Shown here: piece after piece, positions 1 through 64,000 of the stretch
Layout: each line of letters opens with the position of its first letter
Numbering within the stretch: position 1 is the first letter of the stretch
Source: Gammaproteobacteria bacterium
Lineage (GTDB): Bacteria; Pseudomonadota; Gammaproteobacteria; Eutrophobiales; Eutrophobiaceae
Length of the DNA: 64,000 bases
Reading direction: 5' to 3'
Assembly: GCA_965222155.1 (NCBI GenBank)
Contig: CBDCTH010000012.1
Location: forward strand, 1,440,001-1,504,000
Program-made: the position numbers and the translations under genes
Notes under the pieces: generated by a model
Seen by the model: the letters and a program-made list of their open reading frames with translations, nothing else
Told to the model about the DNA's origin: nothing
Databases searched by the model: none

Positions 1-1169
1 AGGCCGTTGTGGCGTTGCAGGGCGACCGGATAATTTATGCCGGCGGCTCGGCAGGATTCGATCCCGCTGCAGGTGATAGCCAGGTTATCGATACGTCAGG
101 TTTATATATCGTGCCCGGACTGATTGATCTGCATATCCATTTCACCCAACAGCGCGGCATGGACTTCACCCGCTACCGCAACTCGGATGCGGCTGCGGCC
201 ATCCGCGGGGTAAAGTTGCTGGGGCAATTGGCTGATGCCGGAATTACCGCAGTACGAGACGTGGGTACGTCCAATGATGTTGCGCTGCGGATCAAGGAAG
301 CTGTCGAACGGCGTATGGTCGACGGACCGCGCGTGTTATGGAGCGGCAAACTCATTGCTTCCAGAAGCGGGCATGCAGATGAAATTACATCAACCGCGAC
401 GGGCAGACCGAAAAGTATGGCGCCTTCCACCCGGGTTCGCGTAGCAAATGGCCCCTGGGACTGGAGGCTGGCCATCCGGGAACAAATTCGCATGCATGCG
501 GACTGGATCAAGCTGACTGCGCCGTACACCCGGGAAGAGATAACTGCCGCGGTCGACGAGGCCCATATGCATAATATCCCTGTCGCAGTCGACTCCTTCG
601 GGAAATACACGGAATGGGCATCCGACGCGGGAGTCGACACGATAGAACATCCCCTGAATATGACGGAACAGACGATTGCCGTCATGGCGCGCAACAAGAC
701 GGACTTTGTGCCGACACTGACTGCATTCTACAATGTGGAGAAAACCGGTTATCCTTCGGCGGGGATACCCTCCGGCGGGTTTTTCTATACTTTTTCGCGA
801 CGTTATCCCGTTAGCCACGCACAGCATCTTCAGATGGTTGGGCTCGCGCATAAGGCAGGGGTCCGCATCGGGGTCGGTTCGGATATTCCGTTTGAAAATG
901 ACGTGCGCTATCCCCAGGACTATTACGTGGAACTCGATCTCCTGAAAGACGCCGGTCTGTCTGATGAGGATGTATTTGCCTCGGCGACGCGTGTCGGTGC
1001 GGAAATACTGAATATGGGAGATAAACTGGGCACACTGGAAGCCGGGAAACTGGCGGATATACTCGTGGTTGGCGCTAATCCTCTGGCGGACATCCGGAAT
1101 ATTCAGGATGTAAAGTTAGTCATTGCCGACGGCAGAGTGATACGTGATTTTATCGATGGAAAAGAATGA
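1..1169 (+). CDS. Metal-dependent amidohydrolase (Amidohydro_1, Xaa-Pro dipeptidase/imidazolonepropionase-like); probably 5'-truncated by window edge
   Basis: PGLIDLHIH metal motif, AGITAVRDVG, IKL carbamate Lys, IEH, GSD, GTLEAGKLADILVV tail. Confidence 0.85.
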   Translation, partial: AVVALQGDRIIYAGGSAGFDPAAGDSQVIDTSGLYIVPGLIDLHIHFTQQRGMDFTRYRNSDAAAAIRGVKLLGQLADAGITAVRDVGTSNDVALRIKEAVERRMVDGPRVLWSGKLIASRSGHADEITSTATGRPKSMAPSTRVRVANGPWDWRLAIREQIRMHADWIKLTAPYTREEITAAVDEAHMHNIPVAVDSFGKYTEWASDAGVDTIEHPLNMTEQTIAVMARNKTDFVPTLTAFYNVEKTGYPSAGIPSGGFFYTFSRRYPVSHAQHLQMVGLAHKAGVRIGVGSDIPFENDVRYPQDYYVELDLLKDAGLSDEDVFASATRVGAEILNMGDKLGTLEAGKLADILVVGANPLADIRNIQDVKLVIADGRVIRDFIDGKE

Positions 1170-1651
1170 ATCGGATTATCAGGTTTACGGAGCCACGCTC
1201 AGGACTATCGGCCAGGTGTGTTCTCCTGGACGATAAAGCGCCGCGTTCGGCTGAGTTTTTATGGCAACTGGCGCAGATCCAACCGACTTACGATGCAATC
1301 CATGCCATGTGGACAGGACCGGAACTCTCCTGTCCGTTACCCGCCTCAATACTGCCGGAGCATTTCGCACAAATTGACATGCCGTTGGAAAATGCCAGTT
1401 CCTACCCCCGGGCAGGGGAAATCGTTCTCGCTTATGTCAAATCGGGGAGTATAAAAGGATTGCCGCCAGGCCCGTTTTTTGACCTGGGCATATTTTATGG
1501 AGACGGGGGTCGCTTGTTATTCCCATTCGGTTGGTTGATGGCCAATATCTGTGCCGAGATTGTTCCGGAGGACCTGGCCGGTACGCAATCCTCAATTAAG
1601 CAGATCCGTAACAATGGTGCCTGCAAGTTGTCGATAGAACCGCTGGACTGA
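1166..1651 (+). CDS. DUF3830 family cyclophilin-like protein
   Basis: LLDDKAPRS...HAMWTGPE...PLENA..YP..GE...DLGIFYG pattern; 4-bp ATGA overlap with the upstream gene. Confidence 0.7.
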   Translation: MNRIIRFTEPRSGLSARCVLLDDKAPRSAEFLWQLAQIQPTYDAIHAMWTGPELSCPLPASILPEHFAQIDMPLENASSYPRAGEIVLAYVKSGSIKGLPPGPFFDLGIFYGDGGRLLFPFGWLMANICAEIVPEDLAGTQSSIKQIRNNGACKLSIEPLD

Positions 1652-1654
1652 GCA

Positions 1655-2971
1655 ATGGACGCTGTTGAGGTTGAAGAGAGTACGCTCTGGAGCGAAATCA
1701 CACAAACTGCGCCGGGCTTTGACCCGTTGACCGGAATTCACGAAGCAGAACTTGTAGTCGTGGGTGGGGGGGTTGCCGGATTATCGCTTGCGTATCATTT
1801 GGCTGAATCAGGTATGGTTCCTACGGTGCTTGAGGCGGCTACGCCGGGCAGCGATGCTGCCGGAAAAAGCGCCGGCATCATCGCATCCCTGTCTGTCCGT
1901 CACAGTCCGTATGAAATCCTGCAAAAATACGGTGAAGATAAAGGTAGACGTCTTGTAAACATGGTTGGTGAGTCCGGGAGATACGTATTTTCGCTAATCG
2001 ACAGGTTAGGACTTGATTGCGCTCCGCAACAAACGGGCTTCCTGGCCCCGGCCAGAACCGCACAGGAGCTTGAACGAGTCAATAAAACAGCTTCAGAATG
2101 GCGTTCGTCAGGCTATGGGATTGAAACGCTCGATAAGGAACAAACTCGCCATCTATCCGGGTTGGATACCTATCTGGGGGCACTTCTGGACCCGTCCGGA
2201 GGCGCAGTAAACCCCCTTGCCTACGTCCGGGAATTGGCGCGTGCAGCAACGGGGCAGGGCGCCCGGGTATTTGTTAACAGTCCGGTGATTCAGATACATA
2301 AAAATGGCAACGGATGGTGCCTGGAAACAGCCAATGGTCGGGTTAACACGGAAAAAGTCGTATTCTGCGCCGGGGGAGGTAACCGTAATCTGTCTACAGG
2401 CCTTGCCAACACAGTTTTGCCGTTCAAGGTGTATCAGATGGCAACCGAACCATTGGATGCAAATACCAGGAAGAATATCCTGCCTGAAAACCACGCAATG
2501 ACCGATGTGAGTTCGAATATTTTCTCACTGCGCTACGATAAGGATGGACGGTTAATCACGGCCTGCCCGGCATTTATTTTTAAAAACACCCGGCGCCGTA
2601 TCACCGGTTACGTCGAAAAACGGTTAAGGAACTTTTCACCTGTGCTGGATTCGGTGCGCATCCAGTATCTCTGGAGGGGGACAACATGGATTGGAAAATC
2701 CTTGTTGCCCAGGTTCACGGAGCTTTCAGAAGGGTTGTTTGCCGTTCAGGCCTGTAATGGCAGGGGGTTGGCAATCAATACGATTCTTGGACGCGAAGCC
2801 GCAGGATATATCAAGCAAGGACACGCTGAAAATTTAAATTTATTGATTGAAAAACCGGATGCAATTCGTCATCACGGGTTGATGTCTCATTTGCCGGCAA
2901 TACTTATTAACAGTGCCAGGTTTCGCTCCCAAATGATGCACACATTCACCGGGCTGCACCGCTACAACTGA
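1655..2971 (+). CDS. FAD-dependent oxidoreductase (DAO / PuuB-like amine oxidase)
   Basis: VVVGGGVAGLS Rossmann motif, A.GKSAG, VNPLAY, CNGRGLA. Confidence 0.85.
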   Translation: MDAVEVEESTLWSEITQTAPGFDPLTGIHEAELVVVGGGVAGLSLAYHLAESGMVPTVLEAATPGSDAAGKSAGIIASLSVRHSPYEILQKYGEDKGRRLVNMVGESGRYVFSLIDRLGLDCAPQQTGFLAPARTAQELERVNKTASEWRSSGYGIETLDKEQTRHLSGLDTYLGALLDPSGGAVNPLAYVRELARAATGQGARVFVNSPVIQIHKNGNGWCLETANGRVNTEKVVFCAGGGNRNLSTGLANTVLPFKVYQMATEPLDANTRKNILPENHAMTDVSSNIFSLRYDKDGRLITACPAFIFKNTRRRITGYVEKRLRNFSPVLDSVRIQYLWRGTTWIGKSLLPRFTELSEGLFAVQACNGRGLAINTILGREAAGYIKQGHAENLNLLIEKPDAIRHHGLMSHLPAILINSARFRSQMMHTFTGLHRYN

Positions 2972-3103
2972 ATACATGGCAATAAATAGGAAGCCTGACT
3001 ACACTTCTATGAATAACACGACAGCGAACCACTCGACAGCCTGCCGGAATGCAATTTTCCAGCAGCAAGCCCAGGGTATGGCTCGTCAATTCCGGAGAAC
3101 ATC

Positions 3104-4795
3104 ATGAAAAATATATACAAGTATTACCTGCCTGTTTTATTTGTCTTTGCCGTTATTTGCAGCGGATGTGCCGAACAGGGGGCGGATTTAATTATTCACA
3201 ATGGGAAAATCGTCACGGTTGACAAGGATTTCTCCATTGCTGAAGCCGCAGCAGTCAAGGATGGGAAGTTCATGCAGGTGGGAACGGAAAGTTCGGTTCT
3301 CGAGAGCGCAGGCCCGGATACGATGGTGGTGGACCTTGGAGGCAAGACGGTGCTTCCCGGGTTCAATGATACCCATAGCCATATGACAACCATGGGGATC
3401 AACCTGCCGACGATGATTGACCTGACTGAAATTACTTCGATCGACGATATAAAACAGGCGGTTGCCGAACGCGTGAAAGTGACGGAAAAGGGCGAATGGA
3501 TTTTCAGTGAGGGTGGCTGGTGGCAGTTCATGCTGGAAGATGGACGCCTGCCAAATCGGTATGATCTTGACGAGGTCTCGCCCGACAATCCGGTGACGTT
3601 GAAAGGCGGTCATTATGTCATTGCCAACAGTATGGCCCTGGAACGGGTAGGTTTTGACAGGGACAGCGAGAATCCGGCCGGGGGAGAAATATGGAAGGAT
3701 GACAAGGGTGAACCGACCGGATTTCTTGTACGCAATGCCATGTACCCGTTACTGGATCATTTTCAGACACCGGGCAGGGATATGCAACTTGATGGTATCC
3801 GGCAAGCGATCAGGCGGGTAAACAGTTGGGGGATGACGAGTTTGAGAGAACCCGGCGGCACCCGGGAACAGGTCGATATGCTGCGCAGCCTGTATGAAAA
3901 CGGGGAACTTACCGTCAGGGTCGACTGGTGCTACGACATAGATCCCAATACCCCGGCGGATAATATCGATACCATGTTTGAAGCCCTTGGCGACCCCGGA
4001 GAACAATGGGGAGACGGCATGTTCAGGGCTGACGGTCTGGCAGAAATGATGCTGGACGGCGCTGAGGAATCAGCGCAGATTCGCACGGAATATATAGGTC
4101 GCCCCGGTTACTACGGACTGCGGCTCATTGAACAGAATCAACTGAACAGGATTGTACTGTCAGCCGCACGGCACGGATGGCGCCCGGGCCCCCATGCCGT
4201 CGGTGGTGCGTCTATCGATCAACTCCTGGATGCATATGAATATGTTAACGGCCAGATCAACATTCTGGACCGGCGCTGGATAGTTGACCATGGCATCCTG
4301 TTACAACCGGATCACTACGAACGCGTCAAAAAGCTCGGACTGATTGTGCTTCCCCAACCTAGACACCTGTATATCATAGGCGACAAATTCATTGAGCACT
4401 GGGGTGAAGATCTGGCTCACATGTCTTATCGGCTCAGGGACTGGATAGACAATGGCATAAAACTTTCACTTGGCGCGGACAAGCCGGTGTCCTCCCGTTC
4501 AAAACCAATAATGCAGATTTACGTCGCCGTTACAAGAGGAACAGGGTGGGGCGGGGTACTAGGTCCGGACCAGGGTCTGACCCGGGAAGAGGCCATCCGC
4601 GGTATTACGCTGGATTCGGCCTACACCAGCTTCGAGGAAGATATCAAAGGTTCTATCGAGCCGGGCAAGTATGCGGACTTTGTCGTACTGTCGGACGATA
4701 TCCTCACCGTGCCGGCCGAGAACATCAAGGATATTGAAGTCGAAGCAACCGTGCTGGCTGGGAAGGTCGTATACGGTTCATATCCGGCAAACTGA
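3104..4795 (+). CDS. Amidohydrolase_3 (YtcJ-like), exported, possible lipoprotein
   Basis: Hydrophobic N-terminus ending ..ICSGC; PGFNDTHSH, HAVG, DHG, GSIEPGKYADFVVL. Confidence 0.85.
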   Translation: MKNIYKYYLPVLFVFAVICSGCAEQGADLIIHNGKIVTVDKDFSIAEAAAVKDGKFMQVGTESSVLESAGPDTMVVDLGGKTVLPGFNDTHSHMTTMGINLPTMIDLTEITSIDDIKQAVAERVKVTEKGEWIFSEGGWWQFMLEDGRLPNRYDLDEVSPDNPVTLKGGHYVIANSMALERVGFDRDSENPAGGEIWKDDKGEPTGFLVRNAMYPLLDHFQTPGRDMQLDGIRQAIRRVNSWGMTSLREPGGTREQVDMLRSLYENGELTVRVDWCYDIDPNTPADNIDTMFEALGDPGEQWGDGMFRADGLAEMMLDGAEESAQIRTEYIGRPGYYGLRLIEQNQLNRIVLSAARHGWRPGPHAVGGASIDQLLDAYEYVNGQINILDRRWIVDHGILLQPDHYERVKKLGLIVLPQPRHLYIIGDKFIEHWGEDLAHMSYRLRDWIDNGIKLSLGADKPVSSRSKPIMQIYVAVTRGTGWGGVLGPDQGLTREEAIRGITLDSAYTSFEEDIKGSIEPGKYADFVVLSDDILTVPAENIKDIEVEATVLAGKVVYGSYPAN

Positions 4796-4861
4796 CGATA
4801 AATCCTATATATAACGGCAGGCTATAAGAAGCTGGCTGCTGATACCTGACGACGGGAGGTT

Positions 4862-6133
4862 ATGATAATGATTTTCCAATTTCTTCAGAAGTTACCCCTG
4901 ACAGCCGGAAAAACTGCATTGCTGCTGTTTTGCTGTAACGCGGTTGCAGCACCTTATTGGATTACGGGAGGTACTTTGATTGACGGCACCGGGGCCGAAC
5001 CGAGACCTAACCCCGGCATTTACATCAATGAAGGTACGATAGCCGCACTGGGTAAACCCGACTCCTTGCCGACGGATACAAAGACAATCAATGCCGAGGG
5101 AAAATGGGTATTGCCGGGTCTGTACGATCTGCATGCGCACATTACCTTCAAACTGGCCGGCGCCCGGGACCTGGAAGACGATGTGGTCAATGCCCTGCGT
5201 TCGGAGCGTTTCCTGGAACGTTACCAGGAAATCGGCGTGACGGTGATACGAGACGTGGCATCCCGCTATCACGTCGGCTATTCGCTGAAGCGGGCGCAGC
5301 GGGACGGCCTTATCGGGGGCGCCAGGTTGTATATATCAGGTCCGTTGATTACCACTACGGGTGGGCATGCCACGGAGTTTCAACCGTTAATACCGCCGAT
5401 ATGGGCGGTGGAGGCCGACGGCCCCTGGGAATTCCGCAAACGGGTACGCGAGGCGGTAAAGCTGGGCGCCGACCTGATCAAGACGACGACCCCGTATACG
5501 CTGGAAGAACTCAGCGCGGCGGCAGAGGAAGCCCATTACTGGAAGATACGCATCACCGCGCACCTGGGCGGCGCCCAGGACCCGCATCATACTTCCGGTC
5601 GGATAGCCGTCGATGCAGGTGTTGACAGTGTCGAGCACCTGTATCCGTTCGGTGATGATGACGTGTTCCGGGATATGGTGAAAAACAATATCAACCTGGT
5701 CCCGACCATCGGTTATCACCTGCGTGAACTGGAGGGTCAATACACCTATGACCCGGACTGGCTGGAGAAGCACCTGGGCCATACCTATGAAGGCATGATT
5801 GAGCGGTTTAAGAGAATGCATGAACTGGGGGTGAAGTTTGCCATCGGCACGGATTCCAACGCGAAAGACCTGCCGACCATGGACAAGCTGTATCTTCAGG
5901 AGCTCGAGGGTTTCACTCTGGGCGGCTTGACACATATGAAAATCATACAGGGAGCCACCTTGATTGGTGCGGAAACGATGGGACTGGAAGCGGAGGCCGG
6001 CAGCATTGAGGCAGGAAAATGGGGTGATGTGATACTTCTTAATGCGGACCCGCTTGAAAGCCTCAGCGCGCTGGTAGAACCCAGCCTGGTAATGCAGAAC
6101 GGAGAGATTGTTTTCAAGAGGAATACAGAATAG
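4862..6133 (+). CDS. Exported metal-dependent amidohydrolase (paralogue A)
   Basis: Signal-like N-terminus; PGLYDLHAH, TGGH, IKT, AH, VEH, GTD, GSIEAGKWGD. Confidence 0.85.
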   Translation: MIMIFQFLQKLPLTAGKTALLLFCCNAVAAPYWITGGTLIDGTGAEPRPNPGIYINEGTIAALGKPDSLPTDTKTINAEGKWVLPGLYDLHAHITFKLAGARDLEDDVVNALRSERFLERYQEIGVTVIRDVASRYHVGYSLKRAQRDGLIGGARLYISGPLITTTGGHATEFQPLIPPIWAVEADGPWEFRKRVREAVKLGADLIKTTTPYTLEELSAAAEEAHYWKIRITAHLGGAQDPHHTSGRIAVDAGVDSVEHLYPFGDDDVFRDMVKNNINLVPTIGYHLRELEGQYTYDPDWLEKHLGHTYEGMIERFKRMHELGVKFAIGTDSNAKDLPTMDKLYLQELEGFTLGGLTHMKIIQGATLIGAETMGLEAEAGSIEAGKWGDVILLNADPLESLSALVEPSLVMQNGEIVFKRNTE

Positions 6134-7380
6134 TGAATTACGGAAAGATACTGCTGTTACTGTCAAGTCTGATTTGTCTGGAGGCAGGCGCCGCATCCTA
6201 TTGGATAACCGGAGGCACCCTGGTTGACGGCACAGGGGCAGCGCCGAGACCCAACCCCGGTATTTTCATCGATGAAGGCACGATAGTTGCCCTGGAGAAA
6301 CCTGGCTCTTTGCCGAAGGATACAAAAGAAATCAATGCAAACGGGAAATGGGTTCTGCCGGGTATGTTCGATTTGCATGCGCATATTACTTTCAAACTGG
6401 CCGGCGCCCGTGACCTGGAAGATGATGTCATCAATGCCCTGCGTTCGGAACGCTTCCTGGAACGCTACCAGGAAATCGGCGTGACGGTGATACGGGATGT
6501 GGCTTCCCGCTATCACGTCGGGTATTCGCTGAAACGGGCGCAGCGGGACGGGCTTATAGGGGGCGCCCGGTTGTATGTCTCAGGACCCTTGATTACCACA
6601 ACTGGGGGACATGCCACGGAATTCCAACCGTTACAGCCGCCGATATTTGCGGTGGAGGCCGACGGACCATGGGAGTTCCGCAAGCGCGTGCGTGAGGCGG
6701 CGAAGCTGGGTGCAGACTTTATCAAGGTAACGACCCCGTACACAATAGAAGAACTCGGCGCGGCGACAGAGGAAGCGCATAACTGGAAGATGCGCATCAC
6801 TGCGCACATAGGCGGGGCGCAGGATTTGCATCAGGTATCCGGACCAATAGCCATTGCTGCCGGTGTTGACAGCGTCGAGCATCTTTATTCATTCGGCGGG
6901 GACGATGTACTGCGGGAAATGGTGAGAAAGAATATTTATTCCATCCCCACCATCGGTTATCACCTGCGCCAACTGGATAACCAGTATACCTATAAGGCGG
7001 ACTGGCTTGAGAAGAACCTGAACCACACCTATGCAAGCATGGTTGAGCGCTTCAAGAGAATGCATGAAATTGGGGTCAAGTTTGCCGTCGGCACCGATTC
7101 CAACGCAAAGGATCTGCCGGTAATCGATGATATTTACCTGCAGGATCTCGAAGGTTTTACATTAGCAGGTCTTACCAATATGGAAATCATACAGGCGGCC
7201 ACTTTGAATGCCGCGGAGGCGATGGGCTTGGACTCAGAGGCTGGAAGCATCGAAGCCGGTAAATGGGCTGATTTGATATTCCTTGATGAAGACCCGCTTA
7301 CGAATCTCGAAACATTGGTAAAACCGGGTTTGGTGATACAAAACGGCAATATTGTTTTCGAGAGAAATTCAGGATGGTAA
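6133..7380 (+). CDS. Exported metal-dependent amidohydrolase (paralogue B, tandem duplicate)
   Basis: Same motifs with long identical peptide stretches to 4862-6133; GTG start overlaps the upstream TAG. Confidence 0.85.
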   Translation: MNYGKILLLLSSLICLEAGAASYWITGGTLVDGTGAAPRPNPGIFIDEGTIVALEKPGSLPKDTKEINANGKWVLPGMFDLHAHITFKLAGARDLEDDVINALRSERFLERYQEIGVTVIRDVASRYHVGYSLKRAQRDGLIGGARLYVSGPLITTTGGHATEFQPLQPPIFAVEADGPWEFRKRVREAAKLGADFIKVTTPYTIEELGAATEEAHNWKMRITAHIGGAQDLHQVSGPIAIAAGVDSVEHLYSFGGDDVLREMVRKNIYSIPTIGYHLRQLDNQYTYKADWLEKNLNHTYASMVERFKRMHEIGVKFAVGTDSNAKDLPVIDDIYLQDLEGFTLAGLTNMEIIQAATLNAAEAMGLDSEAGSIEAGKWADLIFLDEDPLTNLETLVKPGLVIQNGNIVFERNSGW

Positions 7381-7542
7381 ATCGATAGTATCGGACGCTT
7401 GCAAGCTATCGTAATTAACTGAATTTTTACATCATAATACCGCAAAGGTATGCCCGACATCGGCGAGTTTCGGCGGCGCTATCCTGCGCAGTGTACCCGG
7501 CGTCGGGGACGGCATGACCGTCACCCTTGCCAAGGGAACTTC

Positions 7543-7626
7543 GATATTTGGGGTTAGAGTAAAAATACAGTCAGTCTGGCAAGTGATAGTGGCTTGTTGA
7601 GTATTTTTACTCTGACCCAAAATATC
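7543..7626. repeat. Inverted-repeat element, family C (ATATTTGGGGTYAGAGTAAAA ... TTTTACTCTGACCCMAAATAT)
   Basis: Long terminal inverted arms; second copy at 30440-30524. Confidence 0.75.
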
Positions 7627-7724
7627 ACCCTAAATATCTTTTCTTATGAATAATTTATTAATTTCACTATTTTTCATAGGAATAATTATTTAGTTTTGCT
7701 GTTTTTACCTGTAAACTCAGATTC

Positions 7725-9092
7725 ATGACGTCCATAATTCGTAATATCACCCAGGATCTCATCGCATGGAAACAGGCGTCCTTACGCAAACCGCTTGTAC
7801 TCAGGGGAGCCAGGCAAACGGGCAAGTCATACGCGCTGATGGAATTTGGCAAACAGCATTTCCCGGCCTGCCATGTCCTTAACTTCCAGGAGGACCCTGG
7901 ACTTGACACCTTATTCCAGGGCTCCTTGTCGCCAACCGGTATTATCCAATCACTGGAGTTTTTCCTTGAAACTGACATCAATACACAAACCGACCTGGTT
8001 ATATTCGACGAAATACAGGATTGTCCCCGCGCCCTCACGAGCATCAAGTATTTTTGTGAGAAAATGCCCGAATTGGCCCTTTGCTGCGCCGGTTCGTTGC
8101 TGGGACTTGTGCACTCGGAAGATTCTTTCCCTGTCGGCAAGGCTACCTTTCTGGACCTTTATCCCTTGTCGTTTATGGAGTTTTTAGGGGCTATCGACGA
8201 AACAAGAATGCTCACCTTTTTACAAAATATCGATCAAGACACCCGGATACCCGAGCTTATCCACGCAAGCCTTCTGGACCTGTTGAAAGAATACTTTATT
8301 GTTGGTGGTCTGCCGGAAGTAGTAGATGTTTACCGGCGCAACCGTGAATATCGCAGAGCAGCATTTGAACAGGCGCGCGCCTGCCAACAGGACCTGTTGG
8401 ATGCTTATGTACGGGACTTTGCCAAGTACGCCGACTCCGTAAGGGCGGATCGAATCCTGGCTGTGTTTTCAGCAATACCGGCGCAACTTGCCAAAGAAAA
8501 CAAAAAGTTTATGCCCTCGGGGGTAATAGCCGCTGGGAGCTACTCGGCCCTGCAAAGCGCCATTGACTGGCTGGCTGGCGCCGGCTTGGTAATCAAGACG
8601 CCCATTGCCAATTCGGGGGAGCTGCCTTTTTCAACTTTTACCCGGGAAAACCGATTCAAGCTGTACATTTTCGATACCGGATTGCTGGGCGCCCTGGCCC
8701 GGCTTTCTCCCGGCGCGCTTTATCTGGAAGCTGACCTGTTTGCAACGTTTAAAGGCGCGTTTTGCGAGAACTTCATCGCCCAGGAATTACGGCAATCCGT
8801 CGCTAAAACACTTTATTGCTGGATGAACAATACAGCGGAGGTTGAGTTCATGCTGGAGATAGACGGCCAGGTTCTGCCGATTGAAGTGAAGGCAGGCAAA
8901 TCCGGCAAATTAAAAAGCCTCAATGTCTTTGCACAAAAGTATGCTCCACCCTACCGGACCCGCTTCAGCGCCCGGAACCTTGAAATCAATGACGAAGCGG
9001 CCATGCACAGCTATCCATTGTATCTGAGCGGACGTTTTCCTCTCCAACCACCACTTGGCCCGAGGTGTCAACCTAAGCCTCAGTCTTTTTGA
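7725..9092 (+). CDS. AAA_14 ATPase with DUF4143 C-terminal domain
   Basis: RKPLVLRGARQTGKS Walker A, IFDEIQ Walker B, GGLPE, KLYIFDTGLL, EVEF..PIEVK. Confidence 0.9.
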   Translation: MTSIIRNITQDLIAWKQASLRKPLVLRGARQTGKSYALMEFGKQHFPACHVLNFQEDPGLDTLFQGSLSPTGIIQSLEFFLETDINTQTDLVIFDEIQDCPRALTSIKYFCEKMPELALCCAGSLLGLVHSEDSFPVGKATFLDLYPLSFMEFLGAIDETRMLTFLQNIDQDTRIPELIHASLLDLLKEYFIVGGLPEVVDVYRRNREYRRAAFEQARACQQDLLDAYVRDFAKYADSVRADRILAVFSAIPAQLAKENKKFMPSGVIAAGSYSALQSAIDWLAGAGLVIKTPIANSGELPFSTFTRENRFKLYIFDTGLLGALARLSPGALYLEADLFATFKGAFCENFIAQELRQSVAKTLYCWMNNTAEVEFMLEIDGQVLPIEVKAGKSGKLKSLNVFAQKYAPPYRTRFSARNLEINDEAAMHSYPLYLSGRFPLQPPLGPRCQPKPQSF

Positions 9093-9304
9093 CCATAAAC
9101 TATATCGTCTATCCGCTGGCTCGATTCAGGTTCGCCCGTTTCAACCATGCCCGCATAGCGCATCCAGGGTTTTGTTTCATCCACAGAAAGTGTTGTCCGC
9201 AAAGAGCGTCGCAGCAGTTCTGCGAGAGAGATTCCCAATCTTTGGGCCTCCTTTTTTGCAGCTGCATATTCGCTTTCTGTAAGACTGATTTGAGTTCTGA
9301 CCAT
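9080..9304 (-). CDS. CopG/ribbon-helix-helix protein (antitoxin-like), orphan
   Basis: MVRTQISL...A.RLGISLAELLRR RHH pattern; S..IDDIVYG tail typical of PIN-toxin antitoxins. Confidence 0.7.
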   Translation of the reverse strand: MVRTQISLTESEYAAAKKEAQRLGISLAELLRRSLRTTLSVDETKPWMRYAGMVETGEPESSQRIDDIVYGQKD

Positions 9305-9362
9305 AATGATAACAATATATTAGGTATTGTTATTACTTGCAACTTTAACTATCAGGAATGTT

Positions 9363-9568
9363 CAGGGCAAACGCATACTTTTGAATTCAGATGTTTTTGC
9401 CCGATTCCGTCATTCTGGCGCAGGCCAGAATCCAGTGAATAACCCTTCATTACCCTGAGCATGCGCTGTTGTTTGACTGGATGCTGGCATTCGCCAGCAT
9501 GACGGGCGGTGTTTTCCGGTTGGTTTCCTGTCGTCTGCAACAGAATCCAAAAGTATGCGGTTGCCCTG
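9363..9568. mobile_element. 206-bp MITE family A (ISAs1-type CAGGG ends), 10-bp TSD CAGGAATGTT
   Basis: 21-bp TIRs CAGGGCAAACGCATACTTTTG / CAAAAGTATGCGGTTGCCCTG; TSD at 9353-9362 and 9569-9578; near-identical copy at 61945-62150. Confidence 0.92.
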
Positions 9569-9576
9569 CAGGAATG

Positions 9577-9783
9577 TTAACTATCAGGAACAAATATATT
9601 GCTGTCCGTGGCGCCGGTGACAGTCTTGATGCGCACGAATTCCAACAGTTCCTTGCGGGGTAGGGCGTTTAATGCAGACATGATCTTGAGACGCACCGCT
9701 TGATGGATAATGTGGTTTGCCGGGTTCAGAAAAGTGCCAAAATCAGGCGACTGGTTGCACTTATGGCTTGAAGCCGCCAGCAA
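9577..9783 (-). pseudogene. Truncated winged-helix transcriptional regulator (HTH_34/ArsR-like)
   Basis: IIHQAVRLKIMSAL...F..IK..TGATDSN matches the N-terminal half only; then stops. Confidence 0.6.
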
Positions 9784-9810
9784 ATAATGTGTAGATATTT
9801 AATTTGTCGG

Positions 9811-10599
9811 TTAATCCCCCGGTTCCCTATCCGGTGTCTTTTGCTTTTGAATGATGTTGGCAATCGTCTGGCGACGTTGCCTGACATTGCTCAGGTTTTT
9901 GTTGGTAAACGGTTCCAGGGCTGTGCAGACCTGTGCCGGAGTCAGGCCGGGTAGGTTGAGTGATTCGGACAAAGGGCGCGGCCCTGCGTCCGCTTGCAAA
10001 TCCAGAAAAGTGATCTTGAGGTTTTTCGTCAGGTGGCCGGACCGAGGCGACTCCACCTGCCAGAATTCAGGTACGCCCAGCTCGCGATAGCCGGCCTGTT
10101 TCTCACGGCTGACATGGGTGAGTGCCACCTCGACCACCAGGTCCGGCGGGTGCGAGTCGCCGTAAGCTTCGATGGTGGTTTTATCCTGATCGGTAGTCTC
10201 AATATAAGCGCTGGCTTTCTCACCAAAGTAAAAACAACAATCTGCTTCATAGCCGGTGTTTTGGGGGTCGGTAGGGCGGCGCCAACGCGCGCTATGCAAA
10301 TTGACACTGTCCATGTTCCGGTCGTAGGCGATTTCTTCAATCAGGTTGTCCAGCCAGGCTTTGATCGTTTCGTGGGCTCTGCTGGGTGACATCAGTATGA
10401 CCAAGCCGCGTACCGGGTCCAACACCACGCGCCGGAAGGCATCCTCCAGGGTCAATCGGGCCAGTTCCAACACGGTGCCTGCATCAGTATGAAAAGCGAC
10501 ATAGTCCGAGCCCAAGGCATTCTTCCTGGGAGTCAGTGTCTCCATGCCAGTATCAGGGCCAGCGTGATTGTCAAAAGGTTGGGGTAGGACAGCACTCAT
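9811..10599 (-). CDS. Uma2 (DUF820) PD-(D/E)XK endonuclease-like protein
   Basis: LMSPSRAHE, EADCCFY, PPDLVVEV, YRELGVPEFW. Confidence 0.85.
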   Translation of the reverse strand: MSAVLPQPFDNHAGPDTGMETLTPRKNALGSDYVAFHTDAGTVLELARLTLEDAFRRVVLDPVRGLVILMSPSRAHETIKAWLDNLIEEIAYDRNMDSVNLHSARWRRPTDPQNTGYEADCCFYFGEKASAYIETTDQDKTTIEAYGDSHPPDLVVEVALTHVSREKQAGYRELGVPEFWQVESPRSGHLTKNLKITFLDLQADAGPRPLSESLNLPGLTPAQVCTALEPFTNKNLSNVRQRRQTIANIIQKQKTPDREPGD

Positions 10600-10703
10600 G
10601 GTTTTCTCCGGTTTCAGGTAAGACAGTGTAGGCAGAAAAAACTGGAAAACGCAAGGCTGTTATCCGGGTTCAATACATGATCTTTTATAGGATAAAATTT
10701 TCT

Positions 10704-10731
10704 ATTTAACATAATATATATTATGCGCATA
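10704..10731 (-). other. dif: Chromosomal dif site (XerC/XerD recombination site)
   Basis: Minus strand TATGCGCATAA-TATATA-TTATGTTAAAT versus E. coli GGTGCGCATAA-TGTATA-TTATGTTAAAT; perfect XerD arm; intergenic. Confidence 0.9.
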
Positions 10732-10873
10732 TAATGAGGGGTATTTACTGGTGTTGCCTGTTTTGATCTATTGGAGCATTTCCGGTTTCCTGATATAGTT
10801 GTCATCAGACATTAAATCAGTATCTGACTACCCGGCTCTTCCCAAACAACACCAGATCGAATACTTCAGTTCA

Positions 10874-12193
10874 ATGAGAATTAATTACCTGTTTTTTATT
10901 ACCTTGTTTTTTCTGACATTCAACGCGCAGGCTGACAACTCGTTGCAAGAAACAATACATGAAGACTATGGCTATCTTGAATCGCTTTATATACACCTGC
11001 ACAAGAACCCTGAATTATCCTTTCATGAAGCCGATACCAGCCTGCGGATGGCAACTGAGCTTCGTAACCTGGGATTTACTGTCAGCGAGAAAGTTGGAGG
11101 TTACGGTGTTGTCGGGGTATTGAAAAACGGTGACGGCCCCACGGTACTACTGAGGACGGACATGGATGCCCTGCCCATTCTGGAAAAAACCGGTAAACCT
11201 TACGCCAGCACCGCGACGACAGTTGATGAGCATGGGAATAAGGTCAGTGTCATGCATGCCTGTGCACATGATGTGAATATGACCGTTTTTGTCGGTACGG
11301 CCAGGCGTCTCACGGCTATGGTAGACAAATGGCAAGGCACCCTGGTGATGATTGCCCAGCCTGCTGAAGAACGCGGCGCGGGCGCCCGGGCCATGCTGAA
11401 AGATGGTTTGTTCGAACGTTTTCCAAGGCCCGATTACAACCTGGGCTTACACGTGAGCGCATCCTTCCCGGCCGGGACAGTGATTCACACTAAAGGTTAC
11501 GTCATGGCCAGCGTTGACTCCGTTGATATCACGGTGTTTGGCATAGGTGGGCACGGTGCCTACCCACAACGTACAAAAGATCCAATCGTGTTATCCGCCC
11601 AGATCATCAATACGTTACAGACCTTGGTTTCGCGTGAGTTAAAGCCTATTGATGCCGGTGTTATCACGGTCGGTTCTATACATGGAGGGACTAAACACAA
11701 CATCATCCCCGATGAGGTGAAACTGCAATTGACAGTACGCTCATATACGGATGAAGCACGCTCCAAGTTACTTGGTGGTATTAAACGAATAGCCAAAGGC
11801 CAGGCTATTGCTATGGGACTGCCGGACGACAAATTACCCGACGTTAAAATTGCGGACGAATCAACCCCTTCCACGTATAACAATCCGGAACTGACTGAGC
11901 GTATCGTTAAGGTGTTACAGGCAAAGCTGAATGATGTGCAGATAATACCCGGTGAACCGGTAATGGGTGGAGAAGATTTCTCCCAGTACGGCCGTGTTGA
12001 ACCCAAAATACCCAGCCTGTTCCTGTTTGTAGGCGGCGTATATGCCGACAACTATGCGACAGCCAAGGAAAAAGGTGAAATTCTGCCCTCCCTGCACTCC
12101 CCTTTCTTCGCCCCTGACCCGAAACCGACCATCCTGACCGGAGTTGAGGTGATGACAACCAGCGCCCTGGAACTACTGGGTAAAACCGATTAA
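10874..12193 (+). CDS. Exported M20 family amidohydrolase (hippurate hydrolase-like)
   Basis: HLHKNPELS, RTDMDALP, MHACAHD, QPAEE, GGHGA, GGEDF; signal peptide from MRINYLFF (start refined from ORF 10799). Confidence 0.9.
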   Translation: MRINYLFFITLFFLTFNAQADNSLQETIHEDYGYLESLYIHLHKNPELSFHEADTSLRMATELRNLGFTVSEKVGGYGVVGVLKNGDGPTVLLRTDMDALPILEKTGKPYASTATTVDEHGNKVSVMHACAHDVNMTVFVGTARRLTAMVDKWQGTLVMIAQPAEERGAGARAMLKDGLFERFPRPDYNLGLHVSASFPAGTVIHTKGYVMASVDSVDITVFGIGGHGAYPQRTKDPIVLSAQIINTLQTLVSRELKPIDAGVITVGSIHGGTKHNIIPDEVKLQLTVRSYTDEARSKLLGGIKRIAKGQAIAMGLPDDKLPDVKIADESTPSTYNNPELTERIVKVLQAKLNDVQIIPGEPVMGGEDFSQYGRVEPKIPSLFLFVGGVYADNYATAKEKGEILPSLHSPFFAPDPKPTILTGVEVMTTSALELLGKTD

Positions 12194-12211
12194 AGCCTGC
12201 GAAGCAAATGA

Positions 12212-14047
12212 TTAACGGGAGCCGTTGTCGGATAATCCACTGATTGTTAAAGACGGAATGTCAAAAGCATACAGTTGCATACTTTGTAACTCTCCTTGCT
12301 GGACAATCACGGTCACGATTTGTCCGGGCCGAGCCCACTTCAACTCGGGACTGACATCGTTTGTACCATAGAACTCGACACCGTCCCAGCCATCAAGCAA
12401 CAGGTAAAAAGTATCACCAACCTGCACGACCCCGGTCACGACGGCCTCAATTCGTGTTTGAGTCGCGCTGTCCTGCAGGTCGATTCCTTTACCCTCACGG
12501 ATCAGGGCATTCTGATAATCCCGCAATGCAGCTGGAACACTCCTGCCAACACCGACTGTCTCGTAGTTACGCACGCTGACAAACGCAAACATCTTGACAA
12601 GACCATCATCCCCCTTCAGGGTCAGAAAGTAAGTGGGCTCTGTCGAGATATTGTACAAGATCGGGTTAGTACCCTTGAAACCCGCTTCTCGTACGCCTGG
12701 TGAATTTTCGGCCGATTTACGTGCGGCTGTCTCATTTGCCCCTGCGATCATGTAGCGGCGCACCTCTTTTGTCCGGGCATCAACCAATACGAATGAATTA
12801 GTGCCCGTGTCCGAGCCGGCTGACTGGATACCGGAGTACCAGTACGGGCGACCGTCAGCCCCGTAGACCAGAGACAGGCCCGAGGTGGTCTGCACAACGT
12901 CCCGCTTGCTGAACAAGGCATTCCAAAAGCCGTGAATGTAGGCCCCCCAGTAGTTAAGTTGCGTATTGACAAGCTGTTCCGGCTGGATACGATCAATCCA
13001 CTCCGGTGTGTCGGCCACTGTATAGTGGTTGATCTCCCCCGACTGCACATCAACAACCAGCACGCCACGAGTGTCACCACCACTGAAACCGATAGTCGGT
13101 TCATATCGGGTAATGACCCAAAAGGGTCGCCCGGCGTTGTCGATCTCAAAGCTGTAATCAGTCAGTCCATCGCTTGCATAACCGTTGCTGCGGACGTGAC
13201 GCACGAGGTAGTCTCCCCAATATCCGCCGGCATCAAGATAACGTAGTTTCAAGGGGGCCAATCCTGACGCCGCCTGTGATGTATCCAGGTCGCCAACAGC
13301 ATCCGAGTCAGCATCGGTCTGCTCGCTGTCGATGGCAGTGACCAGGTAGACCTTGGTCGGGTCGGTGGCACTGACCAGAACATAACCGGGAGTGGTATGA
13401 TTGGTAAACCATTTGAAGAAACCGGTATGTACCAATGGACCTACCCACACCAACTCATTCTCAAAACAGAGAGTATGCTTGGCTCCACTACCGTCCTGAA
13501 CGCCGAAACAGTCGTTGAGGGTCTGGATGTTCATGCTGCCGAGAGCAACCCGGGAACCCAGTCCGGGCTGTTCCTCGATCCTTTTTGACCCGAGGTTATA
13601 GGCAAGTTCTTGATCAACGCGTCGCACTCGATCAATAGCGACTGGCGAGACATCCGCATCGAAGACACTGACGATGGGGACGCCCAAAAGCTTATGGTAA
13701 CTCTTCGCATAGAACAAACTCCACGTGCTCAGCGGTTGCACCAGCAGCAGCATAAAAAGACCGGCTATCACGGGTATAGCGCCTGTTCTTAACAGTGATT
13801 TGCTCGCCTGCCCTGCCCTGGGCCAAAGCAATACGAGCATGATCACCACGCCCAGCAATGTTAATAGAAACCAGTTGCCTGAAAAGTTCCACCTGAAAAC
13901 CGGCATGAACAACCAACCGCACAGGCCAAAAAGAGCGAACGTCAGGCCAGCAGCACTGAGCCGACTGCTGTTATCTTTGATACCTTCGAATGAGAGCAGG
14001 AAAAATGTAATGAGTGCCGCGAAACTGCCGTAGATGAGGAAATACAT
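12212..14047 (-). CDS. Conserved hypothetical membrane-anchored protein (about 4 N-terminal TM helices plus large soluble domain)
   Basis: 611-aa ORF with strong RBS AAGGAGG; hydrophobic first ~110 aa; no recognised catalytic motif. Confidence 0.7.
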   Translation of the reverse strand: MYFLIYGSFAALITFFLLSFEGIKDNSSRLSAAGLTFALFGLCGWLFMPVFRWNFSGNWFLLTLLGVVIMLVLLWPRAGQASKSLLRTGAIPVIAGLFMLLLVQPLSTWSLFYAKSYHKLLGVPIVSVFDADVSPVAIDRVRRVDQELAYNLGSKRIEEQPGLGSRVALGSMNIQTLNDCFGVQDGSGAKHTLCFENELVWVGPLVHTGFFKWFTNHTTPGYVLVSATDPTKVYLVTAIDSEQTDADSDAVGDLDTSQAASGLAPLKLRYLDAGGYWGDYLVRHVRSNGYASDGLTDYSFEIDNAGRPFWVITRYEPTIGFSGGDTRGVLVVDVQSGEINHYTVADTPEWIDRIQPEQLVNTQLNYWGAYIHGFWNALFSKRDVVQTTSGLSLVYGADGRPYWYSGIQSAGSDTGTNSFVLVDARTKEVRRYMIAGANETAARKSAENSPGVREAGFKGTNPILYNISTEPTYFLTLKGDDGLVKMFAFVSVRNYETVGVGRSVPAALRDYQNALIREGKGIDLQDSATQTRIEAVVTGVVQVGDTFYLLLDGWDGVEFYGTNDVSPELKWARPGQIVTVIVQQGELQSMQLYAFDIPSLTISGLSDNGSR

Positions 14048-14203
14048 ACGCTACCTCCTTGAAAAAAGTTAAACCCACCAGGGGTCTGATAGTCCGTTGA
14101 ATACGATTAGCATGACAAGAATACACTGCCTATTATACCCTGTTTCTGAATATCCACAATAAAATACAGTAATATAACAGCAATAAATACGGGTAATGCT
14201 GTA

Positions 14204-15733
14204 ATGGCCACATTTGAAACATTATTGGCGAATTCATTAGAGCGGGCCAGGCAAGTGGCACAGGATAATATCGTACAATCCACCGGCCTGTCACGCACCC
14301 ATAGGGAGCGCCTGCTCAAAGCCGGTTGGTTGACACCGGTGATACGAGGTTGGTATATCCTTGGTCATCCAGGTGAACAAGGTGAAGCAACGCAATGGTT
14401 TGCTTCCTACTGGGCCTTCATTTACCAATACCTGGGCAAGCGATTTGGGGCCGATTACTGCCTGTCGGCAGAATCCTCTCTTGATTTTCACCTGAATCAG
14501 AATGCAGCATCTCCTCAATTAATCGTGATGACGGGCAAAGGCGGTAGCAACCGACTTGAGTTGTTACATCAGACCTCACTATTCATGTACGAAACAACAG
14601 AGTTACCAGATGACAGAGAAATCCGGCTTGGGATACAAACACTGCCTTTAGCAACCGCCTTATGTCGCAGTTCACCTGCCTTATTCAGCCATGAACCCGT
14701 TAAAGCAGAAATCGCACTTCGTATGGTTGATCCGACACAGTTGATTAGAATATTACTTGAGGGTGGTCACCCCAGTATTGCTGGCCGACTCATTGGTGCA
14801 TATCGCTTTTTAGGTGATGATAACGCAGCACGAATTATAGAAAACAGCATGGTCGCTGTCGGACATCAGGTAAGACCTGAGAATCCTTTTGAATCGAATC
14901 AACCGGTTTTCGGAAAGAGAACGGTACGTCTTACCTCATCTTATGCGGCTCGCATTCGAGCGCAATGGCAAGCCATGCGAGAAGCCATCGTTACCCGGTT
15001 TTCGGAACCTCGCGGGTTGACAACAGATCAAACCGCTTCCATGAAGGAAATCGAAGAGCTGTACCAACATGATGCCTACCACTCGTTATCGATCGAGGGC
15101 TATGAAGTTACACCGGAGTTGATTGAGCGTGTACGAACCCGCGAATGGAATCCTGATGCTATTCAATCTGACGCAGAGCAGCGTAGTGCAATGGCAGCAA
15201 AAGGTTACGCCAACGCATTCAGAATTGTCTGCGAGAGTGTGCAAAAAGTATTCGACGGCGGACCCGCCGGAGAAACTGTAAAACAGGATTTACAAGACTG
15301 GTACCAGGCTTTATTTTCACCTGGCGTTCAGGCCGGCATCATCCAACCTGCTGAACTGGCCGGCTATAGAAATGCTCAAGTCTATATCCGTAACTCTGCC
15401 CATGTCCCCTTACCGAAAGAGGCTTTACTCGATGCACTGGACGCTTACTTTGAGTGCTTAATCGATGAACCTGAGCCCATTGTCGGCGCCATACTGGGGC
15501 ATTTCTTCTTCGTTTTTATTCATCCATATATGGATGGTAATGGTCGGATTGGTCGTTTTCTCATGAATGTCATGCTAGTGTCAGGCGGTTATCGCTGGAC
15601 CATAATTCGATCGAATAAATCACGCCGCGAACAATACATGCAAGCATTAGAGCAGGCGTCCGTACATAATAATATTATTCCGCTGGCCGAATTCATCAAG
15701 GTAGAAATGGCGGTGGAATGGAATACAGGATAA
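14204..15733 (+). CDS. Fic-domain protein with long N-terminal extension
   Basis: HPYMDGNGRIGR Fic motif; YHSLSIEG. Confidence 0.9.
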   Translation: MATFETLLANSLERARQVAQDNIVQSTGLSRTHRERLLKAGWLTPVIRGWYILGHPGEQGEATQWFASYWAFIYQYLGKRFGADYCLSAESSLDFHLNQNAASPQLIVMTGKGGSNRLELLHQTSLFMYETTELPDDREIRLGIQTLPLATALCRSSPALFSHEPVKAEIALRMVDPTQLIRILLEGGHPSIAGRLIGAYRFLGDDNAARIIENSMVAVGHQVRPENPFESNQPVFGKRTVRLTSSYAARIRAQWQAMREAIVTRFSEPRGLTTDQTASMKEIEELYQHDAYHSLSIEGYEVTPELIERVRTREWNPDAIQSDAEQRSAMAAKGYANAFRIVCESVQKVFDGGPAGETVKQDLQDWYQALFSPGVQAGIIQPAELAGYRNAQVYIRNSAHVPLPKEALLDALDAYFECLIDEPEPIVGAILGHFFFVFIHPYMDGNGRIGRFLMNVMLVSGGYRWTIIRSNKSRREQYMQALEQASVHNNIIPLAEFIKVEMAVEWNTG

Positions 15734-15808
15734 TTGATATGTTTGAGAAATACAGACGGCACCATAAATCAGCGTTTTCAGAATTAATCCATAACCGTCG
15801 ATTTTTCC

Positions 15809-15905
15809 CAGGCGCTCCCGCTAAATCGAGGTTTAAGACACGGGGGACAGATTTAAATCTGTCCCCTGGGAGTCTGGCCATCCCGGGAGTTAGCGGGAAC
15901 TGCTG
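15809..15905. mobile_element. 97-bp MITE family B (CAG..TCCCGCTAA ends), imperfect 9-bp TSD, inserted in the last codons of the EndoQ-like gene
   Basis: CAGGCGCTCCCGCTAA ... TTAGCGGGAACTGCTG; flanks GATTTTTCC / GGTTTTTCC; internal GGGGACAGATTTAAATCTGTCCCC palindrome. Confidence 0.8.
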
Positions 15906-17245
15906 GGTTTTTCCAGTGGCTTGGCTTGTCGATTATCTCGCGTTATAGCCGCATCCCGGACCGCATCGAATAAGCTGATAGTGACAGTTTGCTTCAGTTC
16001 ATCTTCATGGAACAGTTTAATCCTGCCGTATTCACCATCATAACCGGCCTCGCGGATCACGTCACCTTTGCGCATACGAGCAATAGCCTCGGCGATCAGG
16101 GAGGAATTGGAAAGGTTTTGGATCTCCTCCAGGGGGATGTCATTCAATATCGCCAATTCCGCTCCCAGCTTGTATAACAACTGCTCGTATTCTTTGACTA
16201 CCCTTTTACTGTTCGGACCAACACCCTGCGTCTCGGCAATTACCTTGGGTAAGGGAACCAGGCTGACAAACGGATCGGTGACTTTCGGCCTTTCCTCCTC
16301 CGTTCGATCGGCCAATTCCTGTACACGGTGCATCACGCCCAGGGTCAACGGCTTATTACACACGGGACAGATACCATCGAGTTTACGACTCTCTTCGGGA
16401 GACAGGCGCACTTTGCACTTCCGATGTCCATCCAGATAGTACTTGCCTTCTTCGGGGAAGAATTCCGCACTACCGTCGTACCCTTTACCCGTCTCCAGGG
16501 CGTGCTGCATGGAAAAATAATCCAGGTCGGTAGTGAACATGCAAGCCTCGCGTCCCAGCTTGGCCGGGGAATGAGCATCCGAGTTGGAGACCAGGCGATA
16601 ACGGTCCAGTTCAGATACACGCCGGTTCATCTCAGGGTCAGACGACAGACCGGTCTCTACGGCAAAGATATGCTCCGCCAGATCGCCGTAACACTCACTG
16701 ATTGAGTCAAAGCCGGACTTTGAGCCCAGGACGGCAAACCAGGGTGTCCAGATATGGGCAGGCACCAGGTAGCAGTCCTCACCGGCCTCTAATACAATTT
16801 CCAATAAATGACGGGAATCCAGTCCCAGGATGGGACGTCCGTCAGACTTGATATTACCGATGCGGTCGAGTTTCCGGTTAATGAATTCGGCCTGTGCAAG
16901 GGTCGGCGCATAGATCAGGTGATGGATCTTGCGTGTCTTGTCACCTTTTTTGTATATGGTAGATATCTCGACCGACAACATAAAACGGGTTACGCCATGA
17001 CAACTTCCCGGTAATTTCCCCATCACTTCCTTATCAATATCATCGCGTAAGCGGAACAACCCCGGTTCTGCAGGTACCAGTTTTTCCTTTATTTCGCTGA
17101 ACCAGGCCGGATGGGTAAAGTCACCGGTGCCGATAACGGTGATACCTTTTTTACGTCCCCATAAACTCAAGTGCTCCAAGTCACAATCCTTGCTGGTCGC
17201 GCGGGAATATTTGGAATGGATATGAAGATCGGCATAAAAACGCAT
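15890..17245 (-). CDS. PHP-domain endonuclease Q-like protein
   Basis: ADLHIHSKYSRATS, GTGDFTHP, DGRPILG, PAHIWTPW, ETGLSSD, SNSDAHS, GKY..DGHRKC/CPVC zinc site, GYDGEYG. Confidence 0.85.
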   Translation of the reverse strand: MRFYADLHIHSKYSRATSKDCDLEHLSLWGRKKGITVIGTGDFTHPAWFSEIKEKLVPAEPGLFRLRDDIDKEVMGKLPGSCHGVTRFMLSVEISTIYKKGDKTRKIHHLIYAPTLAQAEFINRKLDRIGNIKSDGRPILGLDSRHLLEIVLEAGEDCYLVPAHIWTPWFAVLGSKSGFDSISECYGDLAEHIFAVETGLSSDPEMNRRVSELDRYRLVSNSDAHSPAKLGREACMFTTDLDYFSMQHALETGKGYDGSAEFFPEEGKYYLDGHRKCKVRLSPEESRKLDGICPVCNKPLTLGVMHRVQELADRTEEERPKVTDPFVSLVPLPKVIAETQGVGPNSKRVVKEYEQLLYKLGAELAILNDIPLEEIQNLSNSSLIAEAIARMRKGDVIREAGYDGEYGRIKLFHEDELKQTVTISLFDAVRDAAITRDNRQAKPLEKPSSSR

Positions 17246-17333
17246 GGGTCAAATCATACCTGATAATAAACTGAGCGCGGCCGGAACAGAGAGCATGCAT
17301 TCGTCAGGATGACGATACATGTTTGGCGGACTC

Positions 17334-18305
17334 TCAGGGAATCAGGATCGGAGAACCGACGAGGGAGCGGTCCTCAAGGTGCATGTGTGCCTGAGCAGCG
17401 TCTTCCAGAGGAAAAGATACGCCTGTTTCAACGGTTAGCAGGCCGCTGGTTATCGCCGTGAAATAGCGTTCGGCAGACAACAGCAACTCATCCCTGTTCC
17501 GGGTATACCCATACAATGTCGGCCGGGTCAGGAACAGGTTGCCGCGTTTTGCCAGTTCTAAAACATCCAAAGGGTCCGGTTTCCCTGAAGCATTGCCGAA
17601 GCTGACCATCATGCCCCTGGGCCTGATACAGTCCAGCGATTTCATAAAAGTGGACTTGCCAATCGAGTCATAGGCGATATTGACCCCCTGCCCTTGCGTC
17701 AGGTCTTTTACCTGCGGGATAAAATCCTCCTGGTGCAACAGTACCTCCGTACAACCATTTTCCCGGGCGATTTCCACTTTCTCTTCGGACCCGACCGTGC
17801 CGATCACTATTGCGCCGATCTTGTTAGCCCACTGACATAGAATTCTTCCTGCGCCGCCGGCCGCAGCATGAACCAGTACCGTCTCCCCTGCCTTTAACTC
17901 ATACAGCCGATGAGTCAGGTATTCTGCGGTCAGGCCGCGGGTCAACGTAGCCCCGGCTATCCCATCGGAAATACCGTCCGGCAAAGGCACGAGCACGTTC
18001 GCATCCATCACCCGTTCATCCACGTAAGCGCCTAGTGGTTTTGAGGCATACGCAACCCGGTCTCCGGGTTTGAATTCGCTGATGCCGACGCCGACAGCTT
18101 CAATAACGCCCGAAGCCTGGTCGCCGGGTATGAGCGGTAATTCAGCCGGATATAGCCCGGAGCGGTAATACGTATCGATGTAATTTACGCCGATGGCCGT
18201 ATTCCGCAACAATACTTCACCCGGGCCGGGTTGGCTGACGTGGTTATCCTGGCAGGACAGAACCTCAGGTCCGCCACATTCATTTACAAATACCGCCTTA
18301 CCCAT
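17334..18305 (-). CDS. qor: NADPH:quinone oxidoreductase (zeta-crystallin family)
   Basis: AIGVNYIDTYYRSGLYP, HAAAGGAG, SFGNASG, LFLTRPTL. Confidence 0.88.
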   Translation of the reverse strand: MGKAVFVNECGGPEVLSCQDNHVSQPGPGEVLLRNTAIGVNYIDTYYRSGLYPAELPLIPGDQASGVIEAVGVGISEFKPGDRVAYASKPLGAYVDERVMDANVLVPLPDGISDGIAGATLTRGLTAEYLTHRLYELKAGETVLVHAAAGGAGRILCQWANKIGAIVIGTVGSEEKVEIARENGCTEVLLHQEDFIPQVKDLTQGQGVNIAYDSIGKSTFMKSLDCIRPRGMMVSFGNASGKPDPLDVLELAKRGNLFLTRPTLYGYTRNRDELLLSAERYFTAITSGLLTVETGVSFPLEDAAQAHMHLEDRSLVGSPILIP

Positions 18306-18422
18306 GATTGTCCTGTCCGCCTCATCAATTTTTTGTTCTATTATGCGTCACAAAAAAAATATGACAACCGCTAATAATTTACCATGAGTACTCCAAATCA
18401 ATCCACGACATCATTGAAAATT

Positions 18423-18598
18423 CAGCAGTTCCCGCTAACTCCCGGGATCGAGGGCATCCTGCCCTCGTGGAGGGCGAGACGCCCTCCCTCCCAGGGGAAA
18501 ATGCCCGTGACTCCTGGGGGACAGATTTAAATCTGTCCCCTCTGTCTTCGAATCCGGCAAGAATCACTGTATTGACTTCGAGTTAGCGGGAGCACCTG
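18423..18598. mobile_element. 176-bp MITE family B, perfect 9-bp TSD TTGAAAATT
   Basis: TIR CAGCAGTTCCCGCTAACTC / GAGTTAGCGGGAGCACCTG; TSD 18414-18422 and 18599-18607; carries two palindromic modules. Confidence 0.88.
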
Positions 18599-18736
18599 TT
18601 GAAAATTACGCACTGGACGGTGGCGTCATGGCGAGAATATATGGCTTCGGATTAAAGGGTACGGTCATCGCTTCTTTGTTGCTGTGTCCGTTGTTGAGAA
18701 TGTTACACTTTATCAGGCAACACAGAGCGAAAACAA

Positions 18737-19753
18737 ATGAAACTGGCAAGCATAAAGTACAAAGATGAAGACATGGTCGTTATTCGTCTTGATGATAAAC
18801 AATTAGTTAATATTAAAACATTGCTTGAATTAAAACGTTCTCCATACGGCGTTGGTAATTTAATCGACATGCAGGACCTGATACGGGCCGGGCAAGGATT
18901 GCTCAAAGAGATTAGTGCCGCTCTTGAAATTGCTCGAACGGATACAAGTACAGTGCAGACGATTCCCGCGCAGGAAGTGACCTGGCGTCCTCCCGTCCCG
19001 TCTCCAGGTAAAATCTGCGGCATCGCCATGAATAACTCGGCAAGCAATGAGAGGAAAATCAGCGCGCCGGCGCACCCGGCATTTTTCCTGAAGCCTGCCT
19101 CTTGTCTAATTGGGCATAATCAACCCATACGCATTCGTCCCTATTACGGCAGCGTCCATCCCGAGCCGGAATTGTCAGTGATCATAGGTGAAGAGACCCG
19201 GGATATCCCCGCCTCTAAGGCGCTGGATGCCGTATTCGGCTACAGTATCTTTAATGATATTACCGGCAACGGTATGCGCGCCGAAGACATGTTTGAGTAC
19301 TGGGCAATATATGCCAAAGAGGATAATTCCGCTGAAACTGTCCGGGTGAAGCAACACTTATCCTATGCAGGACGTTATAAGGGTTGTGATAGCTTCGGTT
19401 GTTCAGGGCCATGGTTGGTCACGAAAGATGAGATAGACAACCCGGATGAATTGAACGTCTACTGCAAAGCAGGCGGCGAGTTGATCGCTGAAGACAACAC
19501 AAAATATTATAATTACAGGGTGGCGGAAATCATCAGTTTCATCAGCCAGTTTCATACGCTTTATCCGGGCGACATCATTTCCTGCGGTACCGCCTTCAAG
19601 CCTTCGGCTAATCGAAAATCCATTCATCATGCCAATTTTCAGACTGTTGAAGGCCCGGTGGAAGTCAGTATCGATGGTTTGGACACACTGGTAAATCCGG
19701 TTATTCTTGAACAGAAAGAGCTCGGCCTATGGCGACTGAAGCAGACCGATTAA
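18737..19753 (+). CDS. Fumarylacetoacetate hydrolase family protein
   Basis: PGKICGI..N, PAFFLKP, HPEPEL, GYSIFNDIT, GPWLVT, LYPGDIISCGT. Confidence 0.88.
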   Translation: MKLASIKYKDEDMVVIRLDDKQLVNIKTLLELKRSPYGVGNLIDMQDLIRAGQGLLKEISAALEIARTDTSTVQTIPAQEVTWRPPVPSPGKICGIAMNNSASNERKISAPAHPAFFLKPASCLIGHNQPIRIRPYYGSVHPEPELSVIIGEETRDIPASKALDAVFGYSIFNDITGNGMRAEDMFEYWAIYAKEDNSAETVRVKQHLSYAGRYKGCDSFGCSGPWLVTKDEIDNPDELNVYCKAGGELIAEDNTKYYNYRVAEIISFISQFHTLYPGDIISCGTAFKPSANRKSIHHANFQTVEGPVEVSIDGLDTLVNPVILEQKELGLWRLKQTD

Positions 19754-19823
19754 AACGGATTGAGAAGCGCATAGCCAGAGGCCGGTCGGGCGTATATTAT
19801 GTGTTCCACGGGGATAAGCTGCC

Positions 19824-20783
19824 ATGACAACATCACTGATCTGTGCCTCACACTCTCCCCTGTTGTATTGTTATGCCAGGGAGCCGAAGGAGTGGGACGG
19901 ATTGCAACGCGCTTTTGCCGAAAGAGCGCAAGCCGTATCAGAATTTGACCCTGAACTGGTAGTCGCCTTTGGTTCGGACCATTTCAATGGTTTTTTTCTG
20001 AAAACAATGCCGGCCTTTTGCGTTGGCTTCAGGGCTGAGGCAGCCGGCGATATAGGCGGGTTTGCCGGACCTGTAAACGTGCCGGAAGAAACAGCTGTTG
20101 CCTGCGTCGAGTATTTACGCAACAGCGATATTGATAGCGCCGTATCCTACCGGATGACCATTGACCACGCTTTTTCCCAAACCATCAGCGTTATGCTTGG
20201 TGGTCTGACTGCGCGCCCGATCATCCCTGTCTTTATCAACTGTATTACTACACCATTCGTCCCCTTCAGACGCACCCGCATGTTGGGGGAGGCAATCGGC
20301 CGGTTTGCCATTACATTAAACAAGAGAGTGTTGTTTCTTGCCTCAGGAGGCATGTCTCACCACCCTACCCGGTATTATCCGGAGCATGGCAAGGGAGAGC
20401 AGGAGGTTGAAGCCTGGAAATTGTCGGGCGGCGCTGATCCCAAATCCCTGACCCCCGCTCAATGGCTGGAACGACTGGAGGTGATGCACCATGAAGGCGC
20501 CGAGATGATTGCACGAGGTGAACGTACTGCCGGAGATATGCGTTTGAATGAGGAATCGGATCGGCGTTTCCTGGATATTTTCACCCAAAACAGACTCGAA
20601 GAATACGATGATTGGGACCAATATGAACTGGTTGAGCAAGGCGGTATCGGCTCCATGGAATTACAGACCTGGATTGCCGCCGCTGCTGCACACAAGGCAG
20701 CCGGCGGCAGTATGCCGGTGCGGGATTTCTATACCGTTGCGCCGGAGATCGGCATCGCCGCGGGGGTAGCACACGCCGATTAA
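19824..20783 (+). CDS. mhpB: LigB/MhpB-family extradiol ring-cleavage dioxygenase (2,3-dihydroxyphenylpropionate 1,2-dioxygenase-like)
   Basis: CASHSPL, FDPELVV.FGSDHFNGFF, IDHAF, PIIPVFINC, SGGMSH. Confidence 0.75.
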   Translation: MTTSLICASHSPLLYCYAREPKEWDGLQRAFAERAQAVSEFDPELVVAFGSDHFNGFFLKTMPAFCVGFRAEAAGDIGGFAGPVNVPEETAVACVEYLRNSDIDSAVSYRMTIDHAFSQTISVMLGGLTARPIIPVFINCITTPFVPFRRTRMLGEAIGRFAITLNKRVLFLASGGMSHHPTRYYPEHGKGEQEVEAWKLSGGADPKSLTPAQWLERLEVMHHEGAEMIARGERTAGDMRLNEESDRRFLDIFTQNRLEEYDDWDQYELVEQGGIGSMELQTWIAAAAAHKAAGGSMPVRDFYTVAPEIGIAAGVAHAD

Positions 20784-20798
20784 AGCACTGCCTGGTTG

Positions 20799-21851
20799 TT
20801 ACTGACTCAAAACCTCCGCCGCCTTCCTGTGGCTGGCAAGCAAGCCAAGGACCCATTTCGGGTCGGTACGGCCCCAGCCGCATTCAGTACCGACCCCGAA
20901 ATTGGTTATAAAGTTCTTCGCCACCTCCATACGCTGCAGGTCACCCTCTTCATCATCATGATGAATCAAACCGAAATAAAGTTTCGTATCACCTTTGAAG
21001 TGCTTTAACGGCATGAAGTAAGCAGGGTCGGTCCGCTCCTTTGGCACCGGGATATGTAAAAAATCCACCTGGCGTCTGACACCGGCAGTAATGCCGTTCA
21101 TCAGTTCCACCAGTATTCCCGTATCCCTGGGCATGACCAGGTGCTCATCGTGCGGGGTGCCATAACACAGGTGGAAACCCAGTTTCACGTGCGCCGGAAC
21201 GGAGTCGCCCAGCAGGGCTAATTCGGCAAAGATCTGTTCCTCGTAATCGGGCGCTCGATGCGGGAAGTAATTCTCGAAGATCAGGACTTCCTGGCACACG
21301 TCATACTGTATGCACAAGTCTTCATGGGGGATATTATCCAGTATCCTGTTCAGTGCATTTGACAGTGATTTCAGGTAGACACGCAGGTAATCATCGTAAG
21401 ACTTGTGGCTGACGTACATGTAACAGCTGGCCATGGGCGTGGGCAGGCATACCTGAAAGCGTACATGATCCGGGACTGCGCCTTCAGCGCGCAATTTTTT
21501 GAATATGCCGTAAGAATACTCAGCTGCCTTGTCGTAACCAGTTGCAAATTCCACGTTATCCGGATTGGCTTCTTTCCTGAAACGCAACAGCGGTAAAGAG
21601 CGTAAGAACTTTCCGTCCCATTGGTATAATGCCATTTCCGGCACCGTCGGATCGATCTCCATGGCGGGATGTTCCATCAGCATGGTCCTTTGAAAGAATA
21701 TCCAGCGCGCCCGTTCGCCCGTTTCACCATCCGGTATTTTGTCAAGGTACGGGCCCAGTTCTGCGCTGATTTCACGAAAAACCTGCTCACAATTATCCAT
21801 GGCGATACTACCGACAAGATGGATGGTATCGGACCCGGATGTTCGTTTCAT
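20799..21851 (-). CDS. Cobalamin-independent methionine synthase-like (MetE C-terminal fold) protein of unknown substrate
   Basis: HLVGS, PDGETGER, FQVCLPTP, IQYDV..E, HLCYG, TECGWGR metal ligands. Confidence 0.65.
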   Translation of the reverse strand: MKRTSGSDTIHLVGSIAMDNCEQVFREISAELGPYLDKIPDGETGERARWIFFQRTMLMEHPAMEIDPTVPEMALYQWDGKFLRSLPLLRFRKEANPDNVEFATGYDKAAEYSYGIFKKLRAEGAVPDHVRFQVCLPTPMASCYMYVSHKSYDDYLRVYLKSLSNALNRILDNIPHEDLCIQYDVCQEVLIFENYFPHRAPDYEEQIFAELALLGDSVPAHVKLGFHLCYGTPHDEHLVMPRDTGILVELMNGITAGVRRQVDFLHIPVPKERTDPAYFMPLKHFKGDTKLYFGLIHHDDEEGDLQRMEVAKNFITNFGVGTECGWGRTDPKWVLGLLASHRKAAEVLSQ

Positions 21852-21896
21852 CTCATCTCCACTGATTTACCGGCAAGTTGCTTGTTATAACGCCGT

Positions 21897-23036
21897 TCAG
21901 GAACATACCAGTAAATCACGCCGACTGTTCAAGGCATCAAATAACACGTCCACATCGTCAAGATTATTATAAAAATGAGGCGAGACCCTGAGATTGTCGT
22001 CTCGACAGGATGTAACGACCCCCTTATCCGCAAGAGCGGCCACCAGCCGGTACATATCCGTAGACCTGATGGTAACCAGGGGGCCATGACCGCTGTCTTC
22101 CGTCGGCATCGCAAGTTGGAAACCATTTTCCTGAGTTTTTTGCTTGATTGCCCTGTTAAGGGTCCTGATATGCTGTTCAATTGTGTCCAGACCCATCTCA
22201 CAAACGAGTTGCAAACCGGCGATAGATGCATACAGACTTGAAACATTGGGCGTACCTGTTTCAAAACGGCGGGCATTACCCGCCGGATTATTTTTATAGA
22301 TATCCATTGCATTGATATCCGCCTGACTGAACCAGCCGCTTGTTGCCGGTTCAAGATCGTTAACCAAGCCCTGTTTTACATATAAAAAAGCCGTCCCCGT
22401 TGCCGAGACCAGGTATTTCAACGTGCCACCGGCGGCAAAATCCACGTCCAGGGTCTTGACATCAATGGGCATGGAGCCACCGGTCTGGTAGAAATCCAGG
22501 AATACCAGCGCGCCTTTTTCATGGGCCATGTCGATGATAGCCTTAATATCCAGGCGTGCGCCGTTGCGATAGCAGACATGCGGGAGAGACACAACCAGTG
22601 TTGATTCATCTATATATTCATGAAACCGTTCGGGAGGTATCGTCACTTCGCCAGCAAGGCAAGGGACGCAGTCGATAACCGCCCCTCTTTTCTCCTGGGC
22701 GCGCCAAATCTGTGCCGTCGTGGGAAAATCGAAATCCGTGAGCAGGACCTTGTTGCGTTTACCGGTAAAATCAAAGGCGCTGGCCACTGAATTCAGGCAA
22801 TCACTCAGGCAAGAGGCAGTGGCAATTTCATCGGACGAAGCATTCATCAATTGCGCCAGCATGGCCCTCAAGGTTTCCAGTTTGCCCACCCAGACTTCCC
22901 AGTGAGAACCGAACCGGTCCCTGTCATCCAGGTAGGACAGGTAGGCCTGCCTGACTTCATTCGACAGGGCGCCGTGGGAACAACTGTTGATATAGGTTGT
23001 GGATTGAAAAATCGGAAAGCGTTCGCGTAATGGCAT
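21897..23036 (-). CDS. PLP-dependent class V aminotransferase (C-S lyase/kynureninase-like)
   Basis: YINSCSHG, DFPT, DFYQ, GGTLKYL, RRFETGTP, LRVSPHFYN; start refined to MPLRERFP. Confidence 0.85.
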   Translation of the reverse strand: MPLRERFPIFQSTTYINSCSHGALSNEVRQAYLSYLDDRDRFGSHWEVWVGKLETLRAMLAQLMNASSDEIATASCLSDCLNSVASAFDFTGKRNKVLLTDFDFPTTAQIWRAQEKRGAVIDCVPCLAGEVTIPPERFHEYIDESTLVVSLPHVCYRNGARLDIKAIIDMAHEKGALVFLDFYQTGGSMPIDVKTLDVDFAAGGTLKYLVSATGTAFLYVKQGLVNDLEPATSGWFSQADINAMDIYKNNPAGNARRFETGTPNVSSLYASIAGLQLVCEMGLDTIEQHIRTLNRAIKQKTQENGFQLAMPTEDSGHGPLVTIRSTDMYRLVAALADKGVVTSCRDDNLRVSPHFYNNLDDVDVLFDALNSRRDLLVCS

Positions 23037-23095
23037 AGGTCGGGTCAAATATGAGGTATTATGAACAGGGCTAATTAACAAGATTAATTTCAAAG

Positions 23096-24232
23096 ATGTT
23101 GGACAATAACATAATACGCGATGAATTTCCCCAGGCGGAAGAGTTAAAATACCTGAATCATGCAGCGGTAGCGCCTTGGCCGAAACGAACCAGGGAAGCC
23201 GTGGTTGCGTTCGCCCAGGAGAACGTCACTTACGGTGCAAGCCGTTACCATTTGTTCAACGAAAAAGAAAACCATTTGCGCCTGCAGATGCGCAAACTTA
23301 TTAACGCCCCTTCAATCGATGACATCGCATTGTTAAAGAACACGTCTGAAGCCTTGTCCGTAGTTGCGGCGGGGATAAGATGGAACCGTGGTGACAACGT
23401 CGTGACCTCCGCCGAGGAGTTCCCTTCAAACTGGATTCCCTGGGACGCACAGAAGATTCACGGCGTTTCCTTAAAGAAAGTGGATATCAGGGTTCAGCGC
23501 CCGGAGCAGGCGCTGATTGAAGCCTGTGATAACCGTACCCGGGTATTGACAATCAGCTCGGTGCAATTCAGCAGCGGTATAAGGCTTGATTTGGAATTAT
23601 TAGGTGATTATTGCAAGGCAAACAATATCCTGTTCTGTGTCGATGCAATCCAGAGTATCGGCGCCCATGAATTAGACGTGCAGAAAATAAGGGCCGATTT
23701 TGTCATGGCTGATGCTCACAAGTGGATGCTTGGACCGGAAGGGATAGCCCTGTTTTATTCCGATGCAGCGGTTCGGGATGAGTTGAACCTGTATCAGTAT
23801 GGCTGGCACATGACGGCAACCCCGGATGACTACGATATCAAATCCTGGCAACCGGCAAAGAGCGCCAGGCGATTTGAGCCGGGTTCCAATAACCTGCTGG
23901 GCATACATGCCCTGTCCGCCAGCCTGAGCCTGATTGAGGATTTGGGCATGAAAGACATTGAGATGGAATTGGGAGCCAGGGTTTCGTATCTTATGAGCAG
24001 ACTGGCAGAATTTGATGGGGTCAGGTTGCTCACTTCAACCGACCCACGACAAAGGGCTGGTATTGTTGCCTTTCAAATCTCTGGGCTTGACCAGCGAGCA
24101 CTACATAAACATCTATTGCAAAACCGGGTTATATGCGCCTATCGCGGCGCTGCGATCCGTTTTTCTCCTCATTACTATACAGCTATGCAAGATCTTGATG
24201 ATACACTTGATATTATGAATGCAACCATATGA
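23096..24232 (+). CDS. PLP-dependent class V aminotransferase
   Basis: YLNHAAVAP, KNTSE, EFPSN, VDAIQ, DAHKWMLGPEG, RRFEPGS, IRFSPHYY. Confidence 0.88.
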   Translation: MLDNNIIRDEFPQAEELKYLNHAAVAPWPKRTREAVVAFAQENVTYGASRYHLFNEKENHLRLQMRKLINAPSIDDIALLKNTSEALSVVAAGIRWNRGDNVVTSAEEFPSNWIPWDAQKIHGVSLKKVDIRVQRPEQALIEACDNRTRVLTISSVQFSSGIRLDLELLGDYCKANNILFCVDAIQSIGAHELDVQKIRADFVMADAHKWMLGPEGIALFYSDAAVRDELNLYQYGWHMTATPDDYDIKSWQPAKSARRFEPGSNNLLGIHALSASLSLIEDLGMKDIEMELGARVSYLMSRLAEFDGVRLLTSTDPRQRAGIVAFQISGLDQRALHKHLLQNRVICAYRGAAIRFSPHYYTAMQDLDDTLDIMNATI

Positions 24233-24258
24233 TATATAAAAGATAGGAATGTATCTTA

Positions 24259-24285
24259 GGAACCTCTGACTTAATCAGAGGTTCC
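24259..24285. terminator. Palindrome between convergent genes (bidirectional terminator or collapsed IS footprint)
   Basis: GGAACCTCTGA-CTTAA-TCAGAGGTTCC flanked on both sides by CTTA. Confidence 0.5.
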
Positions 24286-24291
24286 CTTAGT

Positions 24292-25065
24292 TCACTCAGG
24301 AAATAGATTTTCATAATTCCGCGTGGTCATCGAAATTACGTCTGACAGCTCAGCCTGGTGTAGTTCAGCAATTTTCTCCGCGACAAAGCGCACATAAGCC
24401 GGTTGATTCTGTTTGCCGCGGTAGGGAACCGGCGTCAGATACGGCGAGTCGGTTTCGACCAGTATCCTGTCCAGCGGCACCTGTCTGGCTACGTCCTGGA
24501 GGGCCTGTGCATTGCGGAAGGTGACAATCCCGGAAAATGAGATATAAAAATTCAGGTCGATGGCCAGCCTTGCCGTTTCCAGGTCATCGACGAAGCAATG
24601 CATTATTCCTCCTACTGTATCCGCTCCCTCTTCGGCCAGAATTTTGATGACATCTCCCCTGGCCTCGCGACTGTGAATGATAAGAGGCTTATTGATCTCC
24701 CTGGCTGCCCTGATGTGGATGCGAAACCGATGCCTTTGCCAATCGAGGTCTCCCTGGCTTCTGAAATAATCCAGTCCTGTTTCGCCGATGGCAACCACCG
24801 ATGGATCATCCGCCAATTCCAGCAGGATTTCTTCAGATAATTCGATTTCCAGGACAGAATTCGGGTGCACACCCACTGAGGCGGATATACAGGGGTAGGA
24901 ATCAGCCAGTTGTTTAATTTCGGGAAAAGAATCAAGGTCGATTGACACGCATAGCATATGCCCTACGCCAGCCTCTTGCGCCGCGCGGATCACGGCGTCC
25001 GCACCACCATCCATTTCTATCAAAGGGATATGGCAATGTGAATCGACTAGATACGGGTTTTGCAT
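24292..25065 (-). CDS. tatD: TatD family DNase (YcfH-like)
   Basis: LVDSHCH, GVHP, IGETGLDY, IIHSRE, HCF, ETDSPYL; position after holB. Confidence 0.92.
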   Translation of the reverse strand: MQNPYLVDSHCHIPLIEMDGGADAVIRAAQEAGVGHMLCVSIDLDSFPEIKQLADSYPCISASVGVHPNSVLEIELSEEILLELADDPSVVAIGETGLDYFRSQGDLDWQRHRFRIHIRAAREINKPLIIHSREARGDVIKILAEEGADTVGGIMHCFVDDLETARLAIDLNFYISFSGIVTFRNAQALQDVARQVPLDRILVETDSPYLTPVPYRGKQNQPAYVRFVAEKIAELHQAELSDVISMTTRNYENLFPE

Positions 25066-25083
25066 GGCTTGTCTATGTCCATG

Positions 25084-26064
25084 TTATCCAGGGTGGATCG
25101 ACTGCCAGTGTACGATGACTTCCTCCAGCAGGCTTTGTTTATTCAGGTTGACATCACTGGTAAGCAGGTGGTAGTTCCTCAGCGTCAGATCATAACAGCC
25201 GATAGTCTGTGCGAGATCTAACCCGTTTGCCAGGTGGCCCAGTTCGTCATTAATAGAGGATCTGCCGGCCTGTTTCCTGCTTCCTGAGCAGTGCATGGCG
25301 GCTATTTTACTGAACACAGAAAGCAACCAGTTCAATACTGTGACCACGTCATGTTTCTGCCATTTTTCAGCGATTTTCACGGGGTCAGTGTTCGCTCTGC
25401 GGGCTTCCTGCAAATCCGCGAGTATCTCCTGCCGTTCTTGCACGGCCTCTCCTTCGTTCAGCTCCAGCGCCGTAAGCGGCGCGCCCTCGGCCAGATCAAG
25501 CAACGCAGCAGTCCGTTCGGGGTCACTTATCTGACCAATCAGCCAGTCAGAAGCCAGTTGCGGGTCTATCTGGTTGAAACTGATTTTCTGGCAGCGGCTA
25601 CGTATGGTGACAGGTAATCTGGCCGGTTTATAAGAAACCAGTATCAATAACGTTGATGGGGCGGGTTCTTCCAGGGTTTTCAACAGGCTGTTCGCAGCGT
25701 GCCGATTCATATCCTCAGCGGGCTCTATGATGGCAATTTTATACCTGCCGTACTGGCTGCTGAGTTGCAGGTGAGTTATCAAGTCACGAACGGCATCCAC
25801 CTTGATTTGCGTATCATTGGCTTCCTTGTTAAGCAGTTTGATATCGGGGTGGCTGCCGGCATTGAACAGCAGACAGGAACTGCATTTTCCACAAGCCGTC
25901 GCTTGAACGATTGCTTTACATAACAGATATTGGGTGAGTTCCAGTGCAAATTGTCTGATACCGGATCCTTCGACTCCATTCAGCAAAATGGCATGTGCCA
26001 GCCGCTTCTGATCTACGGCATGTCTGATCTGGTTCCATTGTTTTACCTGCCAGGGATAAGGCAT
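25084..26064 (-). CDS. holB: DNA polymerase III delta' subunit
   Basis: YPWQ, ACGKCSSC..HPD, AANSLLKTLEEP, TIRSRC. Confidence 0.95.
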   Translation of the reverse strand: MPYPWQVKQWNQIRHAVDQKRLAHAILLNGVEGSGIRQFALELTQYLLCKAIVQATACGKCSSCLLFNAGSHPDIKLLNKEANDTQIKVDAVRDLITHLQLSSQYGRYKIAIIEPAEDMNRHAANSLLKTLEEPAPSTLLILVSYKPARLPVTIRSRCQKISFNQIDPQLASDWLIGQISDPERTAALLDLAEGAPLTALELNEGEAVQERQEILADLQEARRANTDPVKIAEKWQKHDVVTVLNWLLSVFSKIAAMHCSGSRKQAGRSSINDELGHLANGLDLAQTIGCYDLTLRNYHLLTSDVNLNKQSLLEEVIVHWQSIHPG

Positions 26065-26106
26065 ATCAGGAACGGCCTGCGCCGGCGAATGCGCTTACAG
26101 GGAGTA

Positions 26107-26733
26107 TCAACATAGACCTTTTGCCTCAAGAATTGCCTGTATTTTCCATGCGACTTCATCGGCTTCTCTGGCAGCGTCAATAACGTGGATTCTTTCGGGG
26201 TGTTGTTCGGCCAGGTCCAGGTATTTATACCGGACTCGCTGAAAAAATTTCATTGTCTCCATCTCGAAGCGATCCGGTTTGCTACGTTCCCTGATGCGCT
26301 CCAGGCCGACCTCCGGCGCTGCGTCAAGCAACAGCGTCAGGTCCGGCCTGAGCGCGCCCTGGACGATATCCTGCAACCGGGCAATCAGTTTTTCATCCAC
26401 ACCGCGGCCACCTCCCTGGTAAGCAAACGTCGCATCGGTAAACCGGTCGCATAATATAATCCTGCCGGCGTCCAGGGCCGGTTCGATTACGTCCCGGATA
26501 TGTTGACGACGGGCAGCGAATATCAGGAGCATTTCCGTTATCCCGTCAATCTTGCCGGCGTCGGCCTGCAATATGACATTCCTGATGCTCTCACCCGTAC
26601 GGGTGCCGCCGGGTTCCCTGGTCTGAATGACGTTCCCGGGATGTTTTGTTGACAGCAGGTCACAGGCTTTTTGTACCTGTGTGGTTTTACCCACTCCCTC
26701 TATGCCTTCAAATGTGATGAAAAACCCTGTCAT
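26107..26733 (-). CDS. tmk: Thymidylate kinase
   Basis: FITFEGIEGVGKTTQ, TREPGGT, CDRF..T.AYQG. Confidence 0.97.
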   Translation of the reverse strand: MTGFFITFEGIEGVGKTTQVQKACDLLSTKHPGNVIQTREPGGTRTGESIRNVILQADAGKIDGITEMLLIFAARRQHIRDVIEPALDAGRIILCDRFTDATFAYQGGGRGVDEKLIARLQDIVQGALRPDLTLLLDAAPEVGLERIRERSKPDRFEMETMKFFQRVRYKYLDLAEQHPERIHVIDAAREADEVAWKIQAILEAKGLC

Positions 26734-26829
26734 TGTATTTTATCAACGATGTGGAACCACAGTCGTATTCAGTGGTAATACGTGTAGTTGTCGATAATGA
26801 TATTTACCTTATTCCGTATCCTCCGAAGT

Positions 26830-27822
26830 TTATCGGAGCTGATATTTCGCTACCGCCTTGTTGTGCTCTGCAAGAGTTTGGGAAAAGTAGTGTCGACCAT
26901 TCTCTCCTGTTGCGACAAAATATAAGGCTGTTCCGGGCTCCGGCTGCAACGCGGCGCGGATGGATGCTCTGCCGGCTGCCGCAATAGGCGTTGGCGGCAA
27001 CCCCTTATAGCGATAGGTGTTGAACGGTGAATCGAACTCCAAATCCTTATGCCGTATATCTCCGTCATAGCTTTCTCCAAGGGCATAAATTACCGTGGGG
27101 TCGGTTTGCAGACGCATATTTTTTTTCAGTCGGCGAACAAATACTCCGGCAATTTTTTCTCTTTCATCGGCAACCGCTGTCTCCTTTTCAATCAGGGATG
27201 CCATTATCAAGGCCTCATAAGGTGATTGATACGGCAGCCCGCTCATTCGCTTTTGCCACTCCTCGTTTAATACTGTTTCCATCTGCCTGAATGCCCGGCG
27301 CAGAAAATCCGCGTCTGTGGTAGCGGCAGGAAAATAGTAAGTGTCGGGAAAAAAACGTCCTTCGGCGTAATAGCCCGGATAACCTATTTCTATCATAACG
27401 CGCCTGGGTTGTGTTGACATTAATACCCTTTTGATATACCGGTTTTCGTGTACTGCCGTCATGATCTGTTTGAACGTCCATCCCTCCAGTATCGTCAGCG
27501 TGTGTTGAGTTACCCTGCCGGCTACCATCATCTCCAGCAATGACAAGGCGCTTGTGCCGGGTTGCACCTGGTACTGGCCGGCTTTGATCAAACCGTCAAC
27601 ACCCTGGAGTTTGCCTTCAAGCTGCAGATAGAAAGGATAATTGAACCAGTCCCGTTGCGCCAGACCTTCGGCAAGGTCAAGGAGGGACATGCCGGGTTCT
27701 ATGGAGAAATACTCGGAAACATCGATCTTCAACGGCATGTTCAATTGCTGTTGCATATCCTGGTACAGCCACCATCCGGCCAACGCGACAAGAACCCCGG
27801 GTATGAGCAGCATTTTCTTCAT
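26830..27822 (-). CDS. mltG: Endolytic transglycosylase MltG (YceG)
   Basis: EGRFFPDTY, ASLIEKET, LQTDPTV, SPFNTY..GLPPTPI. Confidence 0.95.
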   Translation of the reverse strand: MKKMLLIPGVLVALAGWWLYQDMQQQLNMPLKIDVSEYFSIEPGMSLLDLAEGLAQRDWFNYPFYLQLEGKLQGVDGLIKAGQYQVQPGTSALSLLEMMVAGRVTQHTLTILEGWTFKQIMTAVHENRYIKRVLMSTQPRRVMIEIGYPGYYAEGRFFPDTYYFPAATTDADFLRRAFRQMETVLNEEWQKRMSGLPYQSPYEALIMASLIEKETAVADEREKIAGVFVRRLKKNMRLQTDPTVIYALGESYDGDIRHKDLEFDSPFNTYRYKGLPPTPIAAAGRASIRAALQPEPGTALYFVATGENGRHYFSQTLAEHNKAVAKYQLR

Positions 27823-28652
27823 CAGGCGCCTGCAATAAGGTTATCAGTGATTAATTTCCTCATGATTTCCAGAGTAATATCGATACTGCTGAACACTTTA
27901 TTACCAATGCTCCTTACCGGCCAGATACCGATCAGGCTGTTGCAATAGAATACTTCATCCACCTTATATAATTCGTTGAGTTTTATTTCCCTGATGTCGG
28001 GTTTACCACCTGCGTCATCATTCAGTTCAATAATTGACTTTCTTATCACCCCTGCAATGCCGCACCGGGACAGGTCAGGGGTAATTAATTTACCGTTTTT
28101 TACCATGAAAAGGTTGCTCATGGAACCTTCAATCACGTTGTCGTACGGATCCAATACTACTCCCTCCGGGCATGGCGTAGCGGCAACCTCATGGCGCAGC
28201 AAGACCTGTTCCAACCGGTTCAGGTGCTTGATGCCGGCCAAATCGGGATGATGGGTGATGCGGCGGCTGCATATATATGAATTGATGCCGTCACGATAAT
28301 ATGCTGCAGGATAAACCGGCCGTTTGTGCACTGTGAGTATCCTGTTGCTCGAAATATGTTCCGGAGGTTGGTAACCGCGTCCTCCCGTTCCCCGGGTAAT
28401 GACGATCTTCAGTACTGCTGAGGCAAGCGAACCACAAAGCCGGGTTGCTTCATGTTCGAGCAGACTCCTGTCCGGACAGACAATTGACAAATGCCGGCAG
28501 CCTGCTTCAAGCCGATCAAAATGCGCCTTCCGGCAAAGCAGTTCACCGGACTTAACGGCGATGGTTTCGAACACGCCGTCACCGAACTGAAGGCCGCGAT
28601 CATGGATGGAAATGACGTCGCCAGGCTGACCGTTGACCAGTACGTCAATCAC
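27822..28652 (-). CDS. pabC: Aminodeoxychorismate lyase
   Basis: DRGLQFGDGVFET, KHLNRLEQVL, IEGSMSN; between fabF and mltG. Confidence 0.95.
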   Translation of the reverse strand: MIDVLVNGQPGDVISIHDRGLQFGDGVFETIAVKSGELLCRKAHFDRLEAGCRHLSIVCPDRSLLEHEATRLCGSLASAVLKIVITRGTGGRGYQPPEHISSNRILTVHKRPVYPAAYYRDGINSYICSRRITHHPDLAGIKHLNRLEQVLLRHEVAATPCPEGVVLDPYDNVIEGSMSNLFMVKNGKLITPDLSRCGIAGVIRKSIIELNDDAGGKPDIREIKLNELYKVDEVFYCNSLIGIWPVRSIGNKVFSSIDITLEIMRKLITDNLIAGA

Positions 28653-28688
28653 GTTTTCCAGTTTTTAGTTTTTGTACCACACAAGCTG

Positions 28689-29927
28689 TCAGATATGCTT
28701 CAAAATAATACACCCGTTAGTGCCGCCGAAACCAAATGAATTGGACATAACACAGTTCAATTCCATGTCACGCGCCTCATGGGGCACATAATCCAGATCA
28801 CAGTCCGGATCGGGATTATCCAGATTAATGGTGGGCGGCGCTACCTGATTGCGTAGGGCCAGGGCGCAGAATACGGCTTCTACGCTGCCGGCAGCTCCAA
28901 GCATGTGGCCACACATGGATTTCGTGGAACTGAGAGCCAATTGCTTTGCATGTTCGCCAAAAGCGTGTTTGACTGCATTACTTTCGATAGCATCACCGGC
29001 CGGTGTCGAAGTGCCGTGGGCATTGATATAGTCAATCCTTGTTTTGTCGATGCATGCGTTATTGAGTGCATTCTCCATACATCGTACCGCACCTTCGCCA
29101 TCTTCTGAGGGGGCAGTCATATGATAGGCATCTCCACTCATACCAAATCCGATGATTTCAGCATACACATTGGCGCCCCTGGACCTGGCATGTTCGTATT
29201 CCTCAAGCACTATCGCTCCTGCGCCGTCACTTAAAACAAATCCATCCCGGTCTCTGTCCCAGGGTCGACTGGCCTTCTCCGGCTCGTCATTACGTGTTGA
29301 TAATGCTTTTGCGTTGGCAAACCCGGCCAGGGAGGTGGGCGACGATGCATTCTCAGCCCCGCCGGCAACCATTACATCAGCATCGCCATATTCTATGACT
29401 CGGGCCGCATCGCCTATGTTATGAGTACCGGTTGCGCATGCCGTAACAATGCAGAAGTTAGGCCCCTTAAAACCATAACGGATTGACAGGTTCCCGGAAA
29501 TCATATTGATGATATTACTGGGCACGTAGAAAGGCGATATTTTTCTGGGACCGCTATTCAGAATACTCTCAGTCCCTTTTTCTATACCGGAGATACCGCC
29601 TATACCTGAACCGATAGCGGCGCCGACCCGATGCGGGTTGACATCATTCACATCTATCCCGGCATCTTCCACCGCCTGGATTCCTGCCGCCATACCGTAA
29701 TGTATGAAGGCGCTCATTTTTTTTTGTTCTTTTTTTGGAATATAGGAATCCAGTTCAAAATTTTTTATCGAACCGGAGAACCTGACCGGAAAGGTGCTTG
29801 CATCAAAGTTCGTAATCGCAGAAATCCCGCTTTTACCCGCTAAAATATTATTCCAGGATTCCTCTACGCTATTTCCCAGAGGAGTAACCAGACCGATCCC
29901 GGTAATGACAACCCTTCGCCTGTTCAC
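28689..29927 (-). CDS. fabF: 3-oxoacyl-ACP synthase II
   Basis: [38 protein letters not shown]. Confidence 0.97.
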
Positions 29928-29955
29928 TGTTTGGGAGATATTTATCGGATGTACG

Positions 29956-29993
29956 AAAAAAGGCCGCTTAAGGTCAATCCGTCAAGCGGCCTT
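29956..29993 (-). terminator. Intrinsic terminator-like hairpin after acpP
   Basis: AAGGCCGCTT...AAGCGGCCTT stem followed by a T run on the minus strand. Confidence 0.6.
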
Positions 29994-30015
29994 ATCAAGG
30001 ACTTATTTACGGCAG

Positions 30016-30252
30016 TTATTCAAGATGTGTATCAATATAGTCGATAGCCTGTTGCACAGTTGTTATCTTTTCTGCATCCTCATCAGGTATTTCAATCTTA
30101 AATTCCTCTTCCAGGGCCATTACCAATTCAACTGTATCGAGCGAATCTGCCCCAAGGTCATCAACAAATGATGCTTCACTGGTAACTTCTTCCTCTTTAA
30201 CCCCCAGTTGCTCTACGATGATTTTCATCACTCGATCTTCAACATTGCTCAT
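30016..30252 (-). CDS. acpP: Acyl carrier protein
   Basis: [20 protein letters not shown]. Confidence 0.98.
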
Positions 30253-30439
30253 GTGATATATCCTCCTTCCGCGGTACTAAGACCAAAAGCGGGTGTACGA
30301 TAAGCTAAATATTCCCTGCTTTCAAGTTATTTTTCTTAATCAAAAAAACAGCTCTTAATGAATAACGCACTATATTATAGCTCCATTACATTAGAAAAAT
30401 CCACCAAAATACTCCTTCACCAGTTCTATCCGGCAACAG

Positions 30440-30524
30440 ATATTTGGGGTCAGAGTAAAATTCCTGTGTTTGGATTCCTGCTTCCGCAGGAATGGTTCGG
30501 GGTTTTTACTCTGACCCCAAATAT
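30440..30524. repeat. Inverted-repeat element family C, second copy, between fabG and acpP
   Basis: ATATTTGGGGTCAGAGTAAAA ... TTTTACTCTGACCCCAAATAT; internal TGGATTCCTGCTTCCGCAGGAATG hairpin. Confidence 0.78.
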
Positions 30525-30552
30525 TACCGGAACAGCCGGCGCGGTCTGCCGC

Positions 30553-31302
30553 TCACGCCATATACATTCCACCATTTACGTTCAGGACTTCGCCGGTTAT
30601 ATAGCCGGAAACCGGGGAAGCGATAAACTCAACGGCATGTGCGATGTCTTCAGCAAGACCGAGCCGCCCCAGCGGGATTTGAGCTAGTAATTTTTCCCGT
30701 TGCTCGGCGGCAAGACCCGCCGTCATGTCCGTTTCTATAAAACCCGGAGCTATACAGTTGACTGTGATGTTCCGACTGCCAATTTCTTTGGCCAGTGCAC
30801 GGGTAAAACCAATTATCCCCGATTTGGCCGCAACATAATTTGTTTGCCCGGGGTTCCCCGACAGGGCTACGACAGAAGTGATATTGATAATCCGGCCGTA
30901 GCGCGCTTTTAACATATTGCGCAGGCATAATTTACATAGACGATAAACCGAGTTCAGATTGGTATCGATAACTTCATCCCATTCCTGCTGTTTCATTCTC
31001 ATTATTAAATTATCCCGGGTAATACCTGCATTATTAACCAGGATAGAAGGCGTTATATCAGCTGCATTCAAGGACTCGTTCAACAGGGCTACTGATTCAT
31101 TTGCGCTTATGTCCAATACGAAGCCCCTGCCATTTATTTCAGTCTCTACGAAGGACTCCTCAATCCTGGCTGCGCCTTCTTCAGTTGTTGCCGTGCCCGC
31201 GATATAGGCGCCTGACCGGCCCAGTCGTTCAGCGATTGCCTTTCCAATTCCCCTGCTCGCTCCCGTTACAAGAGCGACTTGATCTTTGAGATGAATATTC
31301 AT
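30553..31302 (-). CDS. fabG: 3-oxoacyl-ACP reductase
   Basis: TGASRGIG, NNAGITRD, YVAAK; start approximate. Confidence 0.96.
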   Translation of the reverse strand: MNIHLKDQVALVTGASRGIGKAIAERLGRSGAYIAGTATTEEGAARIEESFVETEINGRGFVLDISANESVALLNESLNAADITPSILVNNAGITRDNLIMRMKQQEWDEVIDTNLNSVYRLCKLCLRNMLKARYGRIINITSVVALSGNPGQTNYVAAKSGIIGFTRALAKEIGSRNITVNCIAPGFIETDMTAGLAAEQREKLLAQIPLGRLGLAEDIAHAVEFIASPVSGYITGEVLNVNGGMYMA

Positions 31303-31329
31303 AATAAACTTATCCACATGTGGCGCGGA

Positions 31330-32262
31330 TTATATTGACAATGCAGCGTTCAGAGACTCCGTATCGGAAACAGTGCTACAAGTTATGTTTTTATCTATAC
31401 GCCGGGTCAGACTGCTGAGCACCTTGCCGGGGCCACATTCTATCATCCTGGCGATGCCGTGTTGTTGCATTGCAGCTATGCACTTTGACCACATGACGGC
31501 CTGATGTAACTGTAACACCAAGGCTTGCTTAATCTCATCAGGATCTGTACGAGCCCGAGCATCTATATTTTGCACAACCGGAATAGCCGCAGGTGAAAAA
31601 TTAATCTCATTGACGCGTAGTTGCAGCTTGTCAGCAGCGGGGGCCATTAATTGGCAATGGGACGGCACGCTGACCGTTAACGGTGTAATCCGCTTCGCTC
31701 CTGTTGCTTTTGCCAGTTCACAGGCACGCTCTACCGCCCTGGCAGTACCGGCAATGACCACCTGTCCCGGAAAATTAAAATTAGCCGCCGATACGACTTC
31801 ATCTTGTGCTGTCCTGGAGCATATATCAATCACTGCGTCATCATTCAGCCCGGAAATAGCCGCCATCGACCCCGCACCGCGAGGTACGGCTTGCTGCATA
31901 ATCCGTCCTCGTTCCGACACCAGTCCGACTGCATCGGTAAAATCCATAACCCCGGCACAAACCAGGGCCGTATACTCTCCCAGGCTATGACCGGCCAGGA
32001 ACACGGGACGCAATCCTCCCCGTTCCTGCCAGATACGCCAGACGGCATAACTCGCAGTCAATAGCGCAGGCTGGGTATATTCCGTTTGATTTAACCGATC
32101 TTCCGGTCCATTGAGACACAAAGACAACAGGTCATAACTCAGCTTGGCAGATGCCTCGGCAAATATGTCGGAAACAAGCGGGTAGTTTTCTGCCAGGTCA
32201 GAGAGCATTCCCACGGATTGGGAACCCTGCCCGGGAAATATGAATGCCAGCCCGCTGTTCAT
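31330..32262 (-). CDS. fabD: Malonyl-CoA:ACP transacylase
   Basis: FPGQGSQ, GHSLGE, VSVPSH; start refined to MNSGLAF. Confidence 0.96.
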   Translation of the reverse strand: MNSGLAFIFPGQGSQSVGMLSDLAENYPLVSDIFAEASAKLSYDLLSLCLNGPEDRLNQTEYTQPALLTASYAVWRIWQERGGLRPVFLAGHSLGEYTALVCAGVMDFTDAVGLVSERGRIMQQAVPRGAGSMAAISGLNDDAVIDICSRTAQDEVVSAANFNFPGQVVIAGTARAVERACELAKATGAKRITPLTVSVPSHCQLMAPAADKLQLRVNEINFSPAAIPVVQNIDARARTDPDEIKQALVLQLHQAVMWSKCIAAMQQHGIARMIECGPGKVLSSLTRRIDKNITCSTVSDTESLNAALSI

Positions 32263-32263
32263 G

Positions 32264-33220
32264 CTAGTACTTAACCAGTGCCGAGCCCCAGGTAAATCCT
32301 CCACCAACAGCTTCCATGAATAGAATATCTCCCTGCTTGATGCGGCCGTCACGGATACCGACATTCAGTGCCAGCGGGATGGATGCGGCTGAAGTATTGC
32401 CGTGTTCCGTTACAGTCAATATCACTTCATCCATACTCATACCCAGTTTTTTCACAGTAGCGGTTATTATTCTCTGGTTTGCCTGATGCGGCACGAGCCA
32501 GTCTATATCGTTTTTTGTCAAATCGGTATGTGCAAGCGTTTCATCCACGATCTCATCCATTGCCTTAACTGCAAACTTGAAAACTTCGTTGCCCTGCATA
32601 CGGATGAAGGGTTCAGCGCTTGGGGAGGAAACTCCGGAAGGCACCTGCAAGTAGTCACTATAGCTGCCATCGGCATGTAATAATGTCTTATAGACGCCGG
32701 GTGTATCACTTCTGTCCAGGATGACGGCGCCAGCGCCGTCTCCGAATAACACACAAGTCGTTCGGTCTGTCCAATCCAGTATCCTGGAGTTCATGTCGGC
32801 GCCGACGATAAGGGCGCGCCGGATTGCCCCGGACCTGATATATTGATCTGCGATACTCAAAGCGTAAATAAAACCGGAACACACGGCCTGGACATCAAAT
32901 GCAGCCGCGCCGTTACGCAAGCCGAGTCTTTTCTGAACCAGGCAAGCCGTACTGGGGTAGATAAGATCGGGAGTTGAAGTGGCAATGATAATCAGATTGA
33001 TGCTGTCAAGTTCAATGCGGGCCATTTCAATGGCCTGTAGCGACGCATTACAGGCCATTTCCGATGTGGTTTCATCCTCCCGGGCAATGTGCCGCTGTTT
33101 TATGCCCGTGCGCGAGCGGATCCATTCATCCGATGTGTCCACCAGGCTTTCCAATTCCGCATTGAGCATAACCCGTTCCGGAAGATAACCGCCACAGCCA
33201 ATGACTTGAGAGTAGTACAA
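32264..33220 (-). CDS. fabH: 3-oxoacyl-ACP synthase III
   Basis: DTSDEWIRSRTGI, AVCSGF, PHQAN, GNTSAAS. Confidence 0.96.
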   Translation of the reverse strand: MYYSQVIGCGGYLPERVMLNAELESLVDTSDEWIRSRTGIKQRHIAREDETTSEMACNASLQAIEMARIELDSINLIIIATSTPDLIYPSTACLVQKRLGLRNGAAAFDVQAVCSGFIYALSIADQYIRSGAIRRALIVGADMNSRILDWTDRTTCVLFGDGAGAVILDRSDTPGVYKTLLHADGSYSDYLQVPSGVSSPSAEPFIRMQGNEVFKFAVKAMDEIVDETLAHTDLTKNDIDWLVPHQANQRIITATVKKLGMSMDEVILTVTEHGNTSAASIPLALNVGIRDGRIKQGDILFMEAVGGGFTWGSALVKY

Positions 33221-33223
33221 TAG

Positions 33224-34237
33224 TCAATTCCTGGTTAATAATGCTTCCAGCCGGGATGTGATGCGTGCCGGGATGTTTTTCTCTATCTCAAGAATAGCCT
33301 CTTCGATAGCGTTGGCAAAGGATACTCTGTCTGCACTGCCGTGGCTTTTTATAACGATTCCGCGTAAACCAAGCAGGCTCGCACCGTTATAACGCCGGGG
33401 GTCGGTTTTTCTGCGGATGGTTTTTAATACCGGTCTTGAGAGTATTGCAGCCATTCTGCCATACAGGTTTTTGTTAAATCCGCTAATTACGTGGTGGTAG
33501 AAAAATTCGGCTACCCCCTCACTGGCTTTTAGCGCGATATTACCGACAAACCCGTCACACACGATAACGTCCGCATCGCCGGAATATATGTGGTTGCCCT
33601 CAACAAATCCGATGTAATTGATGTGACTCTTGGACAGTAATGAGGCGGCCTGCTTCACCCGATCATTGCCTTTATTCTCCTCAGTCCCAACGTTCAATAA
33701 CCCCACCTTTGGCAATACGATATTTTTAATGGCGCCGGTCAGTTCTGCCCCCATAACGGCGAACTGGAATAATTGCCCCGCGCTGGAGTCAATATTGGCG
33801 CCGAGATCAAGTATATGCGTGTGACCATTGATGCCTGGTATGGTTGTGCATATCGCCGGTCTGTCAATTCCCGGCAACATCTTCAGGATGTAACGCGAAA
33901 TAGCCATTAATGCACCGGTATTGCCGGCGCTTACACAGGCCTGTGCCTGCCCCTGCTTCACCAGTTCAATAGCCACCCGCATAGATGATTTCTTCTTGTT
34001 GCGTAACGCAGAGGATGGCGCTTCGTCCATCGCCACGACTTCCGGCGCATGAATTACCTGAATTCTGACGGATAAGTCATGTTTCAGGTGCGCCAGTCTT
34101 GGTTTGATTACGTCTTCCAGCCCTACCAGCAGAAGCTCGAGATCATGATGTTTTTTCAGCGCATAAATTGCAGCGGGGACAATCTCACCAGGTCCATGGT
34201 CTCCCCCCATGGTATCGAGCGCAAGACGGAATGCCAT
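33224..34237 (-). CDS. plsX: Phosphate acyltransferase PlsX
   Basis: ALDTMGGDHGP, SAGNTGA, DLGAN, DGFVGN, KSHG. Confidence 0.96.
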   Translation of the reverse strand: MAFRLALDTMGGDHGPGEIVPAAIYALKKHHDLELLLVGLEDVIKPRLAHLKHDLSVRIQVIHAPEVVAMDEAPSSALRNKKKSSMRVAIELVKQGQAQACVSAGNTGALMAISRYILKMLPGIDRPAICTTIPGINGHTHILDLGANIDSSAGQLFQFAVMGAELTGAIKNIVLPKVGLLNVGTEENKGNDRVKQAASLLSKSHINYIGFVEGNHIYSGDADVIVCDGFVGNIALKASEGVAEFFYHHVISGFNKNLYGRMAAILSRPVLKTIRRKTDPRRYNGASLLGLRGIVIKSHGSADRVSFANAIEEAILEIEKNIPARITSRLEALLTRN

Positions 34238-34417
34238 TTCAGCTCAAAGACAAGCTCAAACGGTAACACCCCGTTTGCAATATAGGACTATCCTGACCAC
34301 GGAGAATCTGACGTTGAATATCCTCTATATGTATTTTCTCCATATCTTTCCCGTGGCAACATTAAACTGTTATTTTTTCAATACTGTCCGTATCGAGCAG
34401 GGCTTGACAGGTCGGAC

Positions 34418-34606
34418 TTATTCATTTTCTTCTTCTTCGGAATTCAGTACTTTAGCTCCCCGGTAATAGCCATCAGGACTGATATGATGGCGTCTGTGCA
34501 CTTCGCCGGTTGTTGGTTCTATCGATAGACAAGGAGATTTCAGCGAGTCATGAGCGCGCCGGGAATCCCGTTTTGAACTTGATTTCTTTCGTTGTTGTAC
34601 AGCCAT
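34418..34606 (-). CDS. rpmF: 50S ribosomal protein L32
   Basis: [17 protein letters not shown]...HRRHH...GYYRG. Confidence 0.96.
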
Positions 34607-34622
34607 GGCAACAGCCTCCTGA

Positions 34623-35123
34623 TTATCCTGATTTCAGTTCTTTTAAAATATGAAACGGGTTTGACCCGACGTGAGCGTGTTCCATTGCCGACTCTACTGC
34701 AGCACACTCCTGCGGCACATGCATCGGTGAAATCGGCAAGCCCAGTAAAATTTCATCTTCAACAAAATCTGCCAGTGCAATAATTTCCTGTTTTAATATC
34801 AATGGTTCCAGTGTCGCCGGCAGTTTTTTCAATGCTGCCCCTTCAAAAGTAATGCCCACATTGATTGTGTGGGCAAGGTTTACCGTAATAGGTTCCAGGC
34901 ACCGCTGGCAAACCAGTTGCAGGGTTGTCTCATACCTGCCGGTGATAAAAATGAACCCATCCTCAGAACGGTGAAAAGCAAGTTTCAGGTCAACCATTCC
35001 CCGACTGTCCATCAACAACTCAGCAAGACGGGTCATCTTGTGCAACTCAAGCCGCCCTTCAATACAAGCTCCGGCTTCCGCCAGACGCTCGGGCGCGATA
35101 AATTGGGGCATATCCGACGACAT
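34623..35123 (-). CDS. yceD: YceD/DUF177 23S rRNA accumulation protein
   Basis: CQRCL, VEDEILL.LP..P.H, NPF..L..LK; upstream of rpmF; start approximate. Confidence 0.88.
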
Positions 35124-35202
35124 CAGGACCGGAAGTTTAACGACCGTAGAACTGACTGTCAATCTATTGACTTGACAGCAGGTTACGGATCATCATGTAC
35201 AA

Positions 35203-35790
35203 ATGACAACGGACATAAAACTGATACTGGCATCTTCGTCAATCCATCGCAAAACCTTGCTGGAACGGTTGCGAGTTCCTTTCAGATGTTACTTCCCGAA
35301 TATAGACGAGAGCATCATGACCGGTGAATCAGCGCCCGCTTTAGTTGAACGACTGGCCCGGGCAAAGGCCTTGACGATTGCACAGCAGCACCCCGGCGCA
35401 CTGGTAATAGGTTCGGACGAAATTGCTGTCGTAGCTGGACAAATCCTGACGAAACCCGGGGGGCATGCAGACGCAGTGCGGCAGCTTAAACTAATGTCCG
35501 GACAGGTTGTAAAATTTCTGACATGCGTTTGCCTTGTCAACAGTCGCTCAGGACGGCAGCAACTTGATACGGTCACGGTAGAAATTCAGTTCAGGGAATT
35601 AACTGATGCTGAGATTGACAGTTATCTGGATTGGGATAAACCTTACGATTGTGCAGGCAGTTTCAAGTCGGAGGCCGCAGGCATTACTCTGGTTCAACGA
35701 ATCAGTAGTGATGATAATACTGCCTTACTGGGGCTACCTTTGATATCTTTGCAGAGAATGTTGCGTAACGAAGGTTATAAAATACCTTAA
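35203..35790 (+). CDS. maf: Maf family nucleotide pyrophosphatase (YceF-like)
   Basis: LILASSS..R, IDES, RLARAKA, IGSD, KP, CAGSFKSE, GLPL. Confidence 0.93.
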   Translation: MTTDIKLILASSSIHRKTLLERLRVPFRCYFPNIDESIMTGESAPALVERLARAKALTIAQQHPGALVIGSDEIAVVAGQILTKPGGHADAVRQLKLMSGQVVKFLTCVCLVNSRSGRQQLDTVTVEIQFRELTDAEIDSYLDWDKPYDCAGSFKSEAAGITLVQRISSDDNTALLGLPLISLQRMLRNEGYKIP

Positions 35791-35812
35791 TATTATTTAT
35801 TAACCCGTTATA

Positions 35813-36784
35813 TTAATTGAATATATATGGATTATAAGTCTGTTTTATCCGGTTTGAGAACAACGCGCCGATTGCGCGTGAGAATTGCTCCAGCAAGGTA
35901 TCCTGGTAAGTAAAATCGACTATCTCTTCGGCGCCGATCACATCACGGGCAACATAGTCGGCATTGCCCAGGCCGTCAACCAGACCTAACTCTACGGACT
36001 GTTCGCCTGTCCATACCAACCCGGAAAAAATTCTCTCATCCTCGACCAGACGGTCCCCCCGGCCTTCTCTTACAATCTGCACAAACTGTTGATAAATTCC
36101 GTCCAGCAGTTGATCAAGATGATTAAGTTCTTCGTCCCGCTCGGGTGCAAACGGATCAAGGAATGCCTTGTGTTTGCCTGCATGATACACGCGCCGCTGA
36201 ATCCCCAGCTTTTCGATGGCATCTACAAAACCAAAACTGGCCATTATCACCCCGATTGAGCCAACCAGACTGGCCTTGTCGGCATAAATACTGTCTGCCG
36301 CCACGGCTATATAATAGCCTCCGGAGGCGCACAGGTCACTGATTACTGCGACGACCGGAATGTCAGGACGATCATTTTTCAGACGATTTATCTCATCATT
36401 GACATAACCCGCCTGCACAGGACTGCCTCCCGGGCTGTTAATGCGGATAATGATGCCTGCAGTATTGCTATCCTCATAAGCCGCACGCAAACTTGCTGTT
36501 ATATAATCAGCCCTGGCTTGTTCACTATTGGCAATAACACCCTGAATATCTATCAGTGCCGTGTGTTTGCCACCTGGTAGCTTGCCGGGTGACAGGTCGG
36601 TTTTACCAAACAGGTAAATTAACAGGAAAAGCAGCATGAACGAAACGATAATCAGCTTGAATGCTATGTTCCAGCGCCTGGCGCGGCGTTGCTCGGCCAG
36701 AAACTCCCTGGCAATCTGATTCACCAGGGTCTGTTCAAACCCTGAATCGGTCTCACCGGTATCCTGTTGCCAAGTGTCACTCAT
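35813..36784 (-). CDS. sppA: S49 family signal peptide peptidase
   Basis: RINSPGGS, ASGGYY, VGSIGV, N-terminal TM helix. Confidence 0.9.
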   Translation of the reverse strand: MSDTWQQDTGETDSGFEQTLVNQIAREFLAEQRRARRWNIAFKLIIVSFMLLFLLIYLFGKTDLSPGKLPGGKHTALIDIQGVIANSEQARADYITASLRAAYEDSNTAGIIIRINSPGGSPVQAGYVNDEINRLKNDRPDIPVVAVISDLCASGGYYIAVAADSIYADKASLVGSIGVIMASFGFVDAIEKLGIQRRVYHAGKHKAFLDPFAPERDEELNHLDQLLDGIYQQFVQIVREGRGDRLVEDERIFSGLVWTGEQSVELGLVDGLGNADYVARDVIGAEEIVDFTYQDTLLEQFSRAIGALFSNRIKQTYNPYIFN

Positions 36785-36814
36785 GTTCCAGACCGCGTAA
36801 TTTACCGCTGTGCG

Positions 36815-38833
36815 TTATTCTTCCGGCGTTACGCTAGTGGCGGGTTCCTTTTTTTCCATTCCGTCATCAGGTTTGATGTTGCTCTCAGCAATGTCACTCA
36901 CCTGTTTCTTTTCACGTGTATTCCTGGTCCTCGAGGTGGAGCGGGATTGCCTGTTTTCATTATTGCCCTGGTCCCTGTTTCCCTGTCGGCGTTGGCTGTT
37001 CCCCGATGAGTTACCGCTTCTACGGGGACCTCTGCGTTGTTGTTGCCTGTTCGCATTATTACCGGTATTTCTGCCCCTGCTTCTAGGGCGCGGCGACTGG
37101 GGTTTGTTAGGCGTCGATGTGCTATCCTGCCGCTTCTGATCATCAGTGCTACTGAACAGTTTAGCAAACAATCGGCTCATCAGCCCTTTACCCTTATTCT
37201 TTTTTGCCACGGGAACCGGTCTTTCCGGAATAACCTGAGTTAACGCAGGTTTTTCCGGCATTTTCCGGTTGTCATTGGTAATAGCGCCTGCAGTATTGTC
37301 CTGTTTGGCCTCCGCGAATTTGTAACTCTCTTTCTGGAATGAATCCGTTGCAGACTCCGACAGGTTTATGCGTTGTACTTGATATTGTGGAGTCTCCATC
37401 ATCGGGTTAGGACTGATAATAATTTCCACGTCAAGACGTTGTTCTATTTCGCGTACGGACTGACGCTTTTCATTCAACAAAAAGGTAGCGGCGTCCACCG
37501 GCATTTGAGCCACTACTTTAGCCGTCAATTCCTTCATGGCTTCCTCCTGGATAATTCTCAGGACCGCCAGTGACAGCGACTTGATCCCGCGGATAGTTCC
37601 TTGTCCGTCACAGCGCGGGCACGGTATGTGGCTTGATTCCCCCAGCGATGGCCTTAATCTCTGGCGCGACATCTCAAGCAGGCCAAAGCGCGAAATACGC
37701 CCCGTTTGTACTCTGGCGCGGTCTACCTTGAGGCCATCCCTCAGGCAGTTTTCCACCTCGCGTTGGTTCCTGTTGTTTGCCATATCGATAAAGTCGATGA
37801 CAAACAGGCCGCCCATATCACGCAGGCGTAATTGGCGTGCGATTTCATCAGCTGCTTCCAGGTTGGTATTAAACGCCGTTTCTTCTATATCTTCACCCTT
37901 GGTGGCGCGCGCTGAATTGATATCAACAGACGTCAGGGCCTCGGTGTGATCGATGATCAGCACTCCTCCGGAGGGAAGCTGAACCTCGCGGGCAAAAGCT
38001 GTTTCTATCTGCCCTTCAATCTGGTAGCGGCTGAATAAGGGATCGCTCCCTGAATAAAGTTTCAATTTGTTCAGGTTATGGGGCATAACCTGCTGCATAA
38101 AGTCCCGCGCCCTGTGGAAGATGTCATTATCATCGACCCAGATCTCGGCGATATCGCTCCTCAGGTAATCCCGGATTGCCCTGATGATTACTTCACTCTC
38201 CTGGTAAATGAGGAACGGCCCTGCTTTTTCCTTGGCTGTTGTCTTGATGGAATCCCAAAGCACCTTGAGGTAGTCCATATCCCATTGCAATTCTTCAGCA
38301 CCCTTACCTACGCCGGCGGTGCGCAGTATCAAGCCCATGCCCTGAGGTATTTCCAGTGTACTCATCGCCTCACGGGCATCACTGCGGTCATTGCCTTCGA
38401 TTTGTCTGGAAACTCCCCCGGCCCTGGGATTATTCGGCATAAGCACCAGGTAGCGCCCGGCAAGACTGATAAATGTGGTCAGGGCCGCTCCCTTGTTCCC
38501 GCGTTCTTCCTTTTCCACCTGGACTATATATTCCTGTCCTACTTCCAATGCGTCCTTGACGTTTACGCGGCTGCGATTATCCTCATTATTCCTGGCTTTG
38601 AGAAGGGAGTGAGCAATTTCCTTAAACGGCAGGAACCCGTGCCTTTCGGCGCCGAAATCAACAAATGCAGCTTCAAGACTGGGTTCTATCCTGACTATAC
38701 GGCATTTATAGATGTTTGATTTCTTCTGTTCCCGCCCTGTTGCTTCAATATCAAGATCATACAGACGTTGGCCATCCACTAGCGCCACCCGCAACTCCTC
38801 CGGTTGAGTTGCGTTAATCAACATTCTTTTCAT
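36815..38833 (-). CDS. rne: Ribonuclease E (short C-terminal scaffold)
   Basis: [44 protein letters not shown]; amphipathic [10 protein letters not shown] and Arg-rich tail. Confidence 0.96.
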
Positions 38834-39512
38834 TGTAAATGTCCTTCACTTTTCAGCTCGACCATGCTCTGACTGACTGTCAGCAGCCGGTTATCCCGGC
38901 TGACGGATGGGAGCCACGTTAATCTGTTCTCGTGCTGCCGTTTTGCAGCTACGACTAATCCCGGGTATGCCGATATGGATACATTTTCATATCCGGCACA
39001 GTCGCGCGCCCCGGGCTGCTAAAACTTACAATACCCGCATGATAACAACTTCACTCGGTTATCATCTATTTTCACGTTACCCTGCAAAACGCTTGTTAAG
39101 CCATGTTAAATCGATGTCAGGTTCGGAGCACCGTTAGTCAAAACTAATCCGGTTTATTCTGGCTCCTTTTCTCAATTTCTGTTCCTGTTAAAGACATGTG
39201 TCCTGATATGGCTTATCCTTGCAGGATATCTGATGATCAGCATCGACACGGCAACTATAACAAATTTAAAGCGTTACGGCAATGTCATTGTCAGGAATTG
39301 TTAGGAACACATAAACTGTCCTCATCTGTAACACCTGCCTGCAACACCTGAAGAGTTTGCCAGTTGATACACTTTTCAGTTTGACCAGAACCGACTCAAA
39401 TGAGATTAGAATCTTCTCTGCCAAATTCGGACATTGTTTCAATAACAGTTGATTTTAGAGTTTTATCAATTATTATGACGGTATTTACTATCATAAATAC
39501 TGAGGTGCGACC

Positions 39513-39863
39513 ATGAAGTTTCAGGAATTCGTTCAAAATGAAGTGTTCTCGCCTGCACTTGTCGCAGTTGCTTTGCGTACCACCAAGTCCGAGATTGCCG
39601 ATACGTTAGGGCTGGGTCAGGATGCATTCTCGCGAACTTCTCGCATCCGGGCAAGGAAGACGCAGGTACGGCTGCGGCAAATGTTGGAAATCCTTCATCG
39701 GGTTTCAGTCCATACCGGTTCCAACCTGGCGGCCTATGCCTGGTTCCGCGCAGAGCCATTGCCAGGCTTCGGTGGTATGACACCCGACCAACTGGTACGT
39801 GAAGGTAAGGCGGATGACGTTCACACCCATCTCGACCGGGTCATGGCCGGTGGTTATGCCTGA
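39513..39863 (+). CDS. Xre/MbcA/ParS-type antitoxin
   Basis: HTH-like N-terminus and AYAWFRAEPLPGFGGMTP..LV..G...GGYA C-terminus; directly upstream of RES gene. Confidence 0.85.
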   Translation: MKFQEFVQNEVFSPALVAVALRTTKSEIADTLGLGQDAFSRTSRIRARKTQVRLRQMLEILHRVSVHTGSNLAAYAWFRAEPLPGFGGMTPDQLVREGKADDVHTHLDRVMAGGYA

Positions 39864-39878
39864 TATGTCGCCTTCCTG

Positions 39879-40388
39879 ATGCGCTTCCGGGGTCTCGTCT
39901 ACCGTGCACATAATCCACGGTGGGCCTGGGCGCCAACTTCCGGGGAGGGGGCGCGTCGCTATGGAGGACGCTTCAACCGGGCTGTAGTTCCGGCACTTTA
40001 TACGTCCCTGTCGCCGGTCACAGCCATGAGAGAGGCGAGTTCGGTAGGGCGACCACTACAACCGATCACATTGTGTGCCTACACGGTGGATGCCGAACCC
40101 ATCTTCGATATATTGGACCCCTTACAGCGAGAGGCTGAGGGGGTTACCGAGGCCGAATTCCATTGCCCGGACTGGGAACAGAAAATGCTGATGGGTATTA
40201 TCCCGGCATCGCAGGGTTTGGCTGAGCGGCTGAGTGCGGGCGGTTACGTGGGAATGCGGGTTCGGAGTTTCACGCCGGGAGCCACAGCAGATGATCTCAA
40301 TCTGGTGTTCTGGCGTTGGGGTAATCTTCGACCCAGCCGGGTCGTGCTGATTGACGATGAGGCACGTTTACCAAAGGATGAAATGTAA
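39879..40388 (+). CDS. RES-domain toxin
   Basis: YRAH.P.W, SGEGA..GGRFN, ALYTS..A.RE, VRS, NLVFW. Confidence 0.87.
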
Positions 40389-40397
40389 AGAATACCA

Positions 40398-40655
40398 GGC
40401 CCTGATTGTGGGCGAGCATGGTCCAAACACGTCTCAGCGTTTCAGCCGGCACGCGCGAACCGAATTGCGGTACGTCACGCTCAAGACAAGTACGGATAAA
40501 ATCCTGTCTTAATGCAAGGCTTTCGGTATCTGACGCGGCCAGAAAACTGTCAGGGAGACCACCGCGTAGCCAGAGCCGATCTTGACCGGGGACCAATGAT
40601 GGCGACCGCTGCTTGACGCTTCATAGCGCCAAGCACTTGTTTTTCAATATTACGC
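40398..40655 (-). pseudogene. Internally deleted AAA_14/DUF4143 ATPase remnant
   Basis: [23 protein letters not shown] fused to [15 protein letters not shown]...LERDVPQ...[14 protein letters not shown]. Confidence 0.75.
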
Positions 40656-40657
40656 CC

Positions 40658-40690
40658 CAGCAATTCCCGCTAAATCGAGGTCAATACAGT
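40658..40690. mobile_element. Solo end of MITE family B
   Basis: CAGCAATTCCCGCTAAATCGAGGTCAATACAGT matches the reverse complement of the 18566-18598 end. Confidence 0.7.
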
Positions 40691-40784
40691 TGCACACAAT
40701 AATAAATCGTAGTCCGGATCCATGTAGTCAAGAACGTCGTTGGATTTGGTTTTACTAGCTGTAAGTTGTGCCAGAAACGCACTG

Positions 40785-40919
40785 CGGAAGTTTCGAAAAT
40801 TTGATGACGGTTTCTTCGTCTGTTTTAAAAACGGCGTATTCGGAGCCGACTGAATTCTTGGTGAATGTAATTTCGGGAATGGCTGGTTTTATCTGTATGG
40901 TTTGACATGTATCGTTCAT
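40785..40919 (-). pseudogene. 5' remnant of Uma2 gene (680-bp deletion relative to the 60716-61483 copy)
   Basis: Junction AACGCACTG|CGGAAG joins sequence equivalent to 60668 and 61349. Confidence 0.85.
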
Positions 40920-40943
40920 TATCGTAAGACGATCTGTTAATTT

Positions 40944-41272
40944 TTACAGGAAATATATTAGCAGGGCAATAATGCCCGTATAGACGCCTATTGCCGATAT
41001 TGTCCATTTGATTTGTTCGGATTTCGCGGCTTCAATATCGTGTTTTGTGGCCAGTCTGAGTCCTTCAATATCTTGTTTTGTGGCCAGTCTTAGTCCTTCA
41101 ATATCTACTTTGAGTCCTTCAATAGTCCTTCAATATCGTGTTTTGTGGCCAGGTTGCTGTTGATCAGTTTTACCTGTTCGTCGGACAATGCTTCAGCCTG
41201 GGCCGTTGTGAAGCCGACATCGGTCATTCGTTGGATGAAGCGGTGAGTGTCAAAGGCGATGGCATTTGTCAT
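40944..41272 (-). pseudogene. Frameshifted DUF1640/CCDC90-like gene
   Basis: Near-identical to 61508-61825 but with an 11-bp tandem duplication AGTCCTTCAAT at 41113-41134. Confidence 0.85.
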
Positions 41273-41353
41273 GGTTGGATTATCCTCCATTATAATTTTA
41301 GCATATTGTTATGTGGGGCGGTAATTTGACTAGTTATAGCTGCTTTTTTATGG

Positions 41354-41575
41354 CAGGGCAACCGCATACTTTTATATATCATAAGGACTGTCCAAATAGA
41401 ATCTCCGCCCGTCTTGCATCACTCCACAAGGTCTTATGATTGGCCTTCAGACACAAGGTGTAATCGCCCCCCTTCTCGTGTCCGGGCAATCTTCTTCTGC
41501 GTGCTCATGGCCCCAGGCCGTGATGCGGTGCAAGGCCGCCTGCCTCACCCCGTAATGGGACCGCCGTGAAGTACT
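41354..41575 (-). mobile_element. ISAs1-family transposase remnant plus one terminal repeat
   Basis: Minus-strand peptides RRSH..ALHRITAW, AMSTQKKIART and EKGGDYTLCLKANHKTL match ISAs1 motifs; CAGGGCAACCGCATACTTTT TIR at 41354-41373. Confidence 0.75.
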
Positions 41576-41661
41576 GGCAAGCTTATAAAAGCAATGACTG
41601 ACTTAAGAACACTCGATAATCTGGCGCGCCCTGGGCTATCGCCTTTCAACAACCCCATACC

Positions 41662-44600
41662 CTACCAGTTCGCCGTACTCTGTAGCATGATGCCGTGGTC
41701 GCCGCCCGCGGTTCCCTCCCGGCGCGTGCCCTCCAGGTCGACGCTGAACGACGGGCCGACCTCCAGGCGTGTGCCCAGACGGTAGCGGCGCTCCCCGCCG
41801 CCGGACAGCGCCAGGCCGCCATAGGGCGTCAGCACCCCGCGTCCGGCTACTGCCCCCAGCCCGTAGCCGACCTCCGCGTCAAACCGCGTCGGCGTGCTCA
41901 TCCGATTGTCGTTCACCCCTGCCGTACCGTCCGCCCAGAGCCGTTCCAGCCCGCTGTCCACCGCCCCCCAGGACGGTCTCAGGCTGAACGACAGCCCCTG
42001 GCCGTCCGCGCCGGGGTCGAGCGTCACCTGGCCGCCCACGCCCCATTCCTCCAGGGCGCTCTGGTGCGCCAGCAGTACCCGACCGTGCACCTCGCCCGTC
42101 AGTCCCCGCGCCGGGTCGGCCCAGCGCAGCCCAGCGCCGACCTCCACGCCGTGACCGGTCTCGCCGTCACCGCCGTCATGACGCAACCCCAACTCCAACG
42201 CTGGCGTCAGGGTGGCCCCCGATGCCAACCGGTAGGCCTGCTCACCCTCAAGACTCAGACGCAAGCGGTGGCTGTTCACCGTCAGACCCGCTATCCGGTC
42301 GCCATTGTCCGCCACCTCAAAGTGGGCCAGCCACGCCTCGCTCTTCAACGCCAGTGAGGTCGTCCCGCCGTCGCCGGCAGCGTCCCCCGAGAACAGCGCC
42401 ACCCGAGCGCCCAGCGCCGCGCTGCGCAGCACCGCATCCGAGGACTGCCAGCCCGCCTCCTCGTCATCCACCCCGACCGCCCCGCGCCCGTAGCCGACCG
42501 TTCCCCACAGCCCCAGCGACTCCCCGGGCCACCAGCCCACGTAGGGGTGAAGGCTGGTCATCCGGGTGGTATGCCGCCCGGCCAGCGCCCGGTACTCGGG
42601 CGCCCGGCCTGCTGCCGCCCGGCTGCCTGCCCCTGCCTTGTCAGCACCTGCCCCTGCTTTATCGGCGCCTGCCGGCCGGTCAGGCAGGCCACTGTCGGTC
42701 CAGTCGAACGACCCGCGCGACCAGGCCAGCGTCACACCCGTCAGCAGGTCGTCACGCCACGTCCCGTCAACCCCCACCCGCGCAGCCATCACGTCACCCC
42801 CGAACTCTACCGGGGCCGCCTCACCATCGACCGAGAGCACGCGCCAGTCGCCCTCACCCCACAGCGTCACCCCGCCCGAAGATGGCGCGGGCGGCGCGCC
42901 ATCCCCCCTGGCGCCAGCCTCCCCAGCCTTATCCCCCAGCCTGAACAGGAAGGAGGAGCCCGCCAGGACCTGCTTCCAGTCCATGTTCCCCGCGTTCAGC
43001 GACTCCTCATTGGCCTTCAGCGTCTGGACGATAGCCAGCAGGTGGTCAGCGACCGCGTCCCCCTCCCGCCTGACCGACGTATGGGGGTTCGCATCCTTGA
43101 TGCGGCGCGCCACGTCCTCCACCACCCCGGCGACCAGCGCCCGCGAGAACGCCGGCAGCAGCGCCGCATTGACACGGCTAAGACGCGCCCGCGCCACCGC
43201 CTGTTCCTCATCCATGACCGTCACCGTCACCTCAGCCCCGGCATCCAGCCCCCCGCTGTCGGTGGCGCGGACGCGCAGTGCATAGCGGTTGGCTTCGCTC
43301 TCATGGTCCTCGCCGGCGCCGGTATAGGTGATGATCCCGCTCACCGCATCGATTGCAAACAGACCCCCAGCGCCCCGGGAGAGGGCGTAGGTGAGGGTGT
43401 CACCCGCATCCTGGTCCGTGGCCCGCACGGCGCCCAGTGCCACCGGGCCGAGCCGGTTCTCCGCCAACTCGAAGGCGTAGTGTCCCTGCTCGAAGGCCGG
43501 TGCCTCGTTAACGTCAGTCAGCGTCAGGGTCTGCTCAGCGCCGGTGAAGCTCAAGCCGCCACTGTCGGTGGTGGTGATACGGAAGCGGTAACTCATCCTC
43601 GTCTCGTAATCCAGCGCGGCGCCCTGCCTCAGGTACAGCACGCCAGCGTCCGTTTCAAAGGTTACCCCAGCGCTGACGCTGAACACGTGATGGTCGCCCA
43701 CGTCCACGTCGATGGCCGACAGCTCGGCCACCTGCACCCGCCCGGCACGGGTGTCGACGTCCTCGGCCATAACGCCGTCCGCCGCCGGGGCGACCCAATC
43801 GACCACCACGCCGGTCGGCCCCTCGTTAACGTCGGTCAGCGTCAGGGTCTGCTCAGCGCCAGTGAAGCTCAAGCCGCCACTGTCAGTAGTGGTGATACGG
43901 AAGCGGTAACTCGTCCTCGTCTCGTAATCAAACGCCGCGCCTTGCTTCAGGTACAGCGCAGCGCCATCCGTTTCAAAGGTTACCCCAGCGCTGACGCTGA
44001 ACACGTGATGGTCGCCCACGTCCACGTCGATGGCCGACAGCTCGGCCACCTGCACCCGCCCGGCACGGGTGTCGACGTCCTCGGCCATAACGCCGTCCGC
44101 CGCCGGGGCGACCCAATCGACCACCACGCCGGTCGGCCCCTCGTTAACGTCGGTCAGCGTCAGGGTCTGCTCAGCGCCGGTGAAACTCAAGCCGCCACTG
44201 TCGGTAGTGGTAATACGGAAGCGGTAACTCGTCCTCGTCTCGTAATCAAACGCCGCGCCTTGCTTCAGGTACAGCGCAGCGCCATCCGTTTCAAAGGTTA
44301 CCCCAGCGCTGACGCTGAACACGTGATGGTCGCCCACGTCCACGTCGATGGCCGACAGCTCGGCCACCTTCACCCGCCCGGCACGGGTGTCGACGTCCTC
44401 GGCCATGACGCCGTCCAGCGCCGGGGCGACCCAATCGACCACCACGCCGGTCGGCCCCTCGTTAACGTCGGTCAGCGTCAGGGTCTGCTCAGCGCCGGTG
44501 AAACTCAAGCCGCCACTGTCGGTAGTGGTAATACGGAAGCGGTAACTCGTCCTCGTCTCGTAATCAAACGCCGCGCCTTGCTTCAGGTACAGCGCAGCGC

Positions 44601-47600
44601 CATCCGTTTCAAAGGTTACCCCAGCGCTGACGCTGAACACGTGATGGTCGCCCACGTCCACGTCGATGGCCGACAGCTCGGCCACCTGCACCCGCCCGGC
44701 ACGGGTGTCGACGTCCTCGGCCATAACGCCGTCCGCCGCCGGGGCGACCCAATCGACCACCACGCCGGTCGGCCCCTCGTTAACGTCGGTCAGCGTCAGG
44801 GTCTGCTCAGCGCCGGTGAAGCTCAAGCCACCACTGTCGGTAGTGGTGATACGGAAGCGGTAGCTCGCCGCCGTCTCGTAATCCAGCGCCGCGCCTTGCT
44901 TCAGGTACAGCGCAGCACCGTCCGTTTCAAAGGTGACCCCAGCGCTGACGCTGAACACGTGACGGTCACCCACGTCCACGTCGATGGCCGACAGATCGGC
45001 TACCTTCACCCGCCCGGCACGGGTGTCGACGTCCTCGGCCATGACGCCGTCCAGCGCCGGGGCGACCCAATCGACCACCACGCCGGTCGGCCCCTCGTTA
45101 ACGTCGGTCAGCGTCAGGGTCTGCTCAGCGCCGGTGAAGCTCAAGCCGCCACTGTCGGTAGTGGTGATACGGAAGCGGTAGCTCGCCGCCGTCTCGTAAT
45201 CCAGCGCGGCGCCTTGCTTCAGGTACAGCGCAGCGCCGTCCGTTTCAAAGGTGACCCCAGCGCTGACGCTGAATGCGTGATGGTCGCCCACGTCCACGTC
45301 GATGGCCGACAGCTCGGCCACCTGCACCCGCCCGGCACTGACATCGACGTCCTCGGCCATAACGCCGTCCTCCGCCGGGACGACCCAATCGACCACCACG
45401 CCGGTCGGCCCCTCGTTGACATTGGTCAGCGTCAGCGTCAAGCCGGCGCGGGTCACGCTCAAGCCGCCACTGTCGGTGGCAGTGATGCTGAAGCGGTAGC
45501 TCGCCGCCGTCTCATAATCCAGCGCCGTACCCTGCTTCAGGTACAGCACAGTACCGTCCACCTCCAGGGCCGCTGTGCCGCTCAGCGCGAAGCGGTGGCG
45601 GTCGCCCGCATCCGCATCGATGGCCGACAGCTCGGCGAGCTTCACCCGCCCGGCGCCGGCGTCCACGTCCTCGGCGATGACGCCGTCCAGCGCCGGGACG
45701 ACCCAATCGACGACGACGCGACTCGGCGCGCTGTTGACGGGTTCGACCGGCTTGACCACCACCGGCGCGGCGGCCAGCACCGTGACTTTGGCCGTGTCAA
45801 ACCGAACATCGTCGTTCACGATGTTGCCTACCGTGAGCGTGTAGGTGGTCTCCTCGGTGGGGTGGACCCTGAGCTCGCTGGTACCGGGGTCGACCTCCTC
45901 GCCGATGTCCTCCCCCAGTTCACCACCGGTGACAGTCTGCTGATACACCTCGCCACCGGAAAGCGCCCACCTCAAGGTAAACGAACCATCCTCGTTCTCC
46001 TCCGCCCGGAAGTTATCGATCCCCGGTGCGGCCAGTGGCGGGACCTCCGGGACGTTGCGCCGTGCCCGGGACCTGACCACGCTGGTCGGACCGCGGTTGC
46101 CGGCGCGGTCGGTGGCGGCCCCCTGCTCCACCTCCACCGCCAGGTCGCCGCTGTCCCCGGTCGGCGTGAACACGCCACGGTAGACCTTGCCGCCCTGACT
46201 CGAGATCAACGCCGCCGGCTTGCTGCCCCCGGTCACCGTGACATCGGACAGGTCGAACCCCGTCACGACCTCGGTGAAGGTGAACTCCACCGTCACGTCC
46301 GGGTTCGCGTTGTCGAAGGTCTCCGGTTTGATGCCGATGGACACCTCCGGGGGCGTCGCATCCCAGACCGCCGTCCGGTTAACCGCCGCGGCCGGGCCGG
46401 GATTGCCCGCCAGGTCCTCTGCACTGTTCACCTGAACGGTGATCGTCACATCGCCGCTACCGTCCGGCGTCACCGCAACGTTGAATACCAGCCCCGGCGT
46501 TGTCGTCGCCCATCCGCTCAGTCTGGCGTTGCTCACCGACACATCATCAATGATGAAGCCTGTCACCGCCTCGTTGAACGTCAATGTCACCGTGAACGCG
46601 TCCGTGTCGTTGATATAGGCCGGTACGCCGGTCAGCGTCAGCGTCGGCGCCGCGGTGTCCACCGTGCCCACCGTGAAGGTGGACGTCCGGGCGCTGCCAA
46701 TCTCATTGCCGTGCGCGTCCTCCACCGTGCTCGCCCGCAGCGTCACCGTGTACTGACTCCCCGTCTCCAGCGGGTTGGCCGGGTCCATGGTGATGACGGT
46801 CTTGTCGTTGTTGATCCTCACCTGCCCCGTGCCCGCCAGGTCGGTGCCGTCGCCGTTTACCTTCTTCAACTCCACCGCCGCCGCCGCAGCCGCCGCATCC
46901 AGGGGGTCGTTGTTGGCCTGGCGCACCGGCTCGTCGAACTGCACCAGTACGTCCGTGTCCACGTCCGTTACCACGTCACCGTCGGCCGGGACGAACGTCA
47001 CCGTCGGCGCCGCCGCATCCACCGTGAAGGTGGCGCTGGCCGCGACCACAGCATTGTCCGCCACGTCCTCCACCGTGTTCGCCAGTACCTTGACCGTGTA
47101 ACTGCCCGCCGCCAAGTCACCGTCCGGGGTGATGGTGATGATCTTGTTGGCGGCGTCAATGGCCACCCGGCTGGCCACCGCCAGGTCAGCGCCCGCGTTG
47201 TCCTTCTTCAGCTCCACCACGGTATGCGCGTTGTCGTCGTGACGGGGTCATCGCTAGCAGGCGTATCACCTCGGTGAAGGTCGCGGTGACGCTGACGGCC
47301 GGCCCCGCGGTGTCCCCGTGCGCCGGTGAGAACGTCACCGTCGGCGCCGCCGCATCCACCGTGAAGGTGGCGCTGGCCGCGACCACAGCATTGTCCGCCA
47401 CGTCCTCCACCGTGTTCGCCAGTACCTTGACCGTGTAACTGCCCGCCGCCAAGTCACCGTCCGGGGTGATGGTGATGATCTTGTTGGCGGCGTCAATGGC
47501 CACCCGGCCGGCCACCGCCAGGTCAGCGCCCGCGTTGTCCCTCTTCAGCTCCACCACGGTATGCGCGTTGTCGTTCGTGACGGGGGCATCGCTACGCAGG

Positions 47601-50600
47601 CGTATCACCTCGGTGAAGGTCGCGGTGACGCTGACGGCCGGCCCCGCGGTGGCGCCGTGCACCGGCGCGAAGATCACCGTCGGCACGGACGCGTCCACCG
47701 TGAAGGTGGCGCTGGCCGCGGCCACGGCATTGCCGTAGGCATCCTCCACCGTGCTCCCCAGCACCTTGACCGTGTAGCTGCCCGCCGCCAAGTCACCGTC
47801 CGGGTCGATGGTGATGACCTTGTTGTCGGCGTCAATGGCCACCCGGTTGGCCACCGCCAGGTCAGCGCCCGTGCCGTCGGACTTCTTCAGCTCCACCGTC
47901 AGGTGCGCGTTGGTGTCCGTGATATCGCCGTTGTCCAGGTTGCGCACCGCCTCGGTGAAGGTCACCGTCACATTGGTGGCCGGCCCCGCGGTGGCGCCGT
48001 GCACCGGCGCGAAGGTCACCGTCGGCGCCGTCGTGTCCACCGTGAACACCGCACTGGCCGCGGCCACCGCGTTGCCCGCCATGTCCGCCACCGTGTTCGC
48101 CAACACCTTCACCGTGTAGCGGCCCGCCGCCAGCGAGTTCTGCGGGTTGATGGTGATGACGTGCCCGGCCAGGCTGACCGTGGCGTCCGTCGCCAGGTCG
48201 GGGCCCGTGCCATCCTTTCTCAACTCCACCGCGCCCGCTGCCGCGCCCGCACCGAAGACACTGCCAGCCGCCGTCTGTATTACCTCGTCGAACTCCACCA
48301 GCACATTGACGCCGGCGCCCACCGTGTCCCCGTCCGCCGGCACGAACGTTACCCCCGGCGCATCCGCATCCACCGTGAAGGTCGCCGACTGCTCGCTGTC
48401 CTGCTCGTTGCCCTGCGCATCCTCTACCGTGTTCGCCAGCAGCGTCACCGTGTAGCTGCCCGGCGCCAGTGCATTCTGCGGGTCGATGGTGATGACCCGC
48501 TTCTGGACGTCGATGCTGACCCGCCCCGCGCCCGCCAGGTCGGCGCCGGCCCCGTCTTTCTTCAACTCCACCGCCGCCACCGCGTCCACGTCCTCCAGCG
48601 GGTCGCCGTTGGCCTTGCGCACCGGCTCATTAAAGCGCACCTCCACGTCCGTGTTCACGTCGCCCACCGTGTCCCCGTCCGCCGGCACGAACGTTACCCC
48701 CGGCGCATCCGCATCCACCGTGAAGGTCGCCGACTGCTCGCTGCCCTGCTCGTTGCCCTGCGCATCCGCTACCGTGTTCGCCGGCAGCATCACCGTGTAG
48801 CTGGCGCCGCTCTCCAGCGCGTCCGCCGGGTTGATGGTGATGACCGTCTTGGCATCGTTGACCGTCACCGCCGCCGTTGTCGTCAGGTCGGTGTTGTTGC
48901 CATCGCCCACGCGCACCAGCGTCAGCGCAGCCGTGGCCGCGGCCGCAGTCAGGGCATTGCCGTCGGCCTGGCGCACCGCCTCGTCGAACTGCACCAGTAC
49001 GTTCACGTCCACGTCGCCCGTCGTCGTCCCGTCCGCCGGCGTGAACGTTACCCCCGGCGCCGCCGCATCCACCGTGAAGGTGGCGCTGGCCGTGGCCACG
49101 GCATTGTCGTAGGCGTCCTCCACCGTGCTCCCCAGCACCTTGACCGTGTAACTGCCCGCCGCCAAGTCACCGTCCGGGGCGATGGTGATGATCTTGTTGG
49201 TGGCGTCAATGGCCACCCGGTTGGCCGCCGCCAGGTCAGCGCCCGTGCCGTCCTTCTTCAGCTCCACCACGGTATGCGCGTTGTCGTCCGTGACGGGGCT
49301 GTCGCTGAGCAGGCGTATCGCCTTGGTGAAGGTCGCGGTGACTCTGACGCCCGGCCCCGCGGTGGCGCCGGTCGCCGGGCTGAACGTCACCGTCGGCGCG
49401 GTCGCATCCACCGTGAAGGTGGCGCTGGCCGTGGCCACGGCGTTGTCCGCCACGTCCTCCACCATGCTCGCCAGCACCTTGACCGTGTAGTCGCCCGCGG
49501 CCAGGTCCGCGCCCGGGTTGATGGTGATGACCGTCTTATTGATGTTGATGCTCACCTGCCCCGATCCCGCCAGGTCGGGGCCCGTGTCGTCGGACTTCTT
49601 CAGCTCCACCGCCAGGTGCGCGTTGGCGTCGTCGAGATCGGTGTCATTGAGGTTGCGGATGGCCTCGGTGAAGGTCACCGTCACATTGGTGGCCGGCCCC
49701 GCGGTGGCGCCGTGCGCCGGTGAGAACGTCACCGTCGGCGCCGCCGCATCCACCGTGAAGGTGGCGCTGGCCGCGACCACCGCATTGCCGTAGGCGTCCT
49801 CCACCCTGCTCGCCAGCACCTTGACCGTGTAGCTGCCCGCCGCCAGGTCGGCGGCCGGGTTGATGGTGATGACCTTGTTGGCGTCGTCGATGCTCACCTG
49901 CCCCGAGCCCGCCAGGTCGGGGCCCGTGCCGTCCTTCTTCAACTCCACCACCCGGTGCGCGTTGGTGTCGTCGAGATCGGTGTCATCGAGGTTGCGGATG
50001 GCCTCGGTGAAGGTGGCAGTGACGCTGACGGCCGGCCCCGCGGTGGCGCCGGTCGCCGGTGAGAACGTCACCGTCGGCGCCGCCGCATCCACCGTGAAGG
50101 TGGCGCTGGCCGCGGCCACGGCATTGCCGTAGGCATCCTCCACCGTGCTCCCCAGCACCTTGACCGTGTAGCTGCCCGCCGCCAGGTCACCGTCCGGGTC
50201 GATGGTGATGACCTTGTTGTCGGCGTCAATGGCCACCCGGTTGGCCACCGCCAGGTCAGCGCCCGTGCCGTCCTTCTTCAACTCCACCACCCGGTGCGCG
50301 TTGGTGTCGTCGAGATCGGTGTCATCGAGGTTGCGGATGGCCTCGGTGAAGGTGGCGGTGACGCTGACGGCCGGCCCCGCGGTGGCGCCGTGCGCCGGTG
50401 AGAACGTCACCGTCGGCACGGACGCGTCCACCGTGAAGGTGGCGCTGGCCGCGACCACCGCATTGCCGTAGGCGTCCTCCACCGTGTTCGCCAGCAGCTT
50501 GACCGTGTAACTCCCCGCCGCCAGGTCACCGTCCGGGGTGATGGTGATGACCGTCTTATTGTTGTTGATGCTCACCTGGTTGGCCGCCGCCAGGTCAGCG

Positions 50601-53600
50601 CCCGTATTGTCCTTCTTCAACTCCACCACCCGGTGCGCGTTGGTGTCGTCGAGATCGGTGTCATCGAGGTTGCGGATGGCCTCGGTGAAGGTGGCGGTGA
50701 CGCTGACGGCCGGCCCCGCGGTGGCGCCGTGCGCCGGTGAGAACGTCACCGTCGGCGCCGCCGCATCCACCGTGAAGGTGGCGCTGGCCGCGACCACCGC
50801 ATTGCCGTAGGCGTCCTCCACCCTGCTCGCCAGCACCTTGACCGTGTAGCTGCCCGCCGCCAGGTCGGCGGCCGGGTTGATGGTGATGACCTTGTTGGCG
50901 TCGTCGATGCTCACCTGCCCCGAGCCCGCCAGGTCGGGGCCCGTGCCGTCCTTCTTCAACTCCACCACCCGGTGCGCGTTGGTGTCGTCGAGATCGGTGT
51001 CATCGAGGTTGCGGATGGCCTCGGTGAAGGTGGCAGTGACGCTGACGGCCGGCCCCGCGGTGGCGCCGGTCGCCGGTGAGAACGTCACCGTCGGCGCCGC
51101 CGCATCCACCGTGAAGGTGGCGCTGGCCGCGGCCACCGCATTGCCGTAGGCATCCTCCACCGTGCTCCCCAGCACCTTGACCGTGTAGCTGCCCGCCGCC
51201 AGGTCACCGTCCGGGTCGATGGTGATGACCTTGTTGTCGGCGTCAATGGCCACCCGGTTGGCCACCGCCAGGTCAGCGCCCGTGCCGTCGGACTTCTTCA
51301 ACTCCACCACCCGGTGCGCGTTGGTATTGTCGAGATCGGTGTCATCGAGGTTGCGGATGGCCTCGGTGAAGGTGGCAGTGACGCTGACGGCCGGCCCCGC
51401 GGTGGCGCCGGTCGCCGGTGAGAACGTCACCGTCGGCGCCGCCGCATCCACCGTGAAGGTGGCGCTGGCCGCGACCACCGCATTGTCCGCCCCATCCTCC
51501 ACCTTGTTCGCCAGCACCTTGACCGTGTAGTCGCCCGCCGCCAGGTCGGCGGCCGGGTCGATGGTGATGACCTTGTTGGCGTCGTCGATGCTCACCTGCC
51601 CCGAACCCGCCAGGTCAGCGCCCGTGCCGTCGGATTTCTTCAGCTCCACCGTCAGGTGCGCGTTGGTGTCCGTGATATCGCCGTTGTCCAGGTTGCGCAC
51701 CGCCTCGGTGAAGGTCACCGTCACATTGGTGGCCGGCCCCGCGGTGGCGTCATGCGCCGGCGCGAAGGTCACCGTCGGCGCCGCCGCATCCACCGTGAAG
51801 GTGGCGCTGGCCGCGACCACCGCATTGTCCGCCCCATCCTCCACCTTGTTCGCCAGCACCTTGACCGTGTAGTCGCCCGCCGCCAGGTCGGCGGCCGGGT
51901 CGATGGTGATGACCTTGTTGGCGTCGTCGATGCTCACCTGCCCCGAACCCGCCAGGTCAGCGCCCGTGCCGTCGGATTTCTTCAGCTCCACCGTCAGGTG
52001 CGCGTTGGTGTCCGTGATATCGCCGTTGTCCAGGTTGCGCACCGCCTCGGTGAAGGTCACCGTCACATTGGTGGCCGGCCCCGCGGTGGCGTCATGCGCC
52101 GGCGCGAAGGTCACCGTCGGCGCCGTCGTGTCCACCGTGAACACCGCACTGGCCGCGGCCACCGCGTTGCCCGCCATGTCCGCCACCGTGTTCGCCAACA
52201 CCTTCACCGTGTAGCGGCCCGCCGCCAGCGAGTTCTGCGGGTTGATGGTGATGACGTGCCCGGCCAGGCTGACCGTGGCGTCCGTCGATGACCCGTGCCA
52301 TCCTTTCTCAACTCCACCGCGCCCGCTGCCGCGCCCGCACCGAAGACACTGCCAGCCGCCGTCTGTATTACCTCGTCGAACTCCACCAGCACATTGACGC
52401 CGGCGCCCACCGTGTCCCCGTCCGCCGGCACGAACGTTACCCCCGGCGCATCCGCATCCACCGTGAAGGTCGCCGACTGCTCGCTGTCCTGCTCGTTGCC
52501 CTGCGCATCCTCTACCGTGTTCACCGGCAGCGTCACCGTGTAGCGGGCGCCGCTCACCAGCGCCGCCGCCGGGTTGATGGTGATGACCGTCTTGGCCGGG
52601 TTGACCGTCACCAGCGCCGCCGCCGTCAGGTCGGTGTTGCTGCCATCGCCCACGCGCACCAGCGTCAGCGCGGCCGTGGCCGCGGCCACAGTCAGGGCAT
52701 TGCCGTCGGCCTGGCGCACCGGCTCGTCGAACTGCACCAGTACGTCCGTGTCCACGTTGCCGGTCTTGGTCCCATGCGCCGGGACGAACGTCACCGTGGG
52801 CGCGGCCGTGTCCACCGTGAAGGTCGCCGACTGCTCGGCGCCCTGCTCGTTGCCCTGCTCGTCCTCTACCGTGTTCACCGGCAGCGTCACCGTGTAGCGG
52901 GCGCCGCTCACCAGCGCCGCCGCCGGGTTGATGGTGATGACCGTCTTGGCCGGGTTGACCGTCACCAGCGCCGCCGCCGTCAGGTCGGTGTTGCCGCCAT
53001 CGCCCACGCGCACCAGCGTCAGCGCGGCCGTGGCCGCGGCCACAGTCAGGGTTGCCGTCGGCCTGGCGCACCGCCTCGTCGAACTGCACCAGTACGTCCG
53101 TGTCCACGTTGCCGGTCTTGGTCCCATGCGCCGGGACGAACGTCACCGTGGGCGCGGCCGTGTCCACCGTGAAGGTCGCCGACTGGCTCGCGCCCTGCTC
53201 GTTGCCCTGCTCGTCCTCCACCGTGTTCGCCGGCAGCGTCACCGTGTAGCGGGCGCCGCTCACCAGCGCGGCCGCCGGGTTGATGGTGATGACCGTCTTG
53301 GCCGGGTTGACCGTCACCAGCGCCGCCGCCGTCAGGTCGGTGTTGCTGCCATCGCCCACGCGCACCAGCGTCAGCGCGGCCGTGGCCGCGGCCACAGTCA
53401 GGGATTGCCGTCGGCCTGGCGCACCGCCTCGTCGAACTGCACCAGTACGTCCGTGTCCACGTTGCCGTCTTGGTCCCATGCGCCGGGACGAACGTCACCG
53501 TGGGCGCGGCCGTGTCCACCGTGAAGGTCGCCGACTGCTCGGCGCCCTGCTCGTTGCCCTGCTCGTCCTCTACCGTGTTCGCCGGCAGCGTCACCGTGTA

Positions 53601-56600
53601 GCGGGCGCCGCTCACCAGCGCCGCCGCCGGGTTGATGGTGATGACCGTCTTGGCCGGGTTGACCGTCACCAGCGCCGCCGCCGTCAGGTCGGTGTTGCTG
53701 CCATCGCCCACGCGCACCAGCGTCAGCGCGGCCGTGGCCGCGGCCACAGTCAGGGCATTGCCGTCGGCCTGGCGCACCGCCTCGTCGAACTGCACCAGTA
53801 CGTCCGTGTCCACGTTGCCGGTCTTGGTCCCATGCGCCGGGACGAACGTCACCGTGGGCGCGGCCGTGTCCACCGTGAAGGTCGCCGACTGCTCGGCGCC
53901 CTGCTCGTTGCCCTGCTCGTCCTCTACCGTGTTCACCGGCAGCGTCACCGTGTAGCGGGCGCCGCTCACCAGCGCCGCCGCCGGGTTGATGGTGATGACC
54001 GTCTTGGCCGGGTTGACCGTCACCAGCGCCGCCGTCAGGTCGGTGTTGCTGCCATCGCCCACGCGCACCAGCGTCAGCGCGGCGTGGCCGCGGCCACAGT
54101 CAGGGGTTGCCGTCGGCCTGGCGCACCGGCTCGTCGAACTGCACCAGTACGTCCGTGTCCACGTTGCCGGTCTTGGTCCCATGCGCCGGGACGAACGTCA
54201 CCGTGGGCGCGGCCGTGTCCACCGTGAAGGTCGCCGACTGCTCGGCGCCCTGCTCGTTGCCCTGCTCGTCCTCTACCGTGTTCACCGGCAGCGTCACCGT
54301 GTAGCGGGCGCCGCTCACCAGCGCCGCCGCCGGGTTGATGGTGATGACCGTCTTGGCCGGGTTGACCGTCACCAGCGCCGCCGCCGTCAGGTCGGTGTTG
54401 CTGCCATCGCCCACGCGCACCAGCGTCAGCGCGGCCGTGGCCGCGGCCACAGTCAGGGCATTGCCGTCGGCCTGGCGCACCGGCTCGTCGAACTGCACCA
54501 GTACGTCCGTGTCCACGTTGCCGGTCTTGGTCCCATGCGCCGGGACGAACGTCACCGTGGGCGCGGCCGTGTCCACCGTGAAGGTCGCCGACTGCTCGGC
54601 GCCCTGCTCGTTGCCCTGCTCGTCCTCTACCGTGTTCACCGGCAGCGTCACCGTGTAGCGGGCGCCGCTCACCAGCGCCGCCGCCGGGTTGATGGTGATG
54701 ACCGTCTTGGCCGGGTTGACCGTCACCAGCGCCGCCGCCGTCAGGTCGGTGTTGCTGCCATCGCCCACGCGCACCAGCGTCAGCGCGGCCGTGGCCGCGG
54801 CCACAGTCAGGGCATTGCCGTCGGCCTGGCGCACCGCCTCGTCGAACTGCACCAGTACGTCCGTGTCCACGTTGCCGGTCTTGGTCCCATGCGCCGGGAC
54901 GAACGTCACCGTGGGCGCGGCCGTGTCCACCGTGAAGGTCGCCGACTGCTCGGCGCCCTGCTCGTTGCCCTGCTCGTCCTCTACCGTGTTCGCCGGCAGC
55001 GTCACCGTGTAGCGGGCGCCGCTCACCAGCGCCGCCGCCGGGTTGATGGTGATGACCGTCTTGGCCGGGTTGACCGTCACCAGCGCCGCCGCCGTCAGGT
55101 CGGTGTTGCTGCCATCGCCCACGCGCACCAGCGTCAGCGCGGCCGTGGCCGCGGCCACAGTCAGGGCATTGCCGTCGGCCTGGCGCACCGGCTCATTAAA
55201 GCGCACCTCCACGTTTGTATTCACGGTGGCCACCGTGTCCCCGTCCGCCGGGACGAACGTCACCGTGGGCGCGGCCGTGTCCACCGTGAAGGTGGCGCTC
55301 TGGTCGCTGTCTATCTGGTTGCCCTGCTCGTCCTCTACCGTGTCCTGAAGCAGCGTCACCGTGTAGCTGCCCGGCGCCAGTGCATTCTGCGGGTCGATGG
55401 TGATGACCGTCTTATCGTTGTTGATGCTGACCCGCCCCGCGCCCGCCAGGTCGGTACCGTCGCCGTTTACCTTCTTCAACTCCACCGCCGCCACCGCGTC
55501 CGCGTCCTCCAGCGGGTCGCCGTCGGCCTGGCGCACCGGCTCGTCGAACTGCACCAGTACGTCCGTGTCCACGTCGCCCGTCTTGGTCCCGTCCGCCGGG
55601 ACGAACGTCACCGTCGGCGGGGTGGTGTCATCCGTGATTGTGCCGGTGGCAACGGTATCGCCCAGCGCGGCCCAGCTGGGTAAACCGCCGGCGGGCGCAC
55701 TCACTTCCACCGTGAAGGTCTCAGGGTTTTCGACCTCGGTGTCTATCAGGGCCGGTACCTGAATCGTCGCGCTGGTCTGGCCGGCCGGGATGGTCAGACT
55801 GGCGTTGCTCTGCGGCGTGTAGTCGGGTGAGGCCCCCGTGCTGAGCGCCGCATTCGCCCCCGTGCCGTCCGTAGTTTCCCACTTCAAGATCAGGTCCAAG
55901 GACGCGGCCGTGCTCAGGCTCACCGTGAATTCAACATCGGTGCCCTCGCTCGCGGTCGCATCCGCGATGGACACCGTGGCCGTGTCATTGTCCGTAATCG
56001 TACCGACCGCCTCGGCGTCGTTTATTGTCACTTGAGTGTCGGGAAAATCGACGGCAGACGGAAAACCGCCGGCCGGCGCGGCAATAATCGCCTTGAAGGT
56101 CTCAGCGCCCTCGGCCAGGGTGTCCTCGGTAGTCTGCACCGTGAATGTCCCAGTCCTGGTGCCCGTCGCAATGATCACGCTGCCGCCCTGATTCTCCGGG
56201 TAGTCAGCGGGCGCCGTCGCGCTATCATCCTGCAGACTCCAGTCCACGGTCACGTCTGTGGGCCAGACTATGCCCAGAGTCACGGTGAACGTCATGGGCT
56301 GGCCTTCCTCCGCGCTCGCATCCGCAATGGACAGGGTGGGGGTATCGTCGTTACGGATGGTACCCGTGGCCTCGGTATCCACCAACGTCAGTGATGCGCC
56401 GGCCGGGAAACCGGCGCCCGGCTCGCGCAGCGTCACGATGAACGTCTCGTCCTGTTCCTTGTCATGGTCCTCGGTCGTCTGCACCGTGATCGTCCCGGCG
56501 CTAGCGCCGGCCGGGATAGTCAGACTGCCGTTACTCACCGGCGTGTAGTCGGCCTTGTCGCCGGTGCTCGAGTCCGCGCTGAGTGCGGGGTGGTCCCCCG

Positions 56601-59205
56601 TGGCGTCGTCCCCGGTTTGCCAGTCCAGGCTCACGTCCGCTGCCACAGGGTGGCTCAACGTTACTGTAAACTCGACAGCCTCCCCCTCTTCCGCGGCCGC
56701 ATCCGCGAGGGTAATCCTGGCGTCATCATTGCGGATTGTCCCCGTCGCCGGTTTGCCAATGAACACAGGCGAGTTCACTCCTTCTATGATAACGGTGAAG
56801 GTCTCGTCCGGTTCGGGGTTGGGGTCCTCGCGGGTATGCACCACGAGCGGGATGGCGGTCTGGCCGGCCGGGATGGTCAGCCACCGTTTGTATCGTCGCA
56901 GATAGTCGCTGGAGCTTGCCGTGCCATCCTGAGTGAACCAAATTATGTCCACGTCTACGAGCAGAATTTTGTCCAGCGTCGCCTCGAACGTGACAGTATC
57001 GCCCTCGGCGGCGGCGGCGTCCGCGATGGAAAGCGTCGCCGGGACGACGTTGCGAATCGTGACCCTGGCTGTGTTCTTATTGTTCTTATACCTCACGCCT
57101 TGTCCCGCGGGTAATGCGGGCACCTTGAATGTGACCGTGAAGTATTCGCCGTCATCCACTTCAAGGTCATACAAGGCTCTTCCAATAGAATAACTCTGGT
57201 CAGTGACGTTTGGCTCTATGGGGTATCCCGTTTCAAAGTAATCAGGACGAATATTAGCATTACTAATATGACCCCTGAACCAAGCATCATTTTGGTCCGT
57301 CGTGCCATGCGCCGAAGTTACACTAGCCGCCTTCACTGCTGTTAGAATCGGGTGCGACAGGACTATCGACAATTTGATTTCTTGTCCCTCGGGTATGGTT
57401 ACGTCTTGTAACGATATTTCCAGATCGTCATTGTCAATGGTGCCGACGACCTGGGTTGTCATCAGCAACACCCCGGCCGGCAACGAGGGTGCGCTCAGAT
57501 TGACATAAAACGTCTCGTGCGGCTCACTCACCTCGTCCTCAAGCGTCGCCACCGTTATCGTGCCTTCGGTGGCGCCGGCAGCAATGGTCAGGCTACCGTT
57601 GCTTTGCGCCGTGTAGTCATCAACGGTGTTCGGGTCATTATCGGTGGTCGCGGGGTTGTCCCCCGTGGTGTCAGCGGTTTCCCAGCGCAGGGTTACAGCC
57701 GACGACACAGCCTGGGACAGTCTGACGGGGAACTCGATGTCGTTACCCTCCTGCGCATGGGCATTGCCAACGTGAACCGTCGTACGCGTGGCTGCGGAGC
57801 CCGTGCCGAAATCGAGACTCCAGGCGGACGGCGCTGTATAACTGAAGCCCTGAAACGACTGGTGTCTGCCACGGCTGGGATCATGATACGGACGCTGGCC
57901 GAAGCCCGGCTCATCCACTATGACGACTATCCTGGGCGGCTTGCCGTCCGTATCAGGGGTGCCGGTGACGCTGAATTGCCCGCTGTCTGTCTCGCCCGCC
58001 TCGATTTCCGTCTCACCGGATACGGTCTTCCGGCCGTTCACCAGCCCGTCCTGGGCTTCGGCGCGCCATCTCACCTTTGTGGCGCGCAGCACACCCTGGG
58101 CAATTTTCACCTTGAAGTCGACAGCCGTGCCTACAGTCAAGGTGGCGTTACCGACGCGCGCCAGCGACACCTCAAGAGGCGCATGGGAAAAATACGCGTT
58201 CTCCACGTTGGCCAGACCGGCGAACAAGCCCGCCGGCAGGCTCGTGAGTGCCGGGTTATTTTGAACCAGGAGATGTTTCAACTTGCTCAGGCCGTTGAGC
58301 AGGGTTGCCGGCAGGCTGGTCAGGTGGTTATCCGATAAATCCAGGGATTCAAGATTGCTCAGGCTGTTGAGCAAGGTTGCCGGCAGGCTGGTCAGGTGGT
58401 TATCCGATAAATCCAGACCTTGAAGATTGCTCAGGCCGTTGAGCAAGGTTGCCGGCAGGCTGGTCAGGTGGTTATGCGTTAAATCCAGGGATTCAAGATT
58501 GCTCAGGCCGTTGAACAGGGTTGCCGGCATAGTCAGACTCTTATCCTTTATATTCCCGTTAGCCCCTAAATTCAGGACTCTAAGCTTGCTCAGGCCGTTG
58601 AACAGGGTTGCCGGCAGGCTGGTCAGGGCGTTGCCATATAAATTCAGAGTTTGAAGCTCGCTCAGGCCGTTGAACAGGGTTGCCGGCAGGTCAGTCAGTC
58701 GGTTCTGCTGTAAGTACAGGTTTTGAAGATTGCTCAGGTCGTTGAACAGGGTTGCCGGCAAGTCAGTCAGTCGGTTATTCTGTAAATACAGGTTTTGAAG
58801 CTTGCTCAGGCCGGCGAAATCGCCCGCTTTCAAGGAGTTAATATTCCTTCTGCCAAGATCGAGCGTAATCAAATTCGCCAGGTGGTCAGCGGTGACATCC
58901 TCGCAACGGCTGACGCCCGACAGGGTGTTGACGATTTCGTCCTGCACCGTCCGCGTACGGTCGCAGACCCCCGAGGCGGTCTGGGCGGCGGCGGGTTCGA
59001 GGAGCGCCAGCGCGCCGAGGCAACACAGGAGTGCGGCCAACCCGGCGCCGACCGTCGGGCGCACCCGCACCGCTCTCAGGCTGCCACCCTGCCCGGAAAA
59101 TCGGGGGGGGGGGGGGTAAGGTGCCGGGCGCAGTTGTAGCGCCCGCGCAGCGATCATGAAGGGCTTCCGGCCAACACTTGAATACGTGTGAACTTGGGTT
59201 TTCAA
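41662..59205 (-). CDS. Giant (~5,850 aa) surface adhesin: LRR head, Calx-beta x6, Ig-like x~28, cadherin x~8, C-terminal autotransporter-like beta-barrel; broken by several frameshifts in this assembly
   Basis: ORFs 54100-59205, 53046-54182, 52204-53127, 47186-53479 and 41662-47220 continue one domain series across frames; signal-like ..LLCCLGALALLEPAAAQ; terminal W; alternative ATG at 59157. Confidence 0.88.
43500..45710 (-). repeat. Tandem 318-bp cadherin-domain repeats (~7 near-identical units)
   Basis: Period 318 (43712, 44030, 44348, 44666, 44984, 45302); LDYET, TDSGGL, DVNE motifs. Confidence 0.92.
46660..55620 (-). repeat. About 26 tandem SbsA/Big_5-like Ig domains (339-354-bp units, several subtypes)
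   Basis: Recurrent PTVTF.P..G...F.E.VR...VELKK...ITI.P...L..G.YTV...V.D..GN...SATFTVD; eight near-identical 354-bp units at ~52455-55270. Confidence 0.92.
58200..58970 (-). repeat. 72-bp (24-aa) leucine-rich repeats with Cys-containing N-cap
   Basis: GTTGCCGG anchor at 58304, 58376, 58448, 58520, 58607, 58679, 58751; LPATLFNGLSxLxxLxLxxNxLT. Confidence 0.92.
59103..59116 (-). repeat. C14 homopolymer in the 5' coding region of the giant adhesin
   Basis: 14 consecutive G on the + strand; reads TAC CCC CCC CCC CCC CGA (Y-P-P-P-P-R), currently in frame. Confidence 0.9.
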
Positions 59206-59272
59206 GAACCCCCGTCAGTTCAGGGCAAGAAGCTGGTAAAACGGCAGCAGTTTCCGCGCATTTTATCAGCTC

Positions 59273-59327
59273 CCCGGGCACGCGGGCATCCTGTCCTCGT
59301 GGAGGGCGGGACGCCCTCCCTCCCGGG
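59273..59327. repeat. REP-like palindromic module, also carried inside MITE B at ~18441-18496
   Basis: GGGCATCCTGTCCTCGTGGAGGGCGGGACGCCCTCCCTCCC versus GGGCATCCTGCCCTCGTGGAGGGCGAGACGCCCTCCCTCCC. Confidence 0.75.
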
Positions 59328-59472
59328 CATAACAGTTATCGAAAGCGATTTTAACATGCGGCAACAACCCCCTACTCAACCATATTAAAATCATATTGTA
59401 CTATCATTGTAATAGCAAGTGGGAACCTGCAGTGGGCAATTCAATTTGTTGACAACATGTCATTATTCATTG

Positions 59473-60429
59473 ATGATTTATAAAACACGCAAAACCGAAA
59501 GCGTTGTCATTGACAATGAACATGCCGACCGACGCATCGATAATTTTCTGCTCGCTTTCCTGAAACCCATACCCAAAAGTCGCATCTACCAGATGCTGAG
59601 ACGTGGCGAGGTCAGGGTAAACAAGGGTCGCATCAAGCCCGACTACCGCCTTCAAGCGGGAGATATTATCCGCATCCCCCCGCTATTTGAGCAACCGGCC
59701 GGAATTCCCGACAAACCGCCGGCGCGCCTGGTTGAAATGATAAAGACCTGCATTATGTATGAGGATAGGCGGCTTATAGTCATAAATAAACCCGCCGGCC
59801 TGGTTGTACATGCAGGTACGGGAAGCGCTTTTGGTATTATCGAGATCCTGCGCGAGTTATATCGGCAAAAGCAGGACCTGCATTTAATTCATCGACTGGA
59901 TAAAGAGACTTCCGGTTGTCTGTTGATAGCTAAAAACATGACAATCCTGCGTCAGGTCAACCAGGCTCTGAAAAGCGGCGCCGTGCATAAAGAATATCAG
60001 GCCCTGCTGCAAGGCCGGTTACACGAAAAAAAAATCACGGTGAACACCCCGTTGCAACGTCATAGAAATGATTACGGCGAAGGACAGGTCAGGGTTGATG
60101 GCGCCGGCAAGACTGCCATATCCAAGTTTATGACAGTCAGGGTTTACAGGGATGCAACTCACGTCAGGGTCAGGATTGCCACCGGCCGAACTCATCAAAT
60201 CAGGGTCCACGCCGGTTCCATCGGCCATCCCCTTGCCGGTGACAAAAAATACGGAGACAGGGAATTTAACAAAAAAATGTACGCAGCCGGCCTGAAACGC
60301 ATGTTTTTACACGCCGGCAAACTCGCCGTACCCGAATTGAAAAAAACCGGAGAACATCAATTTATCGCGCCGTTGCCGGCGGACCTGGAGGCGGTATTGA
60401 CCCGGATTGCTCATCAAAGCACTTCGTAA
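59473..60429 (+). CDS. rluC: 23S rRNA pseudouridine synthase RluC
   Basis: RIDNFL S4 domain, NKPAGL.VH, HRLDKETSG, TGRTHQIRVH, MFLHA; start approximate. Confidence 0.92.
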   Translation: MIYKTRKTESVVIDNEHADRRIDNFLLAFLKPIPKSRIYQMLRRGEVRVNKGRIKPDYRLQAGDIIRIPPLFEQPAGIPDKPPARLVEMIKTCIMYEDRRLIVINKPAGLVVHAGTGSAFGIIEILRELYRQKQDLHLIHRLDKETSGCLLIAKNMTILRQVNQALKSGAVHKEYQALLQGRLHEKKITVNTPLQRHRNDYGEGQVRVDGAGKTAISKFMTVRVYRDATHVRVRIATGRTHQIRVHAGSIGHPLAGDKKYGDREFNKKMYAAGLKRMFLHAGKLAVPELKKTGEHQFIAPLPADLEAVLTRIAHQSTS

Positions 60430-60449
60430 TTCCAAGTCGGACTCACCGC

Positions 60450-60622
60450 AATGCCCCTGCCGTGTCGAGGCGTAATGGTAGGAGAAGACACCTCAAGGCT
60501 TGCTGTAAGTCGGGAAGCGTTCAGGATTTGGCCCTGATTGTGGGCGAGCATGGTCCAAACACGTCTCAGCGTTTCAGCCGGCACGCGCGGACCGAATTGC
60601 GGTATGTCACGCTCAAGATAAG
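60450..60622 (-). pseudogene. Second AAA_14/DUF4143 fragment
   Basis: LERDIPQ...MLAHNQGQILNASRLTASLEVSSPTI on the minus strand; overlaps and extends the 40398 remnant. Confidence 0.7.
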
Positions 60623-60715
60623 TTTAGATTTGGTTTTACTATCTGTAAGTTGTGCCAGAAACGCACTGGTGTCTTTAACATTCAGGAATGCATTAGATCA
60701 TTATATTGAACTGTT

Positions 60716-61483
60716 CTATATGCCTTCTATTTGGGGAGAGGGTATGTTGGTCTGCTGTTGGATGAAGTATTCGGTGATTGCCTGGATTTCGACGTCGTTT
60801 GGTGGTTTTTTATGGCAGTGGGTAAGTATGTCCTGGACCAGCTCGTCGTTTAATATTGGCAGGCAGTTCGAAACCTTGATTGTTTGCAGGTTATCGTTCT
60901 GAAGGTCTTTGAATTCTACGGTAATTGGTGTAGACACATCGTCTGTAAAGTTGATCTGCCAGTGTTCTTTAACGCCCAGCTCTTGATATTTGTTCAGTTT
61001 TGATCCATTAATCGATGTTACACCGACTTCAACAACAAGGTCCGGACCGTGATCGTTGATGAATTTTGTGCAGGCTGACGTGCCTTTTTCTCTGGCCTCA
61101 AGGAAGGCTTCGGAATAGTTTCCGATGTAATAACATTCATCGGGTTCAGGCCCGGTACTGTAGCCGCCCCTGGAGCCGCTTAACCGGGTTGATCCCAGTT
61201 CTGAATAGGATAGTTCCATACGGCAGGCGGCGTAGGAAATTATTCGTTCTGTTTTTTTTCCTAAATATTCGTGTATATAGCTGGGAGTCATAAGCATTAT
61301 CAGCCCGCGGTCAGGATCCAGGTAGACTCGCGGATATATTTTTTCCAGCGGAAGTTTCGAGAATTTGATGACGGTTTCTTCGTCTGTTTTAAAAACGGCG
61401 TATTCGGAGCCGACTGAATTCTTGGTGAATGTAATTTCGGGAATGGCCGGTTTTGTCTGTATGGTTTGACATGTATCGTTCAT
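60716..61483 (-). CDS. Uma2 (DUF820) endonuclease-like protein
   Basis: LDPDRGLIMLMTPSYIHE, EPDECYY, GPDLVVEV, YQELGVKEHW. Confidence 0.85.
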   Translation of the reverse strand: MNDTCQTIQTKPAIPEITFTKNSVGSEYAVFKTDEETVIKFSKLPLEKIYPRVYLDPDRGLIMLMTPSYIHEYLGKKTERIISYAACRMELSYSELGSTRLSGSRGGYSTGPEPDECYYIGNYSEAFLEAREKGTSACTKFINDHGPDLVVEVGVTSINGSKLNKYQELGVKEHWQINFTDDVSTPITVEFKDLQNDNLQTIKVSNCLPILNDELVQDILTHCHKKPPNDVEIQAITEYFIQQQTNIPSPQIEGI

Positions 61484-61507
61484 TGTCGTAAGACGATCTG
61501 TTAATTT

Positions 61508-61825
61508 TTACAGGAAATATATTAGCAGGGCAATAATGCCCGTATAGACGCCTATTGCCGATATTGTCCATTTGATTTGTTCGGATTTCGCGGCTTCAAT
61601 ATCGTGTTTTGTGGCCAGTCTGAGTTCTTCAATATCGTGTTTTGTGGCCAGTCTTAGTCCTTCAATATCTACTTTGAGTCCTTCAATATCGTGTTTTGTG
61701 GCCAGGTTGCTGTTGATCAGTTTTACCTGTTCGTCGGACAATGCTTCAGCCTGGGCCGTTGTGAAGCCGACATCGGTCATTCGTTGGATGAAGCGGTGAG
61801 TGTCAAAGGCGATGGCATTTGTCAT
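61508..61825 (-). CDS. DUF1640/CCDC90-like membrane-anchored coiled-coil protein
   Basis: AFDTHRFIQRM...GFT..QAEA head, repeated ATKHDIE beta-layer/coiled-coil units, C-terminal TM helix; GGAGG RBS. Confidence 0.85.
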   Translation of the reverse strand: MTNAIAFDTHRFIQRMTDVGFTTAQAEALSDEQVKLINSNLATKHDIEGLKVDIEGLRLATKHDIEELRLATKHDIEAAKSEQIKWTISAIGVYTGIIALLIYFL

Positions 61826-61944
61826 GGTTGGATTATCCTCCATTATAATTTTAGCATATTGTTATGTGGGGCGGTAATTTGAATAGTTATAGCTGCTTTT
61901 TTATGGCAGGGCAACCGCATACTTTTATATATCATAAGGAAGGG

Positions 61945-62150
61945 CAGGGCAAACGCATACTTTTGAATTCAGATGTTTTTGCCCGATTCCGTCATTCTGG
62001 CGCAGGCCAGAATCCAGTGAATAACCCTTCATTACCCTGAGCCTGCGCTGTTGTTTGACTGGATGCTGGCATTCGCCAGCATGACGGGCGGTGTTGTCCG
62101 GTTGGTTTCCTGTCTTCTGCAACAGAATCCAAAAGTATGCGGTTGCCCTG
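61945..62150. mobile_element. 206-bp MITE family A, 10-bp TSD TAAGGAAGGG
   Basis: Same TIRs as 9363-9568; TSD 61935-61944 and 62151-62160. Confidence 0.92.
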
Positions 62151-62157
62151 TAAGGAA

Positions 62158-62182
62158 GGGGACGGATTTGAAATCCGTCCCC
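62158..62182. repeat. GGGGAC..GTCCCC palindrome (variant of the module inside MITE B)
   Basis: GGGGACGGATTTGAAATCCGTCCCC. Confidence 0.65.
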
Positions 62183-62458
62183 GGAGAGTCCGCGTATGGG
62201 TGTACGCCAAAGCCTGCCCCCCTGCTTACAACCGCAGGGGCAAGCTCTGTATGGAGTTGAGCAGGGGGAAGGCGCACATCAAAAATCCGGCGCGATCATC
62301 ACATCCATTGGTGAAATATACGGGTTAGCCCGGACTTCTCACCACGGGATTGAATAAGGCCGCATCCTAAAATTTTTATGAGAACAGCAAAAACAGCAAC
62401 GAATGTTAACGATATCCTGTTATTATTGCTTGCCCACTGATAAATACAAAATCGTAAT

Positions 62459-62530
62459 TATAGTGTCTATTTCGGCAAAGATGGTGATGCGATTATCGTG
62501 TTACTAACCGGTGGCGGTTTACCCCATTGA
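62459..62530 (+). pseudogene. Remnant of RelE/HigB-like addiction-module toxin (HI1419 type)
   Basis: YSVYFGKDGDAIIVLLTGG resembles the GYRxYFxxDGxxxxxLLxGG C-terminal motif. Confidence 0.5.
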
Positions 62531-62552
62531 AACCCCTATGGCTTATCCGCTG

Positions 62553-63284
62553 TTATCGCCTGGCTCCGTCCATCAGCGCCTTCATGTCCTTGACAGCCTG
62601 ATAGAGGCCGGAGAATACCGCCCTGGCTATGATGGAATGGCCGATGTTCAGTTCGGCAACCTGTTTGAGCGCAGCAATCGGATTGACGTTGTGGTAATGC
62701 AGTCCGTGTCCGGCGTTGATTTGCAGTGGTGTTTTCGCTGCATATTCCACTGCCCGGACTATCTTGTTGTATTCAACGGCGAGCGCTTCCGGGCCGTCGC
62801 AATCCGCATAGTGGCCTGTATGAATTTCTATCATGTCTGCGTCGGCATTGACCGCCGCGTCTATCTGGCCGGCATCCGCATCGATAAACAAAGATATTTT
62901 GGAACCGCTCGCCTGCAGCCTGGCACAGGCAACGTTGATCCTTTCCTGCTGGCCGGCCACTTCCAGGCCGCCCTCCGTGGTCAACTCTTCCCGCCGCTCG
63001 GGGACAAAACAGCAAAAATCCGGCTGGAATTTCTCTGCGAGCGCCAACATTCCATCAGTGACCGCCATTTCCAGGTTGATCGGTATCGTCAGCACGTCTT
63101 TCAACATCTCCACGTCCCTTTCCTGGATATGCCGGCGGTCCTCGCGCAGGTGTATCGTGATTGAGTCAGCGCCGGCCTGTTCAGCTATCAGGGCAGCCTG
63201 GACCGGTTCGGGATATCGGGTCAGCCGCGCCTGGCGCAGCGTCGCTACATGGTCGATGTTAACCCCCAGTTTTATCGGGTTCAT
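62553..63284 (-). CDS. pdxJ: Pyridoxine 5'-phosphate synthase
   Basis: LGVNIDHVATLRQAR, HLREDRRHI, TTEGGL, NAGHGL, ELNIGH. Confidence 0.97.
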   Translation of the reverse strand: MNPIKLGVNIDHVATLRQARLTRYPEPVQAALIAEQAGADSITIHLREDRRHIQERDVEMLKDVLTIPINLEMAVTDGMLALAEKFQPDFCCFVPERREELTTEGGLEVAGQQERINVACARLQASGSKISLFIDADAGQIDAAVNADADMIEIHTGHYADCDGPEALAVEYNKIVRAVEYAAKTPLQINAGHGLHYHNVNPIAALKQVAELNIGHSIIARAVFSGLYQAVKDMKALMDGARR

Positions 63285-63292
63285 TGATTATT

Positions 63293-64000
63293 TCAGCGTT
63301 GCGTAGTTAAGTTGAAGTTGTACAGTTCGCGGCTGACCAGCGGTCTGTCGCCCAGTAAATTACCCAGCGCCATTCTCATCAACTGCTTGGCCTCTGCCAA
63401 CACATGGTCATCACCTAATTTCTCTTCCGCCAAGGCCGTTAATGTTCGCCCGGAGATTTTCATGCCGCTCCGGTCAGGTGAATCATGTAGAACCGGACCT
63501 TGTTCCAACAGGTAATTATACTTTTGATCCGCTTTGATGGCATTGCCTTCTGCATCAGAATTCAGCACCAACCCATAACCCAGTGCTTCAAGTAGCCGCT
63601 TTTCAAATATCCTGAGTGTGACTTGTTCGGTCGGTCTATTACTTAATTTGCCGATTGCTTCCTCATAGGCATCGAAAAGTTCCGGATGTGGTTCATGCCG
63701 ATGCAGCAATTTTACCAGCAGTTCATTAATGTAAAAAACAGTCATCAGCCCGCCGGCTTCATACGCTTGTCTGCCTTGACAGGGTTCTACCTGGGTCAAG
63801 GTGCCCAATTCCCGGCGCATTGTCCAGGCGATACTGATTTTACGACCCGATTGTAACAATGCCCGTTTATCATTTTTCTGTTTTCTGGCCCCTTTGGCCA
63901 CCAGGCCAATCCTGCCGTGCCCGCGCGAAAACACGTCCAGTAACAAACTCGTTTCACGATAGGGACGATTGTGCAGGATGTAGCAGGGGTTCAGTTCGAC
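63293..64000 (-). CDS. recO: DNA repair protein RecO (start lies just beyond the window)
   Basis: YILHNRPYRETSLLLD..SR.HGR..LVAKGAR, YINELL, LRIFE..LL.ALGYG; upstream of pdxJ. Confidence 0.95.
   Translation of the reverse strand, partial: VELNPCYILHNRPYRETSLLLDVFSRGHGRIGLVAKGARKQKNDKRALLQSGRKISIAWTMRRELGTLTQVEPCQGRQAYEAGGLMTVFYINELLVKLLHRHEPHPELFDAYEEAIGKLSNRPTEQVTLRIFEKRLLEALGYGLVLNSDAEGNAIKADQKYNYLLEQGPVLHDSPDRSGMKISGRTLTALAEEKLGDDHVLAEAKQLMRMALGNLLGDRPLVSRELYNFNLTTQR

Follow-up and report, generated by a model that had tools for sequence, protein, structure and literature searches.

The minus-strand gene that spans positions 59205 to 41662 of the window (the 64-kb stretch of DNA analysed here) carries a pure run of 14 C residues in its coding strand, and the locus is probably a slipped-strand phase-variation switch. 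A switch of this kind acting within a translated N-terminal leader is the best explanation of our results and one that we judge somewhat likelier to be right than wrong, in that we infer the choice of start codon, slippage at this particular run and an effect on expression.

The poly-C run and its position in the gene

The features at the 5' end of the gene to which we refer are as follows:

59103 to 59116, minus strand: homopolymer, G14 on the plus strand and C14 in the coding sense, comprising the third base of Tyr14, Pro15 to Pro18 and the first base of Arg19 (numbered from the ATG at 59157)
59155 to 59157, minus strand: ATG, the favoured start and that used by the gene caller for the 1685-aa protein P0002; its leader motif, LQLRPA, is common to P0123, P0087 and P0158
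59203 to 59205, minus strand: TTG, an alternative in-frame start 16 codons farther upstream than the ATG
59076 to 59078, minus strand: TGA closing the leader ORF at run lengths of 13 and 16, 5 nt before the GTG at 59070
59062 to 59070, minus strand: two in-frame GTG codons 3' of the run (59070–59068 and 59064–59062), possible independent starts giving a 27–29-aa signal peptide
58984 to 59049, minus strand: hydrophobic core and AAA↓QT cleavage-like site, read by eye

The C14 run is far above chance expectation. It is the sole G/C run of at least 10 nt in the window (five overlapping 10-mer matches were found, all of them inside it), and in 100 shuffles preserving dinucleotides the mean was 0.35 10-mer matches with none of the shuffles reaching the observed five. 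The initial annotation had reported a pure 14-bp G run as the longest homopolymer noticed in the window, and this is exact at 59103–59116, the runners-up being a T9 and an A9 (contig C12, positions 1469717 and 1500026). G/C mononucleotide tracts of about 8–9 nt or more are hypermutable, and the C14 run is long enough for slippage.

The minus-strand frame around the run reads LKTQVHTYSSVGRKPFMIAARALQLRPAPYPPPPRFSGQGGSLRAVRVRPTVGAGLAALLCCLGALALLEPAAAQTASGVCDRT. The TTG at 59205 and the ATG at 59157 both share the frame of the ORF ending at 54100, the ATG is separated from the run by 41 nt, and the run precedes the signal-peptide core, such that the frame translation agrees with the earlier placement of the run between both possible starts and the hydrophobic core. 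The reading frame is kept at run lengths of 11, 14 and 17 and lost at 12, 13, 15 and 16, and the claim that the present length is an in-frame one is therefore also correct.

It is most improbable that the run arose as an artefact of sequencing or assembly. Homopolymer length is the least reliable feature of an assembly, and in one relative (G021) such runs are found at contig ends, but the run described here lies in the middle of a 3.5-Mb contig with unique flanks on both sides, and the 22 other long runs of the genome are at conserved positions in paralogous loci. The exact length of the run, though not its existence, could be off by one.

Predicted consequences of slippage

We propose that C14 acts as a slipped-strand hypermutable tract and that it lies in an N-terminal leader translated as part of a giant surface protein. 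Translation from the ATG at 59157 would produce MIAARALQLRPAPY, with the run read as PPPP and followed by the signal-peptide core, and replication slippage by plus or minus one or two C would place this ATG in a frame other than that of the remaining gene. A population would thereby hold both on and off variants, and in the simplest scheme the gene would be on at lengths of 3k+2 and off otherwise.

When changes in length were simulated, the ATG at 59157 was joined to the main frame at 11, 14 and 17 (ORF of 1684–1686 aa). At 13 and 16 the leader ORF was 26–27 aa and ended at the TGA at 59078, 5 nt before the GTG at 59070, and a further GTG upstream at 59281 also entered the frame, while at 12 and 15 an out-of-frame ORF of 89–90 aa ran to a stop at 58888. 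The initial annotation held that a one-base change switches off the giant protein, and of this the loss of frame from the ATG at 59157 stands; however, as the downstream GTGs could supply a signal peptide, expression might survive a one-base change, and the "off" state may be leaky owing to a GTG-started signal peptide.

These positions would also fit a three-position selector, an elaboration that we regard as unlikely, in which lengths of 3k+2 would give the fused protein, 3k+1 would hand ribosomes to the GTG at 59070, and 3k would overrun that start by about 76 codons and block it. The same logic might recur elsewhere, given the CAATGA overlaps at one locus of a paralogous family and in the LRR-cap gene of a relative (both described below). 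If this reading were true, it would describe a lineage-wide system in which leader ORFs and poly-C runs grade the output of giant surface proteins.

Choice of start codon

We are reasonably confident in favouring the upstream start, which places the run inside the coding region, on the basis of leader motifs and long leaders in metagenome homologues. An LQL(R/S)PA motif beside a proline run is common to the leaders of three of these homologues. Among 10,725 leader windows from 195 fetched proteins, four 6-mers have at least four of six identities to LQLRPA, and three of the four belong to P0123, P0087 and P0158, which are the three proteins with a Tyr/Pro run in the leader; it should be noted that P0087 and P0158 are closely related and that the motif evidence amounts to about two independent proteins. 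The N-terminus of P0123 is MLQTRSAPPPPPP compared to ALQLRPAPYPPPP in the window gene, and its residues 2–149 align to 59139–58672 of the window in a genome search. Leaders of 40–80 aa are common among homologues of the window protein, whose own leader is 58 aa with 14 codons preceding the run. Four or more consecutive prolines within the first 60 residues were found in one of the 195 other fetched proteins, and the closest homologues, P0004 and P0149, are without the proline run.

The stretch immediately after the run also looks coding, as no start codon is present from the run to RFSG, and of the two closest homologues P0149 (59% identical in the alignment) begins MFSG where the window protein has RFSG, and P0004 (56% identical and with the same architecture as the window gene) begins MFAERFG. 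Downstream of this, the hydrophobic core GAGLAALLCCLGALALL lies at about 59049–58999 and is followed by AAA↓QT, both after the run, and by eye the basic region, hydrophobic core and AAA↓QT are the features of an N-terminal Sec signal peptide. The motif of the extended signal peptide region (ESPR) of autotransporters is not among the 11 Pfam matches to the 1685-aa ORF (E up to 0.001), and the leader is unrelated to it in sequence.

Shine-Dalgarno usage is weak genome-wide (values of -5 kcal/mol or lower were found for 34% of 154 clear starts compared to 18% of random sites), and these scores do not discriminate between the candidate starts. We consider it rather unlikely that the true start is instead the GTG at 59070 or 59064, which would leave the run in the 5' UTR inside a short upstream ORF where its length tunes expression or where it does little. 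Either GTG would yield a textbook signal peptide, MRVRPTVGAGLAALLCCLGALALLEPAAA↓QT, and the simulated positions of the stop and overrun fit such a role, with like arrangements found at C12:1660582 and in relative G095: the stop 5 nt before the GTG at lengths of 13 and 16 could allow re-initiation, the overrun of about 76 codons at 12 and 15 would block the GTG start, and at 14 the two would be fused. However, neither GTG has a convincing, properly spaced Shine-Dalgarno sequence ahead of it, the sequence from the run to the GTGs is similar to the coding N-termini of P0149 and P0004, the part preceding the run contains the leader motif translated in P0087, P0158 and P0123, and the gene caller picked the ATG at 59157.

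Architecture and integrity of the giant gene

With translation from the upstream start, the leader would be the first element of a gene that can be divided into three parts:

54100 to 59157, minus strand: first ORF, 1685 aa, containing the leader, LRR cap and LRRs, Calx-beta and Big_5 repeats
47186 to 54182, minus strand: middle part, near-identical 354-bp Big_5 repeats with five of the six frame changes
41662 to 47261, minus strand: last part, with the sixth frame change followed by Big_5/Big_12 and cadherin repeats; its frame is that of the first ORF

Read on the minus strand from 59205 to 41662, the order of domains is the leader, LRR cap and LRRs, Calx-beta, many Big_5 Ig-like repeats, Big_12, cadherin and a C-terminal domain of 400 aa. 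The initial annotation had taken this to be a 17.5-kb gene encoding a whole protein of about 5,850 aa, but it is not a single ORF in this assembly, being broken after 1,685 aa by six frame changes into four ORFs in shifting frames (54100–59205, 53046–54182, 47186–53479 and 41662–47220). A repeat-unit probe placed the changes at about 54106/54083, 53470, 53404/53362, 53050, 52363/52294 and 47261/47202, and they are 1–3-nt deletions that leave units of 349, 352 and 352 bp in an array of 354-bp units that are near-identical apart from this.

The split ORFs reflect either a pseudogene or an assembly error. We think it unlikely that the gene is part of a recently acquired island and now a decaying pseudogene, in which the run may slip yet switch nothing useful, but there are several observations in keeping with this. 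The reduction of 17.5 kb to four ORFs by six small deletions is one, and another is that the assembly has other giant ORFs that are intact with at least as many repeated 24-mers, which speaks against an artefact of assembly in general. A third is the genomic setting. RluC (59419–60429) is 93% identical to the RluC of the closest relative (G041, a MAG: Gammaproteobacteria bacterium chromosome), where rne and rluC are adjacent and divergent with 376 nt between them, whereas in the window they are separated by a 20.6-kb gap with a RES/antitoxin pair and the giant gene, and the whole 20.6 kb is missing from the relative.

Against this, the first and last ORFs share a frame (59205 - 47220 is divisible by three), and the repeats and barrel are otherwise without stops. 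The homologue P0004 also has an out-of-frame tail within its repeats, which suggests that such genes are poorly assembled, and the breaks could have come from a mixed-strain consensus creating indels, as the genome bin has 7.3% contamination and near-duplicate contigs. We note that genes with tracts like the C14 run will often appear frameshifted in a consensus assembly yet not be dead, which is of consequence for annotation.

The C-terminal domain is predicted to be a membrane anchor of the following kind:

41665 to 42864, minus strand: C-terminal 400 aa, predicted outer-membrane beta-barrel with W as the last residue, kept at the C-termini of 10 fetched metagenome proteins

This domain had no match in Pfam at E up to 1, and TIGR01414 (autotransporter barrel) scored 13 bits against a cut-off of 16. 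A sequence search of the Protein Data Bank with the domain alone gave no match, and a profile search gave one weak match (E 0.8). The AlphaFold model, based on an alignment of seven sequences, is all-beta with 18 strands (mean pLDDT 75.7), where classical (type Va) autotransporters have a barrel of 12, and its Foldseek matches are all outer-membrane barrels, with TonB-dependent receptors first and then BrkA (3qq2, TM 0.47) and AIDA-I (4mee, TM 0.46; TM scores on the target). On the strength of this model, "surface-anchored giant repeat protein, autotransporter-like" would be a fair description of the predicted product, which may or may not belong to the classical family, and a role in host interaction is a guess from the types of domain.

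Poly-G/C runs across the genome

The 4.55-Mb genome contains 23 G/C runs of 10–27 nt. Counts for lengths of 5–10 are 4580, 971, 197, 24, 7 and 3, about a five-fold drop per base, yet after none at 11 nt there are 20 at 12–27 nt; the longest A/T run in the genome is 10. In the majority of the 23 cases the run lies at the 5' end of a gene encoding a giant surface or secreted protein, and the run-linked genes include fn3/cadherin giants, FG-GAP/RTX/metalloprotease proteins, two TonB-dependent receptors and another fn3 giant, which are classes known to be phase-varying elsewhere. The suggestion in the initial annotation of a contingency locus fits well with this set of runs at surface and secreted-protein genes. 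Direct evidence that the G/C runs of this genome change length fast comes from a sister locus on contigs C8 and C10, which are 99.37% identical over 29.8 kb but have tracts of G12 and G21, with a 7-nt difference alongside. MutS and MutL are both present and intact.

The flanks of the runs define families of loci. One of these, which we refer to as family A, has seven loci (C6:22243, C8:784, C10:86262, C12:345726, C12:1660582, C12:2469851 and C12:2606944), with run lengths of 9, 10, 12, 14, 20, 21 and 21. Here the run is preceded by a promoter (TTGACA) and a 45-codon leader ORF, MAINMNARLPYGGEFGTVNAAGCSADSLTHRLRGIPRPSSFT followed by prolines, both of which are conserved. The leader ORFs of the paralogues differ by indels of 12 and 15 nt only, and the leader ORF is therefore coding. 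When six of the family-A copies were simulated, one was an in-frame fusion, one had a stop overlapping the next ATG and four were off. The second of these arrangements is seen at C12:1660582 at the assembled C21, where the TGA of the leader ORF and the ATG opening a classical signal peptide overlap as CAATGA, and in relative G095 a C9 run is followed 5 nt later by the first ATG of an LRR-cap gene, with a CAATGA overlap farther on.

Family B consists of four loci with runs of 12, 19, 20 and 20 about 210–240 nt upstream of ORFs, and at C12:231246, ahead of a TonB-dependent receptor gene, TGGACA and TAAAAT are separated by a 16-nt spacer made up of C13 plus ATC. These designs are what could be said for a run in the window that acts on transcription, as a promoter spacer or as a spacer between activator and promoter, rather than on translation. 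We consider this very unlikely at the C14 run, and rejected the run as the spacer of a sigma-70 promoter: no such hexamers flank it, and those at a spacing of 16–18 nt (GGCACC etc.) match TTGACA at two of six positions when read by eye. Two features upstream of the start are relevant here:

59390 to 59418, minus strand: sigma-70-like promoter match, TTGCTA-17-TATGAT (9/12), the sole match on the strand of the gene and about 270 nt upstream of the run
59273 to 59335, no strand assigned: REP-like palindromic repeat between the promoter match and the start, with 15 further genomic copies among the matches listed

No Rfam family was found in 58800–59500 at E up to 1.

Distribution among relatives and metagenomes

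Of 23 genomes of the genus, this one included, 20 have exact runs of at least 12 nt, which are very unevenly distributed and in some cases lie at contig ends. The initial annotation proposed a search for the same tract in paralogous giant genes, but the giant gene has no paralogue in this genome; with its N-terminus as query, no orthologue was found in 40 relatives or in G041, where the N-terminus has no match. A DNA query of 721 nt retrieved only REP-like and poly-G low-complexity matches from the 40 relatives. A protein query of 419 aa matched 10 of 41 genomes (its own and nine of the 40 relatives) in the LRR part, and among the 40 relatives no match started before query residue 39, leaving the run and the stretch before it uncovered. 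In a set of 25 LRR-cap homologue loci (24 from relatives plus the window locus, most of which are internal repeats rather than gene starts), G/C runs of at least 8 nt were found only in the window locus and in one other (L115, C9).

Two scans of metagenomes, by alignment and with the exact flanks of the run around a variable gap, gave zero confirmed matches each. The genome encoding P0123 was absent among 126 family genomes searched, and the 90% clusters of P0123, P0087, P0158, P0004 and P0149 are all singletons with no in-cluster variants of the proline run.

Comparison with known phase-variable systems

To our knowledge, poly-G/C phase variation has been described mostly in a small number of cultured mucosal pathogens. 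The present genome has about 23 such tracts, found on LRR, cadherin, fn3, FG-GAP and RTX giants in an uncultured gammaproteobacterium, and if they switch, the cell surface of this lineage would vary stochastically, which bears on its encounters with hosts, phages and grazers.

Within the genome, the window gene is like the family-A loci in having a start, a short leader, poly-C read as prolines, and 20–45 codons ahead of the signal-peptide core of a giant repeat protein. It is unlike them, with their conserved promoter and 45-codon leader, in that its leader is of 14 codons and has no sequence in common with theirs. Among known systems, the Opa proteins of Neisseria are small 8-strand barrels with pentamer repeats in the signal-peptide coding region; the repeat in the window gene is similarly in the leader, so that the mature protein would be unaltered when on, but it is a homopolymer and not a pentamer.

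The NalP and MspA autotransporters of Neisseria meningitidis are reported to undergo homopolymeric-tract phase variation (PMC3723659). The window gene resembles them in having a homopolymeric tract in its CDS, in encoding a secreted or surface protein that has an outer-membrane barrel at its C-terminus, and in a frame-dependent on/off state (features predicted in the present case). It differs from them in that the run is in an extended leader before the signal-peptide core, and in that the protein is several times larger, with LRR, Calx-beta, Big_5 and cadherin repeats and a barrel without a Pfam autotransporter match.

Homopolymeric-tract phase variation is also reported for Bordetella pertussis (PMC1891110) and Campylobacter (PMC8355987 and PMC7168839). 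They share with this genome many poly-G/C tracts, both intragenic and intergenic, which are concentrated on surface structures, whereas here they occur in an uncultured gammaproteobacterium with intact MutS and MutL, are up to 27 nt in length, and are associated with giant proteins that have eukaryote-like repeats. On tracts of this type in symbionts and MAGs we found general papers (e.g. PMC2831843) and nothing on this lineage, which does not imply absence from print. The mechanism proposed here is already known, and what is probably new is its occurrence at this locus in an uncultured gammaproteobacterium.

Poly-C tracts across the genome

The whole-genome count for G000, the genome which holds the window, gave 23 G/C homopolymers of 10–27 nt with a bimodal distribution of lengths. 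In most of them, the coding strand of the gene downstream carries the C's and, when read as poly-C, 18 of the 23 have an A directly 5' of the run (counted by hand). Seven paralogous tract loci located upstream of giant repeat-protein genes make up family A, which was restricted to G000 amongst the 23 genomes of the genus compared:

C6:22243
C8:784
C10:86262
C12:345726
C12:1660582
C12:2469851
C12:2606944

The TTGACA promoter is conserved across these loci, as is a leader ORF of ~45 codons in which all indels are in-frame and which runs into the poly-C tract, followed by the fn3/cadherin giant genes. At C12:1660582, the leader ends in a TGA which shares bases with the start ATG of a classical signal peptide. 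A small upstream ORF is also seen at L115, an LRR-cap homologue locus from a genome of the same family (G095), where it spans a C9 run and stops at a CAATGA overlapping a later in-frame ATG; the run is preceded by TTA, and the first ATG of the LRR-cap giant gene lies 5 nt after it:

G095 C1:1451000–1452400, locus L115, C9 run at 528–536 of the locus

A different arrangement is found at C12:231246–231258 of G000, where a G13 run serves as spacer between the TGGACA and TAAAAT hexamers, 16 nt apart, of a near-consensus promoter ahead of the gene for a 911-aa TonB-dependent receptor. One additional base would produce the optimal 17-nt spacing.

We note that parts of larger G000 contigs recur at 99% identity as small contigs, which represent either strain variants or recent duplications:

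C8, copy of C10:85475–115275
C7, copy of C10:23402–51782
C1, copy of C12:15399–34260

The C8 and C10 copies differ at a homopolymer (G12 vs G21), as do the C7 and C10 copies within a P-loop ATPase gene (G10 vs GGAGGGGCC).

The giant gene and its surroundings

Relative to the closest relative, window 38834–59418 is a 20.6-kb insertion between rne and rluC, containing the giant putative adhesin gene, a RES-domain toxin ORF, and a small preceding ORF which looks like its antitoxin. Features of this region include:

39513–39863, small ORF
39879–40388, RES-domain toxin ORF
41665–42864 (-), C-terminal domain of the giant gene, predicted 18-strand outer-membrane barrel
42547–47277 (+), 1576-aa open frame antisense to the cadherin repeats
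59273–59335, GC-rich palindromic REP-like element

The matches listed for the REP-like element include 15 further G000 copies, several of which adjoin other tract loci (e.g. C12:1660905 and C8:1008). The antisense frame is most likely not a gene but a by-product of stop-poor, GC-rich repeat DNA. The giant repeat genes of G000 have a G+C content of 62–69% vs 53% for the genome, which suggests either that their amino-acid composition is strongly biased or that they are of foreign origin. The C-terminal domain has no Pfam family, and is common to the C-termini of ten of the fetched metagenome giants, all ten of which end in F or W; this predicted barrel may represent an undescribed class of anchor for giant adhesins.

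Follow-up and report, generated by a model that had tools for sequence, protein, structure and literature searches.

The window, by which we mean the whole stretch of 64,000 nucleotides analysed here, comes from an uncultured gammaproteobacterium and carries a 20,167-bp insertion between rne and rluC (positions 39290..59456). This island holds an Xre/RES toxin–antitoxin pair (RES, E = 5.5e-23; Xre_MbcA_ParS_C, E = 7e-08) and one giant gene, it is flanked by ATGTCATT at 39282-39289 and at 59457-59464, and no phage genes were found within its 20 kb. Two related species are without the insertion, and their flanks are directly joined (G019, with 93–95% nucleotide identity, and G014). Searches of the genome itself covered 4,553,329 bases in 12 contigs, a bin estimated to be 100% complete with 7.28% contamination.

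The giant gene (about 17.5 kb, 41662-59205, reverse strand) is divided into four ORF pieces. The first, of 1701 amino acids (AA; 54100..59205), encodes a leader, a cap, the leucine-rich repeat (LRR) head, four Calx-beta domains and the first Big_5 repeats; the other three (53046-54182, 47186-53479 and 41662-47220, spanning 41662..54182 on the same strand) encode the Big_5, Big_12/13 and cadherin stalk. The Pfam domains matched in the gene are LRR_8, Calx-beta, Big_5, Big_12/13 and Cadherin. The reading frame of the stalk is broken in three clusters by single-base deletions, as judged against the adjacent repeat copy, and the breaks fall in near-identical GC-rich repeats, which are the usual site of long-read consensus errors. 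Were the breaks real rather than long-read errors, the head would be severed from the anchoring part of the protein, or the gene would be in decay.

The C-terminal 320 AA or so (41665..42624, reverse strand, ending in ...STANW) are a candidate autotransporter-like beta-barrel. This assignment comes from Atlas features: the last 408 AA (about 41665-42888) obtained a feature score of 0.97, and 30/30 matches lay in autotransporter beta-domain clusters. The last 512 AA matched no Pfam family at E ≤ 5, a PDB sequence search with the C-terminus returned no chain at E ≤ 10, and a profile of six homologues gave just three chance-level PDB matches (E = 0.43–0.64). PF03797 was found in none of the six aligned homologues (0/6), for which Pfam returned a single OMP_b-brl match (E = 0.025), and the AF2 single-sequence model of this region was unusable (pLDDT 32.3). 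Traits of classical (type Va) autotransporters that are present are the terminal aromatic residue, a W also found in 4/4 homologues with a visible C-terminal end (L113-L116), and the probable N-terminal Sec leader read from the translation. The same C-terminal domain occurs in 20 of 22 relatives from the genus. In the source genome 17 stretches match it, spread over roughly ten places, on ORFs of up to 21,139 AA; proteins ending in this domain are numerous and very large in the genus.

Upstream of the gene, a promoter scan returned one site where 0.3 were expected, a sigma-70-like consensus match (TTGCTA-17-TATGAT, 59390..59418, reverse strand). In the coding strand, 14 consecutive C (59103..59116) lie between an upstream ATG (59155-59157) and the signal peptide, and one short-read contig of run X1 has five extra G here relative to the assembly. 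The probable Sec signal peptide, recognized by reading the translation, extends from V46 or V48 to A74 (58984..59070, reverse strand; RVRPTVGAGLAALLCCLGALALLEPAAA-Q), with a basic n-region, a hydrophobic core and an AAA-Q end. The translation then shows a two-cysteine N-terminal cap (C81...C101, CDRTRTVQDEIVNTLSGVSRCEDVTADHLANL; 58873..58965, reverse strand), whose motif precedes LRR modules at 2/7 loci of relatives and in 7/7 database proteins inspected.

The leucine-rich repeat head

The array (58207..58872, reverse strand; AA 112–333 of ORF 54100-59205) comprises nine units, U0 to U8, as seen from the unit table, Pfam, Tandem Repeats Finder and an AF2 model. Seven units have 24 AA, one has 29 AA (15 bp more) and one has 25 AA. 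A preliminary description of this DNA had placed 24-AA typical-class LRR units at 58200..58970, and the unit table and Pfam confirm them. A 72-bp period was detected at 58283-58529 (3.4 copies, 91% matches, score 424) and at 58567-58813 (3.4 copies, 83% matches, score 254).

All units lie in the frame of ORF 54100-59205. The first, U0 (LITLDLGRRNINSLKAGDFAGLSK, 58801..58872), is divergent, with a framework just 50–56% identical in nucleotides to those of U1–U7. U1 (58729-58800), U2 (58657-58728) and U3 (58585-58656), which together occupy 58585..58800, have 24 AA each and carry the faces QNLYLQN, QNLYLQQ and QTLNLYG on frameworks that are mutually 89–93% identical. The 15-bp insertion reported earlier for one unit is in U4 (29 AA, 58498..58584), past the conserved Asn (LRVLNLGAN-GNIKD-KSLTMPATLFNGLSN), and the AF2 model block at this place is low in pLDDT (58). 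The youngest 24-AA units are U5 (58426-58497), U6 (58354-58425) and U7 (58282-58353), with faces ESLDLTH, QGLDLSD and ESLDLSD and framework identities of 94–98%; this stretch (58282..58497) holds a 42-nt exact repeat at offset 72. The unit table and framework comparison show the 25-AA last unit, U8 (LKHLLVQNNPALTSLPAGLFAGLAN, 58207..58281), to be divergent. Behind it there is no Cys-rich C-cap, and LRRCT is missing from the Pfam matches. The faces just listed, together with RVLNLGA and KHLLVQN, are the eight strings of the preliminary description, and all of them were found in the translation.

The near-invariant anchor DNA described earlier is also real: codons 14–23 of U1–U7 are invariant in 25 of 30 columns, and the anchor 21-mer that had been quoted is present in four exact copies. 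Framework codons 1, 4, 6 and 9 are identical in all seven of these units (CTT, CTG, TTA and AAC). As had been noted, the array is less GC-rich than the stalk (GC 0.527 versus 0.691 for 41662-55700, with flanks at 0.49), and GC3 is 0.67 in the LRR part versus 0.91–0.97 in the Big_5 stalk.

The head matches Pfam LRR_8 with E = 7.6e-70. Residues L1, L4, L6, N9, P15 and L22 are invariant in U1–U7 and position 19 is F or L, a typical-class signature (consensus LxxLxLxxNxLxxLpxxoFxxLxx, as written in the passage of PMC2946307 that gives it). At E ≤ 1e-5, 361 distinct PDB sequences match the head, with typical-class proteins on top; the best sequence matches of known structure are IGFALS (7wrq, E = 2.2e-51), LRRC15 (9oib), SHOC2 and LGR4/5, and Leptospira LIC11098 (4u08) and LIC10831 (4u06) are bacterial examples. 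An AF2 single-sequence model of moderate confidence (pLDDT 68.1, pTM 0.71) places beta-strands at unit positions 3–7, starting at position 3 in U0–U2 and U5–U8, and with this model Foldseek retrieved LRR solenoids at probability 1.00, VLR-derived scaffolds being included among many other LRR proteins. The model is that of a typical-class LRR solenoid in which the LxxLxL segments make up a parallel beta-sheet. The variable positions, as proposed previously, do lie on the concave, beta-strand face in this model and correspond to the x positions in LxxLxLxxN.

Substitutions at face and framework codons

Taking unit positions 2, 3, 5, 7, 8 and 10 as face codons, we compared U1–U7 with one another. 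Framework pS and framework pN are both 0.121, while face pN is 0.51–0.53; the ratio of face pN to framework pS is 4.2–4.8, a value that compares paralogous 72-bp units within one gene and carries a wide error, with about 15 synonymous framework sites per pair. In the older arrays of relatives the same ratio is 1.1 (G022), 1.4 (G013) and 1.4–2.1 (G002), and framework pS is 0.28–0.66, versus 0.12 here. Of the 15.95 nucleotide differences that separate two units on average, 9.43 fall in the six face codons, a concentration reached by 14 of 100,000 random six-codon sets in a permutation. Framework nucleotide identity across U1–U7 is 78–98%, and whole-unit amino-acid identity averages 0.65 (range 0.50–0.88). 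U3 and U7, for example, share 98% of their framework nucleotides and 44% of their face nucleotides. Face changes hit all three codon positions and involve all bases; between the near-identical U6 and U7, up to three adjacent bases differ (GGT versus TCC).

U0 and U8 encode the same framework residues with other codons, so codon choice is not constrained by the LRR fold. The equality of framework pN and pS means that purifying selection on the framework is not visible over such a short time. A constant framework with a variable face is a property of the LRR fold in general, since in 121 large proteins the median between-unit identity is 0.15 at face positions versus 0.53 at convex positions. 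What is distinctive here is a matter of degree: synonymous sites have barely changed, and yet the faces have diverged as far as in old arrays.

It is likely, in our view, that this uncultured gammaproteobacterium encodes a giant surface adhesin with the array as its ligand-binding head, and that the array consists of young tandem duplicates whose face is under diversifying selection. Read from its N-terminus, the protein would start with a Sec-type leader and a two-cysteine cap, continue with the nine typical-class LRRs and a stalk of about 5,000 AA containing Calx-beta, Big_5, Big_12/13 and cadherin domains, and end in an autotransporter-like C-terminal barrel. Should the C-terminus indeed be such a barrel, the horseshoe of LRRs would be displayed at the surface, at the end most distant from the cell. 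U1–U7 would have arisen by recent tandem duplication of a single 72-bp unit, with frameworks that are still near-identical even at synonymous sites, and since duplication the solvent-exposed codons of the beta-strand face (2, 3, 5, 7 and 8, and the following 10) would have been replaced about 4–5 times faster than neutral, as expected when selection diversifies a binding surface. The gene itself would be fixed in the germline, neither assembled nor edited from donor cassettes.

Other possible origins of the variable face

Concerted evolution could give a picture similar to that of diversifying selection. Unequal crossing-over and gene conversion among the 72-bp units would keep the frameworks alike and reshuffle unit number, order and faces, with selection keeping the faces different. 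We regard this as rather unlikely to be the main explanation, although several features of the array are in line with it. Exact in-register repeats of 42, 31, 29 and 29 nt are shared between units, a period of 72 preserves the reading frame, and LRR solenoids can accommodate more or fewer units. The units are also mosaic: the states of codons 24 and 19 occur in all four combinations, and U6 has CTTCAA as in U1–U3 and the remainder as in U5 and U7. Precedents, within the portions of the two reports drawn on here, are fungal NLR repeats, with high internal conservation, positive selection at the interface and repeat-number polymorphism (PMC4986451), and the Liberibacter autotransporter LasAI, with insertions and deletions of near-identical LRR-like repeats (PMC3708911). 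Against it, framework codons 1, 4, 6 and 9 interleave with saturated face codons at 3-bp resolution, a pattern that conversion tracts cannot yield because the faces would be copied too, and the genome has no second array that could act as exchange partner. Conversion that somehow spared the interleaved framework codons need not be invoked, as zero changes at about 3.3 synonymous sites fits a framework pS of 0.12.

Variants were sought in short-read contigs of four public runs (X1–X4) from two studies, which break inside repeats and drop rare variants. In the array pieces that these contigs cover there are 0 differing letters, stretches with no listed contig piece (e.g. about 58468-58499 in X1) being uninformative, and no in-frame gain or loss of a unit was seen in the contigs of the four runs, where rare unit-number variants would be missed. 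The only joint inside the array (58314->58491) skips 176 bases, a multiple of neither 72 nor 3, and its shorter side has 27 letters; a repeat artefact or sequence from another organism is more probable than the loss of a unit. At another joint (58821->58975) the two sides are separated by 150 other letters, which marks a diverged homologue, not a deletion. Some contigs of the same samples are about 90% identical over leader and cap and diverge downstream. Slow evolutionary exchange of units or change in copy number is possible.

A bolder proposal, which we find doubtful, is that the head corresponds, in bacteria, to the hypervariable-repeat receptors of fungi and to TAL effectors: the young 72-bp array would be continually reshuffled by recombination between its near-identical frameworks, under very strong diversifying selection on the face, in a giant adhesin that was acquired with the 20-kb island and is possibly switched on and off. 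Were this true, strains of one habitat would differ in unit order and faces and would bind different partners, and the contigs with a related leader and cap and a divergent continuation would represent alternative heads.

It is improbable that the gene is decaying or mis-assembled, that is, that the frame breaks are real, the gene is a pseudogene and the face variation reflects relaxed constraint. The three clusters of breaks in the stalk, the equal pN and pS of the framework and the poly-C length difference between the assembly and a short-read contig would suit such a gene. Relaxed constraint, however, would scatter changes evenly, which is not what the face concentration (14/100,000) indicates, and the first ORF piece is open over its 1701 AA, the whole head included. 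The head region is identical to the short-read contigs, and the breaks are 1-bp deletions at a typical site of long-read consensus error.

The preliminary description had inferred exchange of cassettes, with an analogy to agnathan VLRs. Programmed assembly of this kind, in which the expressed array would be built or rewritten by copying silent LRR cassettes from elsewhere in the genome, has in its favour the resemblance of pattern (constant framework, variable face) and the VLR-derived scaffolds among the Foldseek matches, which come alongside many other LRR proteins. It is already largely refuted, and we give it a very small probability. Pattern, DNA and protein searches of the genome for other or silent cassettes matched the array locus only: the anchor 21-mer, with up to 3 mismatches, gave 4 matches, all within the array; the 771-bp array DNA had one match, itself, of 15 candidates scored; and the 306-AA head likewise had one match, itself, of 8 candidates scored. 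Since the bin consists of 12 contigs with some contamination, in spite of its estimated completeness, a little room is left for an unassembled donor cassette. Neither LRRNT nor LRRCT was found by Pfam at E ≤ 0.01 or at E ≤ 5. Array pieces from three of the four runs (X1–X3) are without a differing letter, the X4 pieces lying outside the array, and unit-number variants were not seen in the contigs of the four runs. The VLR analogy therefore fails. It had been said that the cassette reading would fall if there were no other cassettes and if related genomes had an identical array; the first part was found, and in place of the second the 40 related genomes searched lack the array altogether, their best match to the head having 38% identity. 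Finally, targeted hypermutation, for instance by a diversity-generating retroelement rewriting face codons from a template repeat, might account for face codons that differ at up to three adjacent bases, as in U6 and U7, but its probability is close to nil and we reject it, because it requires a template with about 90% identity to the variable region, whereas the 771-bp array matches only itself in the genome, and the changes are not limited to possible template adenines.

Relation to known systems

Young tandem duplicates with a face under diversifying selection remain our preferred reading. On this view the gene is of an ordinary type, and what is notable is how sharp its selection pattern is. 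A bacterial LRR array that combines a constant framework with a variable face is not in itself a sign of VLR-like diversification. The gene offers a clean natural example for studying the speed at which the binding surface of an LRR protein can acquire a new specificity. No allele of the array was found in another strain, whether in relatives, public collections or the protein database, and the database has no homologue with more than 50% identity to the head. Scans of public collections with the anchor 21-mer, which may leave out the window's own records, gave 4 metagenome and 2 genome loci, all of them chance matches of 21–24 nt with no LRR unit nearby.

With typical-class LRR proteins the head shares the 24-residue period, Asn 9, Pro 15, Phe or Leu 19 and the predicted solenoid with its beta-strand face. 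It differs from the animal members, which have an LRRNT, by the bacterial two-cysteine cap in that place and by having no LRRCT; here, moreover, the array opens a multi-domain surface protein of about 5,800 AA. To regard 24-AA typical LRRs as characteristic of animal proteins, as was done earlier, is too narrow. Capped modules of such units are common in large bacterial surface proteins. Matches at E ≤ 1e-10 were obtained for 1411 of 8000 scored proteins of 537–2000 AA and for 295 of 2723 of 2978–5000 AA. The matching proteins are mostly nameless; the four with a named source are labelled as uncultured prokaryotes (MAGs), and many of the matches are on contigs of megabase size.

Agnathan VLRs are LRR solenoids with a constant framework and diversity at concave-face positions. 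The head resembles them in having a diverse concave face on such a framework, and differs in being encoded by a bacterial germline gene, with no donor cassettes, LRRNT, connecting peptide or LRRCT, and with no somatic or population variants in the contigs of the four runs, from which rare variants drop out. Direct transfer from animals is an unneeded assumption, the cap and module being common to many bacterial proteins.

TAL-effector repeats, like the array, consist of near-identical repeat DNA in which a few hypervariable codons map to the binding surface. The same likeness holds for the fungal NLR repeats (WD, ANK, TPR) in the portion of PMC4986451 drawn on here, and a surplus of replacements at binding-surface codons, as in those repeats, is found in the head (face pN 0.51–0.53, framework pS 0.12). 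Repeat type, organism and protein role are different, however, and mean amino-acid identity between units here (0.65, maximum 0.88) is below the 85% internal identity criterion stated in that portion (PMC4986451). Repeat-number polymorphism and exchange between family members, both documented in the same portion, are unobserved here (PMC4986451).

LasAI/HyvI of 'Candidatus Liberibacter asiaticus', in the part of PMC3708911 that describes it, is an autotransporter-type protein whose passenger has near-identical tandem LRR-like repeats, lies in acquired DNA and shows repeat insertions and deletions between isolates. In that part its units are long and unlike typical LRRs, and the protein is prophage-borne and without a signal peptide (PMC3708911). 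Here, the units are canonical, of 24 AA, on a giant Ig-like stalk, in an island without phage genes.

Further counterparts are the capped LRR modules, with 24-AA typical units behind the cap, of large and mostly nameless surface proteins known from genomes and metagenomes. Examples are P0004, with four caps and 46% identity, P0124, with nine caps and 49% identity, and a 3365-AA ORF of the genus relative G002. The cap motif that they share with the present gene is C.RT..V...I......C..VT..HL, and they are likewise accompanied by Calx-beta, cadherin or Ig-like domains. The present gene differs from them in having a single module and in the much younger age of its units (framework pS 0.12, versus 0.28–0.66 in relatives). 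It points to an abundant and mostly nameless class of LRR modules with a cysteine cap that uncultured bacteria carry on giant surface proteins.

The LRR array at the head of the giant gene

ORF 54100-59205 (minus strand, 1701 aa) contains an LRR array. Tandem Repeats Finder detects a 72-bp period at 58283-58529 (3.4 copies, 91% matches, score 424) and again at 58567-58813 (3.4 copies, 83% matches, score 254), and the translation yields nine in-frame LRR units across 58207-58872, all on the minus strand: U0 (58801-58872), U1-U3 (58585-58800), U4 (58498-58584), U5-U7 (58282-58497) and U8 (58207-58281). U8 has 25 aa and U4 has 29, with 15 extra bases 3' of the conserved Asn. The observation made in the preliminary description is borne out in every particular: the 24-aa repeats are present, all eight face strings that it quoted occur in the translated units, one unit carries a 15-bp insertion, the array is less GC-rich than the stalk (0.527 versus 0.691, with 0.49 in the flanks), and the anchor DNA is near-invariant, 25 of 30 columns being identical in codons 14-23 of U1-U7. 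The LRR part has a GC3 of 0.67 and the Big_5 repeats 0.91-0.97; the seven other window genes used for comparison have 0.45-0.67, and four of these are identified (rne, sppA and rluC by family matches, and a presumed pdxJ). The 306-aa head matches Pfam LRR_8 (E = 7.6e-70). In an AF2 model of the head (pLDDT 68.1, pTM 0.71), unit positions 3-7 form a strand, so that the variable codons would lie on and beside the beta-sheet face.

Substitutions among the units and their origin

Framework codons 1, 4, 6 and 9 are identical in U1-U7 (CTT, CTG, TTA and AAC), while U0 and U8 encode the same framework residues with different codons, which indicates that codon choice is not dictated by the LRR fold. 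Over the 21 pairs of U1-U7 (Nei-Gojobori), framework pS and pN are both 0.121. Face pN is 0.51 for five codons chosen beforehand (the x positions of LxxLxLxxN) and 0.53 for six (2, 3, 5, 7, 8 and 10). Face pN is 4.2 times framework pS (4.8 times without U4), as judged from paralogous units of 72 bp in which each pair offers about 15 synonymous sites in the framework. Units U3 and U7 have 98% of their framework nucleotides in common and 44% of their face nucleotides. Only 14 of 100,000 random six-codon sets equal the face set in differences, position 10 having joined this set after the data were seen. The same ratio in the arrays of relatives is 1.1 in G022 and 1.4 in G013 (five units each), and 2.1 and 1.4 in G002 (four and three units); framework pS in these arrays is 0.28-0.66. 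The units are thus young, with faces about as diverged as in old arrays. We consider it likely from this pattern that the array results from recent tandem duplication of one 72-bp unit, and that strong diversifying selection acts on the predicted binding face of the duplicates, within a fixed gene.

The main rival is concerted evolution with exchange between units, which is compatible with duplication under selection and does not exclude it; we find it rather unlikely. Exact in-register repeats of 42, 31, 29 and 29 nt offer substrates, some characters are mosaic among units, and fungal NLR repeats (PMC4986451) and LasAI (PMC3708911) provide good precedents. However, conversion does not account for invariant codons interleaved with saturated ones at a 3-bp scale, and neither a variant array nor an in-frame gain or loss of units was seen in contigs of the four public runs (two studies) in which the stretch is present, rare variants being invisible to contigs. 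Contigs of run X1 match without a differing letter at 57900-58313, 58387-58467, 58500-58615, 58589-58689 and 58661-59300, as does one of run X3 at 58303-58404. One joint skips 176 bases, but its shorter side comprises just 27 letters, and it was discounted as an array variant. At 58892-59017, other contigs of runs X1-X3 show 8-14 differences per ~120 bases over the leader and cap, at depths of 9-72, and then diverge, which suggests homologous heads of co-occurring relatives. That the gene is a pseudogene is less probable still, as decay leaves the concentration of changes on the face unexplained.

The preliminary description likened the array to agnathan VLRs, inferring that the conserved anchors allow exchange or copy-number change of cassettes that diversifies ligand specificity, and suggested a search for other or silent cassettes. 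In the genome (4,553,329 bases, 12 contigs, estimated 100% complete, 7.28% contamination), the anchor 21-mer with up to three mismatches has four matches, all within the array, and the 771-bp array and the head protein each find only themselves (1 of 15 and 1 of 8 candidates, respectively). In public collections the 21-mer occurs at four metagenome and two genome loci, as isolated matches of 21-24 nt with no LRR context. Pfam detects no LRRNT or LRRCT family in the gene. The array is absent from related genomes (best match 38% identity among 40 relatives), and the best database protein is 50% identical to the head. The proposal was to fall if no other cassettes existed and the array was the same in related genomes; the former is what we found, and the latter holds as far as the data reach. 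Programmed VLR-like assembly is therefore very improbable and DGR-type mutagenesis even more so, the second copy that defines either being missing from the genome.

The giant protein and its insertion site

Upstream of the array, the translation contains a two-cysteine cap with 21-residue spacing (58873-58965, minus strand) and, as read from the sequence, a putative Sec signal peptide (58984-59070, minus strand; basic start, hydrophobic core, AAA-Q end). Fourteen consecutive C on the coding strand (59103-59116) separate the signal peptide from an ATG further upstream in the same frame (59155-59157); were translation to begin at the GTG at 59068-59070, this tract would fall in the 5' leader, outside codons. 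One X1 contig (depth 124.9) has five extra G at the tract, and X2 and X4 contigs stop there, so either its length varies or the assembly has it wrong. The array is followed by four Calx-beta domains, then by Big_5 repeats, and the reading frame carries on through ORF pieces 53046-54182, 47186-53479 and 41662-47220, which hold Big_5 (16 stretches in one piece), Big_12, Big_13 and cadherin domains. The stalk (41662-55700, GC3 at least 0.9) is made of long, very similar tandem repeats (354 bp x 9.1 copies, 93%; 339 bp x 15.5, 81%; 318 bp x 7.0, 93%), and all three clusters of frame breaks lie inside them, with the appearance of 1-bp deletions. The breaks inspected are 1-bp deletions relative to an adjacent near-identical repeat copy, a type usual for long-read consensus errors, real decay also being possible.

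The last ~320 aa finish in ...STANW, and a terminal W is found in all four homologues with a printed C-terminal end (L113-L116; the printed tail of L112 ran beyond the match). With the last 408 aa as query, all 30 ESM Atlas hits fall in autotransporter beta-domain clusters (feature score 0.97), but Pfam, PDB sequence and profile searches of the region gave nothing significant and its single-sequence fold no usable model (pLDDT 32.3); we therefore term it a candidate autotransporter-like anchor. In type V topology the N-terminal part of the passenger is at the tip furthest from the cell, and the LRR head would occupy this position if the C-terminus is such a barrel. The genus has an expanded family of this C-terminal domain, with matches in 20 of 22 relatives; the genome studied here contains 17 matched stretches, spread over roughly ten places, and only this gene there carries an LRR head. 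Many giant ORFs of the genus close with this domain, and those carrying it reach 21,139 aa (G009, e.g. G009:C1:800862-801779).

The genome comes from an uncultured gammaproteobacterium; for the protein of ORF 62553-63284, presumably pdxJ, the nearest named records are "MAG: Gammaproteobacteria bacterium" (93% and 91% identity). In G019, the closest species representative (RluC 92% identical), the flanks join directly, window 39289 meeting 59457 (93-95% nucleotide identity), and in G014 39288 meets 59460, so the 20,167-base stretch 39290-59456 has been inserted between rne and rluC. Copies of the 8-mer ATGTCATT flank this insertion at 39282-39289 and 59457-59464, where G019 has just one, and no integrase or transposase was seen among the ORFs listed for it. 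GC climbs from 0.49 in its flanks to 0.69 in the stalk. Genes for an Xre/MbcA/ParS-type antitoxin (39513-39863, plus strand, E = 7e-08) and a RES-domain toxin (39879-40388, plus strand, E = 5.5e-23) adjoin as a pair at its left end. The stretch 40357-41290 holds partial copies of two accessory ORFs right of rluC (60462-61843). One of these ORFs, at 60716-61483, encodes a putative endonuclease of Uma2-like type, and the other, at 61508-61843, a coiled-coil protein resembling CCDC90; the copy of the latter includes the 33-bp tandem repeat (41030-41152). G014 also lacks 60415-62553.

Capped LRR modules in other proteins

At E <= 1e-10, matches to the head number 1411 among 8000 scored proteins of 537-2000 aa and 295 among 2723 scored proteins of 2978-5000 aa, and many of them are encoded on megabase contigs. 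The two-cysteine cap motif also stands ahead of LRR modules at 2 of the 7 relatives' loci and in each of seven inspected database proteins, with as many as nine occurrences in a single protein; a 3365-aa ORF of a relative (G002:C1:3136225-3143760) has about seven cap-plus-LRR modules in series. Among 121 of these proteins, including three copies of the window's own, median between-unit identity is 0.15 at the face and 0.53 at convex positions. The window array stands at 0.22 and 0.82, the latter exceeded by one other protein only. Arrays of this kind thus generally pair a constant anchor with a variable face, a trait accentuated here.

The units match the typical-class consensus, printed as LxxLxLxxNxLxxLpxxoFxxLxx in PMC2946307, and on this and LRR_8 their earlier assignment to the 24-aa typical class stands; its portrayal as characteristic of animals does not. 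By sequence, the closest solved structures are animal typical-class proteins (IGFALS 7wrq, LRRC15, SHOC2, LGR4/5 and the Nogo receptor) together with the bacterial Leptospira LIC11098 and LIC10831, and Foldseek matches are generic LRR solenoids, including Toll, TLR7, designed LRRs and VLR-derived repebodies.
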